From an uncultured Eubacteriales bacterium (GTDB taxonomy: Bacteria > Bacillota > Clostridia > Oscillospirales > QAMX01), in the NCBI GenBank assembly GCA_959600635.1, contig CAUGMN010000002.1, positions 3,030-67,029 on the forward strand: DNA of 64,000 nt, written 5' to 3'. A model generated the notes under the pieces. The model was given only the letters and a program-made list of their open reading frames with translations, was not told the origin of the DNA and did no database searches. The number at the start of each line of letters is the position of its first letter. The first letter of the stretch is position 1. Positions 1 through 64,000 of the stretch are shown in pieces. Made by a program: the position numbers and the translations under genes.

Positions 1-262
1 CTGTGTAGGTCTGCGGCTCCGGCAGCGACCACTTTCGGTAGGTTGCGCCTACCGCCACAGAAGCGGCGACGAGCAGCGCGGCGGCGGCGAGCAAGACGCC
101 GATACGGCGGCCGAGATGGCGCCGGCTTGCGACGGCAGCGCCGGTTTGGGCGCGGACCTTCTGCCGCACTGCGTCAAGCGCTGCGCCGTCAAAGGGCAGA
201 TCACGGTTTAGGCTATCGAGCTGCGTGTCGGACAGCTCGGACAACAGATCCTGTTTTTTCAT
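1..262 (-). CDS. Putative anti-sigma factor, N-terminal part (partial, runs off window start)
   Basis: ATG at 262 lies 14 nt downstream of the sigma-factor stop on the same strand. My translation is MKKQDLLSELSDTQLDSLNRDLPFDGAALDAVRQKVRAQTGAAVASRRHLGRRIGVLLAAAALLVAASVAVGATYRKW.... That is a short cytoplasmic part followed by one hydrophobic helix, the usual position and architecture of an ECF anti-sigma. It is absent from the ORF track because it is truncated by the window edge. Confidence 0.45.
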   Translation of the reverse strand, partial: MKKQDLLSELSDTQLDSLNRDLPFDGAALDAVRQKVRAQTGAAVASRRHLGRRIGVLLAAAALLVAASVAVGATYRKWSLPEPQTYT

Positions 263-275
263 GGAAAAACTCCTT

Positions 276-833
276 TCAGTTCTCAGAATCGCCGGCAAGA
301 CGGGCGCGGAGCAGCTCCTTGCCCCGCCGCACGGCCGTATACACCGCCTCAACCGGCACGGAGAGACGGACGGCGATCGCGGCGGGCGGCAGCTCGTAGA
401 TCAGCCGCAGCCGCAGCGGCTCGCCGGTTTCCGGCGGCATCGCGTCGATGATTTGGCAGGCGCGCTCAAAGGTGTCGCGGGTGACGAGCCGGTTCAGCGG
501 GTCGTCGTCCGTGGGCGCGCATAGATCTTCGTCGAGCGCCTCGGCGGGGAAGCGCGCGGCGCTCCTCAGCCGGTCCAGCGCGCGGCTGCGCGCCAAAACG
601 CAGAGATACGCTTTCAGCGTGCCGCGCGCCGCGTCAAAGCGGTCGGCGCGCCGCCACAGCTCGATAAAGACGTCGGCGACGCACTCCTCGGCCTCCTCGC
701 GCGGAAGGGATGGACCGAGAACTCCGGCGACGACCGTCCAGACGAGGCGGGAATAACGGGTCACCGCCTCTTCGAGCGCAGCCGCTTCGCCGCGGCGAAT
801 CTGCGCGATCAGTCTTTTTTCTTGGTTATTCAT
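276..833 (-). CDS. RNA polymerase sigma-70 family (ECF-type) sigma factor
   Basis: 185-aa ORF with a region-2-like segment (ADVFIELWRRADRFD) and a C-terminal region-4 HTH (LIYELPPAAIAVRLSVPVEAVYTAVRRGKELL). Confidence 0.85.
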   Translation of the reverse strand: MNNQEKRLIAQIRRGEAAALEEAVTRYSRLVWTVVAGVLGPSLPREEAEECVADVFIELWRRADRFDAARGTLKAYLCVLARSRALDRLRSAARFPAEALDEDLCAPTDDDPLNRLVTRDTFERACQIIDAMPPETGEPLRLRLIYELPPAAIAVRLSVPVEAVYTAVRRGKELLRARLAGDSEN

Positions 834-1026
834 AAAATCAATCGGCCACCTTGGTTTGTGGTTACTGGGTGTGAAAACGTTTTCATCCTATTATACGGAC
901 GGCGCAGAACCTTTGGGGCGAAAAACGGCCTCGCCGGAAAATTTTCCTGCGGGGCCGCTTTTTTCGTCCCGGCCGCACTGTGCGACAGCACGCGAAAGTC
1001 TTTGAAAAAATGCGCACGGAACAAGG

Positions 1027-2532
1027 CTATGCGCGCAGCGCCAGCTTGGTCAGCCGTGAGCCGTCTGTCAGACGGCAGGAGAAACCCGGCGCGGCGTCCG
1101 TCGGAACGGAGCGGGCGATCAGCAACAGCCCGCCACAGCCGGACAATTCTATGGAAAAGCGGTCGGCGACGACGCGCAGCTCCCCCAACGGACACGGCAG
1201 CGCGATGTCGGAGCCGGCAAAACGGAATAGCCTGCCGCGGCAGGAAAAAGCGACGCCGAACAACTCCGCCTCAAACGCGCAAGGCTCGGAAAATTCGGTT
1301 CTCAGCTCAAACGGCGTGGCGGGCAGCGGAGCGCAGATCCGGTCGCCGCAGACGGAGGAGGCGATCTCGCGCTCGGAGAGAGCGCCGTCCAATGAGACGG
1401 GTTCCGCCCGCAGGTACGGGGTACCGCCGACGGAGACGAACGAAAGCGCGGTTGGCAGCGTCATCGAACAGCAATACGGGAATTCCGGACGGGCGGCGTG
1501 CTGCCAGCGGTTCCATGCGATGCGCCGGCGTGTTCCGTCGGCGCTGAAAAAGGTCTGGGCGGCATAGCTGTCGTCGGCGTCGCAGCCGAGCCGGCGCGGC
1601 TGCGGCGTGTCCGGCGTAAAGACGCCGTCGCGGAGTCCGCCGGTGAGATACCAGCCGCTCGCGCCGGAAAAGACCCATTTGACGCCGCCCTCAAAGGGAA
1701 GGGGATAGAGATCGGGGCATTCGTCGTCGCCGGGAAGAGAGAGCCGCTGCGTCATCGTCCAGTGCAGGAGGTCGGGCGAGGAAAACAGCGCGTATTCATC
1801 GCCGGAGAGATAGAGCGCGCAGAGAAACGAGCCGTCGCCGGCGGGAAAGACCTTGGGATCGCGGTTTTCCGCCTCAATCCACGGGATGACCGGGTTGCCC
1901 GCATACTTCTCAAAGGTCTCGCCGCCGTCGGTACTGAACGCGAGACACTGTGTAAAGCGCTTTCCGGCCGACCGCTCGCTCGTATCGCCCGCGGCCGTAT
2001 AGAACAGCAGCACGGGCGGACGGCGTCCGTCGCCGAGGCCGCTGACGTTTTCATAATCTACGACCGCGCTGCCGGAAAACATCGTCCCCATTTCGTCGGG
2101 GTACAGCGCAATCGGCCGATGCTCCCAAGTCAGCAGGTCGCGCGAAACCGCGTGTCCCCAGTGCATGTTGCCCCAGCCGGAGCCGGCGGGATTGTGCTGA
2201 TAAAAGAGGTGATAGAGCCCGTCGTGATAATAGCAACCGTTGGGGTCGTTCAGCCAGCCCATGGGCGCGGTAAAATGCAGCGCCGGCCGCAGGCTCTCAG
2301 CCTCCGCTGCCGCAGAAAACGGCGCGGAGAGCAGCGCGGGCGCATAGGGTTTGCCGTCGACCGTAAACCGGCAGACGTCGCAGTCAAGCGGATAGGAAAA
2401 AAGCGTATCGGGTCTGTCCGCGTCAAAGGCGACGTCCAGATCTCGGAGCAAGCGGTCGTCTCGATCGAGCATACGGAGTTTGACGGGCTGGGCCGTTCGG
2501 GAGACCGGGATCGGCAGGTAACGCATATCCAT
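1027..2532 (-). CDS. Glycoside hydrolase family 32 (beta-fructofuranosidase / sucrose-6-phosphate hydrolase-like)
   Basis: GH32 motifs WLNDPNG, RDPKVF and ECPD are present. I moved the start to ATG 2532 (MDMRYLP..., GAGAGG upstream); the track ORF extends to 2595. No signal peptide. Confidence 0.9.
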   Translation of the reverse strand: MDMRYLPIPVSRTAQPVKLRMLDRDDRLLRDLDVAFDADRPDTLFSYPLDCDVCRFTVDGKPYAPALLSAPFSAAAEAESLRPALHFTAPMGWLNDPNGCYYHDGLYHLFYQHNPAGSGWGNMHWGHAVSRDLLTWEHRPIALYPDEMGTMFSGSAVVDYENVSGLGDGRRPPVLLFYTAAGDTSERSAGKRFTQCLAFSTDGGETFEKYAGNPVIPWIEAENRDPKVFPAGDGSFLCALYLSGDEYALFSSPDLLHWTMTQRLSLPGDDECPDLYPLPFEGGVKWVFSGASGWYLTGGLRDGVFTPDTPQPRRLGCDADDSYAAQTFFSADGTRRRIAWNRWQHAARPEFPYCCSMTLPTALSFVSVGGTPYLRAEPVSLDGALSEREIASSVCGDRICAPLPATPFELRTEFSEPCAFEAELFGVAFSCRGRLFRFAGSDIALPCPLGELRVVADRFSIELSGCGGLLLIARSVPTDAAPGFSCRLTDGSRLTKLALRA

Positions 2533-2769
2533 TCCAACCTCTCTGTCAATAAGACTTGGTATTTTTATGATAGCACAGGCTGTGCGGGGTGTCAACGGCG
2601 TGTTGCCGCAGATGAAACGGACAAAAGCTCGCCTGACGGGAGTTTTTGTGGTATAATAGTGGCATTCGAAAGCGCGGAACGGCGCGCGGCTCCGCAGTGC
2701 GCAGACGCGATGGACACAGCGGCTGTCTGCCGGCAGGCGGCTGTGCGCGAAAGAAAGGAAGATGCTTCA

Positions 2770-3531
2770 ATGAAAATTGCCGTGATTACGGGGGCGTCCA
2801 GCGGGTTAGGGCGGGAATTCGCCGTTCAGGCCGCGCGGCAGGGTGAATTTGACGAGATATGGGTCGTGGCGAGACGCGCCGACCGTCTGAAAGAGCTGGC
2901 GGAAACGCTTTCGGTTCCTGTCCGGCCTCTGCCGCTGGATCTGCAAAAGCCTGAGAGCTTTGAAACGCTGGATCTGCTGTTTCAGAGCGAGCGGGCGGAG
3001 GTCGGCCTGCTCGTGTGCGCGGCGGGCTTCGGCAAATTCGGCGCCTGTCTTGACCTCTCGGACGGGGAGATCAGCGATATGATCGACCTGAACTGCAAGG
3101 CGGTCGTGCGCTCGTGCCGCGCCGCGGTCCCTTATATGAAGGCAGGGAGCCGGATCATCGTCATGGGCTCGTCGTCGGCGTTTCAGCCGTTGCCGGAATT
3201 TAACCTCTACGCGGCCACAAAGGCGTTTGTCGTCAGCTTCTGCCGCGCGCTTCACGCCGAGCTGAAAGACCGCGGCATTTCGGTGACGGCAGTCTGTCCC
3301 GGATTTGTCCGCACCGAATTCTTCGACGTCGCCAAGGATACGGCGAATCCCGACGCCTGCAACAATTTCAAGCCGCTCTATGAAAGCCGCGACGTCGTCC
3401 GCAAGGCCTACCGAGACGCGGCAAAATCGCGCGATATGTCCGTCTACGGCCTGCATGTCAAGCTGCACCGCCTGCTGGCAAAGCTCCTGCCGCATCACGC
3501 GATTATGCGCGTTTGGATGAAAATCAAGTAA
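2770..3531 (+). CDS. SDR family short-chain dehydrogenase/reductase
   Basis: TGASSGLG Rossmann motif and catalytic YAATK, starting at ATG 2770. The upstream 424 codons of track ORF 1498-3531 are antisense to the GH32 gene and are not counted. Confidence 0.85.
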   Translation: MKIAVITGASSGLGREFAVQAARQGEFDEIWVVARRADRLKELAETLSVPVRPLPLDLQKPESFETLDLLFQSERAEVGLLVCAAGFGKFGACLDLSDGEISDMIDLNCKAVVRSCRAAVPYMKAGSRIIVMGSSSAFQPLPEFNLYAATKAFVVSFCRALHAELKDRGISVTAVCPGFVRTEFFDVAKDTANPDACNNFKPLYESRDVVRKAYRDAAKSRDMSVYGLHVKLHRLLAKLLPHHAIMRVWMKIK

Positions 3532-3673
3532 GTCCGCGCAAAGCGGCGCAGCGGATGGCCGCGCCAATCCCAAAAGAGCGCGCGGACAGCATACGGCGGC
3601 GGCTGATTGCGTCTGCCTGAAAAAGACGTCGGGAACTGTGAACCCCAAAGAACCGCCCGGCTCTGATAATCGC

Positions 3674-3709
3674 AGGGGCGTCCGTTAGTGCGGACGCCCC
3701 TGTTTTTTT
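3674..3709. terminator. Bidirectional rho-independent terminator between convergent genes
   Basis: Hairpin aggggcgtccg-ttagtg-cggacgcccct (11-bp perfect stem) followed by tgttttttt. It sits between the SDR stop and the stop of the minus-strand gene at 3714. Confidence 0.75.
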
Positions 3710-3713
3710 GCTT

Positions 3714-4514
3714 TTATTTCGCCGTTTCTCCGGCGCTGCGGATGTAATCGATAAAATCCATACAGTAATCGTCCTCGCCGAGCAATGCGGCGGCGGCGTA
3801 AAGCGCCGTCCGAACATCGGGGGAGAGCGGGTCGCAGATCGCCGTATCGAGGCCGGCGGCGGCAAAAACGGCGACGGCGGCGGCGTTGACGGCGGCGCGC
3901 GCCGGAAGCCCAAAGGAGACGTTGGAAAGCCCGCAGAGAGTGTGACAGCTGGGCAGCGCGCCGCGCAGCAGGCGGATGGTCTCGGCTGTGACCGAACCGG
4001 CGCCCGGCGTCATCGCGGCCGACTCCACCAGCGCGTCGATATAGATCTTCTCTGCGGCGACGCCGCCCGCTTGCAGCTTTTCAACAGCGGCGACGGCGTT
4101 TTCCAGCCGCGCTTCCGCCGCATGCGGAATTTTACCGCCGCGGATCGGCAGCAGCACGACGCCGCAGCCCCTCTCCGCAACCAGCGGCAGCAGCTCGTCC
4201 ATACGGGCGTCGCAGGTAACGGAGTTGACGATCACATCCATCCCCGCCGTTTCAGGCAGCATAGCCGCGATGACGGCCGGATCGGGCGAATCGAGCATGA
4301 CGCCGACCTCCTGCTCCCGGCAAATACCGATCAAACGGCGCATAACGTCCAGCCCGGCTTCGCCGCAGAGCGCGGTGTTGATGTCCATATACGCCGCTCC
4401 CGCTTCCTTTTGCGCGGCGATCAGCGCGGCGAGCGCGTCAAAATCGCCGGCCTGCATGAGCGCCAGCGTTTTGGGAATCGAGCTGTTCAGCTTTTCAGCG
4501 ATGATTTGAATCAT
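3714..4514 (-). CDS. Pterin-binding domain protein (methyltetrahydrofolate methyltransferase, MetH/MeTr pterin module-like)
   Basis: MIQIIAEKLNSSIP N-terminus, DINT and GLSNVSFGLP motifs typical of the DHPS-like pterin-binding barrel. Start chosen at ATG 4514; the track ORF extends to 4547. Confidence 0.7.
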   Translation of the reverse strand: MIQIIAEKLNSSIPKTLALMQAGDFDALAALIAAQKEAGAAYMDINTALCGEAGLDVMRRLIGICREQEVGVMLDSPDPAVIAAMLPETAGMDVIVNSVTCDARMDELLPLVAERGCGVVLLPIRGGKIPHAAEARLENAVAAVEKLQAGGVAAEKIYIDALVESAAMTPGAGSVTAETIRLLRGALPSCHTLCGLSNVSFGLPARAAVNAAAVAVFAAAGLDTAICDPLSPDVRTALYAAAALLGEDDYCMDFIDYIRSAGETAK

Positions 4515-4565
4515 TGACTTTATTCCTTTCAGTTTTTTGCGATACAAACGGCGTTCGCCGCTCCG

Positions 4566-6317
4566 TCAACAGAGCGAGGCGAGGATCCGTTCGGCGAGCA
4601 GACGAACGATGTCAAAGCGTTTCAGCGGCGTCATCAGGTAAAACCCGTCGCAGAAGGGCGCCGATTTTTTGGCCATTTCCAAAGCGAATTCCACTGAAAG
4701 CAACGGAATTTCCTCCGGCGCCGCCCGTTCGAGGCGGTGAAGAAAATCATCGGGAATCTCAATCCCGGCGACTTCATTTGTAAGAAACAGCGCGTTTTTA
4801 TAGCTGGCAACCGGAAAAATACCGGCGAGGATTTTTGTATCCAGCGTTTCGTGCGCCATGCGGAGATGCTCGGCGGCTTCGTCGCTGAATACCGGCTGCG
4901 TCAGGAAAAACTGCGCGCCTGCCTCGCGTTTTTTGCGCGCCCGGTCAAGCTCCACGTCGAAGCGCAGGGTATTCAGGTTCAGCGCTCCGCCGATGAAAAA
5001 CGGGTTGGAGGCAAAAGCGGATTGGTTCAGCTCGTCGACAAAGCGGATCAGCCCATAGGAATTCATCGAGAAAACAGACTTGACGCCGCTTCGGTCGGTA
5101 TCCGAAAGCGGGTCGCCCGTCACCGCGAGCAGGTTGGAGACGCCTAAGGCGTTGGCGGCGAGCAGGCCGCCCTTGATGGCGATTTGATTGCGGTCGCGGC
5201 AGGCGAGGTGCGGCATCACCGGAATGCCGGCGTTCATGCAGACGGCGGCGGCCGTCGCCATGCTGTCGGCGCGCGCGCGGGAGAGCGGGGAATCGGCGAA
5301 GGTCAGCACATCCACGCCGGTCTCCTTCATCTGCTTAGCGGCTTCCAGAATCGGAGAAAGATCGTTATCGTGCGGCGGGTCGAGCTCGACGGCGACGACT
5401 TTGCGGCTGCCGAGCGAAAGTTTGGCGCGGAACGGATTCGGCCGGGAAACCGGAACGGCGGACTGAACCGCTGTTCCCGCCGCAGCGGAGGGCGTTTGAA
5501 TGCCGTGCCGCGCGTCGGTAAAGGCGCGGATATGCTGCGGCGTCGTGCCGCAGCAGCCGCCGACAATCGCGCAGCCGAGATGGGCCAGCTCAGAAAGCTT
5601 GCCCGCGTAATACTCCGCATTGTCGATATAAACGGTGCGCCCGCCGAAAACCGAAGGGTATCCGGCGTTAGGCATCGCGGAGAACGGTTTTTGCAACGGC
5701 AGCGCCTCGCGCACAAGCCGCACGAGGTGCGCCGGGCCGCAGATACAGTTGAGGCCGACGGCGTCTACGGTGTCGAGCGCCGCGGCCTGCCGCAGCAGCT
5801 GCGCGCAGCTCCGGCCGAGCCGCGTCAGCCCGTCCTGCGCGCCGGCAAAGGAGACGATAATCTGCGCCTGCGGCGCGCGCGCTTTGACGGCCGCGAAAAC
5901 AGGCGGCAGAGGATCGAGGTCGGGCTGAGTCTCAAACAAAAAATACTCGGCGCCGAGGGCGAGAAATTGCTCGGCCACGGCGAGATAGTCGCCGCTTTCG
6001 CCGTCTGGAATCGGGCCGATGTCGGCAAAAACGGATACCTCAGAGCCCTCCGCCGCTCTTTGCGCGTTGGCAAAACCGGCCTGTATCAGCCGCGTCAGCT
6101 CCGAAGCGTCCGGAAAGGTGACGGCGTTGCAGGAAAAAGTGTTTGTCTTGATCGCCTGCGCGCCGGCGGCGATATACTCTCGGTGAATCTGAACGACCGT
6201 TTCCGGGTCGCTCAGGTTCGCCGCTTCGCAGGGAGCGTCCCCGCGCGAGCGGGCGGCGTAATAGGTGCCGAAGGCGCCGTCAAACACAAACGGGCGCGGC
6301 AGTTCGTTTAGGTGCAT
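4566..6317 (-). CDS. Bifunctional homocysteine S-methyltransferase / 5,10-methylenetetrahydrofolate reductase (YitJ-like)
   Basis: The N-terminal half is a homocysteine-binding domain ending in the zinc motif GGCCGTTP. The C-terminal half is MetF-like MTHFR. 583 aa. Confidence 0.85.
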   Translation of the reverse strand: MHLNELPRPFVFDGAFGTYYAARSRGDAPCEAANLSDPETVVQIHREYIAAGAQAIKTNTFSCNAVTFPDASELTRLIQAGFANAQRAAEGSEVSVFADIGPIPDGESGDYLAVAEQFLALGAEYFLFETQPDLDPLPPVFAAVKARAPQAQIIVSFAGAQDGLTRLGRSCAQLLRQAAALDTVDAVGLNCICGPAHLVRLVREALPLQKPFSAMPNAGYPSVFGGRTVYIDNAEYYAGKLSELAHLGCAIVGGCCGTTPQHIRAFTDARHGIQTPSAAAGTAVQSAVPVSRPNPFRAKLSLGSRKVVAVELDPPHDNDLSPILEAAKQMKETGVDVLTFADSPLSRARADSMATAAAVCMNAGIPVMPHLACRDRNQIAIKGGLLAANALGVSNLLAVTGDPLSDTDRSGVKSVFSMNSYGLIRFVDELNQSAFASNPFFIGGALNLNTLRFDVELDRARKKREAGAQFFLTQPVFSDEAAEHLRMAHETLDTKILAGIFPVASYKNALFLTNEVAGIEIPDDFLHRLERAAPEEIPLLSVEFALEMAKKSAPFCDGFYLMTPLKRFDIVRLLAERILASLC

Positions 6318-6396
6318 ATCACTGGTCCTCTTCTGTGTGTCTTATAAGTTTCTGCGCGCGCAATCGAACGCATAAGGGTATAAAGCAGGCCGTTTT

Positions 6397-7626
6397 TTAT
6401 CGGACGGCATAGCCGTTTTTTAATAACAGCGCCAGCGCCGTCGCCGGACTGTCGGCGCCCTCGGCGTTTTTGACCGGCGCAAACTCCCGTTCGCGTTCCA
6501 CCTGCAAGATCGCCATGCGGTCGAGCGACGCGAACGCGTCAAAGATAAAGCTCTCAAATTTATAGGCGTTTGGTTCGCGCGGAGCAATTCTGCCTGCTTC
6601 CGGAGAAAAATAGGGGATAGCCTTGAAAGCCGTGTGCATAGGCAGCCCCTGCGTGCAGACGGCTTTCAAGGCGTCAAAGCGGAGCATGTGCGTGACGATA
6701 TTGGCGTCGCCGTACAGAAGCGAACCCGTCTCGCTTGTCGCCGCGCGCATTTCAGGCGTCAGCTCGGTGTATTCGATGACGCAGGGGCGGCCGTTCCGGG
6801 TGCAGAAAACGCCGACGCGCTCATCGGGCGACGCCTTGCGCACCGACTTGCTCGCGCAGGGCGCGCCGTCGCGGTCAAAAAAGCCGACGAACATGGGATC
6901 GGCCGGCCGGACGAGGGCGTTGTCAATCCCGCAGAAAAAGACATAACGGATGGAGCGGCGCTCCATATCGGCCAAGGCTCCGGAAGCGCTCAGCGCCGCA
7001 AAGACGCCGCCGTTTCCGTCCGGCCCTTCGGCGATGCGCCCGATATCGGCGAGCAGAATACGGCCCTGCGTATCGAGCAGCGGCAAAAGCCCCTGCTGAA
7101 AAAAGAAAACCTGATCGGAGGAAAGGCCGAAATACAGGTGTTTTTCAAAAAAATCGACGGTCTTATCGTGATTGTCCGCGCTGGTCATGATATACCAGGG
7201 AAGCGTCCCGCCGCATTCCGTCTGCAAAGCGCGGATGCGCTCCGCCAGCAGGCCGAACAGAGAAACGCCGATCCCGACGTCAAAGCAGCCCTTCGGGCCG
7301 TCGTAGCCGAGCCGCGTGCCCTGCCCGCCGGCCATCGTGACGACGGCTACGGCTCCGCTGCGGATCAGCGACTGCCCGCGGCCGGTCAGTTCCTCCGTCT
7401 CCGCCGCGGGGAACGCGATAGCTTGTTCCGAGCGGCAAGGCGCGATTTGCCCCGAGAGCGTCGGCGAAGAATGGACCGAGCGGTAAAGCGCGGCGATATA
7501 GGGGAGATCGAGGCGGTCGAGGCGGTCAAAATAAGCGCGCCGCGCCGGTTCGGCCAGCGTTTCAACGCCGTAGAGCAAATGCTCCTGACCGTAGGCGGCG
7601 AGCCGGATTTTCACATCGTCTGTCAT
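6397..7626 (-). CDS. UDPGP type-1 family nucleotide-sugar pyrophosphorylase (UDP-N-acetylhexosamine / UTP-hexose-1-P uridylyltransferase-like)
   Basis: MAGGQGTRLGYDGPKG nucleotide-binding signature; 409 aa. Confidence 0.8.
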   Translation of the reverse strand: MTDDVKIRLAAYGQEHLLYGVETLAEPARRAYFDRLDRLDLPYIAALYRSVHSSPTLSGQIAPCRSEQAIAFPAAETEELTGRGQSLIRSGAVAVVTMAGGQGTRLGYDGPKGCFDVGIGVSLFGLLAERIRALQTECGGTLPWYIMTSADNHDKTVDFFEKHLYFGLSSDQVFFFQQGLLPLLDTQGRILLADIGRIAEGPDGNGGVFAALSASGALADMERRSIRYVFFCGIDNALVRPADPMFVGFFDRDGAPCASKSVRKASPDERVGVFCTRNGRPCVIEYTELTPEMRAATSETGSLLYGDANIVTHMLRFDALKAVCTQGLPMHTAFKAIPYFSPEAGRIAPREPNAYKFESFIFDAFASLDRMAILQVEREREFAPVKNAEGADSPATALALLLKNGYAVR

Positions 7627-7655
7627 AAAAAAGCCTTCCTTTCTGCGCAGGTCTG

Positions 7656-8504
7656 TCAGCGGTCGAGCTGCACCGCCATATCATACAGGAAAATCGAGGC
7701 GGCGACGCCGACGTTGAGCGAGTCGCCCGTGCCGCGCATGGGGATTTTGACGAGCTGCTCCGAGCCGTCATACCATTCTTGGGAAATTCCGTAGCGCTCG
7801 CTGCCGCAGACGAGCGCGGCGGGAAAGCGGTATTCCAGCGCGCCGAGGCTTTTTTCGGCGCGGGTATCGGCGAGGTACACGGTGTAGCCGTTTGCGGCGA
7901 GCCATGCCCGGCAGTCGGCGACGCTGCCAAACGACGCCATCGGCACGGAAAAGGCCGCGCCCATGCTGCCCTTGATCAGTTTGGGGTGCGTAAAACGGAC
8001 GCGCTGGTTGACGACGAGCGCGCCGCCTATACCTGCGCCGTCGCAGCTGCGCAGAATTGTGCCGATGTTGCCCGGCGTTTCGAGCTGATCCAGCACGACG
8101 AGAATCGGCGTCCCCCGCATCTCGCCGGGCGTATGAACCGGAAAATCCGCTACGGCGATCATCCCGCACGGGTCGTCGCGGTCGCTGAGCTTTTCAAAGG
8201 TTTTGGCGGAAACGGAATAGCATTCGTCCGCCAGAGCGAGATAGCGGCGGTGCAGCGCCCACGCCGTTTCGCTTTCGAGAAAATCGTTGCAGAAGAAAAA
8301 CGAACGGATACGCATTCCGGCGTCGGCGGCCTTTTGCAGCGCCCAGTATCCGTCGAGCACGCACTGATTGTCATACGGCTTTCCGCCGGAGGCGATGATT
8401 TTGCGCACAACGGCGACGGCGGGATTGGAAAAACCGATCTCGCGGACGGGTATGCTGTGTGTGGTATGGACAGGGATCTCGATATGACGATCTGATGGTC
8501 TCAT
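7656..8504 (-). CDS. TrmH/SpoU family RNA 2'-O-methyltransferase
   Basis: SpoU motifs ETPGNIGTILRS and SLNVGVAASIFLYD. Confidence 0.8.
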   Translation of the reverse strand: MRPSDRHIEIPVHTTHSIPVREIGFSNPAVAVVRKIIASGGKPYDNQCVLDGYWALQKAADAGMRIRSFFFCNDFLESETAWALHRRYLALADECYSVSAKTFEKLSDRDDPCGMIAVADFPVHTPGEMRGTPILVVLDQLETPGNIGTILRSCDGAGIGGALVVNQRVRFTHPKLIKGSMGAAFSVPMASFGSVADCRAWLAANGYTVYLADTRAEKSLGALEYRFPAALVCGSERYGISQEWYDGSEQLVKIPMRGTGDSLNVGVAASIFLYDMAVQLDR

Positions 8505-8742
8505 AAATCCTCTTTTATTTTGCCGTATGATATATCGTTATTTGAGAAACGGCGTATCAATGCCATCGAAAATGGGGCGAAGCATAGATTTTTGATCCGC
8601 GTGAGCCTGTCAGGACAGCGGCAGAACGGTTTGTCTGCTTGGATCCGTAAGCGCTTTTTACGGCGCCTGTCTTTGCTGCGCCGGACAAATTGCGCGGACA
8701 GCGTTTGCAAAACGGCTGTTCTCCAAAAGATCAGGCAGTTTT

Positions 8743-9996
8743 TCAGAGCGGCGGCTCTGCGTCCGGTATCTTTTCCGTTTGCAGCTCCTCCGCGCAGCGC
8801 AGCAGCGCTTCACGCTCGTTCGGAACACGATTCTCAATGACCGCGTCCAGCAGCGACCGCAGCAGCGCGCCGAGCGCCGCGCCGCGAACGCCGCGCTCCT
8901 TTAAGTCTGCGCCGTTTACGGCGAGAGCGGCAAGCGAACAGCAGTCGCCGTCGGCAAGCGCGCGTTGCGCACATTGCTCTGCGGCCCGAATTCGTTCCAA
9001 CGCCTCGGCGTCGCCGCGGGTCTCGCCGTCGGCGCGTTTCAGAGACGTCAGATCAAAAAACGCCGGCGGCGGCAGAGCGCCGAGCAGACGCCGCACAGAC
9101 GGGCGCGAGGGAGAAAACTCGTCGGGAAAGTGCGCGAGCAGCGCGGCCGTATAGGCTTTCGTTTTGTTGGACAAACGCAGCCGCGCAAGGCCGGCGCTGG
9201 CCGCCTGCGGCGCAAGGCGGCAGAACAAGGCGGCGAGGCGCAGCGGAAAATATGGGCGCACGCCGCCGCAAATCGCCGCGGTTTGATACACTTGATCTTG
9301 GCTGAGCGAGCCGAGCTCGGGAAAACACGGCAGCAGCACCGACGCGTAACGGCGCAGCACAGGCTGAACAAAAGCGCCGCAGAGCAGCTTTTCCAGCTCG
9401 GCGGCGACGCGCTCCGCTGAGATACGGGGCAGAAGCGCGCTGTGCGCAAACAGCGCGCGCTCCGTAGCCGGTTCAATGGAAAAACCGAGCGAAGAGGCGA
9501 AACGCAGCGCGCGAAGGACGCGCAGCGCGTCCTCCTGAAAACGCCTGTCGGGGTCGCCGACACAGCGGATGATCCGCGCGCGCACATCGGCCGCGCCGCC
9601 GAAAGAATCGATCAGCCCTTCTTCTTCGTTGTAGGCGAGCGCGTTCATCGTAAAGTCGCGCCGTGCCGCGTCCTCATACAGCGAACGCGTGAAGCGCACG
9701 GCGTCGGGGTGCCGCCCGTCGGAATAGCCGAGGTCGACGCGGTAGGTGGTGATTTCAAAGGGCGTTCCGTCGATCAACACCGTGACGGTGCCGTGCTTCA
9801 AACCGGTATCAATCATTTGAAAGGCGGCGAAGACGGACTTGATCTGCGGCGGCTCGGCGTTCGTTGTGATGTCAATATCCTTGGGCTGCATACCGAGCAG
9901 ATAGTCGCGCACACAGCCGCCGACGATATACGCCTCATAACCGCTTTCATGCAGGAGGCGCAGCGCTTTTTTCGTCTGTTCAGAGAGCGGATACAC
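8743..9996 (-). CDS. cca: CCA tRNA nucleotidyltransferase
   Basis: GGCVRDYLLG...KDIDITT head-domain motif of the PolyA-polymerase/CCA-adding family; 417 aa. Confidence 0.85.
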   Translation of the reverse strand: MYPLSEQTKKALRLLHESGYEAYIVGGCVRDYLLGMQPKDIDITTNAEPPQIKSVFAAFQMIDTGLKHGTVTVLIDGTPFEITTYRVDLGYSDGRHPDAVRFTRSLYEDAARRDFTMNALAYNEEEGLIDSFGGAADVRARIIRCVGDPDRRFQEDALRVLRALRFASSLGFSIEPATERALFAHSALLPRISAERVAAELEKLLCGAFVQPVLRRYASVLLPCFPELGSLSQDQVYQTAAICGGVRPYFPLRLAALFCRLAPQAASAGLARLRLSNKTKAYTAALLAHFPDEFSPSRPSVRRLLGALPPPAFFDLTSLKRADGETRGDAEALERIRAAEQCAQRALADGDCCSLAALAVNGADLKERGVRGAALGALLRSLLDAVIENRVPNEREALLRCAEELQTEKIPDAEPPL

Positions 9997-10118
9997 GCAA
10001 TACGCTCCTTTCTAAGGCGGTTGCAGGGACAGCGGCCGGGAAGCGTCAGGCGCATGATCGCGGTGAAATCCCTTTCACCGCGATCATGTAACCCGAGAAA
10101 AGCAAAAAAACGGATCCT

Positions 10119-11150
10119 TTACAGGTCGTAAAACGACAGTTTGAGCCTGTATACAAGCTTTTCAAACGGCTTGATGCGCTGCAAGCTGGCGTTGACGCGC
10201 TCGGCGCGGCGTCCCATGATGAACATGTTGGCCGGTTCAATACCGAGGGCGTAATCACCGGAGCGCATGGACTTCCACTCGCAGAGGTTCGGCAGATTTT
10301 CCTGCTCGTAGGAGATCGCCGCGCCGATGCCAAGGCGCGGGTTTTCCGCCCGTACCGTACACCAGCCGTCTTCGGCCGCTTTGAGCTTGCGGAAGAAGAC
10401 GTGCTCGAAGAAGTGATCTTCGGGCGGAATGATCGTGTCGGCGAGAGCGAGCCCTTCCTTGGCTTCCGGCGTGCGGGGGATGCACTCGTTTTCCGGGAAC
10501 AGGAGCTTCAAATCCTCGCACAGGAAGGGAAACCCGAAATTGAAATGATAGAGTACGCAAAATTCCTCGGCCGTAAAGCCGATGTTTTCCAGCTCGTCGG
10601 TGATGGTCAGGCTGTTTTCGCCGAGCGCGGTGCGGATGGTGCGCGTCAGCATGAGATTGTGCTGGAAGAGCGCGCTCTCACGCATCGTCCCTTTGGCTTC
10701 GATGCGGTATTCGTCTCCGTCCCAATAGGACTGGGCGCAGAGATTTTCAGCGGGCGTAACGCCGATGTTGCCATGGCACTGGTGGAAAGTGCCGTCGTCC
10801 TCGACGCTTTCCGGCCCCGCGTTCAAAAGACCGGAGGTAAACAGCATGCCGCCCGAAACCGTGCGCGAGAACTGCCCGGGCACCGGCTGGCCGTAGAGCG
10901 GATGAGTCAAGCCGTTTTTGGACTGCTGCGACAGCGTGACGCCCTTGTAGCGCAGCGCGTGGATATCCAGACATTTGTCGGGCAGCGCTGTGAATTCAAG
11001 GCCGCTGCCGGTGCGGAATTCAAGCGCCGACGCGCCCTTGGCTTTGCCGCCGTCGTAGAGCATGGGCGTGACGCCGGCGATGTTGGAGAGATTGCCGGAA
11101 TAGCGGAGAAGCTCTTTTCTCGTATAATTCCTGCCGAATAAAGTCGCCAT
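10119..11150 (-). CDS. Aldose-1-epimerase-like protein (DUF4432 type)
   Basis: 343 aa. The N-terminus MATLFGRNYTRKELLRYSGNLSNIAG and the overall pattern match my recollection of the DUF4432/aldose epimerase superfamily. Assignment is from memory only. Confidence 0.65.
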   Translation of the reverse strand: MATLFGRNYTRKELLRYSGNLSNIAGVTPMLYDGGKAKGASALEFRTGSGLEFTALPDKCLDIHALRYKGVTLSQQSKNGLTHPLYGQPVPGQFSRTVSGGMLFTSGLLNAGPESVEDDGTFHQCHGNIGVTPAENLCAQSYWDGDEYRIEAKGTMRESALFQHNLMLTRTIRTALGENSLTITDELENIGFTAEEFCVLYHFNFGFPFLCEDLKLLFPENECIPRTPEAKEGLALADTIIPPEDHFFEHVFFRKLKAAEDGWCTVRAENPRLGIGAAISYEQENLPNLCEWKSMRSGDYALGIEPANMFIMGRRAERVNASLQRIKPFEKLVYRLKLSFYDL

Positions 11151-11215
11151 TTTATCTGAACAACCTTTCTTGTCGTTTCGTTGCGGGAAACGGTTTCTTG
11201 CGGACGGCGCCGCGG

Positions 11216-12562
11216 TCAGTCGCCGATTGAAGCGCCTTCAAACAGGCGCGCTTCCAGCGCGGCGCGTTTGGCTTCAAAGCCCGGCTTGCCGATCAGCGCG
11301 TACATGTTCTGCTTATAGGCTTCGACGCCGGGCTGGTCGAACGGGTTGACGCCGAGCAGATAGCCCGACAGCCCGCAGGCAAATTCGAAGAAGTAGACCA
11401 GCTCGCCGAACGTATAGGCGCTGGGGCCGTCGAGCTCGACGGCGATGTTGGGCACGCCGCCGTCCACATGGGCGAGGATGGTTCCGAGCGCGGCCATACG
11501 GTTGAGCTCGTCAAGCTCTTTGCCGGCGAGGAAATTGAGTCCGTCGAGATTGTCCTCCGAATGCGGGACGGCGACGTGCGCGCCGGAGCGCTCAAAGGTG
11601 ACGACGGTTTCAAAGAGGTTCCGCATGCCCTGCTGGATGTATTGACCCATCGAATGCAGGTCGGCGGTCAGATCGACGGAGGCGGGGAAGATGCCCTTGT
11701 GGTCCTTGCCCTCGCTCTCGCCGTAAAGCTGCTTCCACCACTCGCCGACATAGCGGAACCGCGGCTCATAGGCGGCGATGATCTCCGTGGTGAAGCCGCT
11801 GCGGTAGAGCGCGTTTCGCGCCGCCGCGTACTGCCAGGCCGGGTTGTCCGCGGAGGGAGAGGCCAGAGCGGCGGCCATGGAGGCCGCGCCCGCGAGCATC
11901 GCGTCGATATCGACGCCGGCCACGGCGATGGGGAGCAGACCCACCGGCGTAAGCACCGAGAAACGGCCGCCGATGTCGTCGGGGATGACAAAGCTTGTGT
12001 AGCCGAGCGAATCCGCCAGCGTTTTCAGCGCGCCGCGCGCCTTGTCGGTCGTCGCATAGATGCGTTCTCTTGCGCCGTCCGCGCCGTAGCGGCGTTCCAG
12101 CAGCTCGCGGAAGATGCGGAAAGCGACGGCGGGCTCGGTGGTCGTTCCGGATTTGGAGATGACGTTAATAGAGAAGTCGACGCCGTCGAGCAGGTCAATC
12201 AGCTCCTCGGCCTGCGAGGCGGAGAGCGAATTGCCGGCGAAAAAGATTTTCGGAGTCCCGCGCGCCGTCAGGTTATAGTTCGGAGATTTGACAAATTCAA
12301 TGGCGGCGCGGGCGCCGAGATAGGAGCCGCCGATACCGATGACGAGCAGCACCGCGGAATCCGAGCGGATTTTCGCCGCGGCGGCCTTGACGGCCTCGAC
12401 CTCGTCGCGGTCGAACGCGCAGGGAAGAGAGAGCCAGCCGAGAAAATCGCTGCCCTTGCCGGTATGGCCGGTCAGCGTCGCGTGCGCGGCCGGAAGCTCG
12501 GCAAGGACGGAATCATACGGCGCGAAAGAAAGCATGTTTTTGACGGATACGGACAGTGACAT
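11216..12562 (-). CDS. pgi: Glucose-6-phosphate isomerase
   Basis: 448 aa Firmicute-type PGI ([30 protein letters not shown] motifs). Confidence 0.9.
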
Positions 12563-12705
12563 GGAAACATCTCCTGTATTTCAGATTCGGCCGGTTTCCG
12601 CACGGGCGAACCCCGGCCGCAGATTTTAAAATGGCGTTGCTATTTTGCCTTTGTAGAATCTTCCGCTTTTGCAGCTTCAAATATTATACCATAAATCCCG
12701 AATTT

Positions 12706-14742
12706 TTACAACTGCAAGACGGCCGCGGCGACGCTTTGCGGCTCGAGCGTCATCCGCAGCGCGCCCCCGTCAAACGCCGCGCCCGCAAGCCCGGCGGGCA
12801 GCTGCGAAAGATATTCCGAGCGCAGAACGATGTCGGCGGGGCGCTCGGAGAGATTGGTGACGAGCAGGAGCCGTTCGCCGCTGTCAAAGCGCTCCCACAC
12901 GGCTGCCAGCACGGCGCGCTCGGCGACGTCGCCCCGCTCGCTCTTGCCGCAGACGTCGGGCAATCCGCATTCCACGACCGGCGGGCGCAGCGGCCGGCCG
13001 GCGAAAAAGAACGGGTTATAGCGAAACCGCGTCTGCACGAGCGCGCGATAGTAGCCGCGGAGGGCGGGCGTCAGCGACAGGTAACGATCCGGTGAAAGCC
13101 ACCCCATCTGCTCGCCGAACAGAAGCGACTGCGCGGCGAAGATTTTCAGCGTCTCGTCGTCGTAAGCGCCGTTATAGTTTCGGCCGATCATCTCGATATA
13201 TCCCGCATAAACGGTCGAAAAGGCGGAAACCTGCCCGCTGAAAGTCGAGGACCATGACAAAAGGCCGGAGAGATGCTTCATATAGGCGTCGCCCAGACAC
13301 TCGGTCGTACAGGTTTTGGTTTTGACCGTCGTCCGCGCAATCGATTCCAGCATACGCTGATACGCCTCGACCCACCAGCGGCCGCCGCCGGCGGGGTGGT
13401 TATGCTCCTCGTCGCAGCAGAGCACGGGCGGCGCCGCGGCAATCTGATCGATATAAACGGCGTCGGCGCCGACCTCTGAAAATAAACGTTCACACAGCTC
13501 GCGCACCTTGTCGCGCCAGACGCCGCTCTGCGGACACATCACGGCGAGTTCGACGTCGCTGCCGTCGGCCTCCTTTGAGCCGTAATGCTCGGTGAACACG
13601 TTGCCCTGCGCATCCTTGGTGGCGCCGGCTTTGGCGACGGAGGAAAAGAGCCAGTCCTCGGCGCCGCGGTCGCGCGTGTCCCAGAGGCGTCCGTTGATAT
13701 AGGGCATGACGTGCAGGCCGCGCTCTTGAAGGGCGGAAAAGGTATCGAGAAAGCAGTCGCGCGCGGGAAAATAGTGCGGATAGTCGTTGTCGAACGGGTT
13801 GCGGTGCCATTCATAGAGGTGAACCGACGACGGGACGCCGAGATCCTCCTGTGCGGCGAGCGTCTTTTCGATATAGGCGGGAGTGTTGGTGACCGAGACG
13901 AGCCACCAGTGCGGGTTTTCACGCATCCAGCGGGGAATGTCGCCGCGTCCGCGCGCGGGCAGCCATGAGGCCTCGGCCTCGACAAATTCACGGTACAGTA
14001 TGGCCGCGTCGTACCAGTCGCCGTCGAACAGTTCCCAGACGAGGCGGCCGCCGAGCGTCTGCGAGTTGCGCGCGCGCGTGACGTTTTCGGCCGGAACGTC
14101 GGAAAAAAGCCGCAGCACCGTGCCGAATTTGGTTTCATTGGGCGAAAAAAGCTCGTGTGACATCGTCTTGACCGCGGCAAAACGGTCATGTACGCCGTAA
14201 TACAATCCGCGGCGAAGCCGTTGGTCCCAGAACGCCATGTAAGCCATGGCGGCCTCGCAGGAGGGGTAGATCGCATTTTTGAGGCGCGTCTGCCCCGACA
14301 GGTCGGAATAAACGACCCCGCCGTCGTGAGACAGAAAGAGGCGGAGCTCGTCGGTGACGTCGGCGTAAAGGTTCGGATAGGAGAGGGCTTGCAGCGAAAG
14401 ACCGTCCGCGAGGACGGCGCATGAGACCGTCCACTCCACGGCGGAACGGCGTTCGCCGCATACGGCCGACAGAAAAACGCGCAGCTCCGGGCGGCAGAGC
14501 GTGATCTGAGAGCCGCCTTCCTTTACGGAAACCTCCCAGCCGTCGAGAGAATCGAGCGTTTTCATTTGCCCGTCGGCGAGGGATTTCAGCGTCAGCGTGA
14601 ACAGCGCACGCTCGCCCGAAAAAAAGTCCGTCCCCGTTTTTTCATCGCGGAGTCCGGCAAAGGCGACGCCGTGAGAAAGCCGGACGAGCGAGACGCGGAG
14701 GTCAAGAGATTTCAGAACGATCGGATTCAGCTTGGATTCCAT
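12706..14742 (-). CDS. Uncharacterised TIM-barrel glycoside-hydrolase-like protein (DUF6259-like)
   Basis: Long ORF with normal codon bias and no signal peptide. Similarity to DUF6259-type putative glycosidases is from memory. Probable start is ATG 14742 (MESKLN); the track ORF starts at 14754. Confidence 0.55.
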   Translation of the reverse strand: MESKLNPIVLKSLDLRVSLVRLSHGVAFAGLRDEKTGTDFFSGERALFTLTLKSLADGQMKTLDSLDGWEVSVKEGGSQITLCRPELRVFLSAVCGERRSAVEWTVSCAVLADGLSLQALSYPNLYADVTDELRLFLSHDGGVVYSDLSGQTRLKNAIYPSCEAAMAYMAFWDQRLRRGLYYGVHDRFAAVKTMSHELFSPNETKFGTVLRLFSDVPAENVTRARNSQTLGGRLVWELFDGDWYDAAILYREFVEAEASWLPARGRGDIPRWMRENPHWWLVSVTNTPAYIEKTLAAQEDLGVPSSVHLYEWHRNPFDNDYPHYFPARDCFLDTFSALQERGLHVMPYINGRLWDTRDRGAEDWLFSSVAKAGATKDAQGNVFTEHYGSKEADGSDVELAVMCPQSGVWRDKVRELCERLFSEVGADAVYIDQIAAAPPVLCCDEEHNHPAGGGRWWVEAYQRMLESIARTTVKTKTCTTECLGDAYMKHLSGLLSWSSTFSGQVSAFSTVYAGYIEMIGRNYNGAYDDETLKIFAAQSLLFGEQMGWLSPDRYLSLTPALRGYYRALVQTRFRYNPFFFAGRPLRPPVVECGLPDVCGKSERGDVAERAVLAAVWERFDSGERLLLVTNLSERPADIVLRSEYLSQLPAGLAGAAFDGGALRMTLEPQSVAAAVLQL

Positions 14743-14843
14743 AGTGACCACCATTTCCTTTTATATTCTTTTTTTCAATCAGGTCTGCGTCCGTATTTCC
14801 GGATATCTGAAACGAATGGCGCGCGTCTGTCAGGAGCGATTAC

Positions 14844-15614
14844 TCACAGAATGCCGCCGGCGCTGTCGGGGTCGCAGTACAGATTCGCCGACGGATGCCT
14901 GCGCAGAACCGTCGCCGGGCATTCCGGAGAGATCGCGCCGCGGAGCGTGCGGCGAACCGCGTTGGCCTTGGTCGCCGCCGGAACCGAGCAGAACAGATAA
15001 CGGCCCGCAAACAGAGCGGGCACCGTCAGCGTCAGCGCCGTTTTGGGAACCGCGTCGAGCGAGGCGAAGCAGCCGTCGTTGACCTGCTGCATCCGGCAGA
15101 CCGCGTCGAGCGGTACGGCCTTGACCAACGCCGGATCTTGAAAATCGGCGACCCACGGATCATTGAAAGCGATATGACCGTTTTCGCCGATGCCGAGCAC
15201 GACGACATCGGGCGGGAAAGCGCTCAGCAGCGCCGCATAGCGCGCGCATTCGGCAGCTGCGTTCCCAGCGGCGCTGTCGATATAGTGGACGCTTCGAAAA
15301 GGCTTTTTGGAGAAAACGCGTTCACGCAGAAAATTGCCGAATCCCTGCGGCGCGTCGCGGTCGAGGCCGATGTATTCGTCCATATGAAAGGCGTTGACGC
15401 GCGCCCAGTCGATTCCGTCGGCGGCGTTGAGCGCTTGCAGCACCTCGTTCTGGGACGGCGCGGCGGCGAAGATGACGTTGACGGCATCCTGCTCCGAGAG
15501 CAATGCCCGAAGCCGTTCGGCGATTTCCGTTCCGGCAACGCGCCCCATTTCCGCGCGCGAGTCCATCACCCGGACCCGCAGACGGTCGACATAAAAATCG
15601 GTAATGATCGACAT
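14844..15614 (-). CDS. Glucosamine-6-phosphate deaminase / 6-phosphogluconolactonase family protein
   Basis: NagB-family motifs AAPSQ, FHMDEYIGL and GIGENGHIAFNDP. Start at ATG 15614 preceded by GGGAGGAA; the track ORF extends to 15665. Confidence 0.8.
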   Translation of the reverse strand: MSIITDFYVDRLRVRVMDSRAEMGRVAGTEIAERLRALLSEQDAVNVIFAAAPSQNEVLQALNAADGIDWARVNAFHMDEYIGLDRDAPQGFGNFLRERVFSKKPFRSVHYIDSAAGNAAAECARYAALLSAFPPDVVVLGIGENGHIAFNDPWVADFQDPALVKAVPLDAVCRMQQVNDGCFASLDAVPKTALTLTVPALFAGRYLFCSVPAATKANAVRRTLRGAISPECPATVLRRHPSANLYCDPDSAGGIL

Positions 15615-15658
15615 ATTGATATTCCTCCCTGTAAAAATGACTTTTTTCTCCGCCGCCG

Positions 15659-15687
15659 TTGACATTTTCAGAGCGCGGTGTTATAAT
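15659..15687 (+). promoter_or_regulatory. Consensus sigma-70-type promoter for the MATE transporter gene
   Basis: TTGACA, a 17-nt spacer, then TATAAT (both hexamers perfect), about 115 nt upstream of ATG 15803. Confidence 0.6.
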
Positions 15688-15802
15688 CTTTTGTCTGTGC
15701 AACGTGAAATGGATCATGACGAAACGCGGTTAAGCGCTTGTGCGCTCAGCGTCCGTCGGGTCGTTTTCGCTTGAATCGATTTTTGAAGAAACGGAGTCAA
15801 TC

Positions 15803-17161
15803 ATGAACGATAACACGCGGCAGTATATCAAAATGACGGAGACGCCGGTGCGTAGGTTGGTGTTGCAGCTGGCCGTGCCGACTGTGGTGAGCATGCTCGT
15901 CACGGCAGTATATAACATGGCCGACACCTATTTTGTCTCCCACATCGACACGAGCGCCTCCGGCGCCGTCGGCGTGGTCTTTTCGCTGATGGCGATGATT
16001 CAGGCCGTGGGGTTTATGCTGGGCATGGGCTCGGGCAGTTTGATTTCACGGCTTCTCGGTCAGCGGGAGAACGACAAAGCCAATGCCGTGGCGATGACGG
16101 GCTTTTTTTCCGCGCTCGTTTTCGGGGTGCTCTTTATGGCCGGGGGCCTGCTTTTTTTAGAGCCGCTGATGGAGCTGCTCGGCGCGACCGATACGATTTT
16201 GCCGCACGCGAAAGACTATGCGCGTTATATTCTGCTCGCAGCGCCCGTGATGGCCGGTTCGTTCGTGCTCAACAATATCCTGCGCGCCGAGGGCAGAGCC
16301 AAGTTTGCGATGGTGGGCATTTCTGCCGGCGGCGTGCTGAACATCGCGCTCGACCCGCTGTTTATCAACGTCTTCGGCCTGCAAATCGGCGGCGCGGCGA
16401 TCGCCACAGCCATCAGCCAGACGATCAGCTTTTTGATCCTGCTGTTCTGCTTTCTGTCGGGCAGAAGCGCGTTGAGGCTGCGGCTGCGAAACATCTCGCG
16501 CAGCTTAAAGATGTACGTTGGAATCGTCAAAGCCGGGCTGCCGTCGTTCTGCCGGCAGGGGCTGGCGAGCGCTTCTACGGTGCTCCTCAATAACGCCGCC
16601 GAACCGTACGGCGATCCGGCGATCGCGGCGATGTCGATTGTCGGCAAGGTGTTTTTCCTGCTCTTTTCCGTCGGGCTTGGCATCGGACAGGGGTATCAGC
16701 CGGTCGTCGGCTACAACTACGGCGCCAAAAAATACGGCCGCGTCCGGCAGGCGTTTCGGTTCACGTTTGCGACTGACGCGGTGATTATGACCGTTTTTGC
16801 CGCCGCCGTGTTTTTCGCCGCGCCGCACATCATGCGCGCCTTTATCCCCGACGATGCGAAGGTGATTGAGATCGGCACGGAGGCGCTCAAAGCCCAATGC
16901 CTCGCCATGCCGTTTGTGTCGCTTGGAATCGTCTGCAACATGACGTTCCAGTCGGTCGGCAAATCGTGGACGGCGACGATCCTATCCAGTGCGCGGCAGG
17001 GCATTTTCTTTGTGCCGCTGATCTACCTGCTGCCGTCTCTGTTCGGCCTTGCCGGCGTGGAGATCGCGCAGCCGGTCGCGGACGGACTGACCTTTTTGCT
17101 CTGCGTCCCGTTTGCGCTGATCTTTTTCAGAACGCTTCCGCCCGAACCGGATGCGGCGTGA
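15803..17161 (+). CDS. MATE family efflux transporter
   Basis: About 452 aa polytopic protein. The N-terminus ...PVRRLVLQLAVPTVVSMLVTAVYNMADTYFVS is typical of MATE. ATG 15803. Confidence 0.85.
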   Translation: MNDNTRQYIKMTETPVRRLVLQLAVPTVVSMLVTAVYNMADTYFVSHIDTSASGAVGVVFSLMAMIQAVGFMLGMGSGSLISRLLGQRENDKANAVAMTGFFSALVFGVLFMAGGLLFLEPLMELLGATDTILPHAKDYARYILLAAPVMAGSFVLNNILRAEGRAKFAMVGISAGGVLNIALDPLFINVFGLQIGGAAIATAISQTISFLILLFCFLSGRSALRLRLRNISRSLKMYVGIVKAGLPSFCRQGLASASTVLLNNAAEPYGDPAIAAMSIVGKVFFLLFSVGLGIGQGYQPVVGYNYGAKKYGRVRQAFRFTFATDAVIMTVFAAAVFFAAPHIMRAFIPDDAKVIEIGTEALKAQCLAMPFVSLGIVCNMTFQSVGKSWTATILSSARQGIFFVPLIYLLPSLFGLAGVEIAQPVADGLTFLLCVPFALIFFRTLPPEPDAA

Positions 17162-17273
17162 TAAAAAAACGGCCGGAAAAAGAGCGGTATCGATGGAGGC
17201 GGTTTTTCGTTCCGCTGTATATGCGGTGTCAATCCGCGGCGGAGAACCGACGCCCGCGGCCTTTTGCGAAAGA

Positions 17274-17316
17274 ATCCGTACCGGCGCAGCTTTGTGCGCC
17301 GGCACGGATTTTTTTA
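17274..17316 (+). terminator. Rho-independent terminator after the MATE gene
   Basis: atccgtaccggcgca-gctttg-tgcgccggcacggat (15-bp stem, one mismatch) followed by ttttttt. Confidence 0.7.
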
Positions 17317-17320
17317 GGCT

Positions 17321-20300
17321 TTACACGCGAACCATCGTGATATTGAAGTCGGTGAACTTAACGAGCCGCAGATCGGGCACGCAGGAATTGACAAACAGGC
17401 CGACATACTGCGCATGCGCCGCGTCGTCATAGGTATAGCCGCCCTGACGGACCCAGGTCGCCGCCTCGTCCATGCTGTAATAACAGTCGAAGTGCGAGCC
17501 GCGTTTTTCAATTTTGATCCAATACGGCGCTTCCGGTCCTTCGGGAGAGCCGCTGAGAGTGTCCGGATCGATCTGACGGGTGTAGACCTTGTTGCAGAAG
17601 CCGCGGGAGGACATAGCGCCCGCATACAGCAGGCCGCTCACGTCGTCCCATGGTTTTTCAAGCGAATTTTTGACGACGATACCGTGCCGCGCATACGGAG
17701 TGGTGTAGCCCTCGTACGCTATGCGCACCGTCGCGTCAAAGTCGCCTTCAACGGGGAAACGGCTCCATAAAATACCGTATTCCATGCGGTTGGAGGGGAC
17801 GCTCGGAGACTGATGCTGGTTCCCGGCCGCATTGATATAGAGGTGGTCGCCGGCGGCTCCGAATTCAGCCTTTGTCCCGCGCCAGCAGATCCATTTGCTC
17901 TCGTCGGGGCGGCCGCAGACGTCGATCTCAGCCGGAGCTCCGTCGCCGATGACCGCGTAATGATTCCCGATCTGCAACGGCCGGACACGGAAAGAGACGA
18001 CGCGCTCTTCGCCGGCAGAGAGCGTCACGGTCTCGGAGCCGGCCGGAATGCCGTCAAGCGTGCAGGCGACCGTCTCGGTGTGCGCAAAGCTGCCGGTATT
18101 TTTGACTGGCGCGGAAACGGTAAAGGCTTCGCGGAAGCTGCCGTGGCGGAGCATCACCTTGTCCGCCTTGGTGTCGCCGCAGACGAACACCGGCGGCTTG
18201 GGCTCCGTCACGGTCAGCGCAAAGGGAACGCCGCAGACCATGATTTCCGTCGTCCGCGCGTCGTAAGCCGTGTAGGTCAGCGTAAAGCTGCCCTCCGTGT
18301 TGCTGGCGAGATAGCAGACCTCGCGGCTGCGCAGCAGGCCGTTTTCAAAGATCTTGCAGTCGAGCGAACCGTCAACGCCGTTGTTTCTGAGGCGCACGGT
18401 CACCTGCGCCGGTTCGCCGGCCGCCGCGCTGTGGCAGCCCTCGACGGAGAGCACCTCGAAGCGGGGCGTTTCCGTCGTCAGCGAAGGCGGAGCGGCTTCA
18501 AAATCCGTCCCCCATGACGAAGGCTTGTCGCCCATTTCCAGCACCAGCTCGCCGCCCGCCATGATATCGGCGTGGCTCAGCCAGCATTTGCCGTAGGGCT
18601 TTCCGTTCAGCACAGCGGACTGGATATAAATGTTTTCCTTAGAGTTGTTGCGGGCGATGACCGTAAAGCTCTTTCCCTCCGGCAGACGGAGCGTCCAGCG
18701 CGCGAAGGCGGGAGAGGTCAGCGTATAGCAGGGGCGCGCGGGGCAGGAGGGGAAGAGGCCGAGCGCGATAAAGGCGAACCACGCGCCCATGGAACCGGAG
18801 TCGTCCTCGCCGTAGACGCCGCCGGGCTCTAAGGAGTGGATCGTCGTCATATAGCGGCGGCAGACCTCCATGGTTTTATACGGCGCGCGGGCGAAAGTGT
18901 AGATGAAAGGGATGTGGAAGGCGGTCTCGTTGATGTGATTGAAGCGGTTATGAGAGAACGTGCCGTCGATATGCTCGACCATGCGCTCGTCGCCGCCCAT
19001 CAGGTTGATGACGCCCTGAATGTCGTGCGGCACCAGCGTCGTATACTCCCACGGCGTACATTCGCAGAAGCCGCGCTTGTGAGAATCGTTGGGGTTGAAC
19101 GGTTCGACCCATGTTCCGTCGGCGCGTTTGCGGCGCACAAAGCCGGTTTTGGGATCGAAGACGTTTTTGTAGTTTTGGGCGCGCTTGGAGAGGAACCGGT
19201 AATCCTCCTCATAGCCGAGCTCGCGCGCCAGCTCGGCGGTGCACCAGTCGTCATAGGTCAGCTCGAGCGTCACGGAGACGGAAAAATCATGCTCGCTGTT
19301 CGCTTCGTCGGCGGGCAGATACCCCAGCTCGCTGTACGCGGCGGGAATGCCTTCGGCGCCGATATCGGTGCGCGTCGTCGCATGCTTCATCGCGGTAAAA
19401 GCCGTTTTATAATCAAAGTTGCGCCGGCCCTTGACGTAGGATTCCGTCAGCACGCTGGCGGCATGGTGTCCGGTCATGCAGGGCATCAGCCCGAGACAGG
19501 GCGCGGGCGACATCGGCAGCTTTCCGGACTGGTAGTAATTTTCCATCAGCGATTGGGCGACGTCGTCCTGCCGCTCCGGCTCGATCAGCTGTTGGAGCGG
19601 GTGCGTGGCGCGGAAGGTGTCCCAGATCGCCCAGATATCGCTGTAAAAATGGCGGCCGTTGCTGTTCTGCGTGTGCGGCTTACCGTCGGCGCCGAGGAAA
19701 TAAAAACCGTCCTCCTCGTCATATTCCACGGGCAGGTTCATGCAGCGGTACAGATCGGAATAGAAAATGCGCTTGGCCGTCTCGTCGTCGGTTTCAATAT
19801 CGATGACCGAGAGCGCCTTGTCCCAGGCGTCCTTGCAGTCGGCGACGACCTTGTCAAAGTCGAACGCGGGGATCTGCCGGTCCAGATTTTTGGCCGCCTG
19901 TTCCATGCTGATATAGGAGATGCCGATTTTTGCGAGTACGGTTTCTCCCTCCGCAGTCTCAAACATCGGCACGGCGCCGATTTTTTTGCCGTTGATTTCC
20001 GAGACGTTTTCAAAAACGTCCTCGCCTTTCCAGAAGACGACCTTTTGAAAGGGCTTGGAGAGCCGCAGCGTGAAGTAGACGCGCGTCTCGGCCGTGTTCG
20101 GATAGCCGATCGGATAGACGCCGTAGCCGCGCAGCTCGCTGTCGCCGCAGATTTCCGCATGGCCGTCATAGCCCAAAGCATACTGGCACAGCGTGTGGGA
20201 AAGGTCGAGCAGCAGACGGGAATCCGTCGAGGCCGGATAGGTCAGGCGGAAGATCGAGCAGTTCTTCGTCGCCGACATCTCGGTTTTGATGCCGTAACGA

Positions 20301-20623
20301 AGCAGATCGACGCTGTAATAGCCGACCTCGGCAGTCTCGCGCTTGTGCGTAAATTTGGAGCAAAACTTCTGTTCCTCGACAATCAGCTCGCCGTTGGCGG
20401 GCATGAGCATAATATGGCCGCGGCCGCCGGAGCCGCCGATCCCCTCGATACGGGTGTGGGAAAAACCAAGGATTACATCGTCCTCATAGTCATAGCCGGC
20501 GTTATTGAGGGAGTAGGTGTCAGGAGCCATTTTGACCATACCATGCGGCACCTGCGGGCCGACGACGGCCTTGCCGGAGCCGGTCGTCCCCATCAAAACG
20601 CTGACGGAATCGCTCAGTCGCAT
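17321..20623 (-). CDS. Glycoside hydrolase family 92-like alpha-mannosidase with C-terminal extra domains (Ig-like repeats plus a ConA/LamG-like domain)
   Basis: GH92-like N-terminus (GTTG...VPHGMVKMAPDT, GFSHTRIEGIGG) and a GEDDSGSMGAWFAFIALGLFP segment resembling the GH92 catalytic region. 1100 aa, no signal peptide. Confidence 0.8.
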   Translation of the reverse strand: MRLSDSVSVLMGTTGSGKAVVGPQVPHGMVKMAPDTYSLNNAGYDYEDDVILGFSHTRIEGIGGSGGRGHIMLMPANGELIVEEQKFCSKFTHKRETAEVGYYSVDLLRYGIKTEMSATKNCSIFRLTYPASTDSRLLLDLSHTLCQYALGYDGHAEICGDSELRGYGVYPIGYPNTAETRVYFTLRLSKPFQKVVFWKGEDVFENVSEINGKKIGAVPMFETAEGETVLAKIGISYISMEQAAKNLDRQIPAFDFDKVVADCKDAWDKALSVIDIETDDETAKRIFYSDLYRCMNLPVEYDEEDGFYFLGADGKPHTQNSNGRHFYSDIWAIWDTFRATHPLQQLIEPERQDDVAQSLMENYYQSGKLPMSPAPCLGLMPCMTGHHAASVLTESYVKGRRNFDYKTAFTAMKHATTRTDIGAEGIPAAYSELGYLPADEANSEHDFSVSVTLELTYDDWCTAELARELGYEEDYRFLSKRAQNYKNVFDPKTGFVRRKRADGTWVEPFNPNDSHKRGFCECTPWEYTTLVPHDIQGVINLMGGDERMVEHIDGTFSHNRFNHINETAFHIPFIYTFARAPYKTMEVCRRYMTTIHSLEPGGVYGEDDSGSMGAWFAFIALGLFPSCPARPCYTLTSPAFARWTLRLPEGKSFTVIARNNSKENIYIQSAVLNGKPYGKCWLSHADIMAGGELVLEMGDKPSSWGTDFEAAPPSLTTETPRFEVLSVEGCHSAAAGEPAQVTVRLRNNGVDGSLDCKIFENGLLRSREVCYLASNTEGSFTLTYTAYDARTTEIMVCGVPFALTVTEPKPPVFVCGDTKADKVMLRHGSFREAFTVSAPVKNTGSFAHTETVACTLDGIPAGSETVTLSAGEERVVSFRVRPLQIGNHYAVIGDGAPAEIDVCGRPDESKWICWRGTKAEFGAAGDHLYINAAGNQHQSPSVPSNRMEYGILWSRFPVEGDFDATVRIAYEGYTTPYARHGIVVKNSLEKPWDDVSGLLYAGAMSSRGFCNKVYTRQIDPDTLSGSPEGPEAPYWIKIEKRGSHFDCYYSMDEAATWVRQGGYTYDDAAHAQYVGLFVNSCVPDLRLVKFTDFNITMVRV

Positions 20624-20804
20624 AACGAATACCTCCGTTTGTCAAATTCAGGATTTAACGTTGGATATATAGTATCACGCTCGGCCACGATATGCAAGAA
20701 CTTTTCTGAGAAAAAGTTGAAACCGCTTGCGGGAGAAGAGGAGATGTGCTATAATCAACAATATAGTAAAATATGGAAGCGCGGCGGAAGGAGAGGCATC
20801 AAAA

Positions 20805-22811
20805 ATGGGTGTCTATTTGTTGGGTTCCTCCTATTATCCTGAATGGTGGCCGGAGGAAGAGTGGAAAAGAGACTTTGCCAAAATGGCGGCGCTCGGCCTG
20901 AACGCGGTGCGTATGGGCGAGTTTGCGTGGAGCTGGTATGAGCCGCGCGAGGGCGAATTTCACTTTGAGGCGATGCGCCGCGCCGTCGCTCTGGCGGCGG
21001 AAGAGGGGATTGTCACCCTGATGTGTACGACGACGGCGGTCTGTCCGCCATGGCTCTATCAGAAATACCCCGAAGTCAAGGGCGGCAACGATCACGGCCT
21101 TTACGGCTTCGGCGGCCGTAAGGGAAACTGTCTTTCCAGCGACGTGTTTCTGGAATACGCGCGCAAAATCACAGAGGAACAGGCGAAGGTCTTTGCCAAT
21201 GACAAAAACGTCGTCGGCTGGCAGCTTGACAACGAGCCGGGTTTTCCGTTTGTCTGCTACGACCCGTGCTGTGAAAAGAAATTCCGCAAATGGCTGGAAC
21301 GGCGTTACGGGACGGTCGAGGCGCTCAACCGCGCCTGGTTTACAATGATGTGGTCGAACGTCTATAACAGCTTTGACGAAATCCGTCTGCCGGTCAACGC
21401 CGCGGAGGGCGGCTGGTCGCCCGGCATGAAGCTGGATTACCGGCGCTTTTTCTCCGACAATTTCAATAACCTGCTCTCCGAAGAGGCGCGTATCATCCGT
21501 GCGCAGGGCTCAAAGCAGTTTATTTTCACAAATTGGCCCGGCGCCAACTGGTCGGTTTCCTGCGAGGACGCGATGAGCTATCTCGATTACAGCGCATGGG
21601 ACAATTATGTCTCCGTTCCGGTCAACGACGACTATCATGTGCAGCTGCGTTCGTCCATGGAGCACGACCTTTGCCGCCGCCTCTCCAACGGCAAACAGCG
21701 GTTCCTGATCGCCGAGCAGTGCGCCGCGCCGCACGCCAACGCCGCGCCGGAGGCGGTGCGCGCCCAGACATGGCTCGACGTTGCGCACGGCGCGTTCGGA
21801 AATATTTTCTTTGAATTTCGGACACCAACCGGCGGGGTAGAACAAAATTACAATTCGATTCTCAACGCCGACGGGACGTATAACCGCTGCGAGCCGGTCA
21901 TCCGCAAGCTGGCGGCTGATCTGAAAGCGCATTACAGCCTGCTCGACGGTGCGGAGACCGTTTCGCCCGCCGCGGCGGTTTATTCGTATCAGAACAGCTG
22001 GGCGACGCCGGGCTGGGTCGTAGACGGCCCCTATGACGAGGATTTTTTCGAGGCGCACGGCGGCTTCAAAAACGCCCTGCGTCAGAATATGGATGTGATT
22101 TTTCCTTCCGACGACTTTTCAAAATACAAGCTCGTCGTCGCGCCGAATCTGATGATCCTGTCCGACGATGAACGCGCGCGCTTGGAACAGTATGTGCGCG
22201 ACGGCGGCGTGCTCGTGATCAATCCGGTCGCGGATACGCGCGGCGAATCGAACCTGATCCGCGAGGCGCGCGTTCCCGCCCTGTTTGGCGGACAGTGCGG
22301 CGCGCACTCCGTCGCCTCGGTTTCCTCCGCGGACATGGCAAAGCAGCAGAGCGCGGCGGGGGAGCGGGTGTCCGTCCGTTTTAATGACGGAGAGGAATAC
22401 GACGTCGCCGGCACGCTGTACGAGCTGGCTGTGGAAGACGATGCGGAGGTCTTTGCCGAGTACACCTGCGGCCGCCTCAAAGGCAAGGCGGCGGGTGTGG
22501 TCAAGCGGATCGGCCGCGGCGCGCTGGTGCTGTACGCGTCCGACGCGCGCAATTACCGTTATTATGAGGCGCTGGCGCGCGTCGCGAACCGTTTTGCGGA
22601 GATTCCGCCGCTGCTTGACGCGCCCGACGGCGTCATCGTTTCGTCGCGGCAAAAGGACGGCGAGACCTATCTGATCGCCGTCAACGCCAAAAACTCTCCG
22701 GCCGAGCTGACGCTTGACGGGCCGCTGTTTGACGTTTTGCGGCAGTGTGAAATCTCGGGCAAAGTGCGGATCGACGGTTTAGACGTTTTGCTCGCCAAAA
22801 AACGTTCATAA
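20805..22811 (+). CDS. Glycoside hydrolase family 42 beta-galactosidase
   Basis: The SSYYPEWW N-terminus and the WQLDNEPG catalytic motif are present, starting at ATG 20805 after GGAAGGAGAGG. Track ORF 20727 adds 26 unlikely codons. Confidence 0.9.
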   Translation: MGVYLLGSSYYPEWWPEEEWKRDFAKMAALGLNAVRMGEFAWSWYEPREGEFHFEAMRRAVALAAEEGIVTLMCTTTAVCPPWLYQKYPEVKGGNDHGLYGFGGRKGNCLSSDVFLEYARKITEEQAKVFANDKNVVGWQLDNEPGFPFVCYDPCCEKKFRKWLERRYGTVEALNRAWFTMMWSNVYNSFDEIRLPVNAAEGGWSPGMKLDYRRFFSDNFNNLLSEEARIIRAQGSKQFIFTNWPGANWSVSCEDAMSYLDYSAWDNYVSVPVNDDYHVQLRSSMEHDLCRRLSNGKQRFLIAEQCAAPHANAAPEAVRAQTWLDVAHGAFGNIFFEFRTPTGGVEQNYNSILNADGTYNRCEPVIRKLAADLKAHYSLLDGAETVSPAAAVYSYQNSWATPGWVVDGPYDEDFFEAHGGFKNALRQNMDVIFPSDDFSKYKLVVAPNLMILSDDERARLEQYVRDGGVLVINPVADTRGESNLIREARVPALFGGQCGAHSVASVSSADMAKQQSAAGERVSVRFNDGEEYDVAGTLYELAVEDDAEVFAEYTCGRLKGKAAGVVKRIGRGALVLYASDARNYRYYEALARVANRFAEIPPLLDAPDGVIVSSRQKDGETYLIAVNAKNSPAELTLDGPLFDVLRQCEISGKVRIDGLDVLLAKKRS

Positions 22812-22908
22812 AGTCCGGCTGTGCGGCGCATGATAGCAACGACTGATTTTCTGCGGGAAAAGCCCGCGTTCGATATAAAAATGCAGCGATAGGAAAGGAA
22901 GAATAAAA

Positions 22909-23220
22909 ATGGCGGAACTGAAAATTACGAGTCAGAACTATGCGTCCGAGGTGGAAGCGTCTGCTCTGCCCGTGCTTCTGGATTTTTGGGCGCCGTGGTG
23001 CGGACCGTGCAGAATGCTTGCGCCCGTGATTGAAGAACTGGCGGAGGAGCTGGCCGGCAAGGTTAAGGTCGGCAAGGTGAACGTCGACGAAGAGCCGGAG
23101 CTTTCCAGCGACTTTGGTATCGTCTCGATCCCGACGCTCGTCGTCGTCAAAGACGGCAAGGTCGTTCAGACCGCCACCGGCGTCCGGCCGAAAAACGCGA
23201 TCCTCGCCATGCTCGGGTGA
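22909..23220 (+). CDS. trxA: Thioredoxin
   Basis: 103 aa with the WCGPC active site. Confidence 0.92.
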   Translation: MAELKITSQNYASEVEASALPVLLDFWAPWCGPCRMLAPVIEELAEELAGKVKVGKVNVDEEPELSSDFGIVSIPTLVVVKDGKVVQTATGVRPKNAILAMLG

Positions 23221-23239
23221 CAGTTGGAGTGTTACTGAG

Positions 23240-23277
23240 ACCGCGGCCGCTTTTACACAAAAGCGGCCGCGGTTTTT
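23240..23277 (+). terminator. Rho-independent terminator after trxA
   Basis: accgcggccgctttt-acac-aaaagcggccgcggt (15-bp perfect stem) running into ttttt. Confidence 0.8.
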
Positions 23278-23374
23278 GAAGCAGGCCGGCGCCGAACCGG
23301 GGCGGATAGAAAACGTTCTAAACCACAACTAAGTTTTTCCGGCTATAATACCGGATAGAATGGAGTGGCGTATC

Positions 23375-24049
23375 ATGAAACTGCTATACGCAGAGGATGA
23401 AAAGAGTATGTCGGAAGCCGTAGTGGATATTCTGACCTATCATAAATATGTAGTGGATGCGGTGTATGACGGAGAAGAAGCCTTGGACTATGCCCTTTCA
23501 GAACAATATGACGGTATTATTTTAGATATTATGATGCCAAAGAGAAACGGTCTTGAAGTGTTGAAAACCCTTCGGCAAAAAGGGGTCAACACCCCGGTGC
23601 TGCTGCTCACAGCAAAGGCAGAAATTGAGGATAGAATTGCAGGGCTGGATCTGGGAGCGGACGATTATCTCCCGAAGCCTTTTGCTATGGGAGAACTCCT
23701 TGCCCGTGTCCGCGCAATGCTGCGCCGCAAGGAGACCTTTACGCCGGATATATTGAAATGCGGCAATATTTCTCTGAATATGCAGAGCTATGAGCTTTCA
23801 AACGGCGAGCAATCCTTTGTTTTGCCTAAACTCGAATATCAACTGATGGAGATATTGATGCTCAACAAAGGGATCTATTTATCCAGCGAGGATTTGCTTG
23901 TGAAGGTGTGGGGGTATGACGCCGATGCCGAGCTTGGAACTGTTTGGGTATATATTTCCTACCTCCGAAAGCGTTTGGCGGCTCTCAATGCCAATGTTGC
24001 CATTAGCGCCAAGCGCAATGTGGGTTATACGCTCGAGGTGATCGGATGA
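23375..24049 (+). CDS. OmpR/PhoB-family response regulator
   Basis: Receiver domain (YAEDE, DGIILDIMMPKRNG, LLLTAK) plus a winged-helix C-terminal domain. ATG 23375. Confidence 0.9.
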   Translation: MKLLYAEDEKSMSEAVVDILTYHKYVVDAVYDGEEALDYALSEQYDGIILDIMMPKRNGLEVLKTLRQKGVNTPVLLLTAKAEIEDRIAGLDLGADDYLPKPFAMGELLARVRAMLRRKETFTPDILKCGNISLNMQSYELSNGEQSFVLPKLEYQLMEILMLNKGIYLSSEDLLVKVWGYDADAELGTVWVYISYLRKRLAALNANVAISAKRNVGYTLEVIG

Positions 24050-25284
24050 TTAAGACTTTGCAGCGAAAATTTATTGTCACAGCAATGACAGCAATTTCTG
24101 TATTGCTGTTACTATTGCTCGGTACAATTAACCTGATCAATATTGGGGTGGTCGGAAAACAGATGGATGCAAAGCTTGAAATCATTTCTGAAAACGAAGG
24201 CAACCCCGATAATATCCCGATGATTCCCGGAAGTATGCCGCCGAGAGAGCCATATGGAACCAAAAACGATTACGATACCTTTATGTCCTCTAACTTTTTC
24301 GTGGTACGGTTTGATAGAAATGGAGAGATTATTCATACGGATGTGAGCCGAATATCCTCCGTCAGCGAGCAGGAAGCCGAAGAGCTGGCAGAGAAAGTCT
24401 ATGCCCAAAATGCTCTGTCGGGCAAAATTGATCGCTTTGAATATATGGTTAGAGATAGCCGTATGGGACTTGGAAAGGTTGCCGTATTTCTCGATACCTC
24501 CGGCGATATATATTCCTATATACGGGTATTGTTCCTTTCTGCCGCCATCGGTATCGTTTGTTGGGTTTTCATGTTGTTTTTTGTCATGCTGCTTTCTAAA
24601 CGAGCCATTCGTCCGATTGCCGAAAATATGGAAAAGCAAAAGCAATTCGTCACAAATGCCGGTCACGAAATCAAAACGCCCCTTGCGATTATTCAATCGA
24701 ATACAGAAGCAATGGAACTGTATAACGGCGGAAACAAGTGGAGCAAAAACATCAAGGAACAGACCATTCGGCTCAATGAGCTGATGAAAAACCTGCTCAT
24801 CCTCGCCCGCATGGATGAAAGCGGAGCCAACTTGAATTTGTCTGACTTTTCCCTCAGTCAGCTGCTTGCCGATCATACCGAGTGTTTCAGAGAAGCCTTG
24901 GAACTGCGTGGGATTGCCCTGAAAACAGATATTCAACCAATGATTTCTTTCCGTGCGAATAGAGAGCATATTACACAGCTGATCTCGGTGCTGATGGACA
25001 ATGCCGTAAAATATGCCGACGAGGGCGGCAATGTGTTTGTCTCTCTCGAAAGAAACGATAAGCGGATTAAATTGCAGTTTAAGAACACTTGTCGACAGCT
25101 GCCGCCCGTTGCTCCCGATAAACTGTTTGACCGATTTTATCGTGCCGACGAAGCGAGAACACAAAAAAGCGGCGGTTACGGTATCGGTTTGTCGGTAGCA
25201 CAGTCTATTACCGAAACTTACAAAGGCAAAATTTCCGCCGAATATGAAAACGGCAATACAATCGTATTTACCATTCGTTTTTGA
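24046..25284 (+). CDS. Sensor histidine kinase
   Basis: ATGA overlap with the response-regulator stop. Two TM segments, H-box HEIKTPLAIIQS, and N/G boxes (MDNAVKYA, GGYGIGLSVA). Confidence 0.9.
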   Translation: MIKTLQRKFIVTAMTAISVLLLLLLGTINLINIGVVGKQMDAKLEIISENEGNPDNIPMIPGSMPPREPYGTKNDYDTFMSSNFFVVRFDRNGEIIHTDVSRISSVSEQEAEELAEKVYAQNALSGKIDRFEYMVRDSRMGLGKVAVFLDTSGDIYSYIRVLFLSAAIGIVCWVFMLFFVMLLSKRAIRPIAENMEKQKQFVTNAGHEIKTPLAIIQSNTEAMELYNGGNKWSKNIKEQTIRLNELMKNLLILARMDESGANLNLSDFSLSQLLADHTECFREALELRGIALKTDIQPMISFRANREHITQLISVLMDNAVKYADEGGNVFVSLERNDKRIKLQFKNTCRQLPPVAPDKLFDRFYRADEARTQKSGGYGIGLSVAQSITETYKGKISAEYENGNTIVFTIRF

Positions 25285-25396
25285 CAATGGCAAAGCGAAT
25301 TTCAGAAAGCAACACATTTTAAAGTCCGTGTTGTTCCGTTTGTTTTGAAATCTCCGTATAATGAAGACATCAAAAAACAAAAAGGGGATTTAAAAA

Positions 25397-25750
25397 ATGA
25401 ACACAGACAAAATTTATGCAGAGGCCATTGCAAACGAGTATTCTGTAAAGAAAACATCTAAAGTGGTCGCGCTCAAAAAACTAGACCGCAAGGCAAAAGA
25501 ACCTGCAAATATTTTCGCTTTCACCTTCGGTATTCTTTCGGCATTGGTGCTTGGCACGGGTATGTGCCTTTCGATGCAGGTGATCGGCAGCGGGACGACG
25601 ATGTTTGTACTTGGAACGATTATCGGTATTTTAGGCATTGCCGGTGTGAGCGCCAATTATTTTATCTACAAGAAAATGCTTGAAAAGGGCAAAGCAAAAT
25701 ACGCAAGCGATATTATCCGCCTGGCAAATGAAATCAGCGAGGAAGAATAG
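25397..25750 (+). CDS. Small two-TM membrane protein, function unknown
   Basis: 117 aa with GGGGA upstream. Central hydrophobic hairpin (IFAFTFGILSALVLGTGMCLSM ... MFVLGTIIGILGIAGVSANYFIY). Only 4 nt from the following TetR gene. Confidence 0.5.
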   Translation: MNTDKIYAEAIANEYSVKKTSKVVALKKLDRKAKEPANIFAFTFGILSALVLGTGMCLSMQVIGSGTTMFVLGTIIGILGIAGVSANYFIYKKMLEKGKAKYASDIIRLANEISEEE

Positions 25751-25753
25751 ACT

Positions 25754-26347
25754 ATGGATGGCAGTAAATTAAACAAAGCTCAAAGTAAATATTATAATAC
25801 TGCCTGCCTGATGGATGAGGCGTTGATTGCCTTGCTCGAAAAGAAAAACTATGAGTTTATTACTGTAAAAGAAATCTGCGAAAAAGCAGGGGTCAACCGC
25901 TCTACTTTTTATCTGCATTATGAAACAATGGAAGATTTATTATACGAGTGTATTAAATACGTAGGCGGAAAAATCACTGCAAAATATAAGACGGAAAGCC
26001 TGATTGACAAAACACAGATCAGTATTTGCCCCAAAGAAGATTTATTGCTTTTCACCCCGAAATATCTATTGCCTTATTTAGAGTTTACAAAGGAAAATAA
26101 GCGGGTGTATATGGCGGCTGTTGCACAGCCTGTGGTAATGAAAAGCAACGACATCATAAAGCATTTGTATACCGAACTGTTTGAACCGATATTGGCTCGG
26201 TTTGGCGTACCCAAAGAAGAAAGAAAATATCGGATGTCTTTTTACCTGAATGGTATTAGTGCAGTCATCATAGAATGGGTAAAAAATGGCTGCCGAGAAG
26301 AAACCGAGTCGATTGCAAACATTCTACTGAGTTGCTTGGGCGTTTAA
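25754..26347 (+). CDS. TetR/AcrR family transcriptional regulator
   Basis: N-terminal HTH FITVKEICEKAGVNRSTFYLHY; 197 aa. Confidence 0.85.
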   Translation: MDGSKLNKAQSKYYNTACLMDEALIALLEKKNYEFITVKEICEKAGVNRSTFYLHYETMEDLLYECIKYVGGKITAKYKTESLIDKTQISICPKEDLLLFTPKYLLPYLEFTKENKRVYMAAVAQPVVMKSNDIIKHLYTELFEPILARFGVPKEERKYRMSFYLNGISAVIIEWVKNGCREETESIANILLSCLGV

Positions 26348-26370
26348 ATAATGGAATATATACTATAAAA

Positions 26371-26399
26371 GCATCTATCGTTACAGATAGGTGCTTTTT
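26371..26399 (+). terminator. Rho-independent terminator after the TetR gene
   Basis: gcatctatc-gttaca-gataggtgc (9-bp stem with one G-U pair) followed by ttttt. Confidence 0.55.
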
Positions 26400-26463
26400 C
26401 TAAGTTCAAACTAAGGTTTTGGAATTATAATACCTCTATAAGATGAAGAAAGGAGTTGATTGT

Positions 26464-27135
26464 ATGCGGTTCAGGCACGAATGGAAGCACGAGATTTTCT
26501 ATGTAGAGATGCTCTCGCTTCGCAGCCGGTTGTCTGCCGTTATGCAGCAGGACAGTCACGCGGTAAATGGCAGGTATAAAATTAGGAGCCTGTATTTTGA
26601 CAATCTTCGGGATAAAGCGTTACTGGAAAAGAGGAACGGAGTGAACACACGAGAAAAATTTCGTGTCCGCTACTATAATGAAGATTTGTCTTTGATTCTG
26701 CTGGAAAAGAAAAGCAAGGTCAATGGCCTGTGCAGCAAAGAACAAGAGGCCATTACATTAGAAGAAGCACAGTTGATTGCAGACAAAGACATCAAGAGTC
26801 TGTCCCAAAGTGAAAAAACGCTTGTAAAAGAACTCTGTTATAAAATGCAAACCGAGGGACTTGAACCAAAAACAATCGTGGACTATATTAGAGAACCGTT
26901 TGTATATGCACCGGGCAATGTTCGGGTGACGCTTGATTATGACATCCGAACGGGACTTACCGGCACGGATTTTCTAAATCCCGACTGCGTGATGGTTCCC
27001 GCAGGAAATGCCCCCATGATTCTTGAAGTAAAGTGGGACGAATTTTTACCCGCTGTTATTCGTGATATTGTGCAAGTTCCCGGCACGCATACCTCGGCAT
27101 TTTCCAAATATGCAGCTTGCCGTATCTACGGCTAA
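26464..27135 (+). CDS. VTC-domain (polyphosphate-polymerase-like, CYTH-like) protein
   Basis: The MRFRHEWKHEI start and the RSLYFDN and EKK motifs are recalled from bacterial VTC-domain proteins. ATG 26464 follows AAGGAG. Confidence 0.75.
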   Translation: MRFRHEWKHEIFYVEMLSLRSRLSAVMQQDSHAVNGRYKIRSLYFDNLRDKALLEKRNGVNTREKFRVRYYNEDLSLILLEKKSKVNGLCSKEQEAITLEEAQLIADKDIKSLSQSEKTLVKELCYKMQTEGLEPKTIVDYIREPFVYAPGNVRVTLDYDIRTGLTGTDFLNPDCVMVPAGNAPMILEVKWDEFLPAVIRDIVQVPGTHTSAFSKYAACRIYG

Positions 27136-27166
27136 AACAAAAACCATTTTGAAGGAGAAAACGATT

Positions 27167-27838
27167 ATGAATTTTCAAGATATTTTTAAGTCCAGCTTTT
27201 TGGAAAACATTACGAGCGTTTCCCTGCTTGATATGGCCATCGCTCTGATTTTGGCTTTCGGCATCGGTATGTTTATTTTTTTAATCTATAAAAAGACCTT
27301 TGCCGGTGTGATGTATTCCTCCTCGTTTGGCGTCACATTGGTTGCCCTTACTATGATTTCAACCCTCGTGATTTTGGCAGTAACCTCTAATGTGGTGCTG
27401 TCGCTTGGTATGGTTGGCGCGTTGTCGATTGTGCGTTTCCGTACCGCTATCAAGGAACCCCTTGATATTGCTTTCCTCTTTTGGGCGATCGCAGTCGGCA
27501 TTGTGCTCGCCGCCGGTATGATTCCTCTCGCCGTGTTTGGCAGCGTAGTGATCGGCATTGTTCTTCTCATCTTTGCCAACCAAAAAGCACACTTGAATCC
27601 CTATATCGTAGTGATTCGCTGTGAAAACCACGACAGCGAGATGGCCGCTATGGATTTTCTGAAAAAGCAGGTTCACCGCTGTGTCGTAAAGAGCAAGACC
27701 GCGCAAAAAGGCGCGATTGAAATGAATGTTGAAGTTCGTATGAAAGAAGATAACACCGATTTTGTCAATATTCTTTCCGAGATGAACGGCATAAACAGTG
27801 CGGTTCTCGTAAGCTACAACGGCGACTATATGGGTTAA
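27167..27838 (+). CDS. DUF4956 family membrane protein
   Basis: Multi-TM N-terminal half with SIVRFRTAIKEPLDIAFLFWAIAVG, typical of DUF4956. ATG 27167 follows GAAGGAGA. Confidence 0.75.
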   Translation: MNFQDIFKSSFLENITSVSLLDMAIALILAFGIGMFIFLIYKKTFAGVMYSSSFGVTLVALTMISTLVILAVTSNVVLSLGMVGALSIVRFRTAIKEPLDIAFLFWAIAVGIVLAAGMIPLAVFGSVVIGIVLLIFANQKAHLNPYIVVIRCENHDSEMAAMDFLKKQVHRCVVKSKTAQKGAIEMNVEVRMKEDNTDFVNILSEMNGINSAVLVSYNGDYMG

Positions 27839-27853
27839 TAGAGGGAGGAAACT

Positions 27854-30055
27854 ATGTCAACGCACAAATCTTTTGATAAAATTTGCTGCGTCATTTGCGC
27901 CCTAACCCTTGTGCTGGCAATATTGTTTATGAACGCCGAGAGTTTCGGCATTCAAAAGGCTTCTTCGGCTCCGGGATATGAAACCCGATTGTTTGACACA
28001 TCAAAGGTGCATACCGTAAATATCGTTATGGATGATTGGGAGGAATTTCTTGAATCCTGCGCCAATGAGGAATACACCGAGTGTTCGGTGATCATTGATA
28101 ACGAAGCATTTAAAAATGTGGCGATCAGAGCAAAGGGCAACACGTCTCTTTCCAATGTGCAAAGCTACGGCAACGACCGATACAGCTTCAAAATAGAGTT
28201 TGACCATTATGATGGCACAAACACCTATTACGGACTGGATAAACTGAGTCTAAACAATATCATTCAGGACAATACGTATATGAAGGATTATCTAACCTAT
28301 CAAATGATGGGATACTTCGGTGTCAGCGCGCCGCTTTGCAGTTATGTTCAAATTTTAGTGAACGGCGAAGAATGGGGGCTGTATCTCGCAGTCGAGGGTG
28401 TGGAGGAATCCTTCCTTTCAAGAAACTACGGGAATGACTACGGAGAACTTTATAAACCCGACAGTATGAGCATGGGCGGCGGGCGCGGAAACGGCGGAAA
28501 TTTTAATATGGAGGATTGGAGAGAAACGCAGGATCAGGAGATGCCGGATGGAACGGGACAGCAAGATGAGAATATTCAACCGCCAGACAGCAGCGGTCAG
28601 GGCGGCATACAAGGCGGTCAAATTAGGCCGGGGAATATGGAAATTACCATTGAGCAAATCAAGCAAATGGTAACCTCCTTGGATGACGACGCGTTATCGG
28701 CTGCCGCGGAACTTCTTGGATACGAAAACAAAGAAGCGATGCTGTCTGCATTAGAAGCGGCAACGGATTTGGAGGCTTTTCTAAACGGGAAAACGATGAT
28801 GGATTTGGCAAGCCTTTTTATGGGGAAAAGTGGCGGTTTCGGTCAAGACGGTACGCAAATGCCGGATCTAAATGGCGGCGGAATGGGCGGAATCGGCAGT
28901 TCGGATGTTTCGCTGATCTATTCGGATGATGAATACACAAGCTATTCCAACATTTTTGATAATGCCAAGACCGATATTTCCGATACAGACAAAGACCGTT
29001 TGATTGCTTCTCTGAAAAAGCTGAATGAAAACAGCAGTATTGAGGATGTTGTGAATGTGGAGGAGGTTATTCGCTACTTTGTGGTGCATAACTTTGTCTG
29101 TAACTTTGACAGCTACACCGGATCGATGATTCATAACTACTATCTCTATGAAGAAGATGGTCAGCTCTCTATGATTCCGTGGGACTATAACCTTGCCTTC
29201 GGCGGATTTGTAGGCGGTTCGGACGCAACAAGCCTTGTCAACTATCCCATTGACACCCCTGTATCAGGCGGTACGGTCGAATCAAGACCGATGCTCTCGT
29301 GGATTTTTAAAAGCGAAGAATATACCGAACTGTATCATCAGTATTTTGCAGAGTTTGTTTCGCAATATTTTGACAGCGGATATTTTGCAGAAATGATAGA
29401 CGATGTCAAGGAAATGATTTCTCCCTATGTCGAGAGCGACCCTACAAAGTTCTGTACCTATGAAGAATTTGAAACGGGTATCGACACTCTCAAAGAATTT
29501 TGCTTACTCCGCGCAGAGAGCGTAAAGGCTCAACTTGACGGTACAATCGCATCCACCTCAGGAGAACAAGATCAGGAAACCCTGATCGATGCTTCGAATC
29601 TTACGATCTCCGCCATGGGCAGTATGGGTGGAGGGATGGGCGGCAGTATAGATAGGCCGGCTAATATCGGTCAAGATCAAATGCCGGATATGCAGCAATC
29701 CGACACAAGCGGAGAGCAAAACCGTTCTGTGCCGCAAATGCCGGGGAATAACGCTCAGGATGAAAACAATTCTGCCGCAGACCAAAACGGAACACAGGAG
29801 CAGCTTCCAAACGGCGGCAACGGCGAGCAGCCTCCGCAAAGCGGAGAAATGCCCGGATTTCAGCAAGGCGGCCGTATGCAGAACTTCACACAAGGCGATA
29901 ACGGACAGGGAATAAGCCGCCCCGACAGTAACGGAGGGCAAACGGGGAATCAGAGCGATACAAGTGGCGCAAATTCCTATCTATTGCTTGGTGTATGCGG
30001 CGCGGTATTGCTCGCAGGATTGCTTTTTGCCCTACTTTACAAGAAGCGAGTTTGA
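27854..30055 (+). CDS. CotH-family atypical kinase, membrane-anchored at both ends, with a long Q/G/N/P-rich tail
   Basis: N-terminal signal-anchor helix, then a CotH-like core (VIIDNEAFKNVAIRAKGNTSL, YSFKIEFDHY, LSLNN, YMKDYLTYQMM). About 150 aa of low complexity and a C-terminal TM helix (YLLLGVCGAVLLAGLLFALLYKKRV) follow. Confidence 0.8.
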   Translation: MSTHKSFDKICCVICALTLVLAILFMNAESFGIQKASSAPGYETRLFDTSKVHTVNIVMDDWEEFLESCANEEYTECSVIIDNEAFKNVAIRAKGNTSLSNVQSYGNDRYSFKIEFDHYDGTNTYYGLDKLSLNNIIQDNTYMKDYLTYQMMGYFGVSAPLCSYVQILVNGEEWGLYLAVEGVEESFLSRNYGNDYGELYKPDSMSMGGGRGNGGNFNMEDWRETQDQEMPDGTGQQDENIQPPDSSGQGGIQGGQIRPGNMEITIEQIKQMVTSLDDDALSAAAELLGYENKEAMLSALEAATDLEAFLNGKTMMDLASLFMGKSGGFGQDGTQMPDLNGGGMGGIGSSDVSLIYSDDEYTSYSNIFDNAKTDISDTDKDRLIASLKKLNENSSIEDVVNVEEVIRYFVVHNFVCNFDSYTGSMIHNYYLYEEDGQLSMIPWDYNLAFGGFVGGSDATSLVNYPIDTPVSGGTVESRPMLSWIFKSEEYTELYHQYFAEFVSQYFDSGYFAEMIDDVKEMISPYVESDPTKFCTYEEFETGIDTLKEFCLLRAESVKAQLDGTIASTSGEQDQETLIDASNLTISAMGSMGGGMGGSIDRPANIGQDQMPDMQQSDTSGEQNRSVPQMPGNNAQDENNSAADQNGTQEQLPNGGNGEQPPQSGEMPGFQQGGRMQNFTQGDNGQGISRPDSNGGQTGNQSDTSGANSYLLLGVCGAVLLAGLLFALLYKKRV

Positions 30056-30073
30056 TGTTGAGGAGAGGTAAGT

Positions 30074-30667
30074 ATGAGAAAACTGTTGGCTATGCTGTGT
30101 GCGATGGCTTTGGCGGTTTCTGTATCTGCTTGCGGTAATGACACAAAAGATTATAGCAATCAAACCGTTATGGGCAAGGTGGTTTCCATTGATGGCGATT
30201 CTGTCACCTTACAAATTGCCTTGATGGATATGCCCGAAGGAATGGAAGGCAGTTCCGGTAATATGCCGCAAGGACAAATGCCAAACGGCGAAAATGGAAT
30301 CTCGCCCGTAATGCCGAATGGAGGGAGCGGCACAGCGCCGCAGGCTCAAACGCCGCCTAACAATGAAAATGGTTCAATGCCTGAAATGCCATCAGGCGGC
30401 GAAATGCCTGATAGCGCTTTGGGCGGCGGCAACGGTGAAAAACCTCCGCAAAACGGAGAAATGTCCGACATGTTTGCCGATAATGGAGAGGAAATCACAA
30501 TCAGTCTTGAAGGGATAGCGATCAAGATTGAATCCGGCGGCGAAACGACAGACGGCACAAAAGAGGATATTAAAGAAGATTCTATGGTTGCCGTTGAATT
30601 TGGCGACAAGAATACCGCTAAAACGATTACTGTAAAAATGCAGGGCGGCTCTGGAATGCGGGACTGA
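30074..30667 (+). CDS. Lipoprotein with a Met/Pro/Gly/Asn/Glu-rich low-complexity core, function unknown
   Basis: Lipobox LAVSVSAC; AGGAGAGG upstream. It shares the GGNGE-x-PPQ-x-GEM segment with the CotH tail. Confidence 0.6.
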   Translation: MRKLLAMLCAMALAVSVSACGNDTKDYSNQTVMGKVVSIDGDSVTLQIALMDMPEGMEGSSGNMPQGQMPNGENGISPVMPNGGSGTAPQAQTPPNNENGSMPEMPSGGEMPDSALGGGNGEKPPQNGEMSDMFADNGEEITISLEGIAIKIESGGETTDGTKEDIKEDSMVAVEFGDKNTAKTITVKMQGGSGMRD

Positions 30668-30711
30668 TCGATAGGAGCCAACGCCTTTGCGCCGGTTGAT
30701 CAAAAGAAAGA

Positions 30712-30755
30712 TACTGAGAGAAACCAATACAGTTTCTCTCAGTACCTTTCTTTTT
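30712..30755. terminator. Bidirectional terminator (end of island operon / end of pfp)
   Basis: tactgagagaaac-caataca-gtttctctcagta (13-bp perfect stem). It is flanked by an A-rich tract on the left and cctttcttttt on the right. Confidence 0.75.
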
Positions 30756-30817
30756 CGTTGCTATGCCCAATAGGTTAATAAATCGGCGTTCGTATTTGCA
30801 GGAGCCGTGGTGAATGC

Positions 30818-32065
30818 TTACTTGACGACGACTTTTTTCAGCTTGGCAAAGCGCGGAACGCCGTTCTCAAACTTCGGATGCGCTTCTCCGGCGATCAGCG
30901 GCAGCGCGTAGTCGATATACGCCTGGTTGAGACCGTTGCCCGCTTCGTTGATCCACTCGCGCGGGATCTTCTTCTCGGTGTTGGCGACGACGGTGAGATC
31001 CAAAAGGTCGATCTCGCACTTGTAGCCGTTTTCGCGGCAGCATTTGAAGCCGACCATTTTATCCGTGACGCCCTGCACGGCGAACTCAACGGCCTTCTGA
31101 CCGGAGAGGAAAGACTCGTCCACGTCGGTCTGGGAGGCGGAGTGCGCGGCGCAGCGCTGCATGAGCGAGAATTCGATGCCGCGCGTTTTGCAGCCGAGGC
31201 GCTGCTTGATCATGTTGGCGAGCGTGACGCCGATACCGCCGAGCTGCGCGTGACCGAAGGAGTCGCGGCTGACGTTTTCGCCCTCGGCGAATTTCTCGAC
31301 CATCAGCTTGCCGTCCGCGTCCGAAATGCCTTCGGAAACGGCGACGATGCACTTTCCGGTCTCCTTATAAATCCGTTCGACGTCGGCGAAGAAGCGGTCG
31401 ATGTCAAACGGGAGCTCCGGCAGATAAATGAGGTCGGGTCCCATACCGAAATGCGTGGCGATGGCGCTGGCGGCGGTGAGCCAGCCGGCGTGACGGCCCA
31501 TAATTTCCAGCACCGTGACCATACCGGTGTCATATACCTTGGCGTCGAGGAAGATTTCCATCGCGGTCGTGGCGATATACTTGGCGGCCGAACCATAGCC
31601 GGGGCAGTGGTCGGTGCCGAACAGGTCGTTGTCGATCGTCTTGGGAATCCCCATAACGCGGCACTCATAGCCGTTTTTCAGCATGAACTTGCTGATCTTG
31701 TTGCAGGTATCCATGGAGTCGTTGCCGCCGTTGTAGAAGAAATAGCGCACGTCGTATTTCTTGAAGATTTCGAGGATACGCTTGTAGTCCGTATCGTCCA
31801 CATCGGGGTCTTTGAGCTTATAACGGCAGGAACCGAGCGCCGACGACGGCGTGTTTTTCAGCAGCTCGAGCTCGGCGGGATCCTCCGCGCCCATGTCGTA
31901 AAGGCAATCGTCGAGCACGCCCTTGATGCCGTGCGCCGCGCCGTAAACCTTGGTGATGGCGCTGCTTTTCAGCGCCGCGCTGATCGCGCCGTAGGCGCTG
32001 GCGTTGATGACCGAGGTCGGGCCGCCGGACTGTCCGATAATACAAGCTCCTCTGAGCTCACTCAT
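30818..32065 (-). CDS. pfp: Pyrophosphate-dependent 6-phosphofructokinase (diphosphate--fructose-6-phosphate 1-phosphotransferase)
   Basis: 415 aa with the GGPTSVINAS and PKTIDND motifs. Length and N-terminus are typical of clostridial PPi-PFK. Confidence 0.88.
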   Translation of the reverse strand: MSELRGACIIGQSGGPTSVINASAYGAISAALKSSAITKVYGAAHGIKGVLDDCLYDMGAEDPAELELLKNTPSSALGSCRYKLKDPDVDDTDYKRILEIFKKYDVRYFFYNGGNDSMDTCNKISKFMLKNGYECRVMGIPKTIDNDLFGTDHCPGYGSAAKYIATTAMEIFLDAKVYDTGMVTVLEIMGRHAGWLTAASAIATHFGMGPDLIYLPELPFDIDRFFADVERIYKETGKCIVAVSEGISDADGKLMVEKFAEGENVSRDSFGHAQLGGIGVTLANMIKQRLGCKTRGIEFSLMQRCAAHSASQTDVDESFLSGQKAVEFAVQGVTDKMVGFKCCRENGYKCEIDLLDLTVVANTEKKIPREWINEAGNGLNQAYIDYALPLIAGEAHPKFENGVPRFAKLKKVVVK

Positions 32066-32116
32066 AGAAATTTGCTCCTCTCATGTGTAAAGTTTCCATT
32101 TTGTCGCGATGGTTCT

Positions 32117-32145
32117 ATTATACCGCAAAGCACTGCAAATTGCAA
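32117..32145 (-). promoter_or_regulatory. Sigma-70-type promoter of pfp
   Basis: The minus strand reads TTGCAA, a 17-nt spacer, then TATAAT, about 50 nt upstream of the pfp ATG (RBS GAGAGGAG). Confidence 0.6.
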
Positions 32146-32358
32146 GATGTTTAGCTGCGGAAAGGAATTCAAAATCGCACCGCACAGCCCTGCGGAACGG
32201 CGCGGTTTCCATAGATAGAGGCGGAGTAAAACCGGGCGCATGGCCTGCAAAGTCAAGATCCGGCCAGCGTTTTGTTCCCGCAAAGACCGGTAGAGCCGTT
32301 TTTTTCACGCAACGGAGAAAAGGGCTGTCCTCTCGGAAACGCATCGCCAAAATACTCT

Positions 32359-32380
32359 TGTCCGTCAAATGTCCGTCAAA
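32359..32380. repeat. 11-bp perfect tandem duplication (tgtccgtcaaa x2) in non-coding DNA
   Basis: Read directly: tgtccgtcaaatgtccgtcaaa. Confidence 0.9.
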
Positions 32381-32515
32381 GCGTAAACCTGCGATGGCCG
32401 CTCCATTACCGGAAACGGCAATACCGCCCGGCGGAGAAAGAGCGTGATCGGCATCAATCGCGGTTCGACCGCTTCAAATTCGTGTTGAAATCAGCCGCGG
32501 ACAGGCTTTCGGGCT

Positions 32516-33868
32516 TTACTTCCGTGGACGCAATATAAAATCGCCGTCCGGCGTTTTTTGCCACATAGCGATCGCGTGCTCGGTGTCGGGATCGGCGTAT
32601 GGCGAGCCGGCGCAGAGAATTTCGTCCCCGTCGGCGGCAAGCCGCGCAAAGAGCCGCGCCTTCAAGTCCGCTTTGATCTCCGCATAACGCGCGTCATCCG
32701 CGAGGTTCGAGAGCTCGCAGGGGTCGTTTTCGAGATCATAGAGCTCTTCAAACGGCCGCGGCGTATTGTAGATCGGGGTCAAAACGTCGTACCCGACCAG
32801 TTCCGTAAACGAGTTGCCGGTGGCGACGGGGAGGCCGGGATTCAAGTTGAGAATGAGCTTAAAGCGCCTCGTCCGAATCGCGCGAACCGGCGCGTCGGTG
32901 TTGTCAAACGACACCTCGGAAATACAGAAGTCGCGCGGTTCGCCAGTTCCCAGAAGCTGGGGAAGCTGGCTGACGCCGTCGCAGCCCTCCGGCGGCGCGA
33001 TGCCGAGCAGCTCGCAGAGCGTGGGCAGGATGTCCACATGGCTGGACAGGCCGGAGACCGCTTTGCCGCTTTCGGGCAGAACGCCGCCCCAGAAGATCAG
33101 CGGCACGCCGGTGCCGGAATCATAGCAGGACTGCTTGGCGCGCGGAAAGTCGATGCCGTGATCGCAGCTGAAATACAGCAGCGTATCGTCATAAAGGCCG
33201 AGCTCGCGGATACGCCGCGTCAGGCGGCCGACCGCGGTGTCCGCGGCCGTGACGGCCTTGGTAAACCGCGCCAGCATTTCCCGAGCCGGCCGAACGTCGG
33301 GAAGCTGCGGAAGCAGGGGAGGCAGAACGGCGGCGTCGATTTCCTCATCGGTGACGGGCAGGTTATACGGCGAGTGGGCCTCTGAAAACGCGGCGGCGAT
33401 ATACATGGGCGTGTCGGCGGCGCGGTTTTCCAGCAGGCGGATCACGCTGTCGGCGACGTCGGACGCAGCGGCGGAGGCCGTCTCGCTGTGGTCGTAGCCG
33501 AGCAGCCGCACGCCGGAGCAATCGTGACCGCCGTATGGGTAAGCGCCGCCGGCGATCCCGCGGTATTCCTTTTCCTCGGCGAACCCGCAGCGATAGGTTT
33601 CATAGCCGGCGGTGCGCATCAGGCGCGGCAGCGTTTCCACGTTGTGATTGTAGAAGCAGATTTCCGCGTTGTGCAGGTATTTGCCGGTCAGCACCGAGGC
33701 GCGCGAGGGAATACAGACCGTTCCGGTCGAGAAGTGGTTTTCAAACCGGACGCCCTCGGCGGCCATGGCGTCGATATTCGGCGTCACCGCGTCGGCCGCG
33801 CCGTAGCAGCCGAACTGCCGTCCGGCGTCATGGAGCAGGACGCCAATGATGAGCTTTGGTTTTCGCAT
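32516..33868 (-). CDS. Cys-type sulfatase (arylsulfatase family)
   Basis: The formylglycine motif C-I-P-S-R-ASVLTGKY lies near the N-terminus. Start is ATG 33868 after AAGGAGA; the track ORF extends to 33928. No signal peptide. Confidence 0.85.
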   Translation of the reverse strand: MRKPKLIIGVLLHDAGRQFGCYGAADAVTPNIDAMAAEGVRFENHFSTGTVCIPSRASVLTGKYLHNAEICFYNHNVETLPRLMRTAGYETYRCGFAEEKEYRGIAGGAYPYGGHDCSGVRLLGYDHSETASAAASDVADSVIRLLENRAADTPMYIAAAFSEAHSPYNLPVTDEEIDAAVLPPLLPQLPDVRPAREMLARFTKAVTAADTAVGRLTRRIRELGLYDDTLLYFSCDHGIDFPRAKQSCYDSGTGVPLIFWGGVLPESGKAVSGLSSHVDILPTLCELLGIAPPEGCDGVSQLPQLLGTGEPRDFCISEVSFDNTDAPVRAIRTRRFKLILNLNPGLPVATGNSFTELVGYDVLTPIYNTPRPFEELYDLENDPCELSNLADDARYAEIKADLKARLFARLAADGDEILCAGSPYADPDTEHAIAMWQKTPDGDFILRPRK

Positions 33869-34073
33869 ATCAAAAATCTCCTTTGCACGCAGAATAGAAA
33901 TCGCTTCGGATAGTCGGCTGAGGCGCAAAATCTGTCCGCGCGACAGAGCGCTTTCCCGGAATATCCGTGCATTTGCCGCTCCGCAGAAAGCGAATCAGCC
34001 GGAAGCTTTGCGAGAATGGATGCGGCGCGGCCGAGGCGTTTGGAAACAACCGGCCGCTTTTCAGCGGGCAGTC

Positions 34074-35078
34074 TCAGCTTCGCAGCGTACCGCAGAGCCG
34101 CTCGTCGGTGACGTCATGGATATGCAGGCCGTACTCGGCGATATAGCGCCGCTGCCATTTCCAGAACAGGTCGCGCGGCCGGTACAGGCGCGTGCTGGCG
34201 GGGTCGCCGTACAGCTTTGCCAATTCGTGAATCGGCGGAATTGCGGCGTAATAGGCGTCGTCAAGCCCCTCCACATAGGCGATAATTTCCTCACAGGCCA
34301 TGCTTTCCAGCATCTCAATATTTTCCTCGGTCAGACAAATCCGCAGGGCTCGCTTGGTGTATTCGGGCAGCGAGTCTTCGGTCAGCCACTCCGCTTCCGT
34401 CTTGTGGCGGCGCAGCGACAGCGCCGCGCGCACCTCGGCAGGCAGCCTTCCGCAGTCCTCCCGCGTCAAACGCGCCGCTTCGAGCAGATGGCCGCGGCCT
34501 CTGTAATCCGGCAGAAAGGCGTGGATGTTTGCGGGCTCGACAAACGCCGTCAACGTGCAGAGCAGGGGAGCGATCATATCGGCGTTTTCCGCGGTGACGG
34601 GGATGCTGGGCGCACAGACAAGCCCTGCGTCGGCCGCATATTTCGTTGCGGTGAGCATGAAGTCGTAATCGCCGCTGCGGCCGGCGAAGCGGTCGTGATA
34701 AGCGCGGTCTCCGAAAAAGCTCGTGTCGATTTGGTCGATTCCCAAACGACGGAGATGACCGAGCCACTGTCGGGTTTCCGCCTCGGAACGGATTCTGACG
34801 CCGTTGACTTGGAGAAAATTGGCGCCGATCATGCCGAGCGCACGGTTAAAAGCGAGATTGTCAGCCAGCTCCGGGTATTCGGCGCAATAGCCGACAGTAT
34901 AGCTGAGAGGCAGCGGTGAACCGGTGCGCTGTTTCCAGTCGGCGAAGCGTTCGGCGAGTCTTCGGCCTCGAAAATAGTCGACGCCGGTTTGCCGTTTGAC
35001 GGAGCCGAGCAGACAATATGTACAGGCACAGCCGCAGGCAGCACAGTGGTTCTGAACGTCGATAGACACCGTTTCCAT
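34074..35078 (-). CDS. Radical SAM domain protein, family unassigned (no recognisable SPASM/twitch Cys cluster)
   Basis: METVSIDVQNHCAACGCACTYC contains C15-x3-C19-x2-C22 with an aromatic residue before the last Cys. Start is ATG 35078 after GGAAGGAGA. The remaining 7 Cys are scattered. Confidence 0.7.
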   Translation of the reverse strand: METVSIDVQNHCAACGCACTYCLLGSVKRQTGVDYFRGRRLAERFADWKQRTGSPLPLSYTVGYCAEYPELADNLAFNRALGMIGANFLQVNGVRIRSEAETRQWLGHLRRLGIDQIDTSFFGDRAYHDRFAGRSGDYDFMLTATKYAADAGLVCAPSIPVTAENADMIAPLLCTLTAFVEPANIHAFLPDYRGRGHLLEAARLTREDCGRLPAEVRAALSLRRHKTEAEWLTEDSLPEYTKRALRICLTEENIEMLESMACEEIIAYVEGLDDAYYAAIPPIHELAKLYGDPASTRLYRPRDLFWKWQRRYIAEYGLHIHDVTDERLCGTLRS

Positions 35079-35185
35079 CGGGAAATCTCCTTCCTTTTTC
35101 CTTGCGCGGCGCTCCCACCGGTGATCTTTGCACAAACCGGCCGTTTGAGAAGGGAGCATGGCAAGCCATGCGAAAGCTTCCGATA

Positions 35186-35225
35186 CAGAGAAAGACGAGG
35201 GAAAAATGTCCCTCGTCTTTCTCTG
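35186..35225 (-). promoter_or_regulatory. Perfect 17-bp stem-loop between the peptide gene and the radical SAM gene (processing/attenuation element or weak terminator)
   Basis: cagagaaagacgaggga-aaaatg-tccctcgtctttctctg. No clean U-tract follows on the minus strand. A second small hairpin (cgccgtt-gtgaa-aacggcg) lies at 35231-35249. Confidence 0.5.
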
Positions 35226-35263
35226 TCAAACGCCGTTGTGAAAACGGCGCGTTATTGTCATAT

Positions 35264-35503
35264 TTACGCGTTTTCTTCGCCGGTGGCTTCTTCGCCGCAA
35301 TCGCAGCAGCCGCAGTCGCAGTCGTCAGCGTCGGATTCATCGTCGTCGCAGCAGCAATCGCACTCGTCGTCGTCGTCGATGTAGCAGCAGGAATCGTCGC
35401 AGTCTTCATCTTTTTTGATGAAATAGAGCACCGTATAAACCGTACCGGCAATAGCGGCGATGCCGAGAACGATAGCGCCGAGAACCGTCAAAAACTTTTT
35501 CAT
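35264..35503 (-). CDS. Small membrane-anchored Cys/Asp-rich protein (79 aa), function unknown
   Basis: MKKFLTVLGAIVLGIAAIAGTVYTVLYFIKK is followed by DEDCDDSCCYIDDDDECDCCCDDDESDADDCDCGCCDCGEEATGEENA. GGAGG lies 6-7 nt before the ATG, and the gene has its own near-consensus promoter. Confidence 0.6.
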   Translation of the reverse strand: MKKFLTVLGAIVLGIAAIAGTVYTVLYFIKKDEDCDDSCCYIDDDDECDCCCDDDESDADDCDCGCCDCGEEATGEENA

Positions 35504-35563
35504 TGTTTGACCTCCTACATAATATCCTCTGTGCCGCAGAGCATATGATTTTCAACTTCCTAT

Positions 35564-35592
35564 ATGATACACATTTTGGCTCAAAAAGTCAA
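35564..35592 (-). promoter_or_regulatory. Sigma-70-type promoter of the Cys/Asp-rich peptide gene
   Basis: The minus strand reads TTGACT, a 17-nt spacer, then TATCAT, about 60 nt upstream of the ATG. Confidence 0.55.
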
Positions 35593-35770
35593 GTCCTATA
35601 CGGGAAAAATTATCCATAAATTCCCGCAACTGCAAAAAATTTACATATCACCGCGCCCATGCGGAAAAAGGCGCGGCCAAACGCCGGCCGGATTTGTTTT
35701 TTCGAGGACAGATGACCGGCCGCAGGCGCAACCGGACGCGGTATCAGCGCCGGCATAGGCTTTCGCAGAC

Positions 35771-38545
35771 TTACTGCTCGCCGCCCTGTGTGAAGCCGCA
35801 GCACTTTTTGTATTTCTTGCCGCTCCCGCAGGGACAGGGATCGTTCCGGCCGACCTTTGCGGCTTTGGTGACGACCGGTTTTTTCTTCACCGTTCCGTCT
35901 CCCGCCGTGGCTGTGACCGGCTTGGCGACGGCCTGACGCTCCGGCGTCTTATTGCGGAACCGGAACGTCATCAGATTCCGCGCCGTGTCCTCACAGATCG
36001 ACTGAACCATAGCCTCGAACATATCGTAGCCCTCTTTTTTGTAGGCGAGGATCGGATCCGTCTGGCCGTAGGCGCGCAGACCGATGCCGCGGCGGAATTC
36101 GTCCATCGCGTCGATGTGATCCATCCACTTTTCGTCGACCGAGCGCAGCAGGACGATGCGCTCCAGCTCCCGCATGACATTGGAGCCGAATTCGGCTTCG
36201 CGCGCGGCATATTTCTGATCGACGGCCTGCAAAACCGATTCTACGGCCTGCTCCTGCGTCATTCCGAGCAGATAGGAGCTGTTTTCCTTAAAAGAGTCGG
36301 GCGGGACAAAGATCGGCGCGAGCAGCGCCGTCAGGCGGACGACGGAAGCGGCGTCCACGGTTTCGCCCTCGCCGACGACGGAGCAGACGTAGCGAGTGAC
36401 CGTATCGTGCAGCATTTTGGTGACGTAGTCGTGCACATCCTCGCCGTCGAGCACCATCCGCCGCTCCTTGTAGATGGTTTCACGCTGGACGTTCATCACG
36501 TCGTCGTATTCGAGAACGTGCTTTCTGGTTTGGAAGTTGCGGCTTTCCAGCCGCTTCTGCGCCGACTCGATGGCGTTGGTCAGCATCTTGGAATCAATCG
36601 GCGTATTCTCGTCGACGCCCAATGAATTCATCATGCTCATGATCCGTTCGCTGCCGAACAGGCGCATCAGATCGTCTTCGAGCGAGATGTAGAAGCGGCT
36701 CTCGCCGGGGTCGCCCTGCCGCGCCGAGCGGCCGCGTAGCTGGTTGTCGATCCGGCGGCTCTCGTGCCGCTCCGTGCCGATGATGAAGAGGCCGCCGGCG
36801 GCGATGACGTCCTTGGCCTCCGCGCTGGTTTCCGCCTTGTGCTTCTGGTAAAATTCCTTATACAGCCGCCGCGCCTCTAAGATATGCTCGTCCTCGGTAT
36901 GCGTGAGGCTGGTGCACTCGTAGATCAGCTCCTGCGGGTCGACGCCCTCCGGCGGCGGGTTTTTGGCATAAAACTTGGAGAGCTCGTTTTTGGCGAGGTA
37001 TTCCGGATTGCCGCCGAGGAGAATGTCCGTACCGCGGCCGGCCATGTTCGTCGCGATGGTGACAGCGCCCTTTTTGCCTGCCTGCGCGACGATCTGCGCT
37101 TCTTTTTCATGCTGCTTGGCGTTCAAAACCTCGTGCTTAACGCCCTTGCGTTTGAGCATATGCGAGAGCAGCTCGCTCTTTTCAATCGAAATCGTACCCA
37201 CGAGCACGGGCTGGCCCTTTGCGTGACTCTCAACGATCTGCTCGATGACGGCGTTAAACTTGCCAGCCTCGGTTTTATAGACAGAGTCGGAATGATCGGT
37301 GCGGATCATCGGCAGATTGGTCGGAATTTCGATGACGTCGAGGGCGTAAATGTGCTTAAATTCCTCTTCCTCGGTTTTCGCGGTGCCCGTCATGCCGGAG
37401 AGCTTGGCGTACATGCGGAAATAGTTCTGGAAGGTGATCGTCGCCAGCGTTTTGTTTTCGCGCTCGACCTTGACGTGCTCCTTGGCTTCGATCGCCTGAT
37501 GCAATCCCTCGGAATAGCGGCGGCCGAACATCAGACGGCCGGTGAATTCGTCGACGATGATGACCTCGCCGTCCCGCACGACGTAATCGATATCCCGGGT
37601 CATGATGCCGTGGGCGCGGATGGCCTGGTTGATATGGTGCGCGATCGTCGAATTTTCCGGATCGGTGAGATTTTCGAGATGAAAGGCTTTCTCCGCCTTG
37701 GCGACGCCGGAAGCCGTCAGCGTTACGGTTTTGGCTTTTTCGTCGACGATATAGTCGGCGTCGAAATCGTCCTGAGATTCTTTTGAATCCAGCTCGCGCA
37801 CCTTCATGCAGCGCAGGTGTGCGGCAAAGCTGTCGGCGAGCGCATAGAGCTGGGTCGACTCCTCGCCCTGCCCGGAGATGATCAGCGGCGTACGTGCCTC
37901 GTCGATGAGGATGGAGTCCACCTCGTCGACGATGGCGAAGTCGTGTCCGCGCTGTACCATTTGGTTTTTATAGAGAACCATGTTGTCGCGCAGATAATCA
38001 AAGCCGAATTCGTTGTTGGTGCCGTAGGTGATGTCGCATTCATACGCCTTTTTGCGCGCTGCGTTGTCCATATCATGGAGAATGACGCCGACGGAAAGGC
38101 CGAGGAACTTGTGGACAAGCCCCATCTGTTCGCCCTGGAATTTGGCGAGATATTCGTTGACCGTGACGATATGAACGCTTTTGCCGGTCAGTGCGTTGAG
38201 ATAGGAAGGGTACAGCGCCGTCGAGGTCTTGCCCTCGCCGGTTTTCATCTCGGCGATCCGCCCCTGATGCAGGATCACCGCGCCGATCAGCTGTACCTTA
38301 AAAGCCCGAAAACCGAGGATACGGTAGGAGGCCTCGCGCACGGTGGCGAAAGCTTCCGGCAAAAGTTCGTCAAGCTCCGCTCCCGCGGCGAGCCGTTCTT
38401 TGAATTCGGCGGTTTTGGCCGCAAGCGCGCTGTCCGAGAGCGCGGCGTATTCGGTTTCGAGCGCCAGAGTTTTGTCAACCAGCGGCATGATCTTTTTGAT
38501 CTCTCTGTCGCTGGCCGTCCCGAACAGCTTTGTGATAATACCCAT
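35771..38545 (-). CDS. secA: Preprotein translocase ATPase SecA
   Basis: Full-length SecA (MGIITKLFG...). The motor motifs and the C-terminal zinc finger [14 protein letters not shown] are present. Start ATG 38545. Confidence 0.95.
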
Positions 38546-38854
38546 ATGGTGCCTCATTTCTCGCCGCGCAAAAACATCAAAATTCAGACGCAGAGCTCAT
38601 GCGTGCGGCGTGCAATGAGTTCCGCAAAGCAAAATACGTCCGGGAAAAAGCGGGACAGCCGGGCTTTCGCTGGGCCGCGCCGCAGTTCCCGATCGGCTGC
38701 GAATCGAAAAACAACAGGGAAGGATCCCATCCAAAATATAGACATATTATATTATAACACATTTTTCTTCAATAAAAAAGCCCGGTTTGTAAATTTTACA
38801 GAGGCTGTTCTGCGCGAAAGCGTAATCCGGAGGCGGCAGAGGGCGGAGTACCGG

Positions 38855-38909
38855 CAAAAAGAGAAAGCGTATTCAGCGCTGCGGCGCCGTGCCGAAGCGC
38901 TGAATACGC
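38855..38909 (-). terminator. Rho-independent terminator after spoIIP
   Basis: 14-bp perfect inverted repeat gcgtattcagcgct / agcgctgaatacgc, followed on the minus strand by tttctctttttg. Confidence 0.7.
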
Positions 38910-38933
38910 ATCCTCTCTCGCAAACGCCGCCGA

Positions 38934-40247
38934 TTACGGGGCGGAGGGGTTCAGCACCTCCGACAGCGACTCGGCGAACAGGCTGCCGGCTAAGATCGCT
39001 TCCCCGAGCGAATTGCCGTTGGCGCCGACCTCGACGATCATCGCGCCTTTTGCGGAGAATTGGTTATAGCTCGACCGCGTCAGCTTGATGGGGCGGGCGA
39101 GCGTCGGATAACGCTCGGCCATCTGTTCCTGAACGCGCAGCGCCAGCTTGAAATTCTCCTGCCAATGCGGATGGTCGCCGGCGGCGGCGTCCGTGCCGAT
39201 GACGAGCATGACCTGCGCGGATGTCTGTCCGTCCACATCGGCGACGAGCTTGTATTTCTGCGAGTCAGGCTGGTTCAGCGCGTCGCGGTGGACGTCAATG
39301 ACGACTTCGATGGACGGATACTGCTCAATATACGCCTGTACCGAGGCGAGAGAGCGCTTATAGGCCCCCGTATAGGAGGGAGAATCGTACAGAGCCGTAT
39401 CGTGGATGACGCCGATACCGTGAGCGCGGAGAACGTCGGCGATCTCTTCTCCTACGCGCACGACGTTATAGTCGGGATCTTCACAGCGGTCGGAGGCGTC
39501 CGTTTCGTATGTATCGAGCGGGCCGGGCGTGTACGCTTCGCAGGTATGCGTGTGATAAATCAAAACCTGCGGGCGCGCTGACGGCGCGGACAACGCCAGC
39601 GGTTCGGCAAGCAGCGACGCAAGGTCAAGCGTTTTGCCGCTGCCGTTTAAGACATATACATTGCGCCATGTGTCATAGCCGTATGGGCTTGCCGGGGCGA
39701 TCGTCAATTCACGGACGCTGTCGGCCGGAGACGGGTCAAAAATCCGCGAGAGCAGTCCGCCGGACAGACGGCTGTTGGAGGGAAAATCCAGACCCATATC
39801 GAGCTGCGACGGTTCGAGCGCGCCGCCGTCCGGGGGGAGCGTTTCAGTCGGACCGGTATCGGCGGGAGGCGCGACCGCCGTCGCGTCGCCGTCAGGCAGC
39901 AGAGAGAGCAGGCTGTCGGCAAAGGCGAGAACCGGCAGATCAGAAATCTGAAACGACGACGGAAATCCGGCGATCTCGCCTTGCAGAATCAGCCCCGACA
40001 CCGCCGAGGCTGTGTCGGCTGACGGCGGCGCGCCGCTGCCGGCGGGGGCGGCGACAAGCAGCATGGCGGAGAGGCAAAACGCCGCCCCGCGGCGCAGCAC
40101 GGCAAACGCAGACCTTTTGGCACGGGGCTTGTCCCGGTGAAGCGATACGCTTCCGGTGCGCGCGGTAGCCTCTTCTTTCGGAGACGCTGTCTCGCGGGGG
40201 CGTACGCATAAAAGTTCGAGCTGTTCCGTTGCAACATAATCTTCCAT
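38934..40247 (-). CDS. spoIIP: Stage II sporulation protein P
   Basis: The SpoIIP amidase-like core carries the YHTHTCEAY and VIDVHRDA motifs, and there is an N-terminal TM helix. Start is ATG 40247 after AAGGAG. The track ORF extension to 40442 overlaps gpr. Confidence 0.85.
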   Translation of the reverse strand: MEDYVATEQLELLCVRPRETASPKEEATARTGSVSLHRDKPRAKRSAFAVLRRGAAFCLSAMLLVAAPAGSGAPPSADTASAVSGLILQGEIAGFPSSFQISDLPVLAFADSLLSLLPDGDATAVAPPADTGPTETLPPDGGALEPSQLDMGLDFPSNSRLSGGLLSRIFDPSPADSVRELTIAPASPYGYDTWRNVYVLNGSGKTLDLASLLAEPLALSAPSARPQVLIYHTHTCEAYTPGPLDTYETDASDRCEDPDYNVVRVGEEIADVLRAHGIGVIHDTALYDSPSYTGAYKRSLASVQAYIEQYPSIEVVIDVHRDALNQPDSQKYKLVADVDGQTSAQVMLVIGTDAAAGDHPHWQENFKLALRVQEQMAERYPTLARPIKLTRSSYNQFSAKGAMIVEVGANGNSLGEAILAGSLFAESLSEVLNPSAP

Positions 40248-40357
40248 ATGCTGATACTCCTTTTGTATCGAAGTTCCGGTATTAGCATATGAGACGGAGC
40301 GCAAAACTATGACCGTCTGCGCCGGGGGCTTTCCGGTATCCGGCCAGAGCGGAGGCG

Positions 40358-41266
40358 CTACGAGAGGAACATCTCGATATCCTCCATCGAAAGCTCCGGC
40401 TGAACAGCGGAGTTGACGGCGTAGCCGATCACCTTGGCGCATTCTGAGACGAGCTGATCGATCTCTTTGCTCGTCACAAAAGTCTGCCCGTGCTTTTCAT
40501 ACAGCGCTTTGGCGTCGTATGCGGCGTTGAGCTCGTCTAAGATGTCTGCCGCAAGCGTCGCAGCGTCGACGACCGTCGGCACGCCGATGGCGATACACGG
40601 TACGCCGACAGTCTTGCGGTTGATCTCGAAACGCCTGTTGCCGACGCCGGAACCCGGCGCGATACCGGCGTTGGAGAGCTGTACCGTCCGGCAGAGCCGC
40701 TCGGTCCGGCGCGCCGACAGCGCGTCGATGGCGATGAGAGCGCACGGCGGTACTTTTTCCGCCACGCCGCAGACGATCTCGCCGCTTTCAATCCCGGTCA
40801 TGCCGAGCACGCCGGGGGAAAGGGCCGTAACGGGGCGCAGCATTGAGAAGCTGTCCGGCATCTGATTGAGAAGGTGGCGCGTGGCGATAATCTTTTCAGC
40901 GGCGTAGGGGCCGAGAGCGTCCGGCGTGACGGCGCGGTTGCCGAGGCCGACGACCATAACGGGTTCGCCGTCGGCGGGCGGCAGCAGCGCTTTCAGCTCC
41001 GCGGCGATTACCTCGACGGCCTTGGGAAAGGCGTTGTCCTCATGCCGGAGCAGCGCGTCGATATCGACGGTGACATACTTTCCGACCGGTTTTGAGAGCT
41101 TTTCCGCGCCCTGTTCATTGAGGATTTCCACCGTATACACGGTCATGCCGTTAACCTGCTTTTCTTCCGAACGGATACCGTCCGGATCGCCGGAAACTCG
41201 CTCGGCTTCGTTATAGAGCTCGACGGCTTCGCGCGCGAGATCAGTTCGTTTGCCGTTTTGATTCAT
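40358..41266 (-). CDS. gpr: GPR endopeptidase (spore germination protease)
   Basis: MNQNGKRTDLAREAVE...VVGLGNRAVTPDALGP is typical of Gpr. Start is ATG 41266 after AGGAGA. The upstream 119 codons of the track ORF are rejected. Confidence 0.85.
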   Translation of the reverse strand: MNQNGKRTDLAREAVELYNEAERVSGDPDGIRSEEKQVNGMTVYTVEILNEQGAEKLSKPVGKYVTVDIDALLRHEDNAFPKAVEVIAAELKALLPPADGEPVMVVGLGNRAVTPDALGPYAAEKIIATRHLLNQMPDSFSMLRPVTALSPGVLGMTGIESGEIVCGVAEKVPPCALIAIDALSARRTERLCRTVQLSNAGIAPGSGVGNRRFEINRKTVGVPCIAIGVPTVVDAATLAADILDELNAAYDAKALYEKHGQTFVTSKEIDQLVSECAKVIGYAVNSAVQPELSMEDIEMFLS

Positions 41267-41401
41267 GGAAAATCTCCTGTCCGTCTTTGATATGGGTGTA
41301 GTATTTGCCCATATAGGATGTATATACCGGATTTGGACGGGAAATATATAATCCAGAGACATGCGGAAAGCTCTGAAACGGGCAAAAAATGAAAGATCGA
41401 T

Positions 41402-42907
41402 ATGGTGGCGGACGTGAACGAAAAAGAATATGTCGAGAAGCTCAGCGGCGATGTGGAAATCGATGCGGATATCATCGAAGCCATTTTTTCCAACGACAAA
41501 ACATTTATCAAGCGAGAGCTGAAACAGGCCGGCAGCGACAAGGTGTGCTGCGTGCTTTTCCATCTGGACGGCATGACCAACGGCCTGTTGGTTTCCGAGA
41601 GCATTCTCAGGCCGCTGGAACAATATCTGGCGAACCCGGAGAGCAATCCGACGGCGGACAATCTCGCGGCGACGGTGATTTCCAACGGCGAGGTCAAAAA
41701 GACAGCGGATCTCAACGATCTCGTCACGTCGATGATGAACGGCGACTGCATCCTGCTGGCGGAAGGCGGCGCGCTGATTATCGGCGCCAAAGGCTGGATG
41801 AAGCGCACGACGCAGGAGCCGGAGAACGAAAAGGTTATCCGCGGACCAAGAGAGAGCTTTATCGAATCGTCGTTAATCAATATCAGCCTGCTGCGAAAAA
41901 AATTACAGACGACGGAGTTACAGGTCGAACAGGTGACGTTCGGCGATCTGACCAATACGAGAACCTATATCTGCTATTTGAAGAACCGCGTCAGCAAAAA
42001 AATTCTGACGGAGTTGAAGCGCAGACTGGGGCAAATTCAGATGGACGGGGTCATTGATTCCAACTATATTCTCGAACAGATCCGCGACGGCCCCTATTCG
42101 CCTTTCAAAACCGTCGGCGTGACCGAACGGCCGGATATCGCGGCGGCGAAGCTGATCGAAGGGCGGATTGCCGTGATCGTGGACGGGACGCCGTGCGTAC
42201 TGACGCTGCCGTACCTGTTTATCGAAAATTTTCAATCCAATGACGATTACTATACCAACTATATTTACGCGACGATCAACCGATACCTGCGCATGATCGG
42301 CTTTTTCCTGACCGTTTCCGTTCCGGCGATCTATGTGGCGATTCTCACCTACCATCAGGAGGTGCTGCCGCCGGCGCTGCTGCTGAGTATCTCGGCGAGC
42401 CGGCAGGGCGTGCCGTTTCCGACGATTGTGGAGATGGTGATTCTGCTGCTGGCCTTTGAGATTCTGCGGGAGGCGAGCATCCGCATGCCCAATAACGTCG
42501 GACAGGCGCTGTCCATCGTCGGTGCGCTCGTGCTTGGGCAGGCCGCCGTAGAGGCAAAACTGATTTCAGCGCCGATGGTCATTATCATCGCTCTGACCGG
42601 GACGACCTCGATGCTGATTCCGACGATGGGCGGCGCGGAGATCATTACACGAATCGGCCTTCTCGCGCTGACCGCTACTCTCGGCATGGTCGGCTTTACG
42701 CTCGGTTATCTGGTCCTGTTTTTCCACCTTGCTTCTCTGCAAACGTTCGGCGTACCGTATCTCTCGCTCGCCGACAACCGGAAAGGCAGCCAGAAGCATG
42801 ACTCCTTTGTCCGGGCGAGATGGGGCAGGCTCCGATACCGAAAACTGTTTTCAACGCCTGAGGAAAAACTCGAAATGGGGCTTGGAGGGGAGAATCAAGA
42901 GCCGTGA
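41402..42907 (+). CDS. Spore germination protein, GerA/GerKA family (A subunit)
   Basis: 501 aa with the GerA-family layout: a soluble N-terminal domain followed by C-terminal TM helices. The RBS is weak, so the start is uncertain. Confidence 0.8.
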   Translation: MVADVNEKEYVEKLSGDVEIDADIIEAIFSNDKTFIKRELKQAGSDKVCCVLFHLDGMTNGLLVSESILRPLEQYLANPESNPTADNLAATVISNGEVKKTADLNDLVTSMMNGDCILLAEGGALIIGAKGWMKRTTQEPENEKVIRGPRESFIESSLINISLLRKKLQTTELQVEQVTFGDLTNTRTYICYLKNRVSKKILTELKRRLGQIQMDGVIDSNYILEQIRDGPYSPFKTVGVTERPDIAAAKLIEGRIAVIVDGTPCVLTLPYLFIENFQSNDDYYTNYIYATINRYLRMIGFFLTVSVPAIYVAILTYHQEVLPPALLLSISASRQGVPFPTIVEMVILLLAFEILREASIRMPNNVGQALSIVGALVLGQAAVEAKLISAPMVIIIALTGTTSMLIPTMGGAEIITRIGLLALTATLGMVGFTLGYLVLFFHLASLQTFGVPYLSLADNRKGSQKHDSFVRARWGRLRYRKLFSTPEEKLEMGLGGENQEP

Positions 42908-44043
42908 AGAAAAAACTGCTGGCCGCGCTGCTCCTCGGCCTCTCGCTGCTGCTCGGCGCATGCAGCAACTATGTCGAAATAGAAGAGCTGATGATCGTCG
43001 CCGGCGCGGCCATCGACTATGACGAGGCGAGCGGCGAATACAATGTGACGGCGGAGATCCTTGACCTCCAAAACAGCAGTGGGCAAGAATCTTCATATGA
43101 ACCGACTTATATCGAATCCTCCGGAGCCAGCCTTGTCGAAGCCATTACCCATATGAGACGGATTGCCGGGCGACAGCTTTATTGGGGACATGCGAGCGTG
43201 TTTATTTTGAGTCAGAGCGTTGTCAGTCATTCAATCGAGCCGGTTCTCGACTGGTTTATGCGCGACGTCAATGCGCGGCTCTCGTCAATGGTGGTGATCT
43301 CCGGCACGGAAAAGGCCAGTGATATTTACAAACTGAAATCGCCGGTCAAAAAGAGCATATCGATTTCGCTGGAACAGATTTTGGAGAATTATCAGAAAAA
43401 AGGCCAGACGACCGTCAACGTCAACGAGCTGGTCAATTTATATAGCATGACGGGAACCGCTACCTGCATACCGATTGTGAACAGCGAGATGAATGCGGAA
43501 GAGGAAATCATCGTGATTCACTCCTATGCCGTCTTGAAGAAGGATATTCTGTCGGGGATTTTCGAGCACGAGGACGTCACTTATTTGATGCTGCTGTTGA
43601 AAAATCCGATGGAAAGCATCATCTCCGTCAAACTCCCGGAATTTGAGACTGAAATCAAAATGCAGACGCTGGAACACACGGTACAGCTGGACGTATCCTG
43701 TCAGGACGGAGTCGTTTTTACAGACGTCAATCTGAGTATAAGCATGTCGGTGGTCGGCGGCAGCGGAGATGACGAAAAGGTACGGGATATGGACGGCACG
43801 AAGATTCTCGTCGACGCAACCGAAGAGATGGTGAGCAGCGCGTGCGGACAGATCCTCGACAAAGATATTCAGCAGTACGGCGCGGATATTTTGGGCGTCG
43901 GACAGCATATCAAACGGAACGACCCGAAAATATGGCGTAAAATCGAAAAGAACTGGGATCAGATGTACAAAGAAATGCAGTATGAGATCAACGTGGAAGT
44001 GGTTATTGAAAAATCCGGCGAAATGTCGCCCATCAACGATTAG
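42904..44043 (+). CDS. Ger(x)C family germination lipoprotein (C subunit)
   Basis: GTGA overlap with the gerA-like stop. Lipobox LLLGAC followed by SNYVEIEELMIVAGAAIDYD, typical of GerC. Confidence 0.8.
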   Translation: MKKKLLAALLLGLSLLLGACSNYVEIEELMIVAGAAIDYDEASGEYNVTAEILDLQNSSGQESSYEPTYIESSGASLVEAITHMRRIAGRQLYWGHASVFILSQSVVSHSIEPVLDWFMRDVNARLSSMVVISGTEKASDIYKLKSPVKKSISISLEQILENYQKKGQTTVNVNELVNLYSMTGTATCIPIVNSEMNAEEEIIVIHSYAVLKKDILSGIFEHEDVTYLMLLLKNPMESIISVKLPEFETEIKMQTLEHTVQLDVSCQDGVVFTDVNLSISMSVVGGSGDDEKVRDMDGTKILVDATEEMVSSACGQILDKDIQQYGADILGVGQHIKRNDPKIWRKIEKNWDQMYKEMQYEINVEVVIEKSGEMSPIND

Positions 44044-44057
44044 GCGGGTAAATTGGA

Positions 44058-44258
44058 ATGATGTTTGTCATTATTGCCTATCCGTTATGCTTTCTTTTTC
44101 TGGATATGATCAGCGCGAAAAAGAAATTGACGGTTGTGGAGTATGTCGTATACGGCCTTTTGATGGCGGCGGCGTTTCTGCTCTGCTTAGCGTCCGTCCA
44201 GAATTGGATGCTGCCGAATCCGATTGACGGGCTGACGCGGCTGTTTCATCAAAATTGA
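44058..44258 (+). CDS. Possible small two-TM protein inside the germinant-receptor operon
   Basis: 66-aa ORF with two hydrophobic segments, located between the C and B subunit genes. The RBS is weak. Confidence 0.3.
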   Translation: MMFVIIAYPLCFLFLDMISAKKKLTVVEYVVYGLLMAAAFLLCLASVQNWMLPNPIDGLTRLFHQN

Positions 44259-44346
44259 CGGTCTGCCGGCACACGCTTTCGGCAGAAAAAGAAAGGGCGC
44301 ATGCCGCGCTCTCATGCGCGGCATGCGGGAGATACGGTATTCGAGT

Positions 44347-45489
44347 ATGGAAAAAATGAGCGGTAAACAGATCCGAGCCATGGCGTTTTTAATGACGATG
44401 GGCGGAAGATTCGTCATCGGCGGAACAAAAGAAGCCGGAGCGGAGAGCTATCTCGCGGCGGCGCTCGCGATTATTCTCGTGATACCGGCATATGCGCTGT
44501 ATGAATATTTGCTGCACAAAGCCGGAGCAGACGGGATTTTCGCCCTATGCAAGCAGTGCCTCGGCAAAGTGGCCGGAAAAATCGCCATCGCCCTGTTCGG
44601 GCTTTATGCGCTGTGGATCGGCATGGCATTGGTCGGAAATTTCCTAAACTTTATCTATACGGTATTTTTGACGGATACGGCTCCGATTGTCGTAGGCTGC
44701 GCATGCGCGGTCACCATAGCCATCGCGGTGAAATGCGGCAGGATGGCTATGGCGCGCGTATCGAGGCTATTGATGTTTTCCGTCTTCGGGATTCTGTTTG
44801 TGACCATGCTGCTCTCGTTGATTTCCACCGATTTTAATAATTTCCCCAGCCCCTTGCTGTACGACGGCTTTCGGCCGATCGCGGAAGGCGCTCTCTCCGT
44901 GTTCGCCATGCCGTTTGGCGACATCATTATACTGCTGCCCCTCCTCTCCGGCGGCAGGGCCGAAGGGAAGGGCAGCAAAGAGCTCCTGAAAGGTGCGGGG
45001 ATGACTTGGGTCATTCTGGTGGTGATCTTTCTTCGCAACGTGCTGGCGCTTGGCCCGGAGACATACGAATTGTTGTTTTTCAAATCGTTTGTCGCCGTTC
45101 GCATCATCAGTGTCGGAGCGTTTTTTCAGCGCATCGAAACGCTCGTCTCAGTGATCTATATTTTATGCGACGTTTTCAAGCTCGTCGTATGCGCACAGTG
45201 CTTTACAAAATGCATTGCCGAGCTTTTCGACAAACAGGAGGACACGGTTTTCGCCGCGCCGACGGCTTTTTTGATTTTGGGCATGGCATCGGCGTTTGTC
45301 ATCAATGAACGGTATGTCGTCCAGTTCATACAGGCGAACAAGTATCTGTCGCTGGCGTTTATCGTGTTGCTGCCGGCCGTCATCGCAATCGCTTATCGGA
45401 TCAGGGAAGCCTCTAACAATCGCAGACGGAGGACAGGCAGTATTTCCAGCTCCGCTCCGGCTCGCGGAGGAGGTAGCGTCCGTCCGTAA
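44347..45489 (+). CDS. Spore germination protein, GerAB/APC-transporter-like (B subunit)
   Basis: MEKMSGKQIRAMAFLMTMGG is followed by about 10 TM helices. Start is at 44347 or 44356. Its 3' end overlaps the convergent gene by 77 nt. Confidence 0.75.
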   Translation: MEKMSGKQIRAMAFLMTMGGRFVIGGTKEAGAESYLAAALAIILVIPAYALYEYLLHKAGADGIFALCKQCLGKVAGKIAIALFGLYALWIGMALVGNFLNFIYTVFLTDTAPIVVGCACAVTIAIAVKCGRMAMARVSRLLMFSVFGILFVTMLLSLISTDFNNFPSPLLYDGFRPIAEGALSVFAMPFGDIIILLPLLSGGRAEGKGSKELLKGAGMTWVILVVIFLRNVLALGPETYELLFFKSFVAVRIISVGAFFQRIETLVSVIYILCDVFKLVVCAQCFTKCIAELFDKQEDTVFAAPTAFLILGMASAFVINERYVVQFIQANKYLSLAFIVLLPAVIAIAYRIREASNNRRRRTGSISSSAPARGGGSVRP

Positions 45490-46639
45490 AGTCGGGGAAG
45501 GGCTGCGGCGAGCTGCCGGTGGCGACGGACTGCTCGCTGAGCGGCGTGATCGCCGCGTAGGTGGCGAAGTCGTAGACGTCGATGGGCGTGTCGCTGCCCG
45601 CCTGAATGCTTTCGACATAGGCGCGCAGGACGAGATAATCCATGCCGCCGTGACCGCCCTTGACGCCGGAATTCAGGAACCATTTCCAGATCGGATGCTC
45701 GTATTTTTCGAGGTACGGCTGAAAATCCGCCCAGTGATGCGCTTCGCCTTCGCCGTCGAAATAGATGCTGTTGTTTTCCTCCATCCAAAGTCCCTTTGTG
45801 CCCTGCACATAGCCGCCGCGGGAATAGGGGCGCGGCAGCGTCGTATCGTGCGTGATGACGAGCGTTTCGCCGTGCGCGCATTGGATCATCGTCGTGACGA
45901 TGTCGCCCTGTGCGAAATGATACCCTTGGAGCTCGTTGTCGGCGGGGAGGTTTTTGGCAACCCACTCGTTGAGGCCGCGCGCTTTGGAGGACATGGAGAC
46001 CAGATTGACAAAGCGGTTGCCGCGGTTGACGTTGAGGATCTTGCCCATCGGCACAGCGCCGTGCGTCGGATAGACGTCGCCGTTGCGGTGCATATAATTG
46101 TCGAGGCGGTAATGGCGGTTGATATGCCCCATAGCGACCTCTTCGCGCAGATCGTGCTCATAGCCGCAGCGGCAGTGGATCATTTCACCGAAGAGCCCCT
46201 GCTTGACCATATTCAGCAGCGCCAATTCGTTTCTGCCGTAGCAGCAGTTTTCCAGCAGCATACAGGGCTTTTTCGTGCGCTGGCTGGTCCGCACCAGCTC
46301 CCAGCATTCGTCGACCGAACAGGCACCGCCGACTTCGCTGGCCACATATTTGCCGGCGTTCATCGCGTCGATGGCGATGCGGAGGTGCGTCTGCCACGAG
46401 GAAGTGATCAGAACGCCGTCTACCTCAGGCCGGTCGAGCACCTGTAAATAATCTTCGGAAGCAAACGGCGCTGAACCATAGGCCTCCTCCACGGCTTTGA
46501 CGGAGCGGGCGAGCCGGTCGGGATAAAGGTCACAGAGCGCGACGACGCGCACGTCGTCCATTTCGAGCAGGTTCGTCATCATCCCGTGGCCTCTGCCGCC
46601 GAGACCGATCACGGCGATGTTTACATAATGGTTTTTCAT
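45413..46639 (-). CDS. Gfo/Idh/MocA family NAD-dependent oxidoreductase (GH109-like)
   Basis: Rossmann N-terminus IAVIGLGGRGHG. Start is ATG 46639 after GGAGGT. The resemblance to the GH109 / glycosidase-like oxidoreductase group is from memory. Confidence 0.75.
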   Translation of the reverse strand: MKNHYVNIAVIGLGGRGHGMMTNLLEMDDVRVVALCDLYPDRLARSVKAVEEAYGSAPFASEDYLQVLDRPEVDGVLITSSWQTHLRIAIDAMNAGKYVASEVGGACSVDECWELVRTSQRTKKPCMLLENCCYGRNELALLNMVKQGLFGEMIHCRCGYEHDLREEVAMGHINRHYRLDNYMHRNGDVYPTHGAVPMGKILNVNRGNRFVNLVSMSSKARGLNEWVAKNLPADNELQGYHFAQGDIVTTMIQCAHGETLVITHDTTLPRPYSRGGYVQGTKGLWMEENNSIYFDGEGEAHHWADFQPYLEKYEHPIWKWFLNSGVKGGHGGMDYLVLRAYVESIQAGSDTPIDVYDFATYAAITPLSEQSVATGSSPQPFPDFTDGRYLLREPERSWKYCLSSVCDC

Positions 46640-46798
46640 TTCCGATACCTCCGAATGTTTGTCATGATTTGCAGAATCCGTTGATAAAATTATATAACAG
46701 GCGTGTGGAAAAAGCAACCGCGTTTTTTTATGGAACCTGGAAACATTTCATGCCCGGCCCGGAGCGGAGGAAAATTTTGATCAGTCGGGAATACCGCC

Positions 46799-46827
46799 TT
46801 GATTTGAGAGCGCCGAGGATGTATAAT
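46799..46827 (+). promoter_or_regulatory. Sigma-70-type promoter upstream of murD
   Basis: TTGATT, a 17-nt spacer, then TATAAT, about 120 nt upstream of the murD TTG start. Confidence 0.6.
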
Positions 46828-46843
46828 GAAACCCAACGGCGGA

Positions 46844-46905
46844 TATGCGCCGGAGCGCCATGCCGTTTCCGCGGACGGAGACGCGGATACAGCGCATACT
46901 TTTTT
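46844..46905 (+). promoter_or_regulatory. Structured leader ending in an intrinsic-terminator-like hairpin plus T6
   Basis: tatgcgc (46844-46850) pairs with gcgcata (46892-46898) and encloses an inner tccgcg/cgcgga hairpin. It is followed by c-tttttt (46900-46905), 45 nt before murD. Confidence 0.45.
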
Positions 46906-46949
46906 AGGATACCAGACAGATTATGGATAATGGATAGGAGGACGATTCC

Positions 46950-48332
46950 TTGCTCAATATCGGAGCGTATCTCGATGGCCTGAAAGGCCGCCGGATCGGC
47001 ATTCTCGGTTTTGGCGTCAGCAACGCGCCGGTCGCGGAGCTGGTTTGGGAGGCGGGCGCGCACGTCACGGTGTACGACCAAAAGAGCGCGGCTGAACTCG
47101 GTCCGGCGGCGGAAAAACTCGCCGCGCGCGGCGTTGCGTTTCGCAGCGGCGACGGCTATGCGGACAAACTCGACGACGAAATCGTGTTCCGCTCGCCCGG
47201 TTTTTTGCCGACGCACCCGTGCCTGCGGCGCGCGGCGGCGGCAGGCGCGCAGATCACCTCGGAGATGGCGCTGTTTTTTGACTGCTGTCCGTGTACGATT
47301 GTCGGCGTGACCGGCAGCGACGGAAAATCGACGACCTCGACCGTGACCGCGAAGCTTTTGGAGCAGAGCGGAAAACGGGTATACCTCGGCGGCAATATCG
47401 GTACGCCGCTGATCGGAAAGCTGACGCAGATGACGGCGGAGGATTTCGCCGTGGTTGAGCTTTCGTCGTTTCAACTGATGGATATGCGGCGCTCTCCGCA
47501 TATTGCCGTCGTCACCAACGTGACGCCCAACCACCTCGACAAACACACGGACATGGCCGAATATATCGAGGCGAAGCGGGCGATTTTCCGCTACCAGCAG
47601 GCAGGCGATCTTCTGGTCGCCAATTTCGACAACGACGTGACGCGGGCGTTTTTGGATGAGGCGCCGGCGCGGACGCGGCCGTTTTCTCGGCGGAATCGCT
47701 GCGGCGAGGGCGTCGTCTGCGAAAACGGCCGGATCTGGCTGAGGAGCGGGGGAGCGGAGGAACCGCTGCTTGCGGCAAAACAAATCCGGATTCCGGGCAA
47801 CCACAACGTCGAGAATTATATGGCGGCTGTCGGAGCGGCGTACGAATATGTGACCCAAACGGATATCGCCGCGGTAGCGGAGACGTTTGGAGGCGTGGCG
47901 CACAGGCTCGAACTGGTGCGGACGCTGGACGGCGTGCGGTATTTCAACAGCTCAATCGATTCGTCGCCGACGCGGACGATGGCGGCGCTCAGCGTATTTG
48001 ACGGCGGGCTGACGGTGATCCTCGGCGGCAGCGACAAGGGGATCTCCTTTGAGGCGCTCGGCGAGGCGCTCTGCGAAAAAGCAAAGCGCGTGATTTTGAC
48101 GGGGGCGACAGCGGGGGCGATCGAAGCGGCTGTGCGCGGCGCGAAAGCTTACCGGGCGGATGCGCCGGAAATCTGCCGGGTACAGTCGCTGCCGGAAGCC
48201 GTGCGGCTGGCGCGCACAAAAACGTGTTCGGGAGAGGTTGTTCTGCTTTCTCCGGCCTGCGCATCGTTCGATGCGTTTAAAAACTTTGAGGAGCGGGGCG
48301 AAACCTTTCGCCAAGCGGTGAACGCGTTGTAG
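46950..48332 (+). CDS. murD: UDP-N-acetylmuramoylalanine--D-glutamate ligase
   Basis: TTG start after AGGAGG. The GILGFGVSN Rossmann segment, the GVTGSDGKSTTS P-loop and the Mur ligase C-terminal domain are present. Confidence 0.9.
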   Translation: MLNIGAYLDGLKGRRIGILGFGVSNAPVAELVWEAGAHVTVYDQKSAAELGPAAEKLAARGVAFRSGDGYADKLDDEIVFRSPGFLPTHPCLRRAAAAGAQITSEMALFFDCCPCTIVGVTGSDGKSTTSTVTAKLLEQSGKRVYLGGNIGTPLIGKLTQMTAEDFAVVELSSFQLMDMRRSPHIAVVTNVTPNHLDKHTDMAEYIEAKRAIFRYQQAGDLLVANFDNDVTRAFLDEAPARTRPFSRRNRCGEGVVCENGRIWLRSGGAEEPLLAAKQIRIPGNHNVENYMAAVGAAYEYVTQTDIAAVAETFGGVAHRLELVRTLDGVRYFNSSIDSSPTRTMAALSVFDGGLTVILGGSDKGISFEALGEALCEKAKRVILTGATAGAIEAAVRGAKAYRADAPEICRVQSLPEAVRLARTKTCSGEVVLLSPACASFDAFKNFEERGETFRQAVNAL

Positions 48333-48634
48333 ACAAACCGTGAAAAGCAAAGCATTTTGAAAGAGCGCCGTCCGCTGCGGACGGCAGGAACCTGATTTCT
48401 AAGGCCTTGGATTGGAGACAAGCTGCGGCCGGCGGCTGTGAAACGCTGACGGATCGGAAGGGCGCGGGGCGCTTTTGAGAGATTTGTTTGACGGATGCCG
48501 AAAAAGCGTCTGATTTTCGCCGCACCGCGCTGGGGGAACCGGTGATTCGATACCTGCACGGGCAAACGGTATCGGACGCGGCGCTTTCCGACCGGACTCG
48601 GTTGACGGCCAGCCAACATAAGGGGAAAGATAGG

Positions 48635-49675
48635 ATGGAGAGAACCATGTACGTGAACAATGCGTTGTCCGAAAGAAATTTGCCTGCGATTCCAGCCGAT
48701 CGGCAGGAGATTCTCCGCGTTTTGTCCCGCGAAATCTACGGCGTTCTGCCGCCGCCCGTGCCGGCCGCGGCGGAGATCGACTCGGAGGATAGCGGCGCCT
48801 ACGCGGGAAAAGCGACCGAGCGGCGGATTCACGTCTCATTTTCCGCTCCGCAGGGGACGTTTTCCTTTCCGGCGACCGTTTTGATTCCAAACGCCGTTCA
48901 CCGGCCGCGCCTGTTTATCCATATTGCTTTTCGTACGGCTGTGCCGGACCGGTATGTGCCGGCGGAGGAAATCATTGACAGCGGCTGTGCGGTGGCGGTA
49001 TTTTGCTATACCGACGTCGCGTCGGACGACGGCGATTTTTCCAACGGTCTCGCCGCGTCATATCCGCAGACATCCGCCGAGAGCAGCGGCAAAATCAGCC
49101 TCTGGGCATACGCGGCGCAGCGCCTGGCGGACGCGCTCGCCGCGTGGAACTGCTTTGACATGGATCGGCTCGCCGTGATCGGCCATTCCCGCCTCGGAAA
49201 GACCGCGCTTTGGTGCGCGGCGACAGATGAGCGCTTCGCGCTCGCCGTGTCCAACAACGCGGGCTGCTCCGGCGACGCCTTGACGCGCGGCAAGCAGGGA
49301 GAGCGCGTTGAGGATATCACGCGGAACTTCCCGTTCTGGTTTTGCCAAAACTACCGGCGCTATGCCGGGGCGGAAGAGCGGATGCCGTTTGACCAGCACT
49401 GGCTGCTCGCGGCGATTGCGCCGCGTCTCGTCTTTGTCAACGCCGCCGAGCAGGATCTATGGGCCGACCCCGAAAGCGAGTTTCTCTGCTGCGCGGCGGC
49501 GGGCGAATTTTATGAGCGGATGAAACTGGACGGTTTCGCCGCTGACGACCGGCCGCCTGTCCCCGGCGATTTTTTCGGGGCCGGGCGGATCGGCTTTGCC
49601 ATGCGGAGCGGCAGTCACTTTCTCTCCCGCGCGGACTGGAACGCGGCGATCCGTTTCTGGAAGGCGAAGGGATAA
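48635..49675 (+). CDS. Alpha/beta hydrolase, glucuronoyl esterase (CE15)-like
   Basis: The nucleophile motif GHSRLGKTALW resembles the CE15 G-C-S-R-x-G-K motif. Start is ATG 48635 or 48647. The family call is from memory. Confidence 0.6.
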   Translation: MERTMYVNNALSERNLPAIPADRQEILRVLSREIYGVLPPPVPAAAEIDSEDSGAYAGKATERRIHVSFSAPQGTFSFPATVLIPNAVHRPRLFIHIAFRTAVPDRYVPAEEIIDSGCAVAVFCYTDVASDDGDFSNGLAASYPQTSAESSGKISLWAYAAQRLADALAAWNCFDMDRLAVIGHSRLGKTALWCAATDERFALAVSNNAGCSGDALTRGKQGERVEDITRNFPFWFCQNYRRYAGAEERMPFDQHWLLAAIAPRLVFVNAAEQDLWADPESEFLCCAAAGEFYERMKLDGFAADDRPPVPGDFFGAGRIGFAMRSGSHFLSRADWNAAIRFWKAKG

Positions 49676-49750
49676 GCCGCCGGCTCCAAAACGGCGGAAA
49701 AAGCTGAACATGAAAATTCGTTTCACTGAAAACGTACGATATCGATAAAA

Positions 49751-49794
49751 AGCGGTTGCCATCAAACGTTTGATGGCAACCGCTTTCTTTTTTT
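49751..49794. terminator. Bidirectional rho-independent terminator between convergent genes
   Basis: 34-nt perfect palindrome agcggttgccatcaaacg/cgtttgatggcaaccgct, flanked by aaaa on the left and ttctttttttt on the right. Confidence 0.8.
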
Positions 49795-49918
49795 CGTGCG
49801 CAGAATCTGATGCACCGGCGGCGGTGGAGCGGGAAAAATGCGGCGGCGGATGGAACAAAGCGCTTTTTCCGCGAAGGCCGCGCTTTTTCGGCGATTTCCG
49901 CCGATACCGCCTGTCGCT

Positions 49919-51253
49919 TTACTCGGTAGGCGCCAGTGCGCGCCGCCGCCGGTAGACGAGGAAGCCAATCAGCAGCTGGCCGACGCCCTGCGCGAGGATG
50001 AGGATGGGAACATTGGCGAAAGTCAGGCCGAAAAGCGACAGCGCGTGCCCCTCCGTCAGCGAGATAAACCAGGTGGAGGCCGTCAGACCGATAAAGCCGC
50101 TGAGATTGACTAACAAGGTGTAGAAAACAAGATAATTGCTCTGGTCGGCCTGGGGGAGATTGATGAACGGCAGGTTTGCGTAGGCGAGGTTGATGCCGAC
50201 GCCGATCACATGCTGCGTCAGACGGACGGTCAGCATGAGCCATATGTAGTTTCCTTTGGTGATGAAGCAGTACAGCAGCATGGTCGGAAAGTGCAGCATC
50301 GCCGTGACGGCAAAGGTATAAAACCAGCCGCGGCGATGAATAAAGCGCCGCCAAAGGGGAGAGAGCGCGATCAAAAACAGCGCATAGGAGGCGTCGATCA
50401 TATTGATAAAGGTATAGCTGACGCCGATGTTTTCCAATAGGTAGTAATACAACGACGAGGAGGTGAAATAGGAGATAAAGGTCCATGCGGCGATGATCAG
50501 CATCGTATAGAAAAATTTTCGGTTCTGCCACGAGAGCGTAAAGACGTTTTTGACGCTGATGGTCGCCGCCTTTTTCGGATACGGGTATTCACGCGGCAGC
50601 AGCAGCACCGTGACGTCGGCAAGGGCGAGGAAATAGGCGATGAAGCGCAGCGTATAAAGCACATCGAGCTGTTTTGCACTGCCCGCCAAAGCGTCGGCTG
50701 CGAAACTCGATACCAGGAGCACAGCGGAGGAAATCGTCGTGCCGATGATCTGCTGGTAGGAAAAATATTCCGTCCGCACGCTGTTGGGAATAAAGTTCAG
50801 GTGCCAGATCGAATATCCGCCGCAGGTCAGCGCGTTGACAGCGTTGGCCACAAAGACGATAACGCCAAAGCAGACGACCTTGGTCGCCTTGTCGGAGACA
50901 AACAGCGGCAACAGCGTGACGCCGAGGATCAGAATGGTGAAATAGAGAAAGCGCGCCCCGGCAAGCAGATAGCGGCGCTTGGAAAAGCGCTCTAAAATTA
51001 ACGGCGCGAATACGGACAGGCAATTGGCCAGCAGCGGGAGAAAGTTAATGATACCGAGGTTGACGATATCGATGTCGTTGGCGACAAGAAAACCGGTGTA
51101 AAAAACGCCGGCTGTCAGATAGGTGATGCAGGAATTGAGGATGCTGGAAGCGAGCATGACGCAGCGCCCGCGGGCGTCGCTGTCGGAAAAGTGGAAAACG
51201 CGGAAAAAGCCGGTGTGCAGCACACGGGAGATCAAACGGATCATATAAACCAC
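49919..51253 (-). CDS. MFS-type transporter (possibly glycoside/cation symporter-like)
   Basis: 444-aa polytopic ORF with about 12 hydrophobic segments. Start is ambiguous (GTG 51253 or ATG 51244). Confidence 0.7.
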   Translation of the reverse strand: MVYMIRLISRVLHTGFFRVFHFSDSDARGRCVMLASSILNSCITYLTAGVFYTGFLVANDIDIVNLGIINFLPLLANCLSVFAPLILERFSKRRYLLAGARFLYFTILILGVTLLPLFVSDKATKVVCFGVIVFVANAVNALTCGGYSIWHLNFIPNSVRTEYFSYQQIIGTTISSAVLLVSSFAADALAGSAKQLDVLYTLRFIAYFLALADVTVLLLPREYPYPKKAATISVKNVFTLSWQNRKFFYTMLIIAAWTFISYFTSSSLYYYLLENIGVSYTFINMIDASYALFLIALSPLWRRFIHRRGWFYTFAVTAMLHFPTMLLYCFITKGNYIWLMLTVRLTQHVIGVGINLAYANLPFINLPQADQSNYLVFYTLLVNLSGFIGLTASTWFISLTEGHALSLFGLTFANVPILILAQGVGQLLIGFLVYRRRRALAPTE

Positions 51254-51397
51254 AAACCCTCTTTGTAAAATCAGTGCATAGTCAATAGAAAACGCCGCAG
51301 GAACAGAAGAAAGGCAGAAATATCGCGTGAAATGCCGGTTTCTCGGTGTTTTCAGCCGCCTATGGCGGAAAACAGACGAGAGGGTATGTGGTTCAGC

Positions 51398-52666
51398 TTA
51401 TTTTGACAGCCGCGCGGCGCGCCGCTGACGGAGGAAATCCTTGAATTTCAGGCGGTTTCCGTAGTGCAGCACGGAGCTGGAATAGATTTTGGCGCTGACT
51501 ATGCTGAGCAGAACGATGGCGATGGCCAGCAGGGCCAGCGAAATCACGACATCCAGCGCGGCGACATCTCCGTTTAACAGCTTAAACGGCACGATAAAGG
51601 GCGAGCAGAACGGGGTATATACGGCAATCTTCTGAATCAGACTGCCGGTCGGCGCAGCGAGAGCCGCGAAATAGCCGATATAGAAAGAGATCAGGGAGAT
51701 CATCATGACCGGCATCATCGCCGAATTAATATCCTCAATCCTGCTAACCGACGCGCCGCACGCGGCGTTCATCACCGCGTAAAGCCCGTAGCCGAACAGG
51801 AAATAGAGGCAGATCAGGATCGCCTTTGAAAGCGTCATCGCTGAAAGGCTGAGCGGCGCGCCGAACAGCATGAAACCATCCGGAATCAGCAAACTGTAAC
51901 AGACGGCGCCAAAAATCAGAATGCCGGTGAACTGCAACAGGCCGAGAGCGCCTGTGGCCAGGCATTTACCGGCCAGAATCCGTGACGGTTTCGCGGAGAC
52001 GACGAGCGTTTCCATCACCCGTGAGGTCTTTTCGAGAGCGACGGACATAGAAACGCTGTATCCGTAATAGTAAATGGCAAAGAACATCAGCATGGTGAGC
52101 AGAATACCCAGCGCATAGCCGCTGATATCCATATGTCCCGCCATTTCCGTGCGGACCGGCAGCGACAAAAGCGCCAACCGGGCGGCCTCTTCCGGCGCGC
52201 CGAGCGCGGCGAGCGAATCGGACACATAGGTCTCGGTCAAGACTTCCGCGACGCGGTCTGCGCTGATGCCGGACATAAAATTTTTCGTCGTCACCGTAAT
52301 CGATGGGTCAGGACCAGCCTGCTTTGCAACCACGATGACGGAATACTTTTCGTTTTCGGCCGTCTCGGCGAGATAGCTGTCCAGTTCCGCGGCTTCGCCG
52401 GCGACAATCTGCCATTCGGGGAACGCTTCAACGAGCGCTTCCCGGCCGTTGGCGATCAGCTTCTGATCGTCGATAAAGTAGCAGATCTTATCCTGAACGG
52501 CCGGCGCGTCGTCTTCGCCGCCGTCTCCGCTCAGCGCGGAGATAATGCGCGGCAATGCGCATAAAATCAGGAGCAGCGCAAGAATAATGATCGTTGAGAC
52601 AAGAAACGCCTTCTTGCGAACGCCGTCGCGAAAGGTAAAGGCAAAAACCGTAAACATCTGTTTCAA
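51398..52666 (-). CDS. ABC-2 type transporter permease
   Basis: An N-terminal TM helix is followed by a large extracytoplasmic loop and then a 5-6 TM bundle (NatB/ABC-2 layout). AAGGAGGT lies upstream of TTG 52666 (ATG at 52657 is an alternative). Confidence 0.75.
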   Translation of the reverse strand: MKQMFTVFAFTFRDGVRKKAFLVSTIIILALLLILCALPRIISALSGDGGEDDAPAVQDKICYFIDDQKLIANGREALVEAFPEWQIVAGEAAELDSYLAETAENEKYSVIVVAKQAGPDPSITVTTKNFMSGISADRVAEVLTETYVSDSLAALGAPEEAARLALLSLPVRTEMAGHMDISGYALGILLTMLMFFAIYYYGYSVSMSVALEKTSRVMETLVVSAKPSRILAGKCLATGALGLLQFTGILIFGAVCYSLLIPDGFMLFGAPLSLSAMTLSKAILICLYFLFGYGLYAVMNAACGASVSRIEDINSAMMPVMMISLISFYIGYFAALAAPTGSLIQKIAVYTPFCSPFIVPFKLLNGDVAALDVVISLALLAIAIVLLSIVSAKIYSSSVLHYGNRLKFKDFLRQRRAARLSK

Positions 52667-53001
52667 GGGCGGGTGACCTCCTTGTATTTTGGCGGATGAC
52701 CGGGGCGTCTGCTCAAAGCGGGGAGCGGCCGCGCCGAATCGGGTTGTCCCCTGAATCCGGCGAGGCTTCGGCGGAACAGGCGCGCTGAAAAGGGAGCGCC
52801 GGTATACGGCGGCGCTTGATGACGCGGCCGATCAGCGTGACCGCATACCGGTTGAACGGCGGCGCATCGCGCGGTCTGGCTCGCTTCTCCGCGCGGCGGG
52901 CGCCGACGCCGGTCAGGCGAATTTTGACAGATCTGGATCAGGCGGCCGCTAAGCGCCTGACGCCGAGTGACCTCGCGGTTTAGATTTCGCAGCTGCGTTC
53001 G

Positions 53002-53919
53002 TCAGTCTGAGTCCCGATCCGATTGCTGAGCGGCGAGGGTCTTTTCAATGAAAATCTCATGCAGCGACGGCGCGCGCAGCTCGTATTTATACGGGTATAT
53101 TCCGTTTTGCAGAAGCGTTTGCAGCAGCCGGTGCGCAACGGCTTCGGTTTCGATTTTATATTCCGACTCCTCCGCGCGCTCCTCGACTAAGACCGCGCCT
53201 GAGCAAGACGCATAAGCGGAGAGATCGGCGTCCGCGCCGATGATCAAGTTGGTACGCCCGTAGTTGTCCTTGATGCGGCGCAGATTGCCCTGCAAGATGC
53301 TGTGCCCGCGGTGGAGAATGACGAGGTTTTCACAGTATTTCTCGACTGTTTCCATCATATGACTGCTCATAACGATAGAACAGCCATCGTCGACAAGCTC
53401 ATGAATCAGGCTGTTGAGCACCTCGGCATTGAGCGGATCCAAGCCGGAAAACGGCTCGTCCAAAAAGATCAGTTCCGGCCGGTGAATCAGCGTGACGGCG
53501 AGCTGGAGCTTTTGCTGATTGCCCTTGGAGAGCTTTTCGGCGGTCATATCCAGATATTCGGTAATGCCGAGCCGTTCGCAGAGTCTGTGCGCCTCCGCAG
53601 TGGCGTCGCGCCGGGTCATGCCGTGCAGCTCGCCGAAATAGACGAGCTGTTCCAGCGTTTTTGTCTTCATATAGAGGCCGCGCTCTTCCGGCATATATCC
53701 AAAGCGAACCGTTTCGCGGGAGATTTTTTGTCCGTTCCACTCGGCAGTGCCGCTGTCCGCAGGCAGAATGCCGAGAATCATGCGGATCGTGGTGGTTTTG
53801 CCGGCGCCGTTCGTGCCGATAAGTCCGAAAACGCCGGGCTTGGCAATTTCAAAGCTCAGCCGGTCGACAGCGGTTTTGCCGGCGAATGCTTTGCTGAGTT
53901 CGGTGACGATTAAGCCCAA
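53002..53919 (-). CDS. ABC transporter ATP-binding protein
   Basis: Walker A GTNGAGKTT, signature LSKGNQQK, Walker B LIFLDEP. TTG start after GGAGGA. Confidence 0.9.
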   Translation of the reverse strand: MGLIVTELSKAFAGKTAVDRLSFEIAKPGVFGLIGTNGAGKTTTIRMILGILPADSGTAEWNGQKISRETVRFGYMPEERGLYMKTKTLEQLVYFGELHGMTRRDATAEAHRLCERLGITEYLDMTAEKLSKGNQQKLQLAVTLIHRPELIFLDEPFSGLDPLNAEVLNSLIHELVDDGCSIVMSSHMMETVEKYCENLVILHRGHSILQGNLRRIKDNYGRTNLIIGADADLSAYASCSGAVLVEERAEESEYKIETEAVAHRLLQTLLQNGIYPYKYELRAPSLHEIFIEKTLAAQQSDRDSD

Positions 53920-53920
53920 A

Positions 53921-54424
53921 TCAGAATCCTCCTTTTTCGTCGGGGCGATAGGAAAGCGTCAACTCCAAGCCGCCGCAGTCCAGTTTCGTGAGCCGGACGC
54001 CGGCGGATGCGAGCATGCGTTTGGACGCGCAAATCGCGTCCGTAGCCGCGTATTTGTCGGACAGATAGATGATCTCCGAAATTCCCGTCTGGATAATCGC
54101 TTTGGCGCACTCGTTGCAGGGAAACAGCGAGACGTAAATTCGCGCGCCGTCGAGCGCCCGGCCGGCTGCATTGAGAATCGCGTTCAGCTCCGCGTGGACG
54201 ACGTAGGGATACTTCGTTTCATTCGGCGCGCCCTGCCGCGCCCACGGATATTCGTCGTCGGAGCAGCCCTTCGGCAAACCGTTGTATCCGGTTGAAATGA
54301 TGATGTTCTGCGCGCTGACAATACAGGCGCCCACCTGTGAATTGGGATCCTTGCTGCGCTTGGCGGCCAGCAGCGCCACGCCCATAAAATATTCGTCCCA
54401 TGAAATGTAATCCGTTCGTTTCAT
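53921..54424 (-). CDS. Deoxycytidylate (dCMP) deaminase, ComEB-like
   Basis: Zinc motifs HAELNAI and PCNECAK; 167 aa. Confidence 0.85.
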   Translation of the reverse strand: MKRTDYISWDEYFMGVALLAAKRSKDPNSQVGACIVSAQNIIISTGYNGLPKGCSDDEYPWARQGAPNETKYPYVVHAELNAILNAAGRALDGARIYVSLFPCNECAKAIIQTGISEIIYLSDKYAATDAICASKRMLASAGVRLTKLDCGGLELTLSYRPDEKGGF

Positions 54425-54611
54425 CAGAAACAGCCGTCCTTTCGGGAGGATTTTGGACCAGTCGGCGGTGGAAAACCGATGCGCCGCGCCCTGTTTGCGA
54501 GAGCATAGAGCCTGTGGGCGCAGCCGGAAAAGCGCCGGCAGCGGCGCGATAATCCCGCGGTCTTTCGGCGATTCGCGCTTGCCGTGATGACATCATACGG
54601 GGTACAGAGCC

Positions 54612-55553
54612 TCAATATGCGGATGAGGGCTCTGTTTCGGAAGGCGTTAATTCCGTATGGCGCCGCTTTTTATATTCCTTCGGCGTGCAGCCGTAATATT
54701 CGCGGAAACGGCTGTGAAAGTAATTGACCGAGGAAAAACCGACGTGATCGGCGATGTCCGCAACCGAAATTTGGTCGTGCAGAAGCATGCAGGCGGCGTT
54801 TTTCATTCGCATATTGAGCATGTGCTGCGTGAAGGTGACGCCGTAAAACCGCTTCATAAAGCGCGCCGTTTGCGCGCGGCTGAGGTGGATAGACGCAGCG
54901 AGATCGGAAATCGATTGATCCTTTTCAAAGTAATTCATATTGAAAAATTCATCCATACGGAAACGGATGCCCGCGTCGTTGAGCGCGTAGCTCGGCTCCT
55001 CCGCGGTGTGCGGCGATGAAAAATATACAAGCTCAATGTATTTCATGAAGCCGTGGAGCGCTTCGCAGCGCTGACGGAACGTCAGATCGGCGTCCGTGCC
55101 GGTATCGCAGGCCTCAATCGCGCGGAGCTGAGCGGCCGTCGGCTTGAAAACGCGATAGGGCTTTGAGCTAAATTCGGCGCTGAGCACGGGAAACGCATCC
55201 GCAGGCCGGCAGTTCCGGCGCTCGGTGAGGAGCATTTGAAACAGCCGAAACGAGCATTCGCGCTTGGCGCAAACGGTGCGGTGATAGACCCCGGGGCGAA
55301 TGCAGAGCAGCTCTCCCGCTTCAACCGTCACCGTCGTTTCCTCCAAATATACCCGGATTGCCCCGGAAACCGCGAAAATCAGCTCGAAGTGCGCGTGAAC
55401 GTGCATGAACGCGTTGAGATGGTTGGTCGGACAGCCGTTAATCGTATAAAACAGCTTGTGCGGTATGATGAGCGCGACGCCCGCGCTGCCGAACGACGAT
55501 TCCACCAATTTAAATCCCGGCACTGTATTTTCCCCCGCATCTATGAAAACCAT
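54612..55553 (-). CDS. AraC family transcriptional regulator (cupin sensor + HTH)
   Basis: The N-terminal cupin-like half is followed by a C-terminal AraC double HTH (ISDLAASIHLSRAQTARFMKRFYG ... VADIADHVGFSSVNYFHSRFREYYGCTPKEY). Confidence 0.85.
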   Translation of the reverse strand: MVFIDAGENTVPGFKLVESSFGSAGVALIIPHKLFYTINGCPTNHLNAFMHVHAHFELIFAVSGAIRVYLEETTVTVEAGELLCIRPGVYHRTVCAKRECSFRLFQMLLTERRNCRPADAFPVLSAEFSSKPYRVFKPTAAQLRAIEACDTGTDADLTFRQRCEALHGFMKYIELVYFSSPHTAEEPSYALNDAGIRFRMDEFFNMNYFEKDQSISDLAASIHLSRAQTARFMKRFYGVTFTQHMLNMRMKNAACMLLHDQISVADIADHVGFSSVNYFHSRFREYYGCTPKEYKKRRHTELTPSETEPSSAY

Positions 55554-55730
55554 GACAGATTTGCCATGTCTGAGTCACCATGACATGTATCGATCTGCGC
55601 CTTCTCCGACGCGAAAGCTAACCTTATACATATTATATAACGGCGTGAGGGAAAATGCAAGCCGGCGGAGCAATTACGCTCCGCCGGCTTGCCGGAGATA
55701 CGGGATAGGAAAGGGATATTTTTCAGAAGC

Positions 55731-57200
55731 TTACTGTTTGAAGAGCGCGTCGATAGCGGCTTGGAGCTTCGTGGACATCATCTCGCAGACCTGTGCGGCG
55801 GAGTATTCGCCGCCCTTGAAGTAATCCACAAATTCCTCGGTGACCTCTCTGATGGTGGGGCTGTAACGCGAGGTCTGGCACTGGGCGACCGGGTACATCA
55901 CGTCGAAGATCATCTCGACGGATTCGTCGTCGCACATGTAATTGCGTACAAAAGCGCGAGCTTCCGCATCGTCGGTATGAGCGTCGCCAATGACGCCGAG
56001 CAGAAACGCGGTTTTCTCCCAATCCTGGTTACTCACGGGGATGGAGATGCCGAAAAGGTCGGGGATATAGTGCGGATATTCGGTGGCGTCCGGTCCCTTC
56101 GGGAACGGGATATAACCGTAGTCGTCGACGGCGGCGTTGTTGATGTTGTCGGCGTTGTTTCCGAAGTTGCCGCCCCAGAGGGCGATAAAGCCGAGGTTGC
56201 CTTCGCAGAACATCGTCCGGCGAGCGCCGTTGCTCATGCCGAAGGTGGCTTCGGAGAGATAGCCCATGCAGGCGTCGGGATCTGCCAGCAGCTTCATAAA
56301 CCATTCGGCCGCGGTGATCATCTTCTGGTTGGAGGTGCCGGCGAGCCACTTGCCGGTGGCCTCGTCCTGATACACGAAGGGGCAGCCGTTGGAGAGCAGC
56401 TCCTGATACTCGTTGGCGAGCGAGGCGTAGCCCTCGATGTCGTTTTCGCCGTCGCCGTCGGTGTCGGTGGAAATGGCTCTTGAAATCGTCTCAAAGGTTT
56501 CCCAGTTCCATTCGCCGCTGCGGACGAGGTCATACATCATCGTATCGCTGTAACCGACCTCTTGGAGCAGGCGCTTATTGAACGCGAGCGCGTGACCGAA
56601 GTCGCTGACATAGTATTTGCCGGAGAACGCTGCGCACCATACATGGCCCGCAAGCTCAGTCATATTGGTGAACTGAACGTCCACAATGTCGGGATTGGTG
56701 ATGTCAAGGCCGGCGTCCTTCATTTCCTGTGTTTCCAGAGGTCTCAAAAAACCGGCGACGGCGGGAGGACCCCAAAACTGTTGACGGGTGTCGATGCAGG
56801 AGGCGACGGAATCGCCGGCGATAAAGCTCGCGACCAGGGTCTCCTCGTCGACGTCTATGCCGGAGATGGTGCAGTTATAAGTGGATTCAATGTCGTAATA
56901 GAGATCCATCATTTCGGTTTCGAGCTGCGTTACCGGCTCCGGTTTCCAGGCGCGGCGCGAGTTACCGATCAGGAGTTCGTAGCCGTCAAGGTTTGGAACC
57001 TGCGTTGTGGCTTCTGTTGCAGGCGTTGTCTCCGTCTGTACATCCGGCGTCGTCTCAGAATGGGGTAGCGTCGTCTCAGAAGGGAGGGGTGTCGTCGCGA
57101 CGGTTGTCGGCGTATCGGTTCCGCCGCTTTGGCAGCCGACGAAACACGCCGAGAGCATGAGCGTAGCGAGCAGCAGTGCGAGAATCCTACGATACTTCAT
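55731..57200 (-). CDS. ABC-transporter-type extracellular solute-binding lipoprotein (carbohydrate family-like)
   Basis: Lipobox LMLSAC followed by a Thr/Pro-rich linker; 489 aa. No permease or ATPase genes are adjacent. Confidence 0.75.
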   Translation of the reverse strand: MKYRRILALLLATLMLSACFVGCQSGGTDTPTTVATTPLPSETTLPHSETTPDVQTETTPATEATTQVPNLDGYELLIGNSRRAWKPEPVTQLETEMMDLYYDIESTYNCTISGIDVDEETLVASFIAGDSVASCIDTRQQFWGPPAVAGFLRPLETQEMKDAGLDITNPDIVDVQFTNMTELAGHVWCAAFSGKYYVSDFGHALAFNKRLLQEVGYSDTMMYDLVRSGEWNWETFETISRAISTDTDGDGENDIEGYASLANEYQELLSNGCPFVYQDEATGKWLAGTSNQKMITAAEWFMKLLADPDACMGYLSEATFGMSNGARRTMFCEGNLGFIALWGGNFGNNADNINNAAVDDYGYIPFPKGPDATEYPHYIPDLFGISIPVSNQDWEKTAFLLGVIGDAHTDDAEARAFVRNYMCDDESVEMIFDVMYPVAQCQTSRYSPTIREVTEEFVDYFKGGEYSAAQVCEMMSTKLQAAIDALFKQ

Positions 57201-57265
57201 TTTCCGGTTCTCCTATCTTTTTCCGTATTTTATGATCGTGCCGCATGACGGCGCCGATTTTCTGT

Positions 57266-57294
57266 ATTGTATTACGGTACAAAAGTCGTTGCAA
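57266..57294 (-). promoter_or_regulatory. Sigma-70-type promoter of the solute-binding protein gene
   Basis: The minus strand reads TTGCAA, a 17-nt spacer, then TACAAT, about 65 nt upstream of ATG 57200. Confidence 0.55.
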
Positions 57295-57657
57295 GGCACG
57301 GGTGTCTCATGTTTCCGGAAAACAGTTAATTCCGTGCAGTGTTTTTTCTGCCGTTAAAATCGGTTGAAAGGCCCATATATGAGACGATAGTATGAATAAA
57401 TGACGAAATACGGTGGAATGTGTTCGATAAAAGTACAGAATGTATACACGAATGGTTGATTTTTGATTGAGCCTCCTTCTGAACCGCAACCGTCCTCTCA
57501 GCCGCATCCGCGCAAGCGGGCGCGGAGGAAATTCGTTTCTCGCATACCCGCCGTGCTCTCACGGTTTGGCGCTCGCCGGCGGTCTGAACTCTTTGCGAGC
57601 CGCAGCTCGTTCATCGCGGCATATAGAATCGAGAAACAGGAAACCGATCAAGAGGAT

Positions 57658-57681
57658 CCGGGCCGGGCGCGCCCGGCCCGG
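57658..57681. repeat. 24-bp perfect GC-only palindrome
   Basis: ccgggccgggcg|cgcccggcccgg, read directly. Confidence 0.9.
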
Positions 57682-57695
57682 TGGACAAGGCCGTC

Positions 57696-57735
57696 AAAAA
57701 AAGAGGCGGCAGACGGTAAGCCCGTCTGCCGCCTC
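57696..57735 (-). terminator. Rho-independent terminator after the lipoprotein gene (bidirectional geometry)
   Basis: gaggcggcagacgg-taagc-ccgtctgccgcctc (14-bp perfect stem). The A7 tract on the plus side gives a U-tract on the minus strand. Confidence 0.8.
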
Positions 57736-57776
57736 TTTCGTATCCGCGAGGTGTCCGGCCGCGCCTTTGTCCGAAC

Positions 57777-58793
57777 TCAGCTAAGCGGAACGACCGAACC
57801 CGTTCCGGCTGTAAACAGGATCTCCATGATTCCGTGAAATTCCGGCGTCTGATCGGTCCCGCCGTAGACGCGGAGATTTTGCGAATAGCAGCCCGCGTTT
57901 TCGGTCAGCTGGATCGTCATCTGAACGCAGCCGTCCTCTTCGGCGCAGGAAACAGCTCTGACAAAGTGATTGCCGCCGCCGATGGCCTCCGGCATAGCGG
58001 AGAGGCGGGTATTCGCCATTGTCAGTACGAGCGCGTGCGCCTCCGCGTCGTAGTCAATACGGGTGAGGGGCAGCGTTTCCCGCCCCTCGATACGCTCGGC
58101 GCCGTCAGCGGCGGAAAAGGCGAAGGCAATTCCGTCGTAACCGAGCCGCCAGCCGTCCAGGATAGGTTTCGTCCATGATTCGCCGACGGAGAAGCCGTCC
58201 GCAAATAAAGGCAGACCGACCGGAGCGGCGGCGTCAAAAACGCGCTCGATCTCGCCGTTGACCCATTTGAGAACGACGGCAGACGGAAAAGAACAGAGAT
58301 CCCCGTCCCGTTCGCTCAGATAAACCGGCAAAAAAACGGCGGTCTGAGTGCCGCTCCCATAAGCGCAGATTTGATAATCGGCGTAATCGCGCAGGAGGTC
58401 TGCGGCAAGGAGTTCGTGCGTAACGGCGTTCAGCGCGTCGACACAGACGCGCGCCTCCGTCCGGTAAAAGAGAAAATCCGCGTAATAGGTGGGCGCGAGG
58501 GCGAGAAGCTCCGCGCCGGGATGAAGCTCGGCCAAAAGCGTTTCCGCGTCAGCTTCGGTCAGGCGTTCGGGGGAAAGGGAACTCGATGCGGCGTCAGGGG
58601 ACTCGGTGATTCCGGTACTGTACGGAGAGTCAAAACGTTCAGGGAGTTCGGAGGACGACGCGGAGGCAGCGGCTAAGCTGTCGGATGACGGATCATCCGA
58701 CGGGGAGGCGTCACAGCCGCCGCGCGCCCTGCCGCTGCATCCGGTAAGAACGAACAGAAACAGCAATGCAAAAATCAACCTTGTTCTTTTCAT
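57777..58793 (-). CDS. Lipoprotein, function unknown
   Basis: Lipobox LFVLTGC followed by a Ser/Asp/Ala-rich linker. 338 aa; I recognise no family motif. Confidence 0.6.
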   Translation of the reverse strand: MKRTRLIFALLFLFVLTGCSGRARGGCDASPSDDPSSDSLAAASASSSELPERFDSPYSTGITESPDAASSSLSPERLTEADAETLLAELHPGAELLALAPTYYADFLFYRTEARVCVDALNAVTHELLAADLLRDYADYQICAYGSGTQTAVFLPVYLSERDGDLCSFPSAVVLKWVNGEIERVFDAAAPVGLPLFADGFSVGESWTKPILDGWRLGYDGIAFAFSAADGAERIEGRETLPLTRIDYDAEAHALVLTMANTRLSAMPEAIGGGNHFVRAVSCAEEDGCVQMTIQLTENAGCYSQNLRVYGGTDQTPEFHGIMEILFTAGTGSVVPLS

Positions 58794-59153
58794 GGCACAC
58801 CTCCGTTAAACCGCTCAAAAGATCTCCACAGCGCGCCGATCCCTGTAAAAAGTTGCTTTTTCATGGGGCTGCTGAAATGATCGGACAAATCCTCTGTATT
58901 TTTTCGTTTATTTTCGCTTACAGTATAATCTGTAAGCGAAAATATGTCAAGCGATTTTAAAAAATAAAAAACAGACGAGTATAACTGTCGAAAATATCGA
59001 TTTACTGCGTAAAAAAACGAGAATAGATCGAATGATCACCTGATTATCAGGCAAAAATCGCTCAAAATCAACAATCAATATAAAATATCAAAATCAACAA
59101 GTTGTTTTTGAGGAAACTCGAAACGGTTAAAATCGGTAAAACAGATGAACAGA

Positions 59154-59196
59154 AACCGCGCGGCCTTCCTTTGCCGGGGAAGGCCGCGCGGTTTTT
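59154..59196. terminator. Strong hairpin terminator downstream of the CNNM-family gene
   Basis: aaccgcgcggccttcc-tttgccgg-ggaaggccgcgcggtt (16-bp perfect stem). There is a T-run on the plus side and only tttct on the minus side. Confidence 0.6.
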
Positions 59197-59239
59197 ACGG
59201 TTTATTTGAGACGTTTTTTAGAGGGGGATACGGAGGCGC

Positions 59240-60640
59240 TCAGCTGCGGCTGGTTTCGTCGCCTTTCCGGCGCTCGCTTTTTTCCGCTTTGCCTTTGCTT
59301 TCCGCCTTTTCTTTTTTCTCCGTCTTTTCCGGTTTGTCGCCGTCTTCCTCGTCCTCGGGCTCGGCAGGCGGCAGCTTGGAGACGAGCGCCCATTCGACGC
59401 GGTGGTTGAGAATCTGCTCGACCTGAATGCGCAGCGTATTGGTTACCACCTCGGGAGTGTTGCCATCCTCGGGGATTTGCGTGAGCTGGCTGAAAATCAG
59501 ACCGCCGAGCGTCGTATAGCCGGCATCCGGGTCGTCTTCAAAGGAGAGCCCGATGACTTCGCCGAGGTCTTCGAGGTCGCAGTTGCCGGAGACGCGCCAG
59601 AGGTTTTCGCCGAGCGGCGTGATGTCGGAGATCTCGGCCTCGTCGGTTTCGTCATAGATGTTGCCGACGATCTCTTCTAAGAGGTCTTCAAGCGTGACAA
59701 GTCCTGCCGTTCCGCCGTATTCGTCAACGACGATGGAGAGATGGATTTTCTTTTGCTGCATATCGCGGAACAGCGCGTCAGCGTGGACGGTTTCGGGTAC
59801 GAAGTGAACGGGGGACAAAAGCTCGCGGATGGCTTTGGGCGAGCCGTTATAGGCGTTCAGAAGATATTCGCGGGTGAGCAAAATCCCGAGCACGTCGTCG
59901 GTATCTTCGCCGCAGACAGGAAAGCGGGAAAAACCGCTTTCGACGATGGTTTTATAGATCGCTTCGGGCGTATCGTTTTCCCAGATGACGGTCATATCCT
60001 TGCGGTGTACCATCAGGTCGCCGGCGGTGATGTTGTTGAACTCGAAGATGTTGTCGATCATTTCGCGTTCTTCGGATTCGATCGTCCCTTTTTCCTCGCC
60101 GATGTCGATCATCATACGGATCTCGTCCTCGGAGACGGCTTCTTCCTCCTCGTGCGGGTTAATGCCGAACAGGCGGAGCACGCCGTTTGTAGAGACGGAA
60201 AGAAACCAGACAATCGGTTTCAGCAGCTTGGAGAGAAAGGTGATGACGCCGGAAACGGCGCGCGCAAGCTGTTCAGGCTTGCGCATCGCCAGCCGCTTCG
60301 GCACCAGCTCGCCGAGAATCAGCGTAAAATAGGAAAGGATCAGGGTGATCACGATGACCGACAGGGTGTCGAGCGTGGCGCGGCTGACAGCGGTCACGCC
60401 GCAGCCGTCGACAAGCCATGAGACGAGCCGGTCAGAAAAGTTATCGGCCGCGAAAGCGGAGCCCAGAAAACCGGCGAGCGTGATGCCGACCTGAATCGTT
60501 GAGAGAAAGCCGGTCGGTTCGCTGACCATTTTCAGCATTTTTCCGGCTTTTTTGTCGCCGCTTTCGACTTGACGGCGAATTTTTCCTTCGTTCAGGGAGA
60601 TAACGGCGATTTCAGTCGCCGCAAAGAACGCGTTAATCAA
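59240..60640 (-). CDS. CNNM/HlyC-CorC family protein (DUF21 + CBS pair + CorC_HlyC), N-terminus interrupted by an in-frame TAG
   Basis: The DUF21 TM region is followed by a CBS pair, a CorC/HlyC C-terminal domain and a Lys/Glu-rich tail. The listed ORF starts at TTG 60640, but the SD-supported ATG is at 60685, with a TAG at 60656-60658 in the same frame. Confidence 0.8.
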   Translation of the reverse strand: MINAFFAATEIAVISLNEGKIRRQVESGDKKAGKMLKMVSEPTGFLSTIQVGITLAGFLGSAFAADNFSDRLVSWLVDGCGVTAVSRATLDTLSVIVITLILSYFTLILGELVPKRLAMRKPEQLARAVSGVITFLSKLLKPIVWFLSVSTNGVLRLFGINPHEEEEAVSEDEIRMMIDIGEEKGTIESEEREMIDNIFEFNNITAGDLMVHRKDMTVIWENDTPEAIYKTIVESGFSRFPVCGEDTDDVLGILLTREYLLNAYNGSPKAIRELLSPVHFVPETVHADALFRDMQQKKIHLSIVVDEYGGTAGLVTLEDLLEEIVGNIYDETDEAEISDITPLGENLWRVSGNCDLEDLGEVIGLSFEDDPDAGYTTLGGLIFSQLTQIPEDGNTPEVVTNTLRIQVEQILNHRVEWALVSKLPPAEPEDEEDGDKPEKTEKKEKAESKGKAEKSERRKGDETSRS

Positions 60641-60738
60641 AATCAGAATGACCTGCTATATCAGGCCGCGTGCGATAGAGGACATGATGATTCTCCTATG
60701 ATAAAATTCAGAACAATATCAGATGTGGACAGCGTGTA

Positions 60739-60788
60739 CAAAAAAACACAAAAAGGCAAGGCTATGTCATCAAATTACATGACAAGCC
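60739..60788 (-). terminator. Rho-independent terminator (minus strand) downstream of the GNAT gene
   Basis: The minus strand reads ggcttgtcatg-taatttg-atgacatagcc (one bulge), followed by ttgcctttttgtgttttttt. Confidence 0.5.
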
Positions 60789-60972
60789 GTGCCTGCATAA
60801 TATAAAATCTCTTCAATTGCATTCGCAAAACAACGGACAAACGTGCTGCTGTCAACCGGCGCAGTTTCTGCCAGAACCGCCGGATCGTCCGTATGTGGTC
60901 GTCAGGGTCACAGGACGATAAAGGAGGTTTATCCAAAACGATCCCTCTTTCATGAAATGAATTTGACAATTA

Positions 60973-61629
60973 TTATAGCATACAATCAGGTGAAATGCAA
61001 TAGGTTTCCGCTCTTTTTTCGTGAACGCCGGAACACGACGAAAGTCCGGCGGCAGAGAAAGCTTCAAAGCAGGGCATAATTGGGGTATTCACCACAAATT
61101 CCATACACCGATCATCTTCTGAATCTACAAAGGATTCTACTACTTCATTGGCATCTGTACACCCAATCTTTAGATAAAATGCAATGGTCTCTATTGATGA
61201 TATCGCAGAAATAAATATTTTTTCTGCCCCAAGTTTTACTGCATGCTTATGGGCTTCTTTGAAAAGCAGTTTTTCAATTCCTCTCCGTTTCCAATTATCA
61301 TCAACAAAAAGCATCGTCAAATTGGCATACTTTGCCGAATTACCAGATACTATACCATCCATGCAACAAAATCCAATCAACTTCCCACAAAAAAAAGCTC
61401 CAACGGTAAGACCGCCACGTTCTATTTGCTGACACATGTATTTTGTAATCCAAATTCTCTTTTCGGTACTCCATTCACGTAGTATAGAAGCATCCGAAAT
61501 CTCCCATTCCCCGTTCTTCTTCACATATTTTTTCGTTATCTTTTGGAAATGAGAAAAATCATCAAGAAGTCCTGGATTAATGTCTTCAACCTTCAATGGT
61601 TTAATATCAAATTTCCTTAGTTGATCCAT
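60973..61629 (-). CDS. GNAT family N-acetyltransferase
   Basis: The acetyl-CoA binding segment is VDDNWKRRGIEKLLFKEAHKHAVKLGA. The gene is AT-rich. The last ~35 codons run into GC-richer sequence and may be read-through. Confidence 0.7.
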   Translation of the reverse strand: MDQLRKFDIKPLKVEDINPGLLDDFSHFQKITKKYVKKNGEWEISDASILREWSTEKRIWITKYMCQQIERGGLTVGAFFCGKLIGFCCMDGIVSGNSAKYANLTMLFVDDNWKRRGIEKLLFKEAHKHAVKLGAEKIFISAISSIETIAFYLKIGCTDANEVVESFVDSEDDRCMEFVVNTPIMPCFEAFSAAGLSSCSGVHEKRAETYCISPDCML

Positions 61630-61681
61630 CTCTTTTCCCTCTTATCTTCAACTATCTCTTATCAAAAAATACAGTTCTACT

Positions 61682-61997
61682 CTAAATCATGCCAAAGTGT
61701 TCCAATACCTCCTTAATTGCCTCTTCTTTCTCAATCGGACACTGAGGCTGTTTTGCATCCTCGGACTTCGGTTTGCTGTAATTCTCTCGCTCAATGATAC
61801 CGCAATTCTGCAATTCTGCTTCACCTGAGCGATATACAAGCTGCTGACCTTGAGTCCGGTATGTTCCGGCACATACTCCTTGATTTCACCATAGGTTGCT
61901 TTCTTCTCCGCATCGGTGAGATCAAGCTCGTCCAGGTGGATATTTACCTCGATATGTTGCTTTGTATTCAGTGAGACAAAAGAACAACCGTCTCGAC
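61682..61997 (-). pseudogene. Detached, frameshifted 3' fragment of a RumA/RlmD-type 23S rRNA (uracil-C5) methyltransferase gene
   Basis: The minus strand reads ..TQVETVVLLSH, then (one nt missing) LNTKQHIEVNIHLDELDLTDAEKKATYGEIKEYVPEHTGLKVSSLYIAQVKQNC. After removing one copy of an 8-bp duplication it continues GIIERENYSKPKSEDAKQPQCPIEKEEAIKEVLEHFGMI*. This matches my recollection of the C-terminal end and tail of clostridial RumA-like enzymes. Confidence 0.5.
61803..61818. repeat. 8-bp perfect tandem duplication (caattctg x2) causing a frameshift
   Basis: Read directly: cgCAATTCTGCAATTCTGct. Confidence 0.9.
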
Positions 61998-63641
61998 TTG
62001 CGTATCATTGTCCAAACTCATTTCCATATCTTCCTCAATGATCGGAAGCTTGAATTTGATAGATTTGAGCCACTGACCGTTTGGCTGACGTTCCTCGTAA
62101 ATATGGACTTCGGAGATCAGAGATTCCATCAACTGGCGTCTTTCCTGTTCGTCCATTACGGCGTACAGCTTATCAAAGTAAATCAGTACCTTGTAGATAT
62201 TATCGGCAGTCAGCTTTTCCGCTTCGATTGCCGTTTTCTTTGCTCTTGCTTCAATCAGCAGAGTTTCCGTATCCTCGATTTTATCATACATCTTATAAAG
62301 GCGATCATCAAGATCTGCCTTGCGTTTGATGTAGTGCTTGTCATCGGGGTCAAGGGTATCAATTTCCTCAATCAGCTTCGTCTTTATGGAATAACTCTGT
62401 CGGAGTTGCTTTTCGTAATTCGCTATCTCCTGCTCAATGGCGGTGGTATCCACCTTCATGCTGATTTTCTGCTGCATGAGAGAAGCAAACTTTGGATTGC
62501 TGACCAGCTTTGTGATAACCTCCGCAACAGCAGCGTCCAGTAATTCCTCATTGATTTGTTTTTTATAATCGCATTTATGGCCGCGGGTCATGGTACGGTG
62601 CTTACAGCCGTAATAGAAGAAATCCTTGTATTTACTGCCGTCAGCCTTATGCTTAACACTCTTATTGCCATACATTCCTGCTCCGCAGATGGGACATTTG
62701 AGCAAACCCGTCAGCAGATGGACTTTGTTATCCTTGCCGTGGTTGACCTTCTCATACCTCTTTGCCTGCGCCAGCAGTTTCACCTGTGCGTCATTCCAAA
62801 GTTCTTCGGAAACAATCGCTTCATGTTGGCCATCGACCAGCAGATAGTTGTCCTGCTCCACAAGGCGATAGTCGTTTCTTGTGCCATGCACCTTTTCCGT
62901 TCTGCGTCTGCCATAGGCGATTTTACCGCAATAAACGGGGTTTTTCAGTATCCTGCGGATAAGCGCCGCATCAAACAGGGGATTCTTGCCGTTTTGTCTC
63001 TGGATTTTCCCGATGCCGTGATTGGCAAGGTATCTGGCTACGCCATTAGCACCCATGTCGGTATGCACATACTGGTCAAAGATAATACGGATTGCTTCGG
63101 CTTCTTCCTTATTGACAAACAGTTTGCCTTTTTCAAGGGTGTAGCCATAAGGGGCAAAGCCGCCGTTCCATTTGCCCTCACGGGCTTTCTGGATTCTGCC
63201 CTCCATCGTCTGCACCCGGATATTTTCACGCTCAATCTCGGCAACCGCAGACAAAACGGAGATCATCAGTTTACCGGCATCCTTGGAAGAATCAATACCG
63301 TCCTCAACACAGATCAGATTGACGCCGAAATCCTGCATCACCTGTAGTGTGGAGAGTACATCTGCCGCATTTCTGCCGAAGCGGGACAGCTTGAACACCA
63401 GCACATAGGATACACCGTCCTTGCCGGACTTGATATCCTCCATCATACGGTTAAACTCTAATCTTCCCTCGATGGACTTACCGGATTTACCGGCATCCTC
63501 GTATTCTCCGACAATCTGGAAGTCGTTGAACTCGGCATAGGCTTTCATTCTGGATTTCTGAGCATCCAGAGAGTATCCATCGATCTGCATCGTGGTAGAT
63601 ACTCTCGTATAAATATATACTTTTGTTTTTCCTTTTATCAT
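61968..63641 (-). CDS. Large serine recombinase (resolvase catalytic domain + recombinase domain + zinc ribbon + coiled coil)
   Basis: VYIYTRVSTTMQ holds the catalytic Ser region and CPICG...GCKH...C forms a zinc ribbon; 557 aa. The last ~10 codons look like target-gene (rumA) sequence. Confidence 0.9.
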   Translation of the reverse strand: MIKGKTKVYIYTRVSTTMQIDGYSLDAQKSRMKAYAEFNDFQIVGEYEDAGKSGKSIEGRLEFNRMMEDIKSGKDGVSYVLVFKLSRFGRNAADVLSTLQVMQDFGVNLICVEDGIDSSKDAGKLMISVLSAVAEIERENIRVQTMEGRIQKAREGKWNGGFAPYGYTLEKGKLFVNKEEAEAIRIIFDQYVHTDMGANGVARYLANHGIGKIQRQNGKNPLFDAALIRRILKNPVYCGKIAYGRRRTEKVHGTRNDYRLVEQDNYLLVDGQHEAIVSEELWNDAQVKLLAQAKRYEKVNHGKDNKVHLLTGLLKCPICGAGMYGNKSVKHKADGSKYKDFFYYGCKHRTMTRGHKCDYKKQINEELLDAAVAEVITKLVSNPKFASLMQQKISMKVDTTAIEQEIANYEKQLRQSYSIKTKLIEEIDTLDPDDKHYIKRKADLDDRLYKMYDKIEDTETLLIEARAKKTAIEAEKLTADNIYKVLIYFDKLYAVMDEQERRQLMESLISEVHIYEERQPNGQWLKSIKFKLPIIEEDMEMSLDNDTQVETVVLLSH

Positions 63642-64000
63642 GTCGTTATCCTCATTCGTGCCACGGGCTGTGGTACCATTATGTAATCCCTACTCCAAAA
63701 TCACTCTCAGAGTAGGTTTGGACACTCATCGCACGTATATTATATCATGCAATAGCATCCTTTTCAATAGAATCAGCAAAAGGTTTGGAATTGTTTACAG
63801 CTTTCTTTTCGCCTTTGTCCAAACAAATCGGCGGTTCTGGAAGATGATCAATGTCCAGAACCGCCGCATATTTCTCTATTAAATTTTCAAGCAAATCGGC
63901 AAAGCCGCTCCATTCATCCTTTTTGCAAATATTATCTATAATGGTGTACCTCCTGTTTTTTATCGCTGTTGTGTGTGCAAGCCTTGATGATCTCCGGCGG
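61970..64000. mobile_element. Left end of an integrated serine-recombinase element (ICE, transposon or prophage-like), continuing beyond the window
   Basis: The recombinase gene sits at the element terminus and reads outward into a rumA 3' fragment. The region is AT-rich. The right end is not in the window. Confidence 0.55.
63745..63942 (-). CDS. Possible 65-aa ORF with a non-canonical (ATT/ATA) start, or the tail of a longer ORF entering from outside the window
   Basis: AGGAGG lies 7 nt upstream of ATT at 63942. My translation is IIDNICKKDEWSGFADLLENLIEKYAAVLDIDHLPEPPICLDKGEKKAVNNSKPFADSIEKDAIA*. The frame stays open to the window edge, and no ATG, GTG or TTG is available. Confidence 0.3.
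   Translation of the reverse strand: MIDNICKKDEWSGFADLLENLIEKYAAVLDIDHLPEPPICLDKGEKKAVNNSKPFADSIEKDAIA

What the first reader, a model, noticed from the sequence alone, without database searches (positions are those of the whole stretch)
23330..30760. Mobility-gene-free AT-rich island: TCS + TetR + VTC-domain / DUF4956 / CotH-kinase / lipoprotein operon inserted between the trxA and pfp terminators
Composition switches abruptly by eye, including codon third positions. The switch occurs right after the trxA terminator (23240-23277) and reverts at the hairpin at 30712-30755. The 7.4-kb block therefore looks horizontally acquired.

I see no integrase, transposase, tRNA or flanking direct repeat.

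The content forms three apparent units:
- An OmpR-type response regulator and histidine kinase, with an ATGA overlap.
- A 117-aa two-TM protein and a TetR regulator 4 nt apart, closed by a terminator at 26371-26399.
- A VTC-domain protein, a DUF4956 membrane protein, a CotH kinase and a lipoprotein, tightly spaced with strong RBSs.

VTC domains are the catalytic polyphosphate-polymerase module of the yeast VTC complex. CotH is an atypical protein kinase. Here the CotH core is predicted to be extracytoplasmic, held between an N-terminal and a C-terminal TM helix. To my knowledge the combined function of this bacterial trio is not established. A surface phosphorylation or polyphosphate-export machine under TCS control is one possible reading.
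Basis: partly seen in the sequence, partly recalled or inferred. Interest (0 to 1): 0.65.

Follow-up and report, generated by a model that had tools for sequence, protein, structure and literature searches.

The report
Imported polyphosphate and surface-kinase gene cassette
A spore-forming gut bacterium has acquired from a distantly related bacterial family a self-contained gene cassette that pairs a yeast-like polyphosphate-making enzyme and a membrane partner with a kinase displayed outside the cell, apparently switched on by its own sensor pair; its chemistry has never been tested.

Summary
Bases 23317 to about 30760 have 44.8% GC and GC3 of 0.42-0.55. The flanking genes have about 58% GC and GC3 of 0.74-0.81. 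The block sits between the trxA and pfp terminators.

A related Oscillospiraceae genome (L015) keeps trxA next to pfp without the block. The block is 81-84% identical in DNA to low-GC Lachnospiraceae-type contigs, so horizontal acquisition is well supported.

The regulator, kinase, VTC, DUF4956 and CotH genes form one conserved cassette. The 117-aa/TetR pair is a nested 1.1-kb insertion that was already present in a low-GC relative (L183).

- **VTC protein:** it keeps eight of the nine Vtc4 residues shown to matter for polyphosphate synthesis, including the lysine missing from inactive Vtc2/3; the ninth (K200) could not be placed.
- **DUF4956:** it is MgtC-like.
- **CotH:** it keeps its catalytic aspartates and is predicted to lie outside the membrane.
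- **Regulation:** a direct-repeat box precedes both promoters and recurs in 27 of 72 related loci.
- **Third gene:** in relatives it can be a Cthe_2159 carbohydrate-binding protein instead of CotH.

The trio is already published as an accessory set of Gram-positive Pel loci, without a biochemical function. This is a stand-alone, sensor-coupled variant. Polyphosphate export feeding the outside kinase is inference.

The parts
23240..23278 (+). trxA intrinsic terminator. It is the host-side left boundary, and foreign DNA begins about 40 nt downstream.
   Evidence: 15-bp perfect stem plus a T run (I4). Folds at -32.2 kcal/mol, z -7.8.
23316..23333 (+). Direct-repeat box 1 (TTCTAA-N6-ACTAAG, CTAA half-sites 11 bp apart), 10 nt upstream of the -10 TATAAT at 23344-23349. 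Candidate autoregulatory site of the response regulator.
   Evidence: The pattern occurs only twice in the window against 0.06 expected. The same box lies upstream of the RR gene in L091, L095, L112, L147 and L183. DNA similarity to Lachnospiraceae-type loci starts here.
23375..24049 (+). OmpR/PhoB-type response regulator, 224 aa
   Evidence: Pfam Response_reg 1.3e-29 and Trans_reg_C 3.4e-17. 90-91% identical to the RR of the Lachnospiraceae cassettes.
24046..25284 (+). Sensor histidine kinase, 412 aa, with two TM segments flanking a loop of about 130 aa outside the membrane
   Evidence: Pfam HisKA and HATPase_c. TM segments at 10-28 and 161-179. ATGA overlap with the RR gene.
25289..26389 (+). 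Nested 1.1-kb insertion with its own promoter-like site and terminator: a 117-aa two-TM protein (25397-25750), a TetR regulator (25754-26347) and a hairpin (26367-26398)
   Evidence: Absent from L091-L102, whose DNA similarity skips 25289-26389. Present in L183. The pair stands alone next to secE-nusG in L184. Hairpin folds at -17 kcal/mol, z -7.2.
26398..26415 (+). Direct-repeat box 2 (TTCTAAGTTCAAACTAAG), 10 nt upstream of the -10 TATAAT at 26426-26431. Candidate RR site driving the VTC operon.
   Evidence: (D5). The box [CT]TAA-N7-[CT]TAA[GA] lies 57-106 nt upstream of the VTC start (57-73 nt in 22 loci) in 27 of 72 unique related loci, against 0.11 expected.
26464..27135 (+). Soluble VTC-domain protein, 223 aa: a Vtc4-type triphosphate-tunnel enzyme and predicted polyphosphate polymerase
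   Evidence: Pfam VTC 122.6 bits against a cut-off of 23. A profile of 48 diverse homologues hits Vtc4 3g3q at E 1.9e-10. R67, R69, K83, Y141, R143, E188, S214 and K215 align to Vtc4 R264, R266, K281, Y359, R361, E426, S457 and K458. Best Foldseek hit is 3g3r.
27167..27838 (+). DUF4956 membrane protein, 223 aa: an MgtC-like TM domain (3 TM segments above threshold by hydropathy; 4 TM reported for the S. intermedius homologue, PMC12345266) plus a cytoplasmic ACT-like (beta-alpha-beta-beta-alpha-beta) tail
   Evidence: Pfam DUF4956. NCBIfam MgtC/SapB E 7.8e-10, below cut-off. The C-terminal domain's best Foldseek hit is 2lqj, the MgtC C-terminal domain. It lies directly after VTC in 59 of 60 loci.
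27854..30055 (+). CotH-family kinase-like protein, 733 aa, with an N-terminal hydrophobic anchor, a core predicted outside the membrane, low-complexity G/M/P/Q-rich stretches and a C-terminal TM followed by YKKRV
   Evidence: Pfam CotH 4.1e-65. PDB 5jd9 at E 4.3e-13, with NFD...HNY...WDY aligned. D419, N428 and D444 are kept in 29-30 of 30 homologues. TM segments at 10-28 and 710-728.
30074..30667 (+). Predicted lipoprotein, 197 aa (lipobox VSAC, Cys20), with a Met/Pro/Gly/Asn/Glu-rich linker that shares a 44-nt repeat with the CotH tail
   Evidence: Sequence and hydropathy. Repeat D3, 29812-29855 / 30424-30467, 86% identical. Weak homologues follow CotH in L091 and L103.
30702..30754 (.). Bidirectional terminator hairpin shared by the lipoprotein operon and the convergent pfp. 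It marks the right end of the low-GC block.
   Evidence: 23-nt arms, 96% complementary (I1). Folds at -28.3 kcal/mol, z -8.0. Found on both strands. The relatives have different hairpins after pfp.

Best explanation
The block is foreign DNA. A composite cassette of about 7.45 kb from low-GC Lachnospiraceae-type Clostridia was inserted, without any mobility gene of its own, between the convergent terminators of trxA and pfp. The host is a high-GC, spore-forming Oscillospiraceae gut bacterium, and the block is present in every strain contig that reaches far enough.

Functionally it is a self-regulated cell-envelope module. The proposed mechanism has five steps.

1. (Inferred.) The histidine kinase senses a signal outside the membrane through its loop of about 130 aa and phosphorylates the OmpR-type regulator.
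2. (Site shown, binding inferred.) The regulator binds an 11-bp-spaced direct repeat (TTCTAAG-N4-AACTAAGG) placed where a -35 element would be. The repeat occurs in front of the regulator's own gene and in front of the VTC operon, so both are activated together.
3. (Residues shown, activity inferred.) The soluble VTC protein is a Vtc4-type tunnel enzyme that keeps eight of the nine residues shown to matter for polyphosphate synthesis, including the lysine that separates active Vtc4 from inactive Vtc2/3. It makes polyphosphate from ATP at the inner face of the membrane.
4. (Inferred from near-obligate adjacency.) The MgtC-like DUF4956 protein is its membrane partner. It takes the place of the Vtc1-type channel of the yeast complex and passes or presents the polymer to the outer face.
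5. (Inferred.) The CotH-family kinase is tethered outside the membrane and has intact catalytic aspartates. It phosphorylates a surface polymer, most likely a glycan, or else the co-encoded lipoprotein or the low-complexity tails. It uses that phosphoanhydride supply because ATP is scarce outside the cell.

The 117-aa/TetR pair is an unrelated nested cassette. It left the regulator box upstream of VTC intact.
For: **Foreign origin**
- GC and GC3 break at the borders.
- L015 is collinear from SecA to GH42 but has only a nucleotidyltransferase ORF between pfp and trxA.
- The block is 81-84% identical in DNA to contigs of 0.39-0.47 GC.
- Closest named proteins come from Dorea, Mediterraneibacter and other Lachnospiraceae at 87-94%, while pfp is about 70% identical to Lachnospiraceae pfp.
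- GC3 of the block genes lies between donor-like and host values.
- The block is present in every strain contig that reaches far enough.

**One cassette**
- RR-HK-VTC-DUF4956-CotH lies in four further, different chromosomal contexts.
- The composite form with the TetR pair exists in L183.

**Regulation**
- Box statistics are, with boxes upstream of both genes in several loci.

**VTC active site:**

**DUF4956**
- It follows VTC in 59 of 60 loci, and also in loci where DUF4956 is only 24-29% identical.
- MgtC-like features.

**CotH:**

**Glycan link**
- The third gene is a Cthe_2159 carbohydrate-binding protein in 14 of 48 loci, with the same N-terminal anchor and C-terminal TM.
- Distant trios sit inside polysaccharide clusters (PMC7112168; PMC2879425).
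- Deleting the DUF4956 and CotH homologues in S. intermedius alters Pel levels and aggregation (PMC12345266).
Against: - No activity of any bacterial VTC-domain, DUF4956 or membrane-tethered CotH protein has been measured. Polyphosphate synthesis, export and donor use are all inference.
- In S. intermedius, deleting the VTC homologue (SIR_1593) gave no reported phenotype, whereas deleting its neighbours did. That argues against an obligatory VTC-to-CotH supply line.
- The DUF4956 and CotH deletions changed Pel levels in opposite directions.
- DUF4956 is unlike the Vtc1 channel. MgtC relatives are known as regulators, not transporters.
- Both AlphaFold models were poor (pLDDT 63 and 56). The Vtc4 K200 equivalent could not be placed unambiguously.
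- Only 17 of 42 related loci have a TCS right upstream.
- No polysaccharide synthesis genes lie in this 64-kb window or recur around 33 related loci, so the target is unknown.
- The N-terminal hydrophobic segment of CotH may be a cleaved signal peptide rather than an anchor.
Confidence: 0.5

Rival explanations
1. The same foreign cassette, but with no polyphosphate export. VTC plus the MgtC-like DUF4956 act on cytoplasmic phosphate or polyphosphate homeostasis or signalling, with the ACT-like tail as a ligand sensor. The CotH protein is an ordinary ATP-using kinase, or a non-catalytic binder, that tunes exopolysaccharide or envelope assembly. The genes are neighbours because they answer to the same envelope or phosphate stress signal.
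For: MgtC relatives are linked to phosphate and ATP homeostasis rather than transport (as cited in PMC12345266). The VTC deletion in S. intermedius had no aggregation phenotype while the DUF4956 and CotH deletions did, and in opposite directions for Pel level. DUF4956 has no similarity to the Vtc1 channel.
Against: VTC and DUF4956 are adjacent in 59 of 60 loci, and the third gene is always a protein displayed outside the membrane. An outside kinase with intact catalytic residues needs a phosphoryl donor outside the cell. The only characterised VTC enzyme couples synthesis to membrane transit.
Confidence: 0.27
2. The CotH gene is a conventional spore-coat kinase of this spore-former, as in Bacillus, and the neighbouring genes are unrelated.
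For: The host carries sporulation and germination genes nearby: GerA family, GPR and SpoIIP. CotH is best known from spore coats (PMC7821199).
Against: The protein has a signal or anchor segment and a C-terminal TM. It sits in a conserved operon after VTC and DUF4956 behind a TCS-type box. The same trio occurs in non-sporulating streptococci and bifidobacteria (PMC7112168). CotH can be replaced by Cthe_2159.
Confidence: 0.04
3. The block is ancestral rather than imported. Its low GC reflects local selection, and relatives such as L015 lost it.
For: Every strain of the species examined has it. No mobility gene, tRNA or flanking repeat marks an insertion. The closest relatives (L011, L012) break synteny right after pfp, so their state at this site is unknown.
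Against: GC3 is about 0.3 below that of the neighbouring genes. The block is 81-84% identical in DNA and up to 94% in protein to another family, far above the roughly 70% seen for pfp. The same cassette sits at four further unrelated sites in low-GC genomes whose own GC it matches.
Confidence: 0.03
4. The AT-rich, mobility-free block is an anti-phage defence island.
For: Low-GC variable islands often carry defence genes.
Against: None of VTC, DUF4956, CotH, the lipoprotein, the 117-aa protein or TetR matches any PADLOC model. Only generic receiver and ATPase similarity was found for the TCS.
Confidence: 0.02

Closest known systems
Accessory gene set cotH / poly-phosphate polymerase / DUF4956 (/ DUF4832) of Gram-positive Pel loci (Whitfield et al. 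2020, PMC7112168; S. intermedius SIR_1592-1594, PMC12345266)
   Same: The same three protein families lie next to each other: a secreted or surface CotH-like protein, a soluble VTC-domain protein, and a DUF4956 protein with an MgtC-like TM domain and an ACT-like tail. No biochemical function has been assigned.
   Different: No pelDEADAFG genes or any polysaccharide synthase lie in this 64-kb window, and none recur among 147 neighbouring proteins around 33 related loci. This contradicts the 2025 paper's remark that the trio is not found outside Pel loci. Here the trio is coupled to its own two-component system and box, the gene order is VTC-DUF4956-CotH, CotH has a C-terminal TM instead of FN3, and there is no DUF4832.
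Yeast VTC complex (Vtc4/Vtc3/Vtc1), the eukaryotic polyphosphate polymerase-translocase (bioRxiv 10.1101/2023.01.27.525886; PDB 3g3q, 8i6v)
   Same: The catalytic domain belongs to the same Pfam family and keeps the residues that bind triphosphate and Mn2+, including the K458 equivalent. A membrane partner is always encoded alongside.
   Different: The bacterial protein is only the 223-aa tunnel domain, with no SPX domain and no TM domain. The partner is an MgtC-like DUF4956 protein, not a Vtc1-type three-helix subunit. The product would be delivered outside the cell, not into a vacuole. Activity is untested.
Bacillus CotH spore-coat kinase with substrates CotB and CotG (Nguyen et al. 2016, as cited in PMC7821199; PDB 5jd9)
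   Same: Same CotH fold family. The catalytic Asp (D228 equivalent, D419) and the metal-binding Asp (D251 equivalent, D444) are conserved. A neighbouring low-complexity protein is a possible substrate.
   Different: This protein is membrane-tethered and predicted to lie outside the cell rather than in the spore coat. Its kinase domain is split by a low-complexity insert of about 145 aa. It is controlled by a TCS-type box rather than by sporulation sigma factors.
VTC / 'tubulin-like' (DUF4956) / CotH / 685-aa / HEAT / glycosyltransferase cluster of C. perfringens NELoc-2 (PMC2879425), and the same layout on a Planococcus maritimus plasmid
   Same: Same trio in the same order, VTC-DUF4956-CotH.
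   Different: Those clusters continue with a HEAT-repeat protein and a processive-type glycosyltransferase, which makes them polysaccharide synthase systems. Nothing of the kind follows here. Protein identity is only about 30%.
MgtC/SapB family (Salmonella MgtC; M. tuberculosis MgtC C-terminal domain, PDB 2lqj)
   Same: Shared architecture of a TM domain with a GxxGAxxxxR-type core motif plus a beta-alpha-beta-beta-alpha-beta C-terminal domain.
   Different: The score is far below the family cut-off (38.7 against 214 bits). MgtC is not known to work with a tunnel enzyme.

Membership tests
VTC domain / Vtc4-type polyphosphate polymerase (PF09359) | Sequence match to the family model above the curated threshold | tested here: met
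   122.6 bits against a cut-off of 23, covering positions 2-230 of 235.
VTC domain / Vtc4-type polyphosphate polymerase (PF09359) | Residues that bind triphosphate and Mn2+ and are required for polyphosphate synthesis in Vtc4 (K200, R264, R266, K281, Y359, R361, E426, S457, K458) | tested here: met
   Eight of nine align to R67, R69, K83, Y141, R143, E188, S214 and K215. These are invariant or nearly invariant in 48 diverse homologues. K200 lies in the unaligned first strand, where R4 is invariant and K8 is conserved in 90% or more. The C-terminal segment (E426, S457, K458) aligned only below threshold but is clear by eye.
VTC domain / Vtc4-type polyphosphate polymerase (PF09359) | Triphosphate-tunnel (eight-stranded beta-barrel) fold | tested here: inconclusive
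   The best Foldseek hits are Vtc4 3g3r (E 1e-5) and then other tunnel enzymes. The model is poor (pLDDT 63, TM 0.36).
VTC domain / Vtc4-type polyphosphate polymerase (PF09359) | Polyphosphate synthesis from ATP | not testable with these tools
   Needs an enzyme assay.
Yeast-type VTC complex | SPX regulatory domain and Vtc1-type TM channel subunits | tested here: not met
   The protein is 223 aa with no SPX match and no TM segment. The partner gene is DUF4956, which is MgtC-like.
CotH kinase family (PF08757) | Family match plus the catalytic Asp and metal-binding Asp (B. subtilis D228, D251) | tested here: met
   Pfam E 4.1e-65. Alignment to 5jd9 shows NFD/HNY/WDY. D419, N428 and D444 are kept in 29-30 of 30 homologues.
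CotH kinase family (PF08757) | Spore-coat location and sporulation-specific expression | tested here: not met
   Hydrophobic N-terminus and C-terminal TM. The gene lies in an operon behind a TCS-type box. Location itself was not measured.
Pel accessory set (cotH, PPP, DUF4956, DUF4832) | The three families contiguous | tested here: met
Pel accessory set (cotH, PPP, DUF4956, DUF4832) | Contiguous with pelDEADAFG; DUF4832 present | tested here: not met
   No Pel or other synthase genes among the window ORFs scanned. None recur among 147 neighbours of 33 related loci. The rest of the genome could not be searched.
MgtC/SapB family | Match above the curated threshold | tested here: not met
   NCBIfam PRK09977 gives 38.7 bits against a cut-off of 214, and Pfam MgtC gives E 0.3. 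The protein resembles the family (fold hit 2lqj) but is filed as DUF4956.
Genomic island acquired by horizontal transfer | Atypical composition with sharp borders | tested here: met
Genomic island acquired by horizontal transfer | Absent from the same site in a related genome, with closest relatives in another lineage | tested here: met
   L015. Lachnospiraceae-type loci.
Genomic island acquired by horizontal transfer | Integrase, tRNA target or flanking direct repeats | tested here: not met
   None found. The means of insertion is unknown.

The most novel reading that the evidence does not exclude
Bacteria have a third, Vtc4-like route to polyphosphate. A soluble tunnel polymerase docked on an MgtC-like membrane protein threads the polymer to the outside of the cell. 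There a tethered CotH-family kinase, or in other lineages a Cthe_2159 beta-helix protein, uses or binds it to phosphorylate or cross-link surface glycans. This would answer how a kinase outside the cell gets its phosphoryl donor. It would also give DUF4956/MgtC-type proteins a transport-coupling role. The whole unit would be a portable cassette that carries its own sensor, regulator and operator.
Probability: 0.22. Interest if true: 0.85.

Novelty: new variant of a known kind. Interest (0 to 1): 0.55.

Why it matters
Bacterial polyphosphate is attributed to PPK1 and PPK2. A working Vtc4-type enzyme in common gut Firmicutes would add a new source (4135 clusters at 50% identity match this protein).

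The fixed pairing with an MgtC-like membrane protein and a protein displayed outside the cell suggests polyphosphate or phosphate chemistry on the cell surface. That bears on biofilm matrix assembly, since Pel-linked versions affect aggregation in a pathogen.

This cassette is compact. It has a predicted operator, intact catalytic residues and natural variants with a swapped third gene, which makes it a convenient system for testing the idea.

The locus is also a clean case of gene transfer between families without any mobility gene.

Tried and rejected
- A single-sequence search and a shallow-profile search of the VTC protein against PDB missed Vtc4. Only a profile of diverse representatives worked.
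- Both AlphaFold models were low-confidence because only close homologues were allowed in the alignments. I used them only for the best fold hit.
- Alignment A2 was too diverse for the collection scan, so I used A3 instead.
- My first CotH tally (30 of 42) was inflated by matches to the shared N-terminal anchor and low-complexity tails. Recounting with domain cores gave 27 CotH, 14 Cthe_2159 and 7 none.
- Eight literature searches for a functional assignment of the trio found only gene-neighbourhood notes and the S. intermedius deletions. One search was badly framed and useless.
- No plasmid carries the cassette. Only TetR-pair look-alikes and two distant trios were found.
- There were no Rfam families in the window and no defence-system matches.
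- One 371-aa VTC-DUF4956 'fusion' (P0339) has a truncated VTC domain. I treat it as a probable frameshift artefact, not as evidence of fusion.
- The exact right border could not be fixed, because sequence downstream of pfp is not conserved among relatives.
- I considered that the block replaced a native module near pfp. I rejected this for lack of shared position or orientation.

Full report
**Observation**

The composition break is real and large. Bases 23330-30760 have 44.8% GC against 57.8% for the rest of the window. No other 7.4-kb stretch falls below 50% (mean 58.2%, sd 2.6). Third-codon-position GC is 0.42-0.55 for the eight genes inside. It is 0.74-0.81 for GH42, trxA, pfp and the sulfatase outside.

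- OmpR-type regulator, 23375-24049
- histidine kinase, 24046-25284, with an ATGA overlap
- 117-aa two-TM protein, 25397-25750
- TetR regulator, 25754-26347
- VTC domain protein, 26464-27135
- DUF4956, 27167-27838
- CotH, 27854-30055
- lipoprotein with no family match, 30074-30667

The last one reads as a terminator on both strands. There is no tRNA in the window. The block has no integrase or transposase domain and no flanking direct repeat.

**Is it an insertion?**

Ten places that encode an identical pfp protein all carry the block wherever the contig reaches far enough. Block proteins are 98-100% identical between strains.

Among 80 species-level relatives fetched through pfp, L015 is collinear with the window from SecA through sulfatase, pfp, trxA and GH42 and beyond. 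L015 is an Oscillospiraceae MAG with pfp 84% identical. It has only 670 nt between pfp and trxA, holding a 196-aa nucleotidyltransferase-like ORF. The site is therefore variable, and the block is absent from a relative.

The two closest relatives (pfp 95% and 93% identical) lose synteny directly after pfp. They are uninformative about this site.

**Where it came from**

The nearest VTC and DUF4956 proteins outside the species are 87-94% identical. Where they carry names, they come from Dorea, Mediterraneibacter and other Lachnospiraceae. Pfp, by contrast, is only about 70% identical to Lachnospiraceae pfp.

Four such contigs carry RR-HK-VTC-DUF4956-CotH as one tight unit at four different chromosomal sites. 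Their DNA is 81-84% identical to window 23317-25288 and 26390-28520, and 79-82% identical to 28844-30093. The match skips 25289-26389.

That skipped piece is the 117-aa/TetR pair with its own promoter-like site and terminator, so it is a nested insertion. It was not added in this host. Contig L183 (42% GC) has RR-HK-117aa-TetR-VTC in one piece, 81.6% identical over 4284 nt to window 23317-27591. The pair also occurs alone elsewhere.

The whole composite therefore arrived as one block from a low-GC lineage. GC3 of the block genes (0.48-0.55) lies between donor-like values (0.32-0.50) and host values. This fits partial adjustment to the host or a donor of intermediate GC. The left edge is at about 23317. 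The right edge lies within 30755-30817 and cannot be fixed, because sequence after pfp is not conserved in relatives.

**The proteins**

*VTC.* The match to the family is strong (122.6 bits). A profile of 48 diverse bacterial homologues finds yeast Vtc4 in PDB at E 1.9e-10. That alignment pairs Vtc4 residues with window VTC residues as follows:

| Vtc4 | Window VTC |
|---|---|
| R264 | R67 |
| R266 | R69 |
| K281 | K83 |
| Y359 | Y141 |
| R361 | R143 |
| E426 | E188 |
| S457 | S214 |
| K458 | K215 |

All eight are invariant or nearly so in the bacterial family. The cryo-EM study lists nine residues whose mutation significantly reduces polyphosphate content. These are eight of the nine. It also shows that K458 is what inactive Vtc2/3 lack. 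The ninth, K200, lies in the unaligned first strand, where R4 is invariant and K8 nearly so. A low-confidence model still finds Vtc4 as its best fold match.

*DUF4956.* Hydropathy at threshold 1.6 finds three TM segments; the S. intermedius homologue is reported with four (PMC12345266). The core motif VILAVTSNVVLSLGMVGALSIVRFR is highly conserved. It gives a sub-threshold full-length match to MgtC/SapB. Its C-terminal beta-alpha-beta-beta-alpha-beta domain has the MgtC C-terminal domain as best structural match.

*CotH.* It matches B. cereus CotH. It keeps the catalytic and metal-binding aspartates (D419, D444) and N428, as do 29-30 of 30 homologues. Hydrophobic segments at 10-28 and 710-728 put the core outside the membrane.

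*Lipoprotein.* It shares a 44-nt repeat, encoding GGNGE(Q/K)PPQ(S/N)GEM, with the CotH tail.

**Regulation**

The stretches upstream of the regulator gene and of VTC share a 37-nt similarity (D5). Its core is TTCTAA-N6-ACTAAG, with CTAA half-sites 11 bp apart, ending 10 nt before a TATAAT. This is the layout expected for an OmpR/PhoB-type activator (established knowledge of that family). The pattern occurs only at these two places in 64 kb, against 0.06 expected.

A relaxed form lies 57-106 nt upstream of the VTC start (57-73 nt in 22 loci) in 27 of 72 distinct related loci. Background is 17 hits in 1.1 Mb, giving 0.11 expected. The loci are related, so the P value overstates independence. The box also lies upstream of the regulator gene in L091, L095, L112, L147 and L183. 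This supports control of the operon by its own TCS. Binding itself is inferred.

**Survey of relatives**

I examined 80 metagenome loci whose VTC is 57-73% identical.
- DUF4956 follows VTC directly in 59 of 60 loci.
- The third gene has a CotH core in 27 of 48 loci, a Cthe_2159 carbohydrate-binding beta-helix in 14, and is absent in 7.
- Both kinds of third gene share the same N-terminal segment (MSTHK..D..C...LFMNGE.LGI), similar low-complexity tails and a C-terminal TM ending in YKKR. The displayed domain has therefore been swapped on a constant scaffold.
- A TCS lies directly upstream in 17 of 42 loci.
- Among 147 neighbouring proteins from 33 loci, no family recurs more than five times and no Pel genes appear.
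- The pairing also holds at 24-29% DUF4956 identity (L023, L042).
- More distant trios sit inside polysaccharide clusters. Examples are a Pseudobutyrivibrio plasmid and a Planococcus plasmid with the HEAT plus glycosyltransferase layout also seen in C. perfringens NELoc-2.

**Literature**

The trio was reported as an accessory set next to pelDEADAFG in streptococci, clostridia and bifidobacteria (PMC7112168).

In S. intermedius, deleting the DUF4956 gene raised Pel and deleting the CotH gene lowered it. Both deletions cut aggregation by more than half. Deleting the VTC gene gave no reported change. The authors state that they did not find the trio outside Pel loci (PMC12345266).

No paper in the searchable library assigns a biochemical function.

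**Mechanism**

My best reading is a portable, self-regulated envelope module.
1. The sensor kinase and regulator switch on the operon.
2. The Vtc4-like enzyme makes polyphosphate at the membrane.
3. The MgtC-like partner couples it to the outer face.
4. The tethered CotH kinase uses that supply on a surface polymer.

The recurring link to polysaccharide loci and the Cthe_2159 swap point to a glycan target.

What is shown:
- foreign origin
- cassette unity
- intact catalytic residues
- the conserved box
- predicted topology

What is inferred:
- polyphosphate synthesis
- export
- donor use
- the target

The silent VTC deletion in S. intermedius is the main evidence against a strict supply line. 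It keeps alive the rival in which VTC/DUF4956 act on cytoplasmic phosphate balance. Spore-coat, ancestral-locus and defence-island readings are poorly supported.

**Verdict**

The island claim is confirmed and sharpened. The gene trio is a known association of unknown function, so this is a new variant: stand-alone, TCS-coupled and moved between families, not a new kind. The interest lies in the testable polyphosphate and outside-kinase hypothesis and in the swapped third gene.

Noticed in passing
window 60500-63641: A second low-GC patch (0.40-0.46). It holds a GNAT acetyltransferase (60973-61629, GC3 0.32) and a 557-aa large serine recombinase (61968-63641). It is probably the edge of a true mobile element running off the window, 30 kb from the block studied.
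   Followed up: partly
L023 5437-8835; L042 2322-3774; L073 about 3800-5200: VTC-DUF4956 modules lie within 0-1.2 kb of pfp in two further independent lineages. One is a native high-GC VTC-DUF4956-Cthe_2159 set in L023. The other is VTC-DUF4956 convergent on pfp beside a DDE transposase in L042/L073. With 1.0 Mb of pfp flanks searched, Poisson P is about 0.005-0.05, so the association is suggestive and unexplained.
   Followed up: partly
L118, L119, L127, L128, L133, L141, L144, L146, L147, L153, L155, L156, L161, L166, L023: In these loci the gene after DUF4956 encodes a Cthe_2159 (PF14262) beta-helix protein instead of CotH. It has the same conserved N-terminal segment, low-complexity tail and C-terminal TM, so the domain was swapped on a fixed scaffold.
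   Followed up: yes
window 29812-29855 and 30424-30467: A 44-nt direct repeat, 86% identical, links the CotH tail to the lipoprotein linker (GGNGEQPPQSGEMP / GGNGEKPPQNGEMS). It suggests shared ancestry or gene conversion, or a common recognition motif.
   Followed up: no
L008 (GCA_964329885.1) 11399-12609: In this MAG, pfp and the lipoprotein gene are followed directly by a VTC fragment only 87% identical to the window's, just before the contig end. It is probably a chimeric join with a Lachnospiraceae copy rather than a real deletion of CotH and DUF4956.
   Followed up: no
L001, L002, L005, L008 versus L003, L004, L006, L007, L009, L010 (upstream of pfp); window 32066-32515: Strains differ by presence or absence of a 678-aa DUF6259 gene between the sulfatase and pfp, and of a 334-aa ORF further upstream. 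The window lacks the DUF6259 copy at this site but has one at 12706-14754. The pfp neighbourhood is an indel hotspot on both sides.
   Followed up: no
L015 11277-11867: The site that lacks the block holds a 196-aa nucleotidyltransferase-like ORF (Polbeta / NTP_transf_2, weak MntA-like match) between pfp and trxA. Different cargo therefore occupies the same intergenic slot.
   Followed up: partly
L004 11611-12280: In one strain contig the VTC gene is called as 197 aa plus 37 aa. This is a possible frameshift or sequencing error at its 5' end.
   Followed up: no
L114-L116, L120, L121: One gut species has VTC with the upstream box but a truncated DUF4956 (about 115-135 aa matched) and no third gene. 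This may be a decaying copy of the module.
   Followed up: no

What the first reader, a model, noticed from the sequence alone, without database searches (positions are those of the whole stretch)
61682..63641. Serine recombinase ORF reads straight into a decayed rumA-type 3' gene fragment: probable attachment junction of an integrated element, nested in foreign AT-rich DNA
The last residues of the recombinase ORF (..DTQVETVVLLSH*) do not look like recombinase. They resemble the conserved C-terminal end of RumA/RlmD uracil-C5 methyltransferases (..T-H-V-E-T/C-V-V-L-L-S-R/K).

The next ~290 nt on the same strand encode, after frame correction, LNTKQHIEVNIHLDELDLTDAEKKATYGEIKEYVPEHTGLKVSSLYIAQVKQNCGIIERENYSKPKSEDAKQPQCPIEKEEAIKEVLEHFGMI*. 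This matches my memory of the C-terminal extension of clostridial RumA-like proteins.

rum/rumA genes are a documented integration target of serine-recombinase ICEs in Firmicutes. The element/target crossover should therefore lie at roughly 61.97-62.00 kb. The element body lies to the right, running out of the window, and the 5' part of the target gene lies beyond the far end of the element.

One twist: the fragment and the downstream GNAT gene are themselves AT-rich, unlike the GC-rich host backbone. The targeted rumA copy therefore seems to belong to an older acquired segment whose left border is near 60.95-61.08 kb. That points to nested or tandem accretion of mobile DNA.
Basis: partly seen in the sequence, partly recalled or inferred. 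Interest (0 to 1): 0.55.

Follow-up and report, generated by a model that had tools for sequence, protein, structure and literature searches.

The report
Mobile element junction in rumA gene
This is the right-hand end of a 15-kb mobilizable element that a serine recombinase inserted into the host's rRNA methyltransferase gene rumA, next to the decayed stub of an older element of the same kind; this type of insertion is already described, and this copy is resolved completely, including strains that lack the insert.

Summary
The 557-aa large serine recombinase ORF (63641..61968, minus strand) ends in ..VETVVLLSH*. It is followed by a roughly 100-codon 'tail' broken by a 1-nt deletion and an 8-bp duplication.

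The junction is a real attachment site (attR). Close recombinase homologs are conserved up to ..VE and then diverge according to context. The far end lies 13 kb beyond the window. There the host's GC-rich rumA body is fused in frame to the element's own intact tail, giving an element of 14,986 bp. Other strains of the same species lack the element and carry rumA5'::this same decayed tail-GNAT-CNNM. Aligning attB, attL and attR gives an 11-bp common core, GTCGAGACGGT (61987-61997).

The tail is not a native rumA 3' end. It is the start-less left-end ORF of rumA-targeting elements. Across 62 genomes the tails are 89% identical while the RumA bodies are 46% identical. The copy here is the stub of an older element, so this is tandem accretion.

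The architecture was already described for vanG/ICE-r elements and streptococcal ICEs/IMEs (Srinivasan 2014; Ambroset 2016). This is a new member of a known kind. Tail dN/dS is about 0.05, so the tail is a selected protein module whose function is unknown.

The parts
61968..63641 (-). Large serine recombinase (integrase) of element A, 557 aa. The gene sits at the element's right end, faces outward, and runs across the attachment site. Its last 7 codons and its stop codon come from the neighbouring DNA.
   Evidence: Pfam Resolvase, Recombinase and Zn_ribbon_recom. Homologs diverge after ..VE.
61987..61997 (-). attR common core GTCGAGACGGT (read on the minus strand). It contains the Glu codon GAG (61992-61994), whose GA is the reported crossover dinucleotide.
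   Evidence: Alignment of attB (element-free strains), attL and attR. Left of the core attB equals attL; right of it attB equals attR. GA target as described in PMC4120198.
61682..61991 (-). tailB: decayed, start-less left-end ORF of an older rumA-targeting element (about 100 codons, TVVLLSH..HFGMI*). Before element A arrived it was fused to the host rumA 5' part.
   Evidence: The same sequence follows rumA directly in element-free strains. It is 83.7% nt / 87% aa identical to element A's own tail.
61971..61976 (-). Site of the 1-nt deletion that shifts the frame and creates the TGA stop (61968-61970). It is older than the insertion of element A.
   Evidence: Comparison with intact tails. Present in both element-bearing and element-free strains.
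61803..61818 (-). 8-bp tandem duplication (CAGAATTG x2), the second frame disruption in tailB. Found only in element-A-bearing strains.
60973..61629 (-). GNAT acetyltransferase, cargo of the older element B. It has lost its stop codon, so the ORF is 218 aa instead of 187 aa.
   Evidence: Pfam. 68%-identical 187-aa homologs lie about 1 kb after the tail in L030, L037 and L023.
60686..61068 (-). Boundary zone between the remnant of element B and the host. Homology to related elements ends at about 61069. The zone holds a promoter-like TTGCAT-17-TGcTATAAT (about 60970-61000) and a terminator-like hairpin (about 60755-60800) upstream of the host CNNM/CorC gene. The exact border is not resolved.
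   Evidence: No Rfam family matched. No similarity to any other locus.
63745..63894 (-). 49-aa ORF of element A between the relaxase and the recombinase.
   Evidence: Called gene at the same place in L001, L003, L004 and L117.
63932..64000 (-). 3' end of the Mob_Pre (MobV) relaxase gene of element A, cut by the window edge. The element continues to about 76,980 on the window scale.
   Evidence: L001 8709-9710 maps here. Far end.
59240..60685 (-). Host CNNM/CBS/CorC transporter gene, the GC-rich chromosomal flank.
   Evidence: Pfam on the called gene. Same neighbour in element-free strains.

Best explanation
The junction at about 61.99 kb is attR of a 14,986-bp integrative mobilizable element, called A here. 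On the minus strand its gene order is: start-less tail, DUF6061, cargo, DnaG-type zinc ribbon, DUF5906/D5-like primase, DUF6471, Mob_Pre relaxase, 49-aa ORF, large serine recombinase.

The recombinase integrated the element into the host rumA (rlmD) gene. The crossover lay within the core GTCGAGACGGT, at the Glu codon of the conserved (H/N)-V-E-T motif a few codons from the end of the gene. Because attP lies inside the recombinase ORF, integration swaps 3' ends. The host rumA 5' part becomes fused in frame to the element's tail (attL, 13 kb beyond the window). The recombinase ORF reads out of the element into whatever followed the Glu codon in the target.

In this species the DNA following that codon was not a native rumA end. 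It was the already decayed tail, plus a GNAT cargo gene, of an older element of the same family (B). B had integrated earlier and then lost its recombinase and most of its body. The locus is therefore a tandem accretion: rumA5'::[A]::[B remnant]-CNNM.

Shown here: the domain content, both junctions, the empty site, the common core, and the order of events. The 1-nt deletion is shared by strains with and without A. The 8-bp duplication occurs only with A.

Inferred, not shown: that the recombinase catalysed the event, that GA is the exact crossover dinucleotide, and that A can still excise.
For: Recombinase domains.

Context-dependent C-termini in 120 close homologs, including fusions to unrelated host ORFs at secondary sites. 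DNA homology among recombinase genes stops at GAGACGGT.

Far end on the same contig: a host rumA body at 57-63% GC, then a drop to about 45% GC exactly at GAG, then an intact tail and DUF6061.

Element-free allele: a 452-aa RumA ending ..ANVETVVLLSH*, on 23 contigs, followed by the tail remainder, GNAT and CNNM. Its flanks are 99.5-99.8% identical to the element-bearing strains.

The tail is element-borne: in 62 genomes with RumA::tail the median pairwise identity is 46% for RumA bodies and 89% for tails; RumA GC ranges 35-73% against 39-49.5% for tails, with r = 0.03. The tail is followed by DUF6061 and the same backbone genes.

Tandem arrays in relatives (L024, L032, L075, L107). A complete 10.8-kb relative ending rec::ETVCLLVK* followed by GC-rich host DNA (L113).

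The same architecture is published for vanG/ICE-r elements (GA target in a GAG codon 11 codons from the rumA stop; recombinase gene without a stop; 101-115-codon start-less left-end ORF; tandem arrays): PMC4120198. Also for streptococcal ICEs/IMEs: PMC4701971, PMC5357655, PMC5704250.
Against: No experiment or read-level evidence here shows a circular form or current mobility.

The right border of the B remnant, and the fate of the native rumA 3' codons, are unresolved (60686-61068).

The recombinase was not compared directly with the streptococcal or enterococcal rumA integrases, so clade membership rests on architecture and target.

The crossover cannot be placed more finely than the 11-bp core from sequence alone.
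Confidence: 0.9

Rival explanations
1. The tail is the genuine, native 3' end (a C-terminal extension) of a rumA gene, either the host's or an acquired rumA copy. In that case the junction is a simple element/target-gene junction with no second element involved.
For: Many database proteins annotated as RumA carry this extension. In element-free strains the tail start does follow rumA directly.
Against: Across 62 species the tail is 77-100% identical while the adjoining RumA bodies are 29-87% identical. Tail GC stays at 39-49.5% regardless of host GC of 35-73%.

The tail is followed by DUF6061 and the element backbone. It also occurs fused to unrelated N-termini: an HTH protein, glycerate kinase, other recombinases.

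Recombinase homologs mostly end in only 8-14 RumA-type residues.

Published work describes the tail as the element's left-end ORF (PMC4120198).
Confidence: 0.03
2. The recombinase::tail joint is element A's own attP-type joint. That is, the tail and GNAT are A's own left end, and a circular or dimeric copy became trapped in the chromosome by a break elsewhere.
For: A relative (L030) combines a tail-APH-GNAT left end with a recombinase 94% identical to this one. Its circular form would therefore look like the window.
Against: Element A has its own intact tail at its far end, fused to rumA. That tail is only 83.7% nt / 87% aa identical to the window's tail.

Strains lacking A still carry this tail and GNAT attached to rumA.
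Confidence: 0.02
3. The junction is a metagenome mis-assembly across a repeated tail sequence.
For: Contigs often break inside these elements.
Against: Eleven independent assemblies give the same junction at 99.8% identity or better. One contig spans rumA, all of element A, tailB, GNAT and CNNM (L001 + L117 = NODE_1424). A 201-kb contig carries the same arrangement from the recombinase through element A to rumA and the host genes beyond (L116).
Confidence: 0.01

Closest known systems
vanG elements and ICE-r of Streptococcus agalactiae / S. anginosus / Enterococcus faecalis / Roseburia intestinalis (Srinivasan et al. 2014, PMC4120198)
   Same: Insertion in rumA at the Glu (GAG) codon near the 3' end, with a GA target. 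The serine recombinase gene lies at the right end without its own stop and fuses to the target's 3' codons. A start-less left-end ORF of about 100 codons fuses in frame to rumA 5'. Tandem arrays of two such elements occur.
   Different: Those are 45-kb ICE-like elements with conjugation genes and vanG. This one is a 15-kb element with only a Mob_Pre relaxase and a primase, in an uncultured GC-rich gut Clostridia host. Its recombinase abuts a decayed neighbour's tail rather than the native 11 rumA codons. Sequence relatedness of the recombinases was not measured here.
Streptococcal ICEs and IMEs with single serine integrases targeting rumA (family Ser_4; e.g. ICE_Spy2096_rumA, IME_SpnAP200_rumA; Ambroset 2016 PMC4701971, Coluzzi 2017 PMC5357655)
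   Same: attR lies inside the integrase gene. The 3' parts of rumA and the integrase gene are exchanged reciprocally, so the excised and integrated integrases have different C-termini. IMEs that pair a serine integrase with a MobV (PF01076) relaxase exist (class IME_6).
   Different: Different host phylum branch and different cargo. Ambroset et al. report a frame change on exchange in streptococci, whereas here both fusions are in frame by design (the frame is broken only by later mutations in tailB).
Accretion of an incoming element next to a decayed resident element (CIME model; Guedon et al. 2017 PMC5704250; Pavlovic 2004, cited there)
   Same: A site-specific element integrates at the att site retained by a decayed resident. 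The result is an IME-CIME tandem.
   Different: [quoted passage not shown] Here the newcomer used the rumA5'::old-tail junction (the resident's attL side), and the resident's own attR was not identified.
Myxophage Mx8 integrase (attP inside the int gene; cited in PMC4701971)
   Same: Integration replaces the C-terminal part of the integrase, giving two forms of the enzyme.
   Different: Mx8 Int is a tyrosine recombinase of a phage. No target-gene fusion tail is involved.

Membership tests
rumA-targeting large-serine-recombinase elements (vanG/ICE-r type; Ser_4) | Large serine recombinase with resolvase catalytic domain, recombinase domain and zinc ribbon | tested here: met
   PF00239 (3.5e-38), PF07508 (2e-19), PF13408 (1.7e-12)
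rumA-targeting large-serine-recombinase elements (vanG/ICE-r type; Ser_4) | Recombinase gene at the element's right end, outward-facing, with the att site inside the ORF so that the C-terminus depends on context | tested here: met
   120 homologs diverge after ..VE. DNA homology ends at GAGACGGT. attB/attR alignment.
rumA-targeting large-serine-recombinase elements (vanG/ICE-r type; Ser_4) | Integration in rumA at the Glu codon of H-V-E-T, a few codons from the stop, with a GA crossover | tested here: met
   Host rumA ..ANVE|tail at attL. Common core GTCGAGACGGT in attB/attL/attR. The dinucleotide itself is not resolvable within the 11-bp core.
rumA-targeting large-serine-recombinase elements (vanG/ICE-r type; Ser_4) | Start-less left-end ORF of about 100 codons fused in frame to rumA 5' | tested here: met
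   545-aa RumA::tailA at the far end of the element. Same arrangement in 62 other genomes.
rumA-targeting large-serine-recombinase elements (vanG/ICE-r type; Ser_4) | Recombinase sequence clusters (>40% identity) with the described rumA-specific integrases | not tested
   No reference sequences of vanG orf44, ICE-r or Ser_4 integrases were available in the tools. The best curated NCBIfam hit is CcrB at 211 bits, far below its cut-off.
rumA-targeting large-serine-recombinase elements (vanG/ICE-r type; Ser_4) | Excision to a circular form carrying attP, and regeneration of the target | not testable with these tools
   Only indirect evidence: a clean presence/absence polymorphism with exact junctions.
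Integrative mobilizable element (IME) | Own integration module plus relaxase/oriT, but no type IV secretion genes or coupling protein | tested here: met
   The full 15-kb gene list contains Mob_Pre (1.9e-48) and a DUF5906/D5-like primase. No product carries a VirB4, T4CP or other conjugation-pore Pfam family. oriT was not searched.
Decayed element in accretion (CIME-like remnant) for tailB+GNAT | Lacks integrase and transfer genes but retains both att sites | tested here: inconclusive
   No recombinase or transfer gene lies between tailB and host CNNM. The left att-derived junction is present. No right att site or native rumA 3' codons could be identified in 60686-61068.

The most novel reading that the evidence does not exclude
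The roughly 100-codon tail may be more than a passive att arm or a harmless replacement for the rumA end. It may be a strongly selected protein module that is handed back and forth by recombination: onto RumA when the element is integrated, and onto the integrase when it is excised.

In that reading it would act as a built-in sensor of integration state, with tailed and tail-less integrase differing in activity, stability or directionality. Its first codons (TVCLLSK) mimic the native rumA end, so they would also regenerate a docking site that drives serial accretion of further elements.

The tail start is often truncated at recombinase::tail junctions (here, in P0206-type homologs, and on pAPRE01). 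That pattern could reflect selection to keep an integrated recombinase tail-less.
Probability: 0.25. Interest if true: 0.6.

Novelty: new member of a known kind. Interest (0 to 1): 0.3.

Why it matters
The finding itself is ordinary for specialists in Firmicutes mobile elements. rumA is a documented hot spot, and the reciprocal 3'-end exchange has been described.

This locus adds a fully resolved natural example in gut Clostridia. It shows the empty site, both junctions, the order of events, and up to three layers of accretion in one species.

The survey gives two further results.

First, there is an annotation caveat. Thousands of 'RumA/RlmD' proteins with a C-terminal extension of about 95 aa are chimeras made by element insertion. 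More than 430 GTDB species representatives carry the tail.

Second, the tail evolves under strong purifying selection (dN/dS about 0.05 with synonymous sites near saturation). It therefore has a protein-level function, and that function is still unknown. This makes an existing suggestion directly testable: that the integrated and excised forms of the integrase differ functionally (Ambroset 2016).

Tried and rejected
Searches that found nothing:
- Pfam and NCBIfam on the tail: no family.
- AlphaFold model of the tail: pLDDT 70, three helices. Foldseek against PDB gave no significant match; the best hints were HTH domains at E > 0.5.
- Rfam on 60300-62100: nothing.
- Folding of the CNNM leader: z = -1.3, not significant.
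- Repeat search around the junction: only chance-level matches.

The route to the far end:
- A 10-kb flank (L001) did not reach it.
- A metagenome pattern scan gave only 859 more bases.
- A viral-contig scan found nothing.
- Homologs of a cargo gene led to unrelated defence islands.
- The route that worked was to get protein ids through the listing of cluster members and then look those up.

Hypotheses considered and rejected:
- The tail as a native RumA extension.
- The junction as the element's own attP joint or a circular permutation.
- Assembly artefact.
- APH/GNAT genes next to a 94%-identical recombinase in L099-L101 as a shared composite: they are unrelated.

One idea could be neither supported nor excluded. 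The GNAT read-through ends ..AETYCISPDCML*, which is 11 codons from a Glu to the stop. It could be the lost native rumA 3' end, but it is AT-rich and only weakly core-like.

Full report
**Observation**

On the minus strand, 63641..61968 is a 557-aa ORF with Resolvase, Recombinase and Zn_ribbon_recom domains. It ends ..SLDNDTQVETVVLLSH*.

The following 290 nt encode, in two frames, LNTKQHIEV..VKQNC and QNCGIIERENY..HFGMI*. Comparison with intact copies shows two lesions. One is a 1-nt deletion in the codon after Ser (TCTCA-CTGAAT against TCCAAACTGAAT, 61971-61976). The other is an 8-bp tandem duplication (61803-61818). Repairing both restores a single 650-aa ORF.

The corrected tail hits more than 5,300 proteins with E down to 1e-48. 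GC falls from about 57% in the backbone to 37-44% from about 60.7 kb onward. Eleven independent assemblies reproduce the junction at 99.8% identity or better.

**Is the recombinase end context-dependent?**

The 120 closest homologs (81-99% identity) are conserved up to ..D(S/T)(Q/H)(V/A)E and then diverge.
- Most are 557-563 aa and end in short RumA-type ends such as TVVLMSRVKE*, TVALLTRTIR* and CVVLMSRVEK*.
- Some are 646-664 aa and carry a tail.
- Some are 704-957 aa and run into unrelated host ORFs (GNAT, NUDIX, AraC, sigma factor, TrkH).

At the DNA level, homology among recombinase genes stops at ..CAAGTCGAGACGGT. The attachment site therefore lies inside the ORF, right at the Glu codon.

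**What is the tail?**

The same nearly invariant tail is fused at (H)VE|TVCLLSK to many different N-termini: different RumA bodies, other recombinases, an HTH protein, a glycerate kinase, and a signal-peptide protein.

A scan of GTDB representative genomes confirmed 430 or more loci. Of the 80 fetched, 62 have a full-length, species-specific RumA fused in frame to the tail. For those 62:
- Median pairwise identity is 46% for the last 150 RumA residues and 89% for the tail.
- RumA-side GC spans 35-73%, while tail GC stays at 39-49.5% (r = 0.03).

The tail is followed after 12-15 bp by DUF6061. Cargo comes next, then a DnaG-type zinc ribbon, DUF5906 primase, DUF6471, Mob_Pre and a serine recombinase (L025 shows the full order). 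L113 is a complete 10.8-kb relative that begins at the Glu codon of the tail and ends rec::ETVCLLVK*, followed by DNA at 60% GC.

The tail is therefore the left end of the element, not a native rumA extension.

Its evolution is strongly constrained. Median dN/dS is 0.049 with dS about 1, over 2,873 pairs. It matches no Pfam or NCBIfam family. It is modelled as a small three-helix unit with no significant structural match.

**The far end of this element**

The contig that holds this locus (NODE_1424, L001 + L117) and a 201-kb contig both continue through about 13 kb of element DNA to a 545-aa ORF. That ORF is a rumA body at 57-63% GC ending ..FPRTANVE, fused in frame to an intact 100-codon tail, followed by DUF6061. 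GC drops to about 45% exactly at the GAG.

Element A measures 14,986 bp from GAG to GAG. Its left junction would lie at about 76,980 on the window scale.

Its genes include a Mob_Pre relaxase and a D5-like primase but no conjugation-pore genes. That is the make-up of an integrative mobilizable element.

A's own tail is only 83.7% nt / 87% aa identical to the tail in the window. The window's tail therefore belongs to a different element.

**The empty site**

The 90%-identity cluster of this RumA contains a 452-aa allele ending ..ANVETVVLLSH*, found on 23 contigs. In those strains the order is DUF3298 - rumA5'::the same decayed tail - GNAT - CNNM, with no element A. The flanks are 99.5-99.8% identical to the element-bearing strains.

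In the attB/attL/attR alignment, attB equals attL to the left and attR to the right of an 11-bp common core, GTCGAGACGGT (window 61987-61997).

The 1-nt deletion is present in both kinds of strain, so it predates A. The 8-bp duplication is found only with A. The sampled element-free strains are therefore not simple excisants of the sampled element-bearing lineage.

In one further sample, a third element with a different serine recombinase sits between rumA and A's tail (L120).

**The older element (B)**

GNAT homologs of 187 aa lie about 1 kb after the tail in L030, L037 and L023. The window's GNAT has lost its stop codon and reads on for 31 codons. Homology to relatives ends at about 61069.

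Between there and the CNNM start (60685) lie a strong promoter-like site and a terminator-like hairpin. This stretch shows no similarity to anything else fetched. B's right border and the native rumA 3' codons remain unidentified.

Decayed neighbours of this kind recur elsewhere: L107, L075, pAPRE01, and full tandems in L024 and L032.

**Mechanism**

A large serine recombinase, whose attP lies within its own ORF, recombines with the conserved GTN-GAG-ACN-GT stretch of rumA. This swaps 3' ends: rumA acquires the element's tail, and the recombinase acquires whatever followed the Glu codon.

Here that was the stub of an earlier element, because the tail's first codons keep the junction looking like a rumA end.

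Catalysis by this protein, GA as the exact crossover, and present-day mobility are all inferred.

**Comparison with what is known**

This is the architecture described for vanG elements and ICE-r: GA target in a GAG codon 11 codons from the rumA stop; a recombinase gene without a stop; a 101-115-codon start-less left-end ORF; tandem arrays; also seen in Roseburia (PMC4120198).

It is also described for streptococcal ICEs and IMEs with rumA-specific serine integrases (PMC4701971, PMC5357655). Accretion next to decayed elements is well documented (PMC5704250).

All architectural membership features tested here are met. Sequence clustering with the described integrases was not tested.

**Verdict**

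This is a new member of a known kind, with modest interest. The most interesting open point is the unknown function of the strongly conserved tail.

Noticed in passing
window 60656-60658 (minus strand, codon 10 of the CNNM gene): The window carries an in-frame TAG (MSSIARGLI*QV). Contig L001 reads MSSIAGGLILQV at the same place. In this strain the CNNM/CorC gene is either N-terminally truncated (TTG restart, 466 aa) or a pseudogene.
   Followed up: partly
L097 10870-11390 (= L118; ERZ772860 contig): In another sample the recombinase gene of element A is interrupted after about 3 codons. The inserted GC-rich sequence, on its reverse strand, looks by eye like an IS110-type transposase C-terminus. 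That copy of the element has lost its integrase.
   Followed up: partly
L120 7504-9468: In a further sample a third element lies upstream of element A's tail. It carries a different, frameshifted serine recombinase plus TnpW, HTH_16 and sigma70_r4 genes, joined as ..QPAIIEE|TVCLLSK. This is a third layer of accretion at the same rumA site.
   Followed up: partly
window 60973-61068 (minus strand): The GNAT read-through ends ..HEKRAETYCISPDCML**, exactly 11 codons from a Glu to the stop. That is the length of a native rumA 3' end, and it sits just upstream of the CNNM promoter-like site. It is AT-rich and matches the att core at only 7 of 12 positions. It may be chance, or a relic of element B's right junction.
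   Followed up: partly
window about 60755-61000 (minus strand): Upstream of the CNNM/CorC gene lies a promoter-like TTGCAT-17-TGcTATAAT, then a leader of about 290 nt with a GC-rich hairpin followed by a T-run. This looks like a regulated leader, but no Rfam family matched and folding was not significant.
   Followed up: partly
Proteins P0206, P0217, P0220, P0237 (..ETVCLLSK*), P0174 (..KLN*), P0207 (..KLNTK*); L107 11674-11834: Several close recombinase homologs also stop within the first codons of a neighbouring tail. In L107 the tail is almost entirely deleted, ahead of FtsX/ABC/two-component cargo. Truncated recombinase::tail junctions are recurrent.
   Followed up: partly
L111 (NC_013164.1, Anaerococcus prevotii plasmid pAPRE01) 5248-7303: A conjugative plasmid carries a 'recombinase family protein' whose ORF runs about 22 codons into a tail homolog (62% identity) and then stops. 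This is a recombinase::tail junction on a plasmid rather than a chromosome.
   Followed up: partly
L102-L106 9347-17007: Homologs (83%) of element A's 344-aa cargo protein sit in defence-like islands of large ICE-like elements: DUF4391, N6_N4 methyltransferase, SduA_C, ResIII/RE_endonuc. Element A's cargo may therefore be defence-related.
   Followed up: no
L075 16411-16701; proteins P0134, P0159, P0213 and others: A second, divergent tail type (..HKKPDGHINVKVEFGEGEGKVPLDN..KYGFKVHTAYIAEVKRDLGLPMYD..HFEVI) also occurs after recombinases. It is 36-38% identical over the alignment with a type-1 tail protein. A third type is fused to a RumA about 90% identical to this host's (P0408). The tail is thus a diverse family, not one sequence.
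   Followed up: partly
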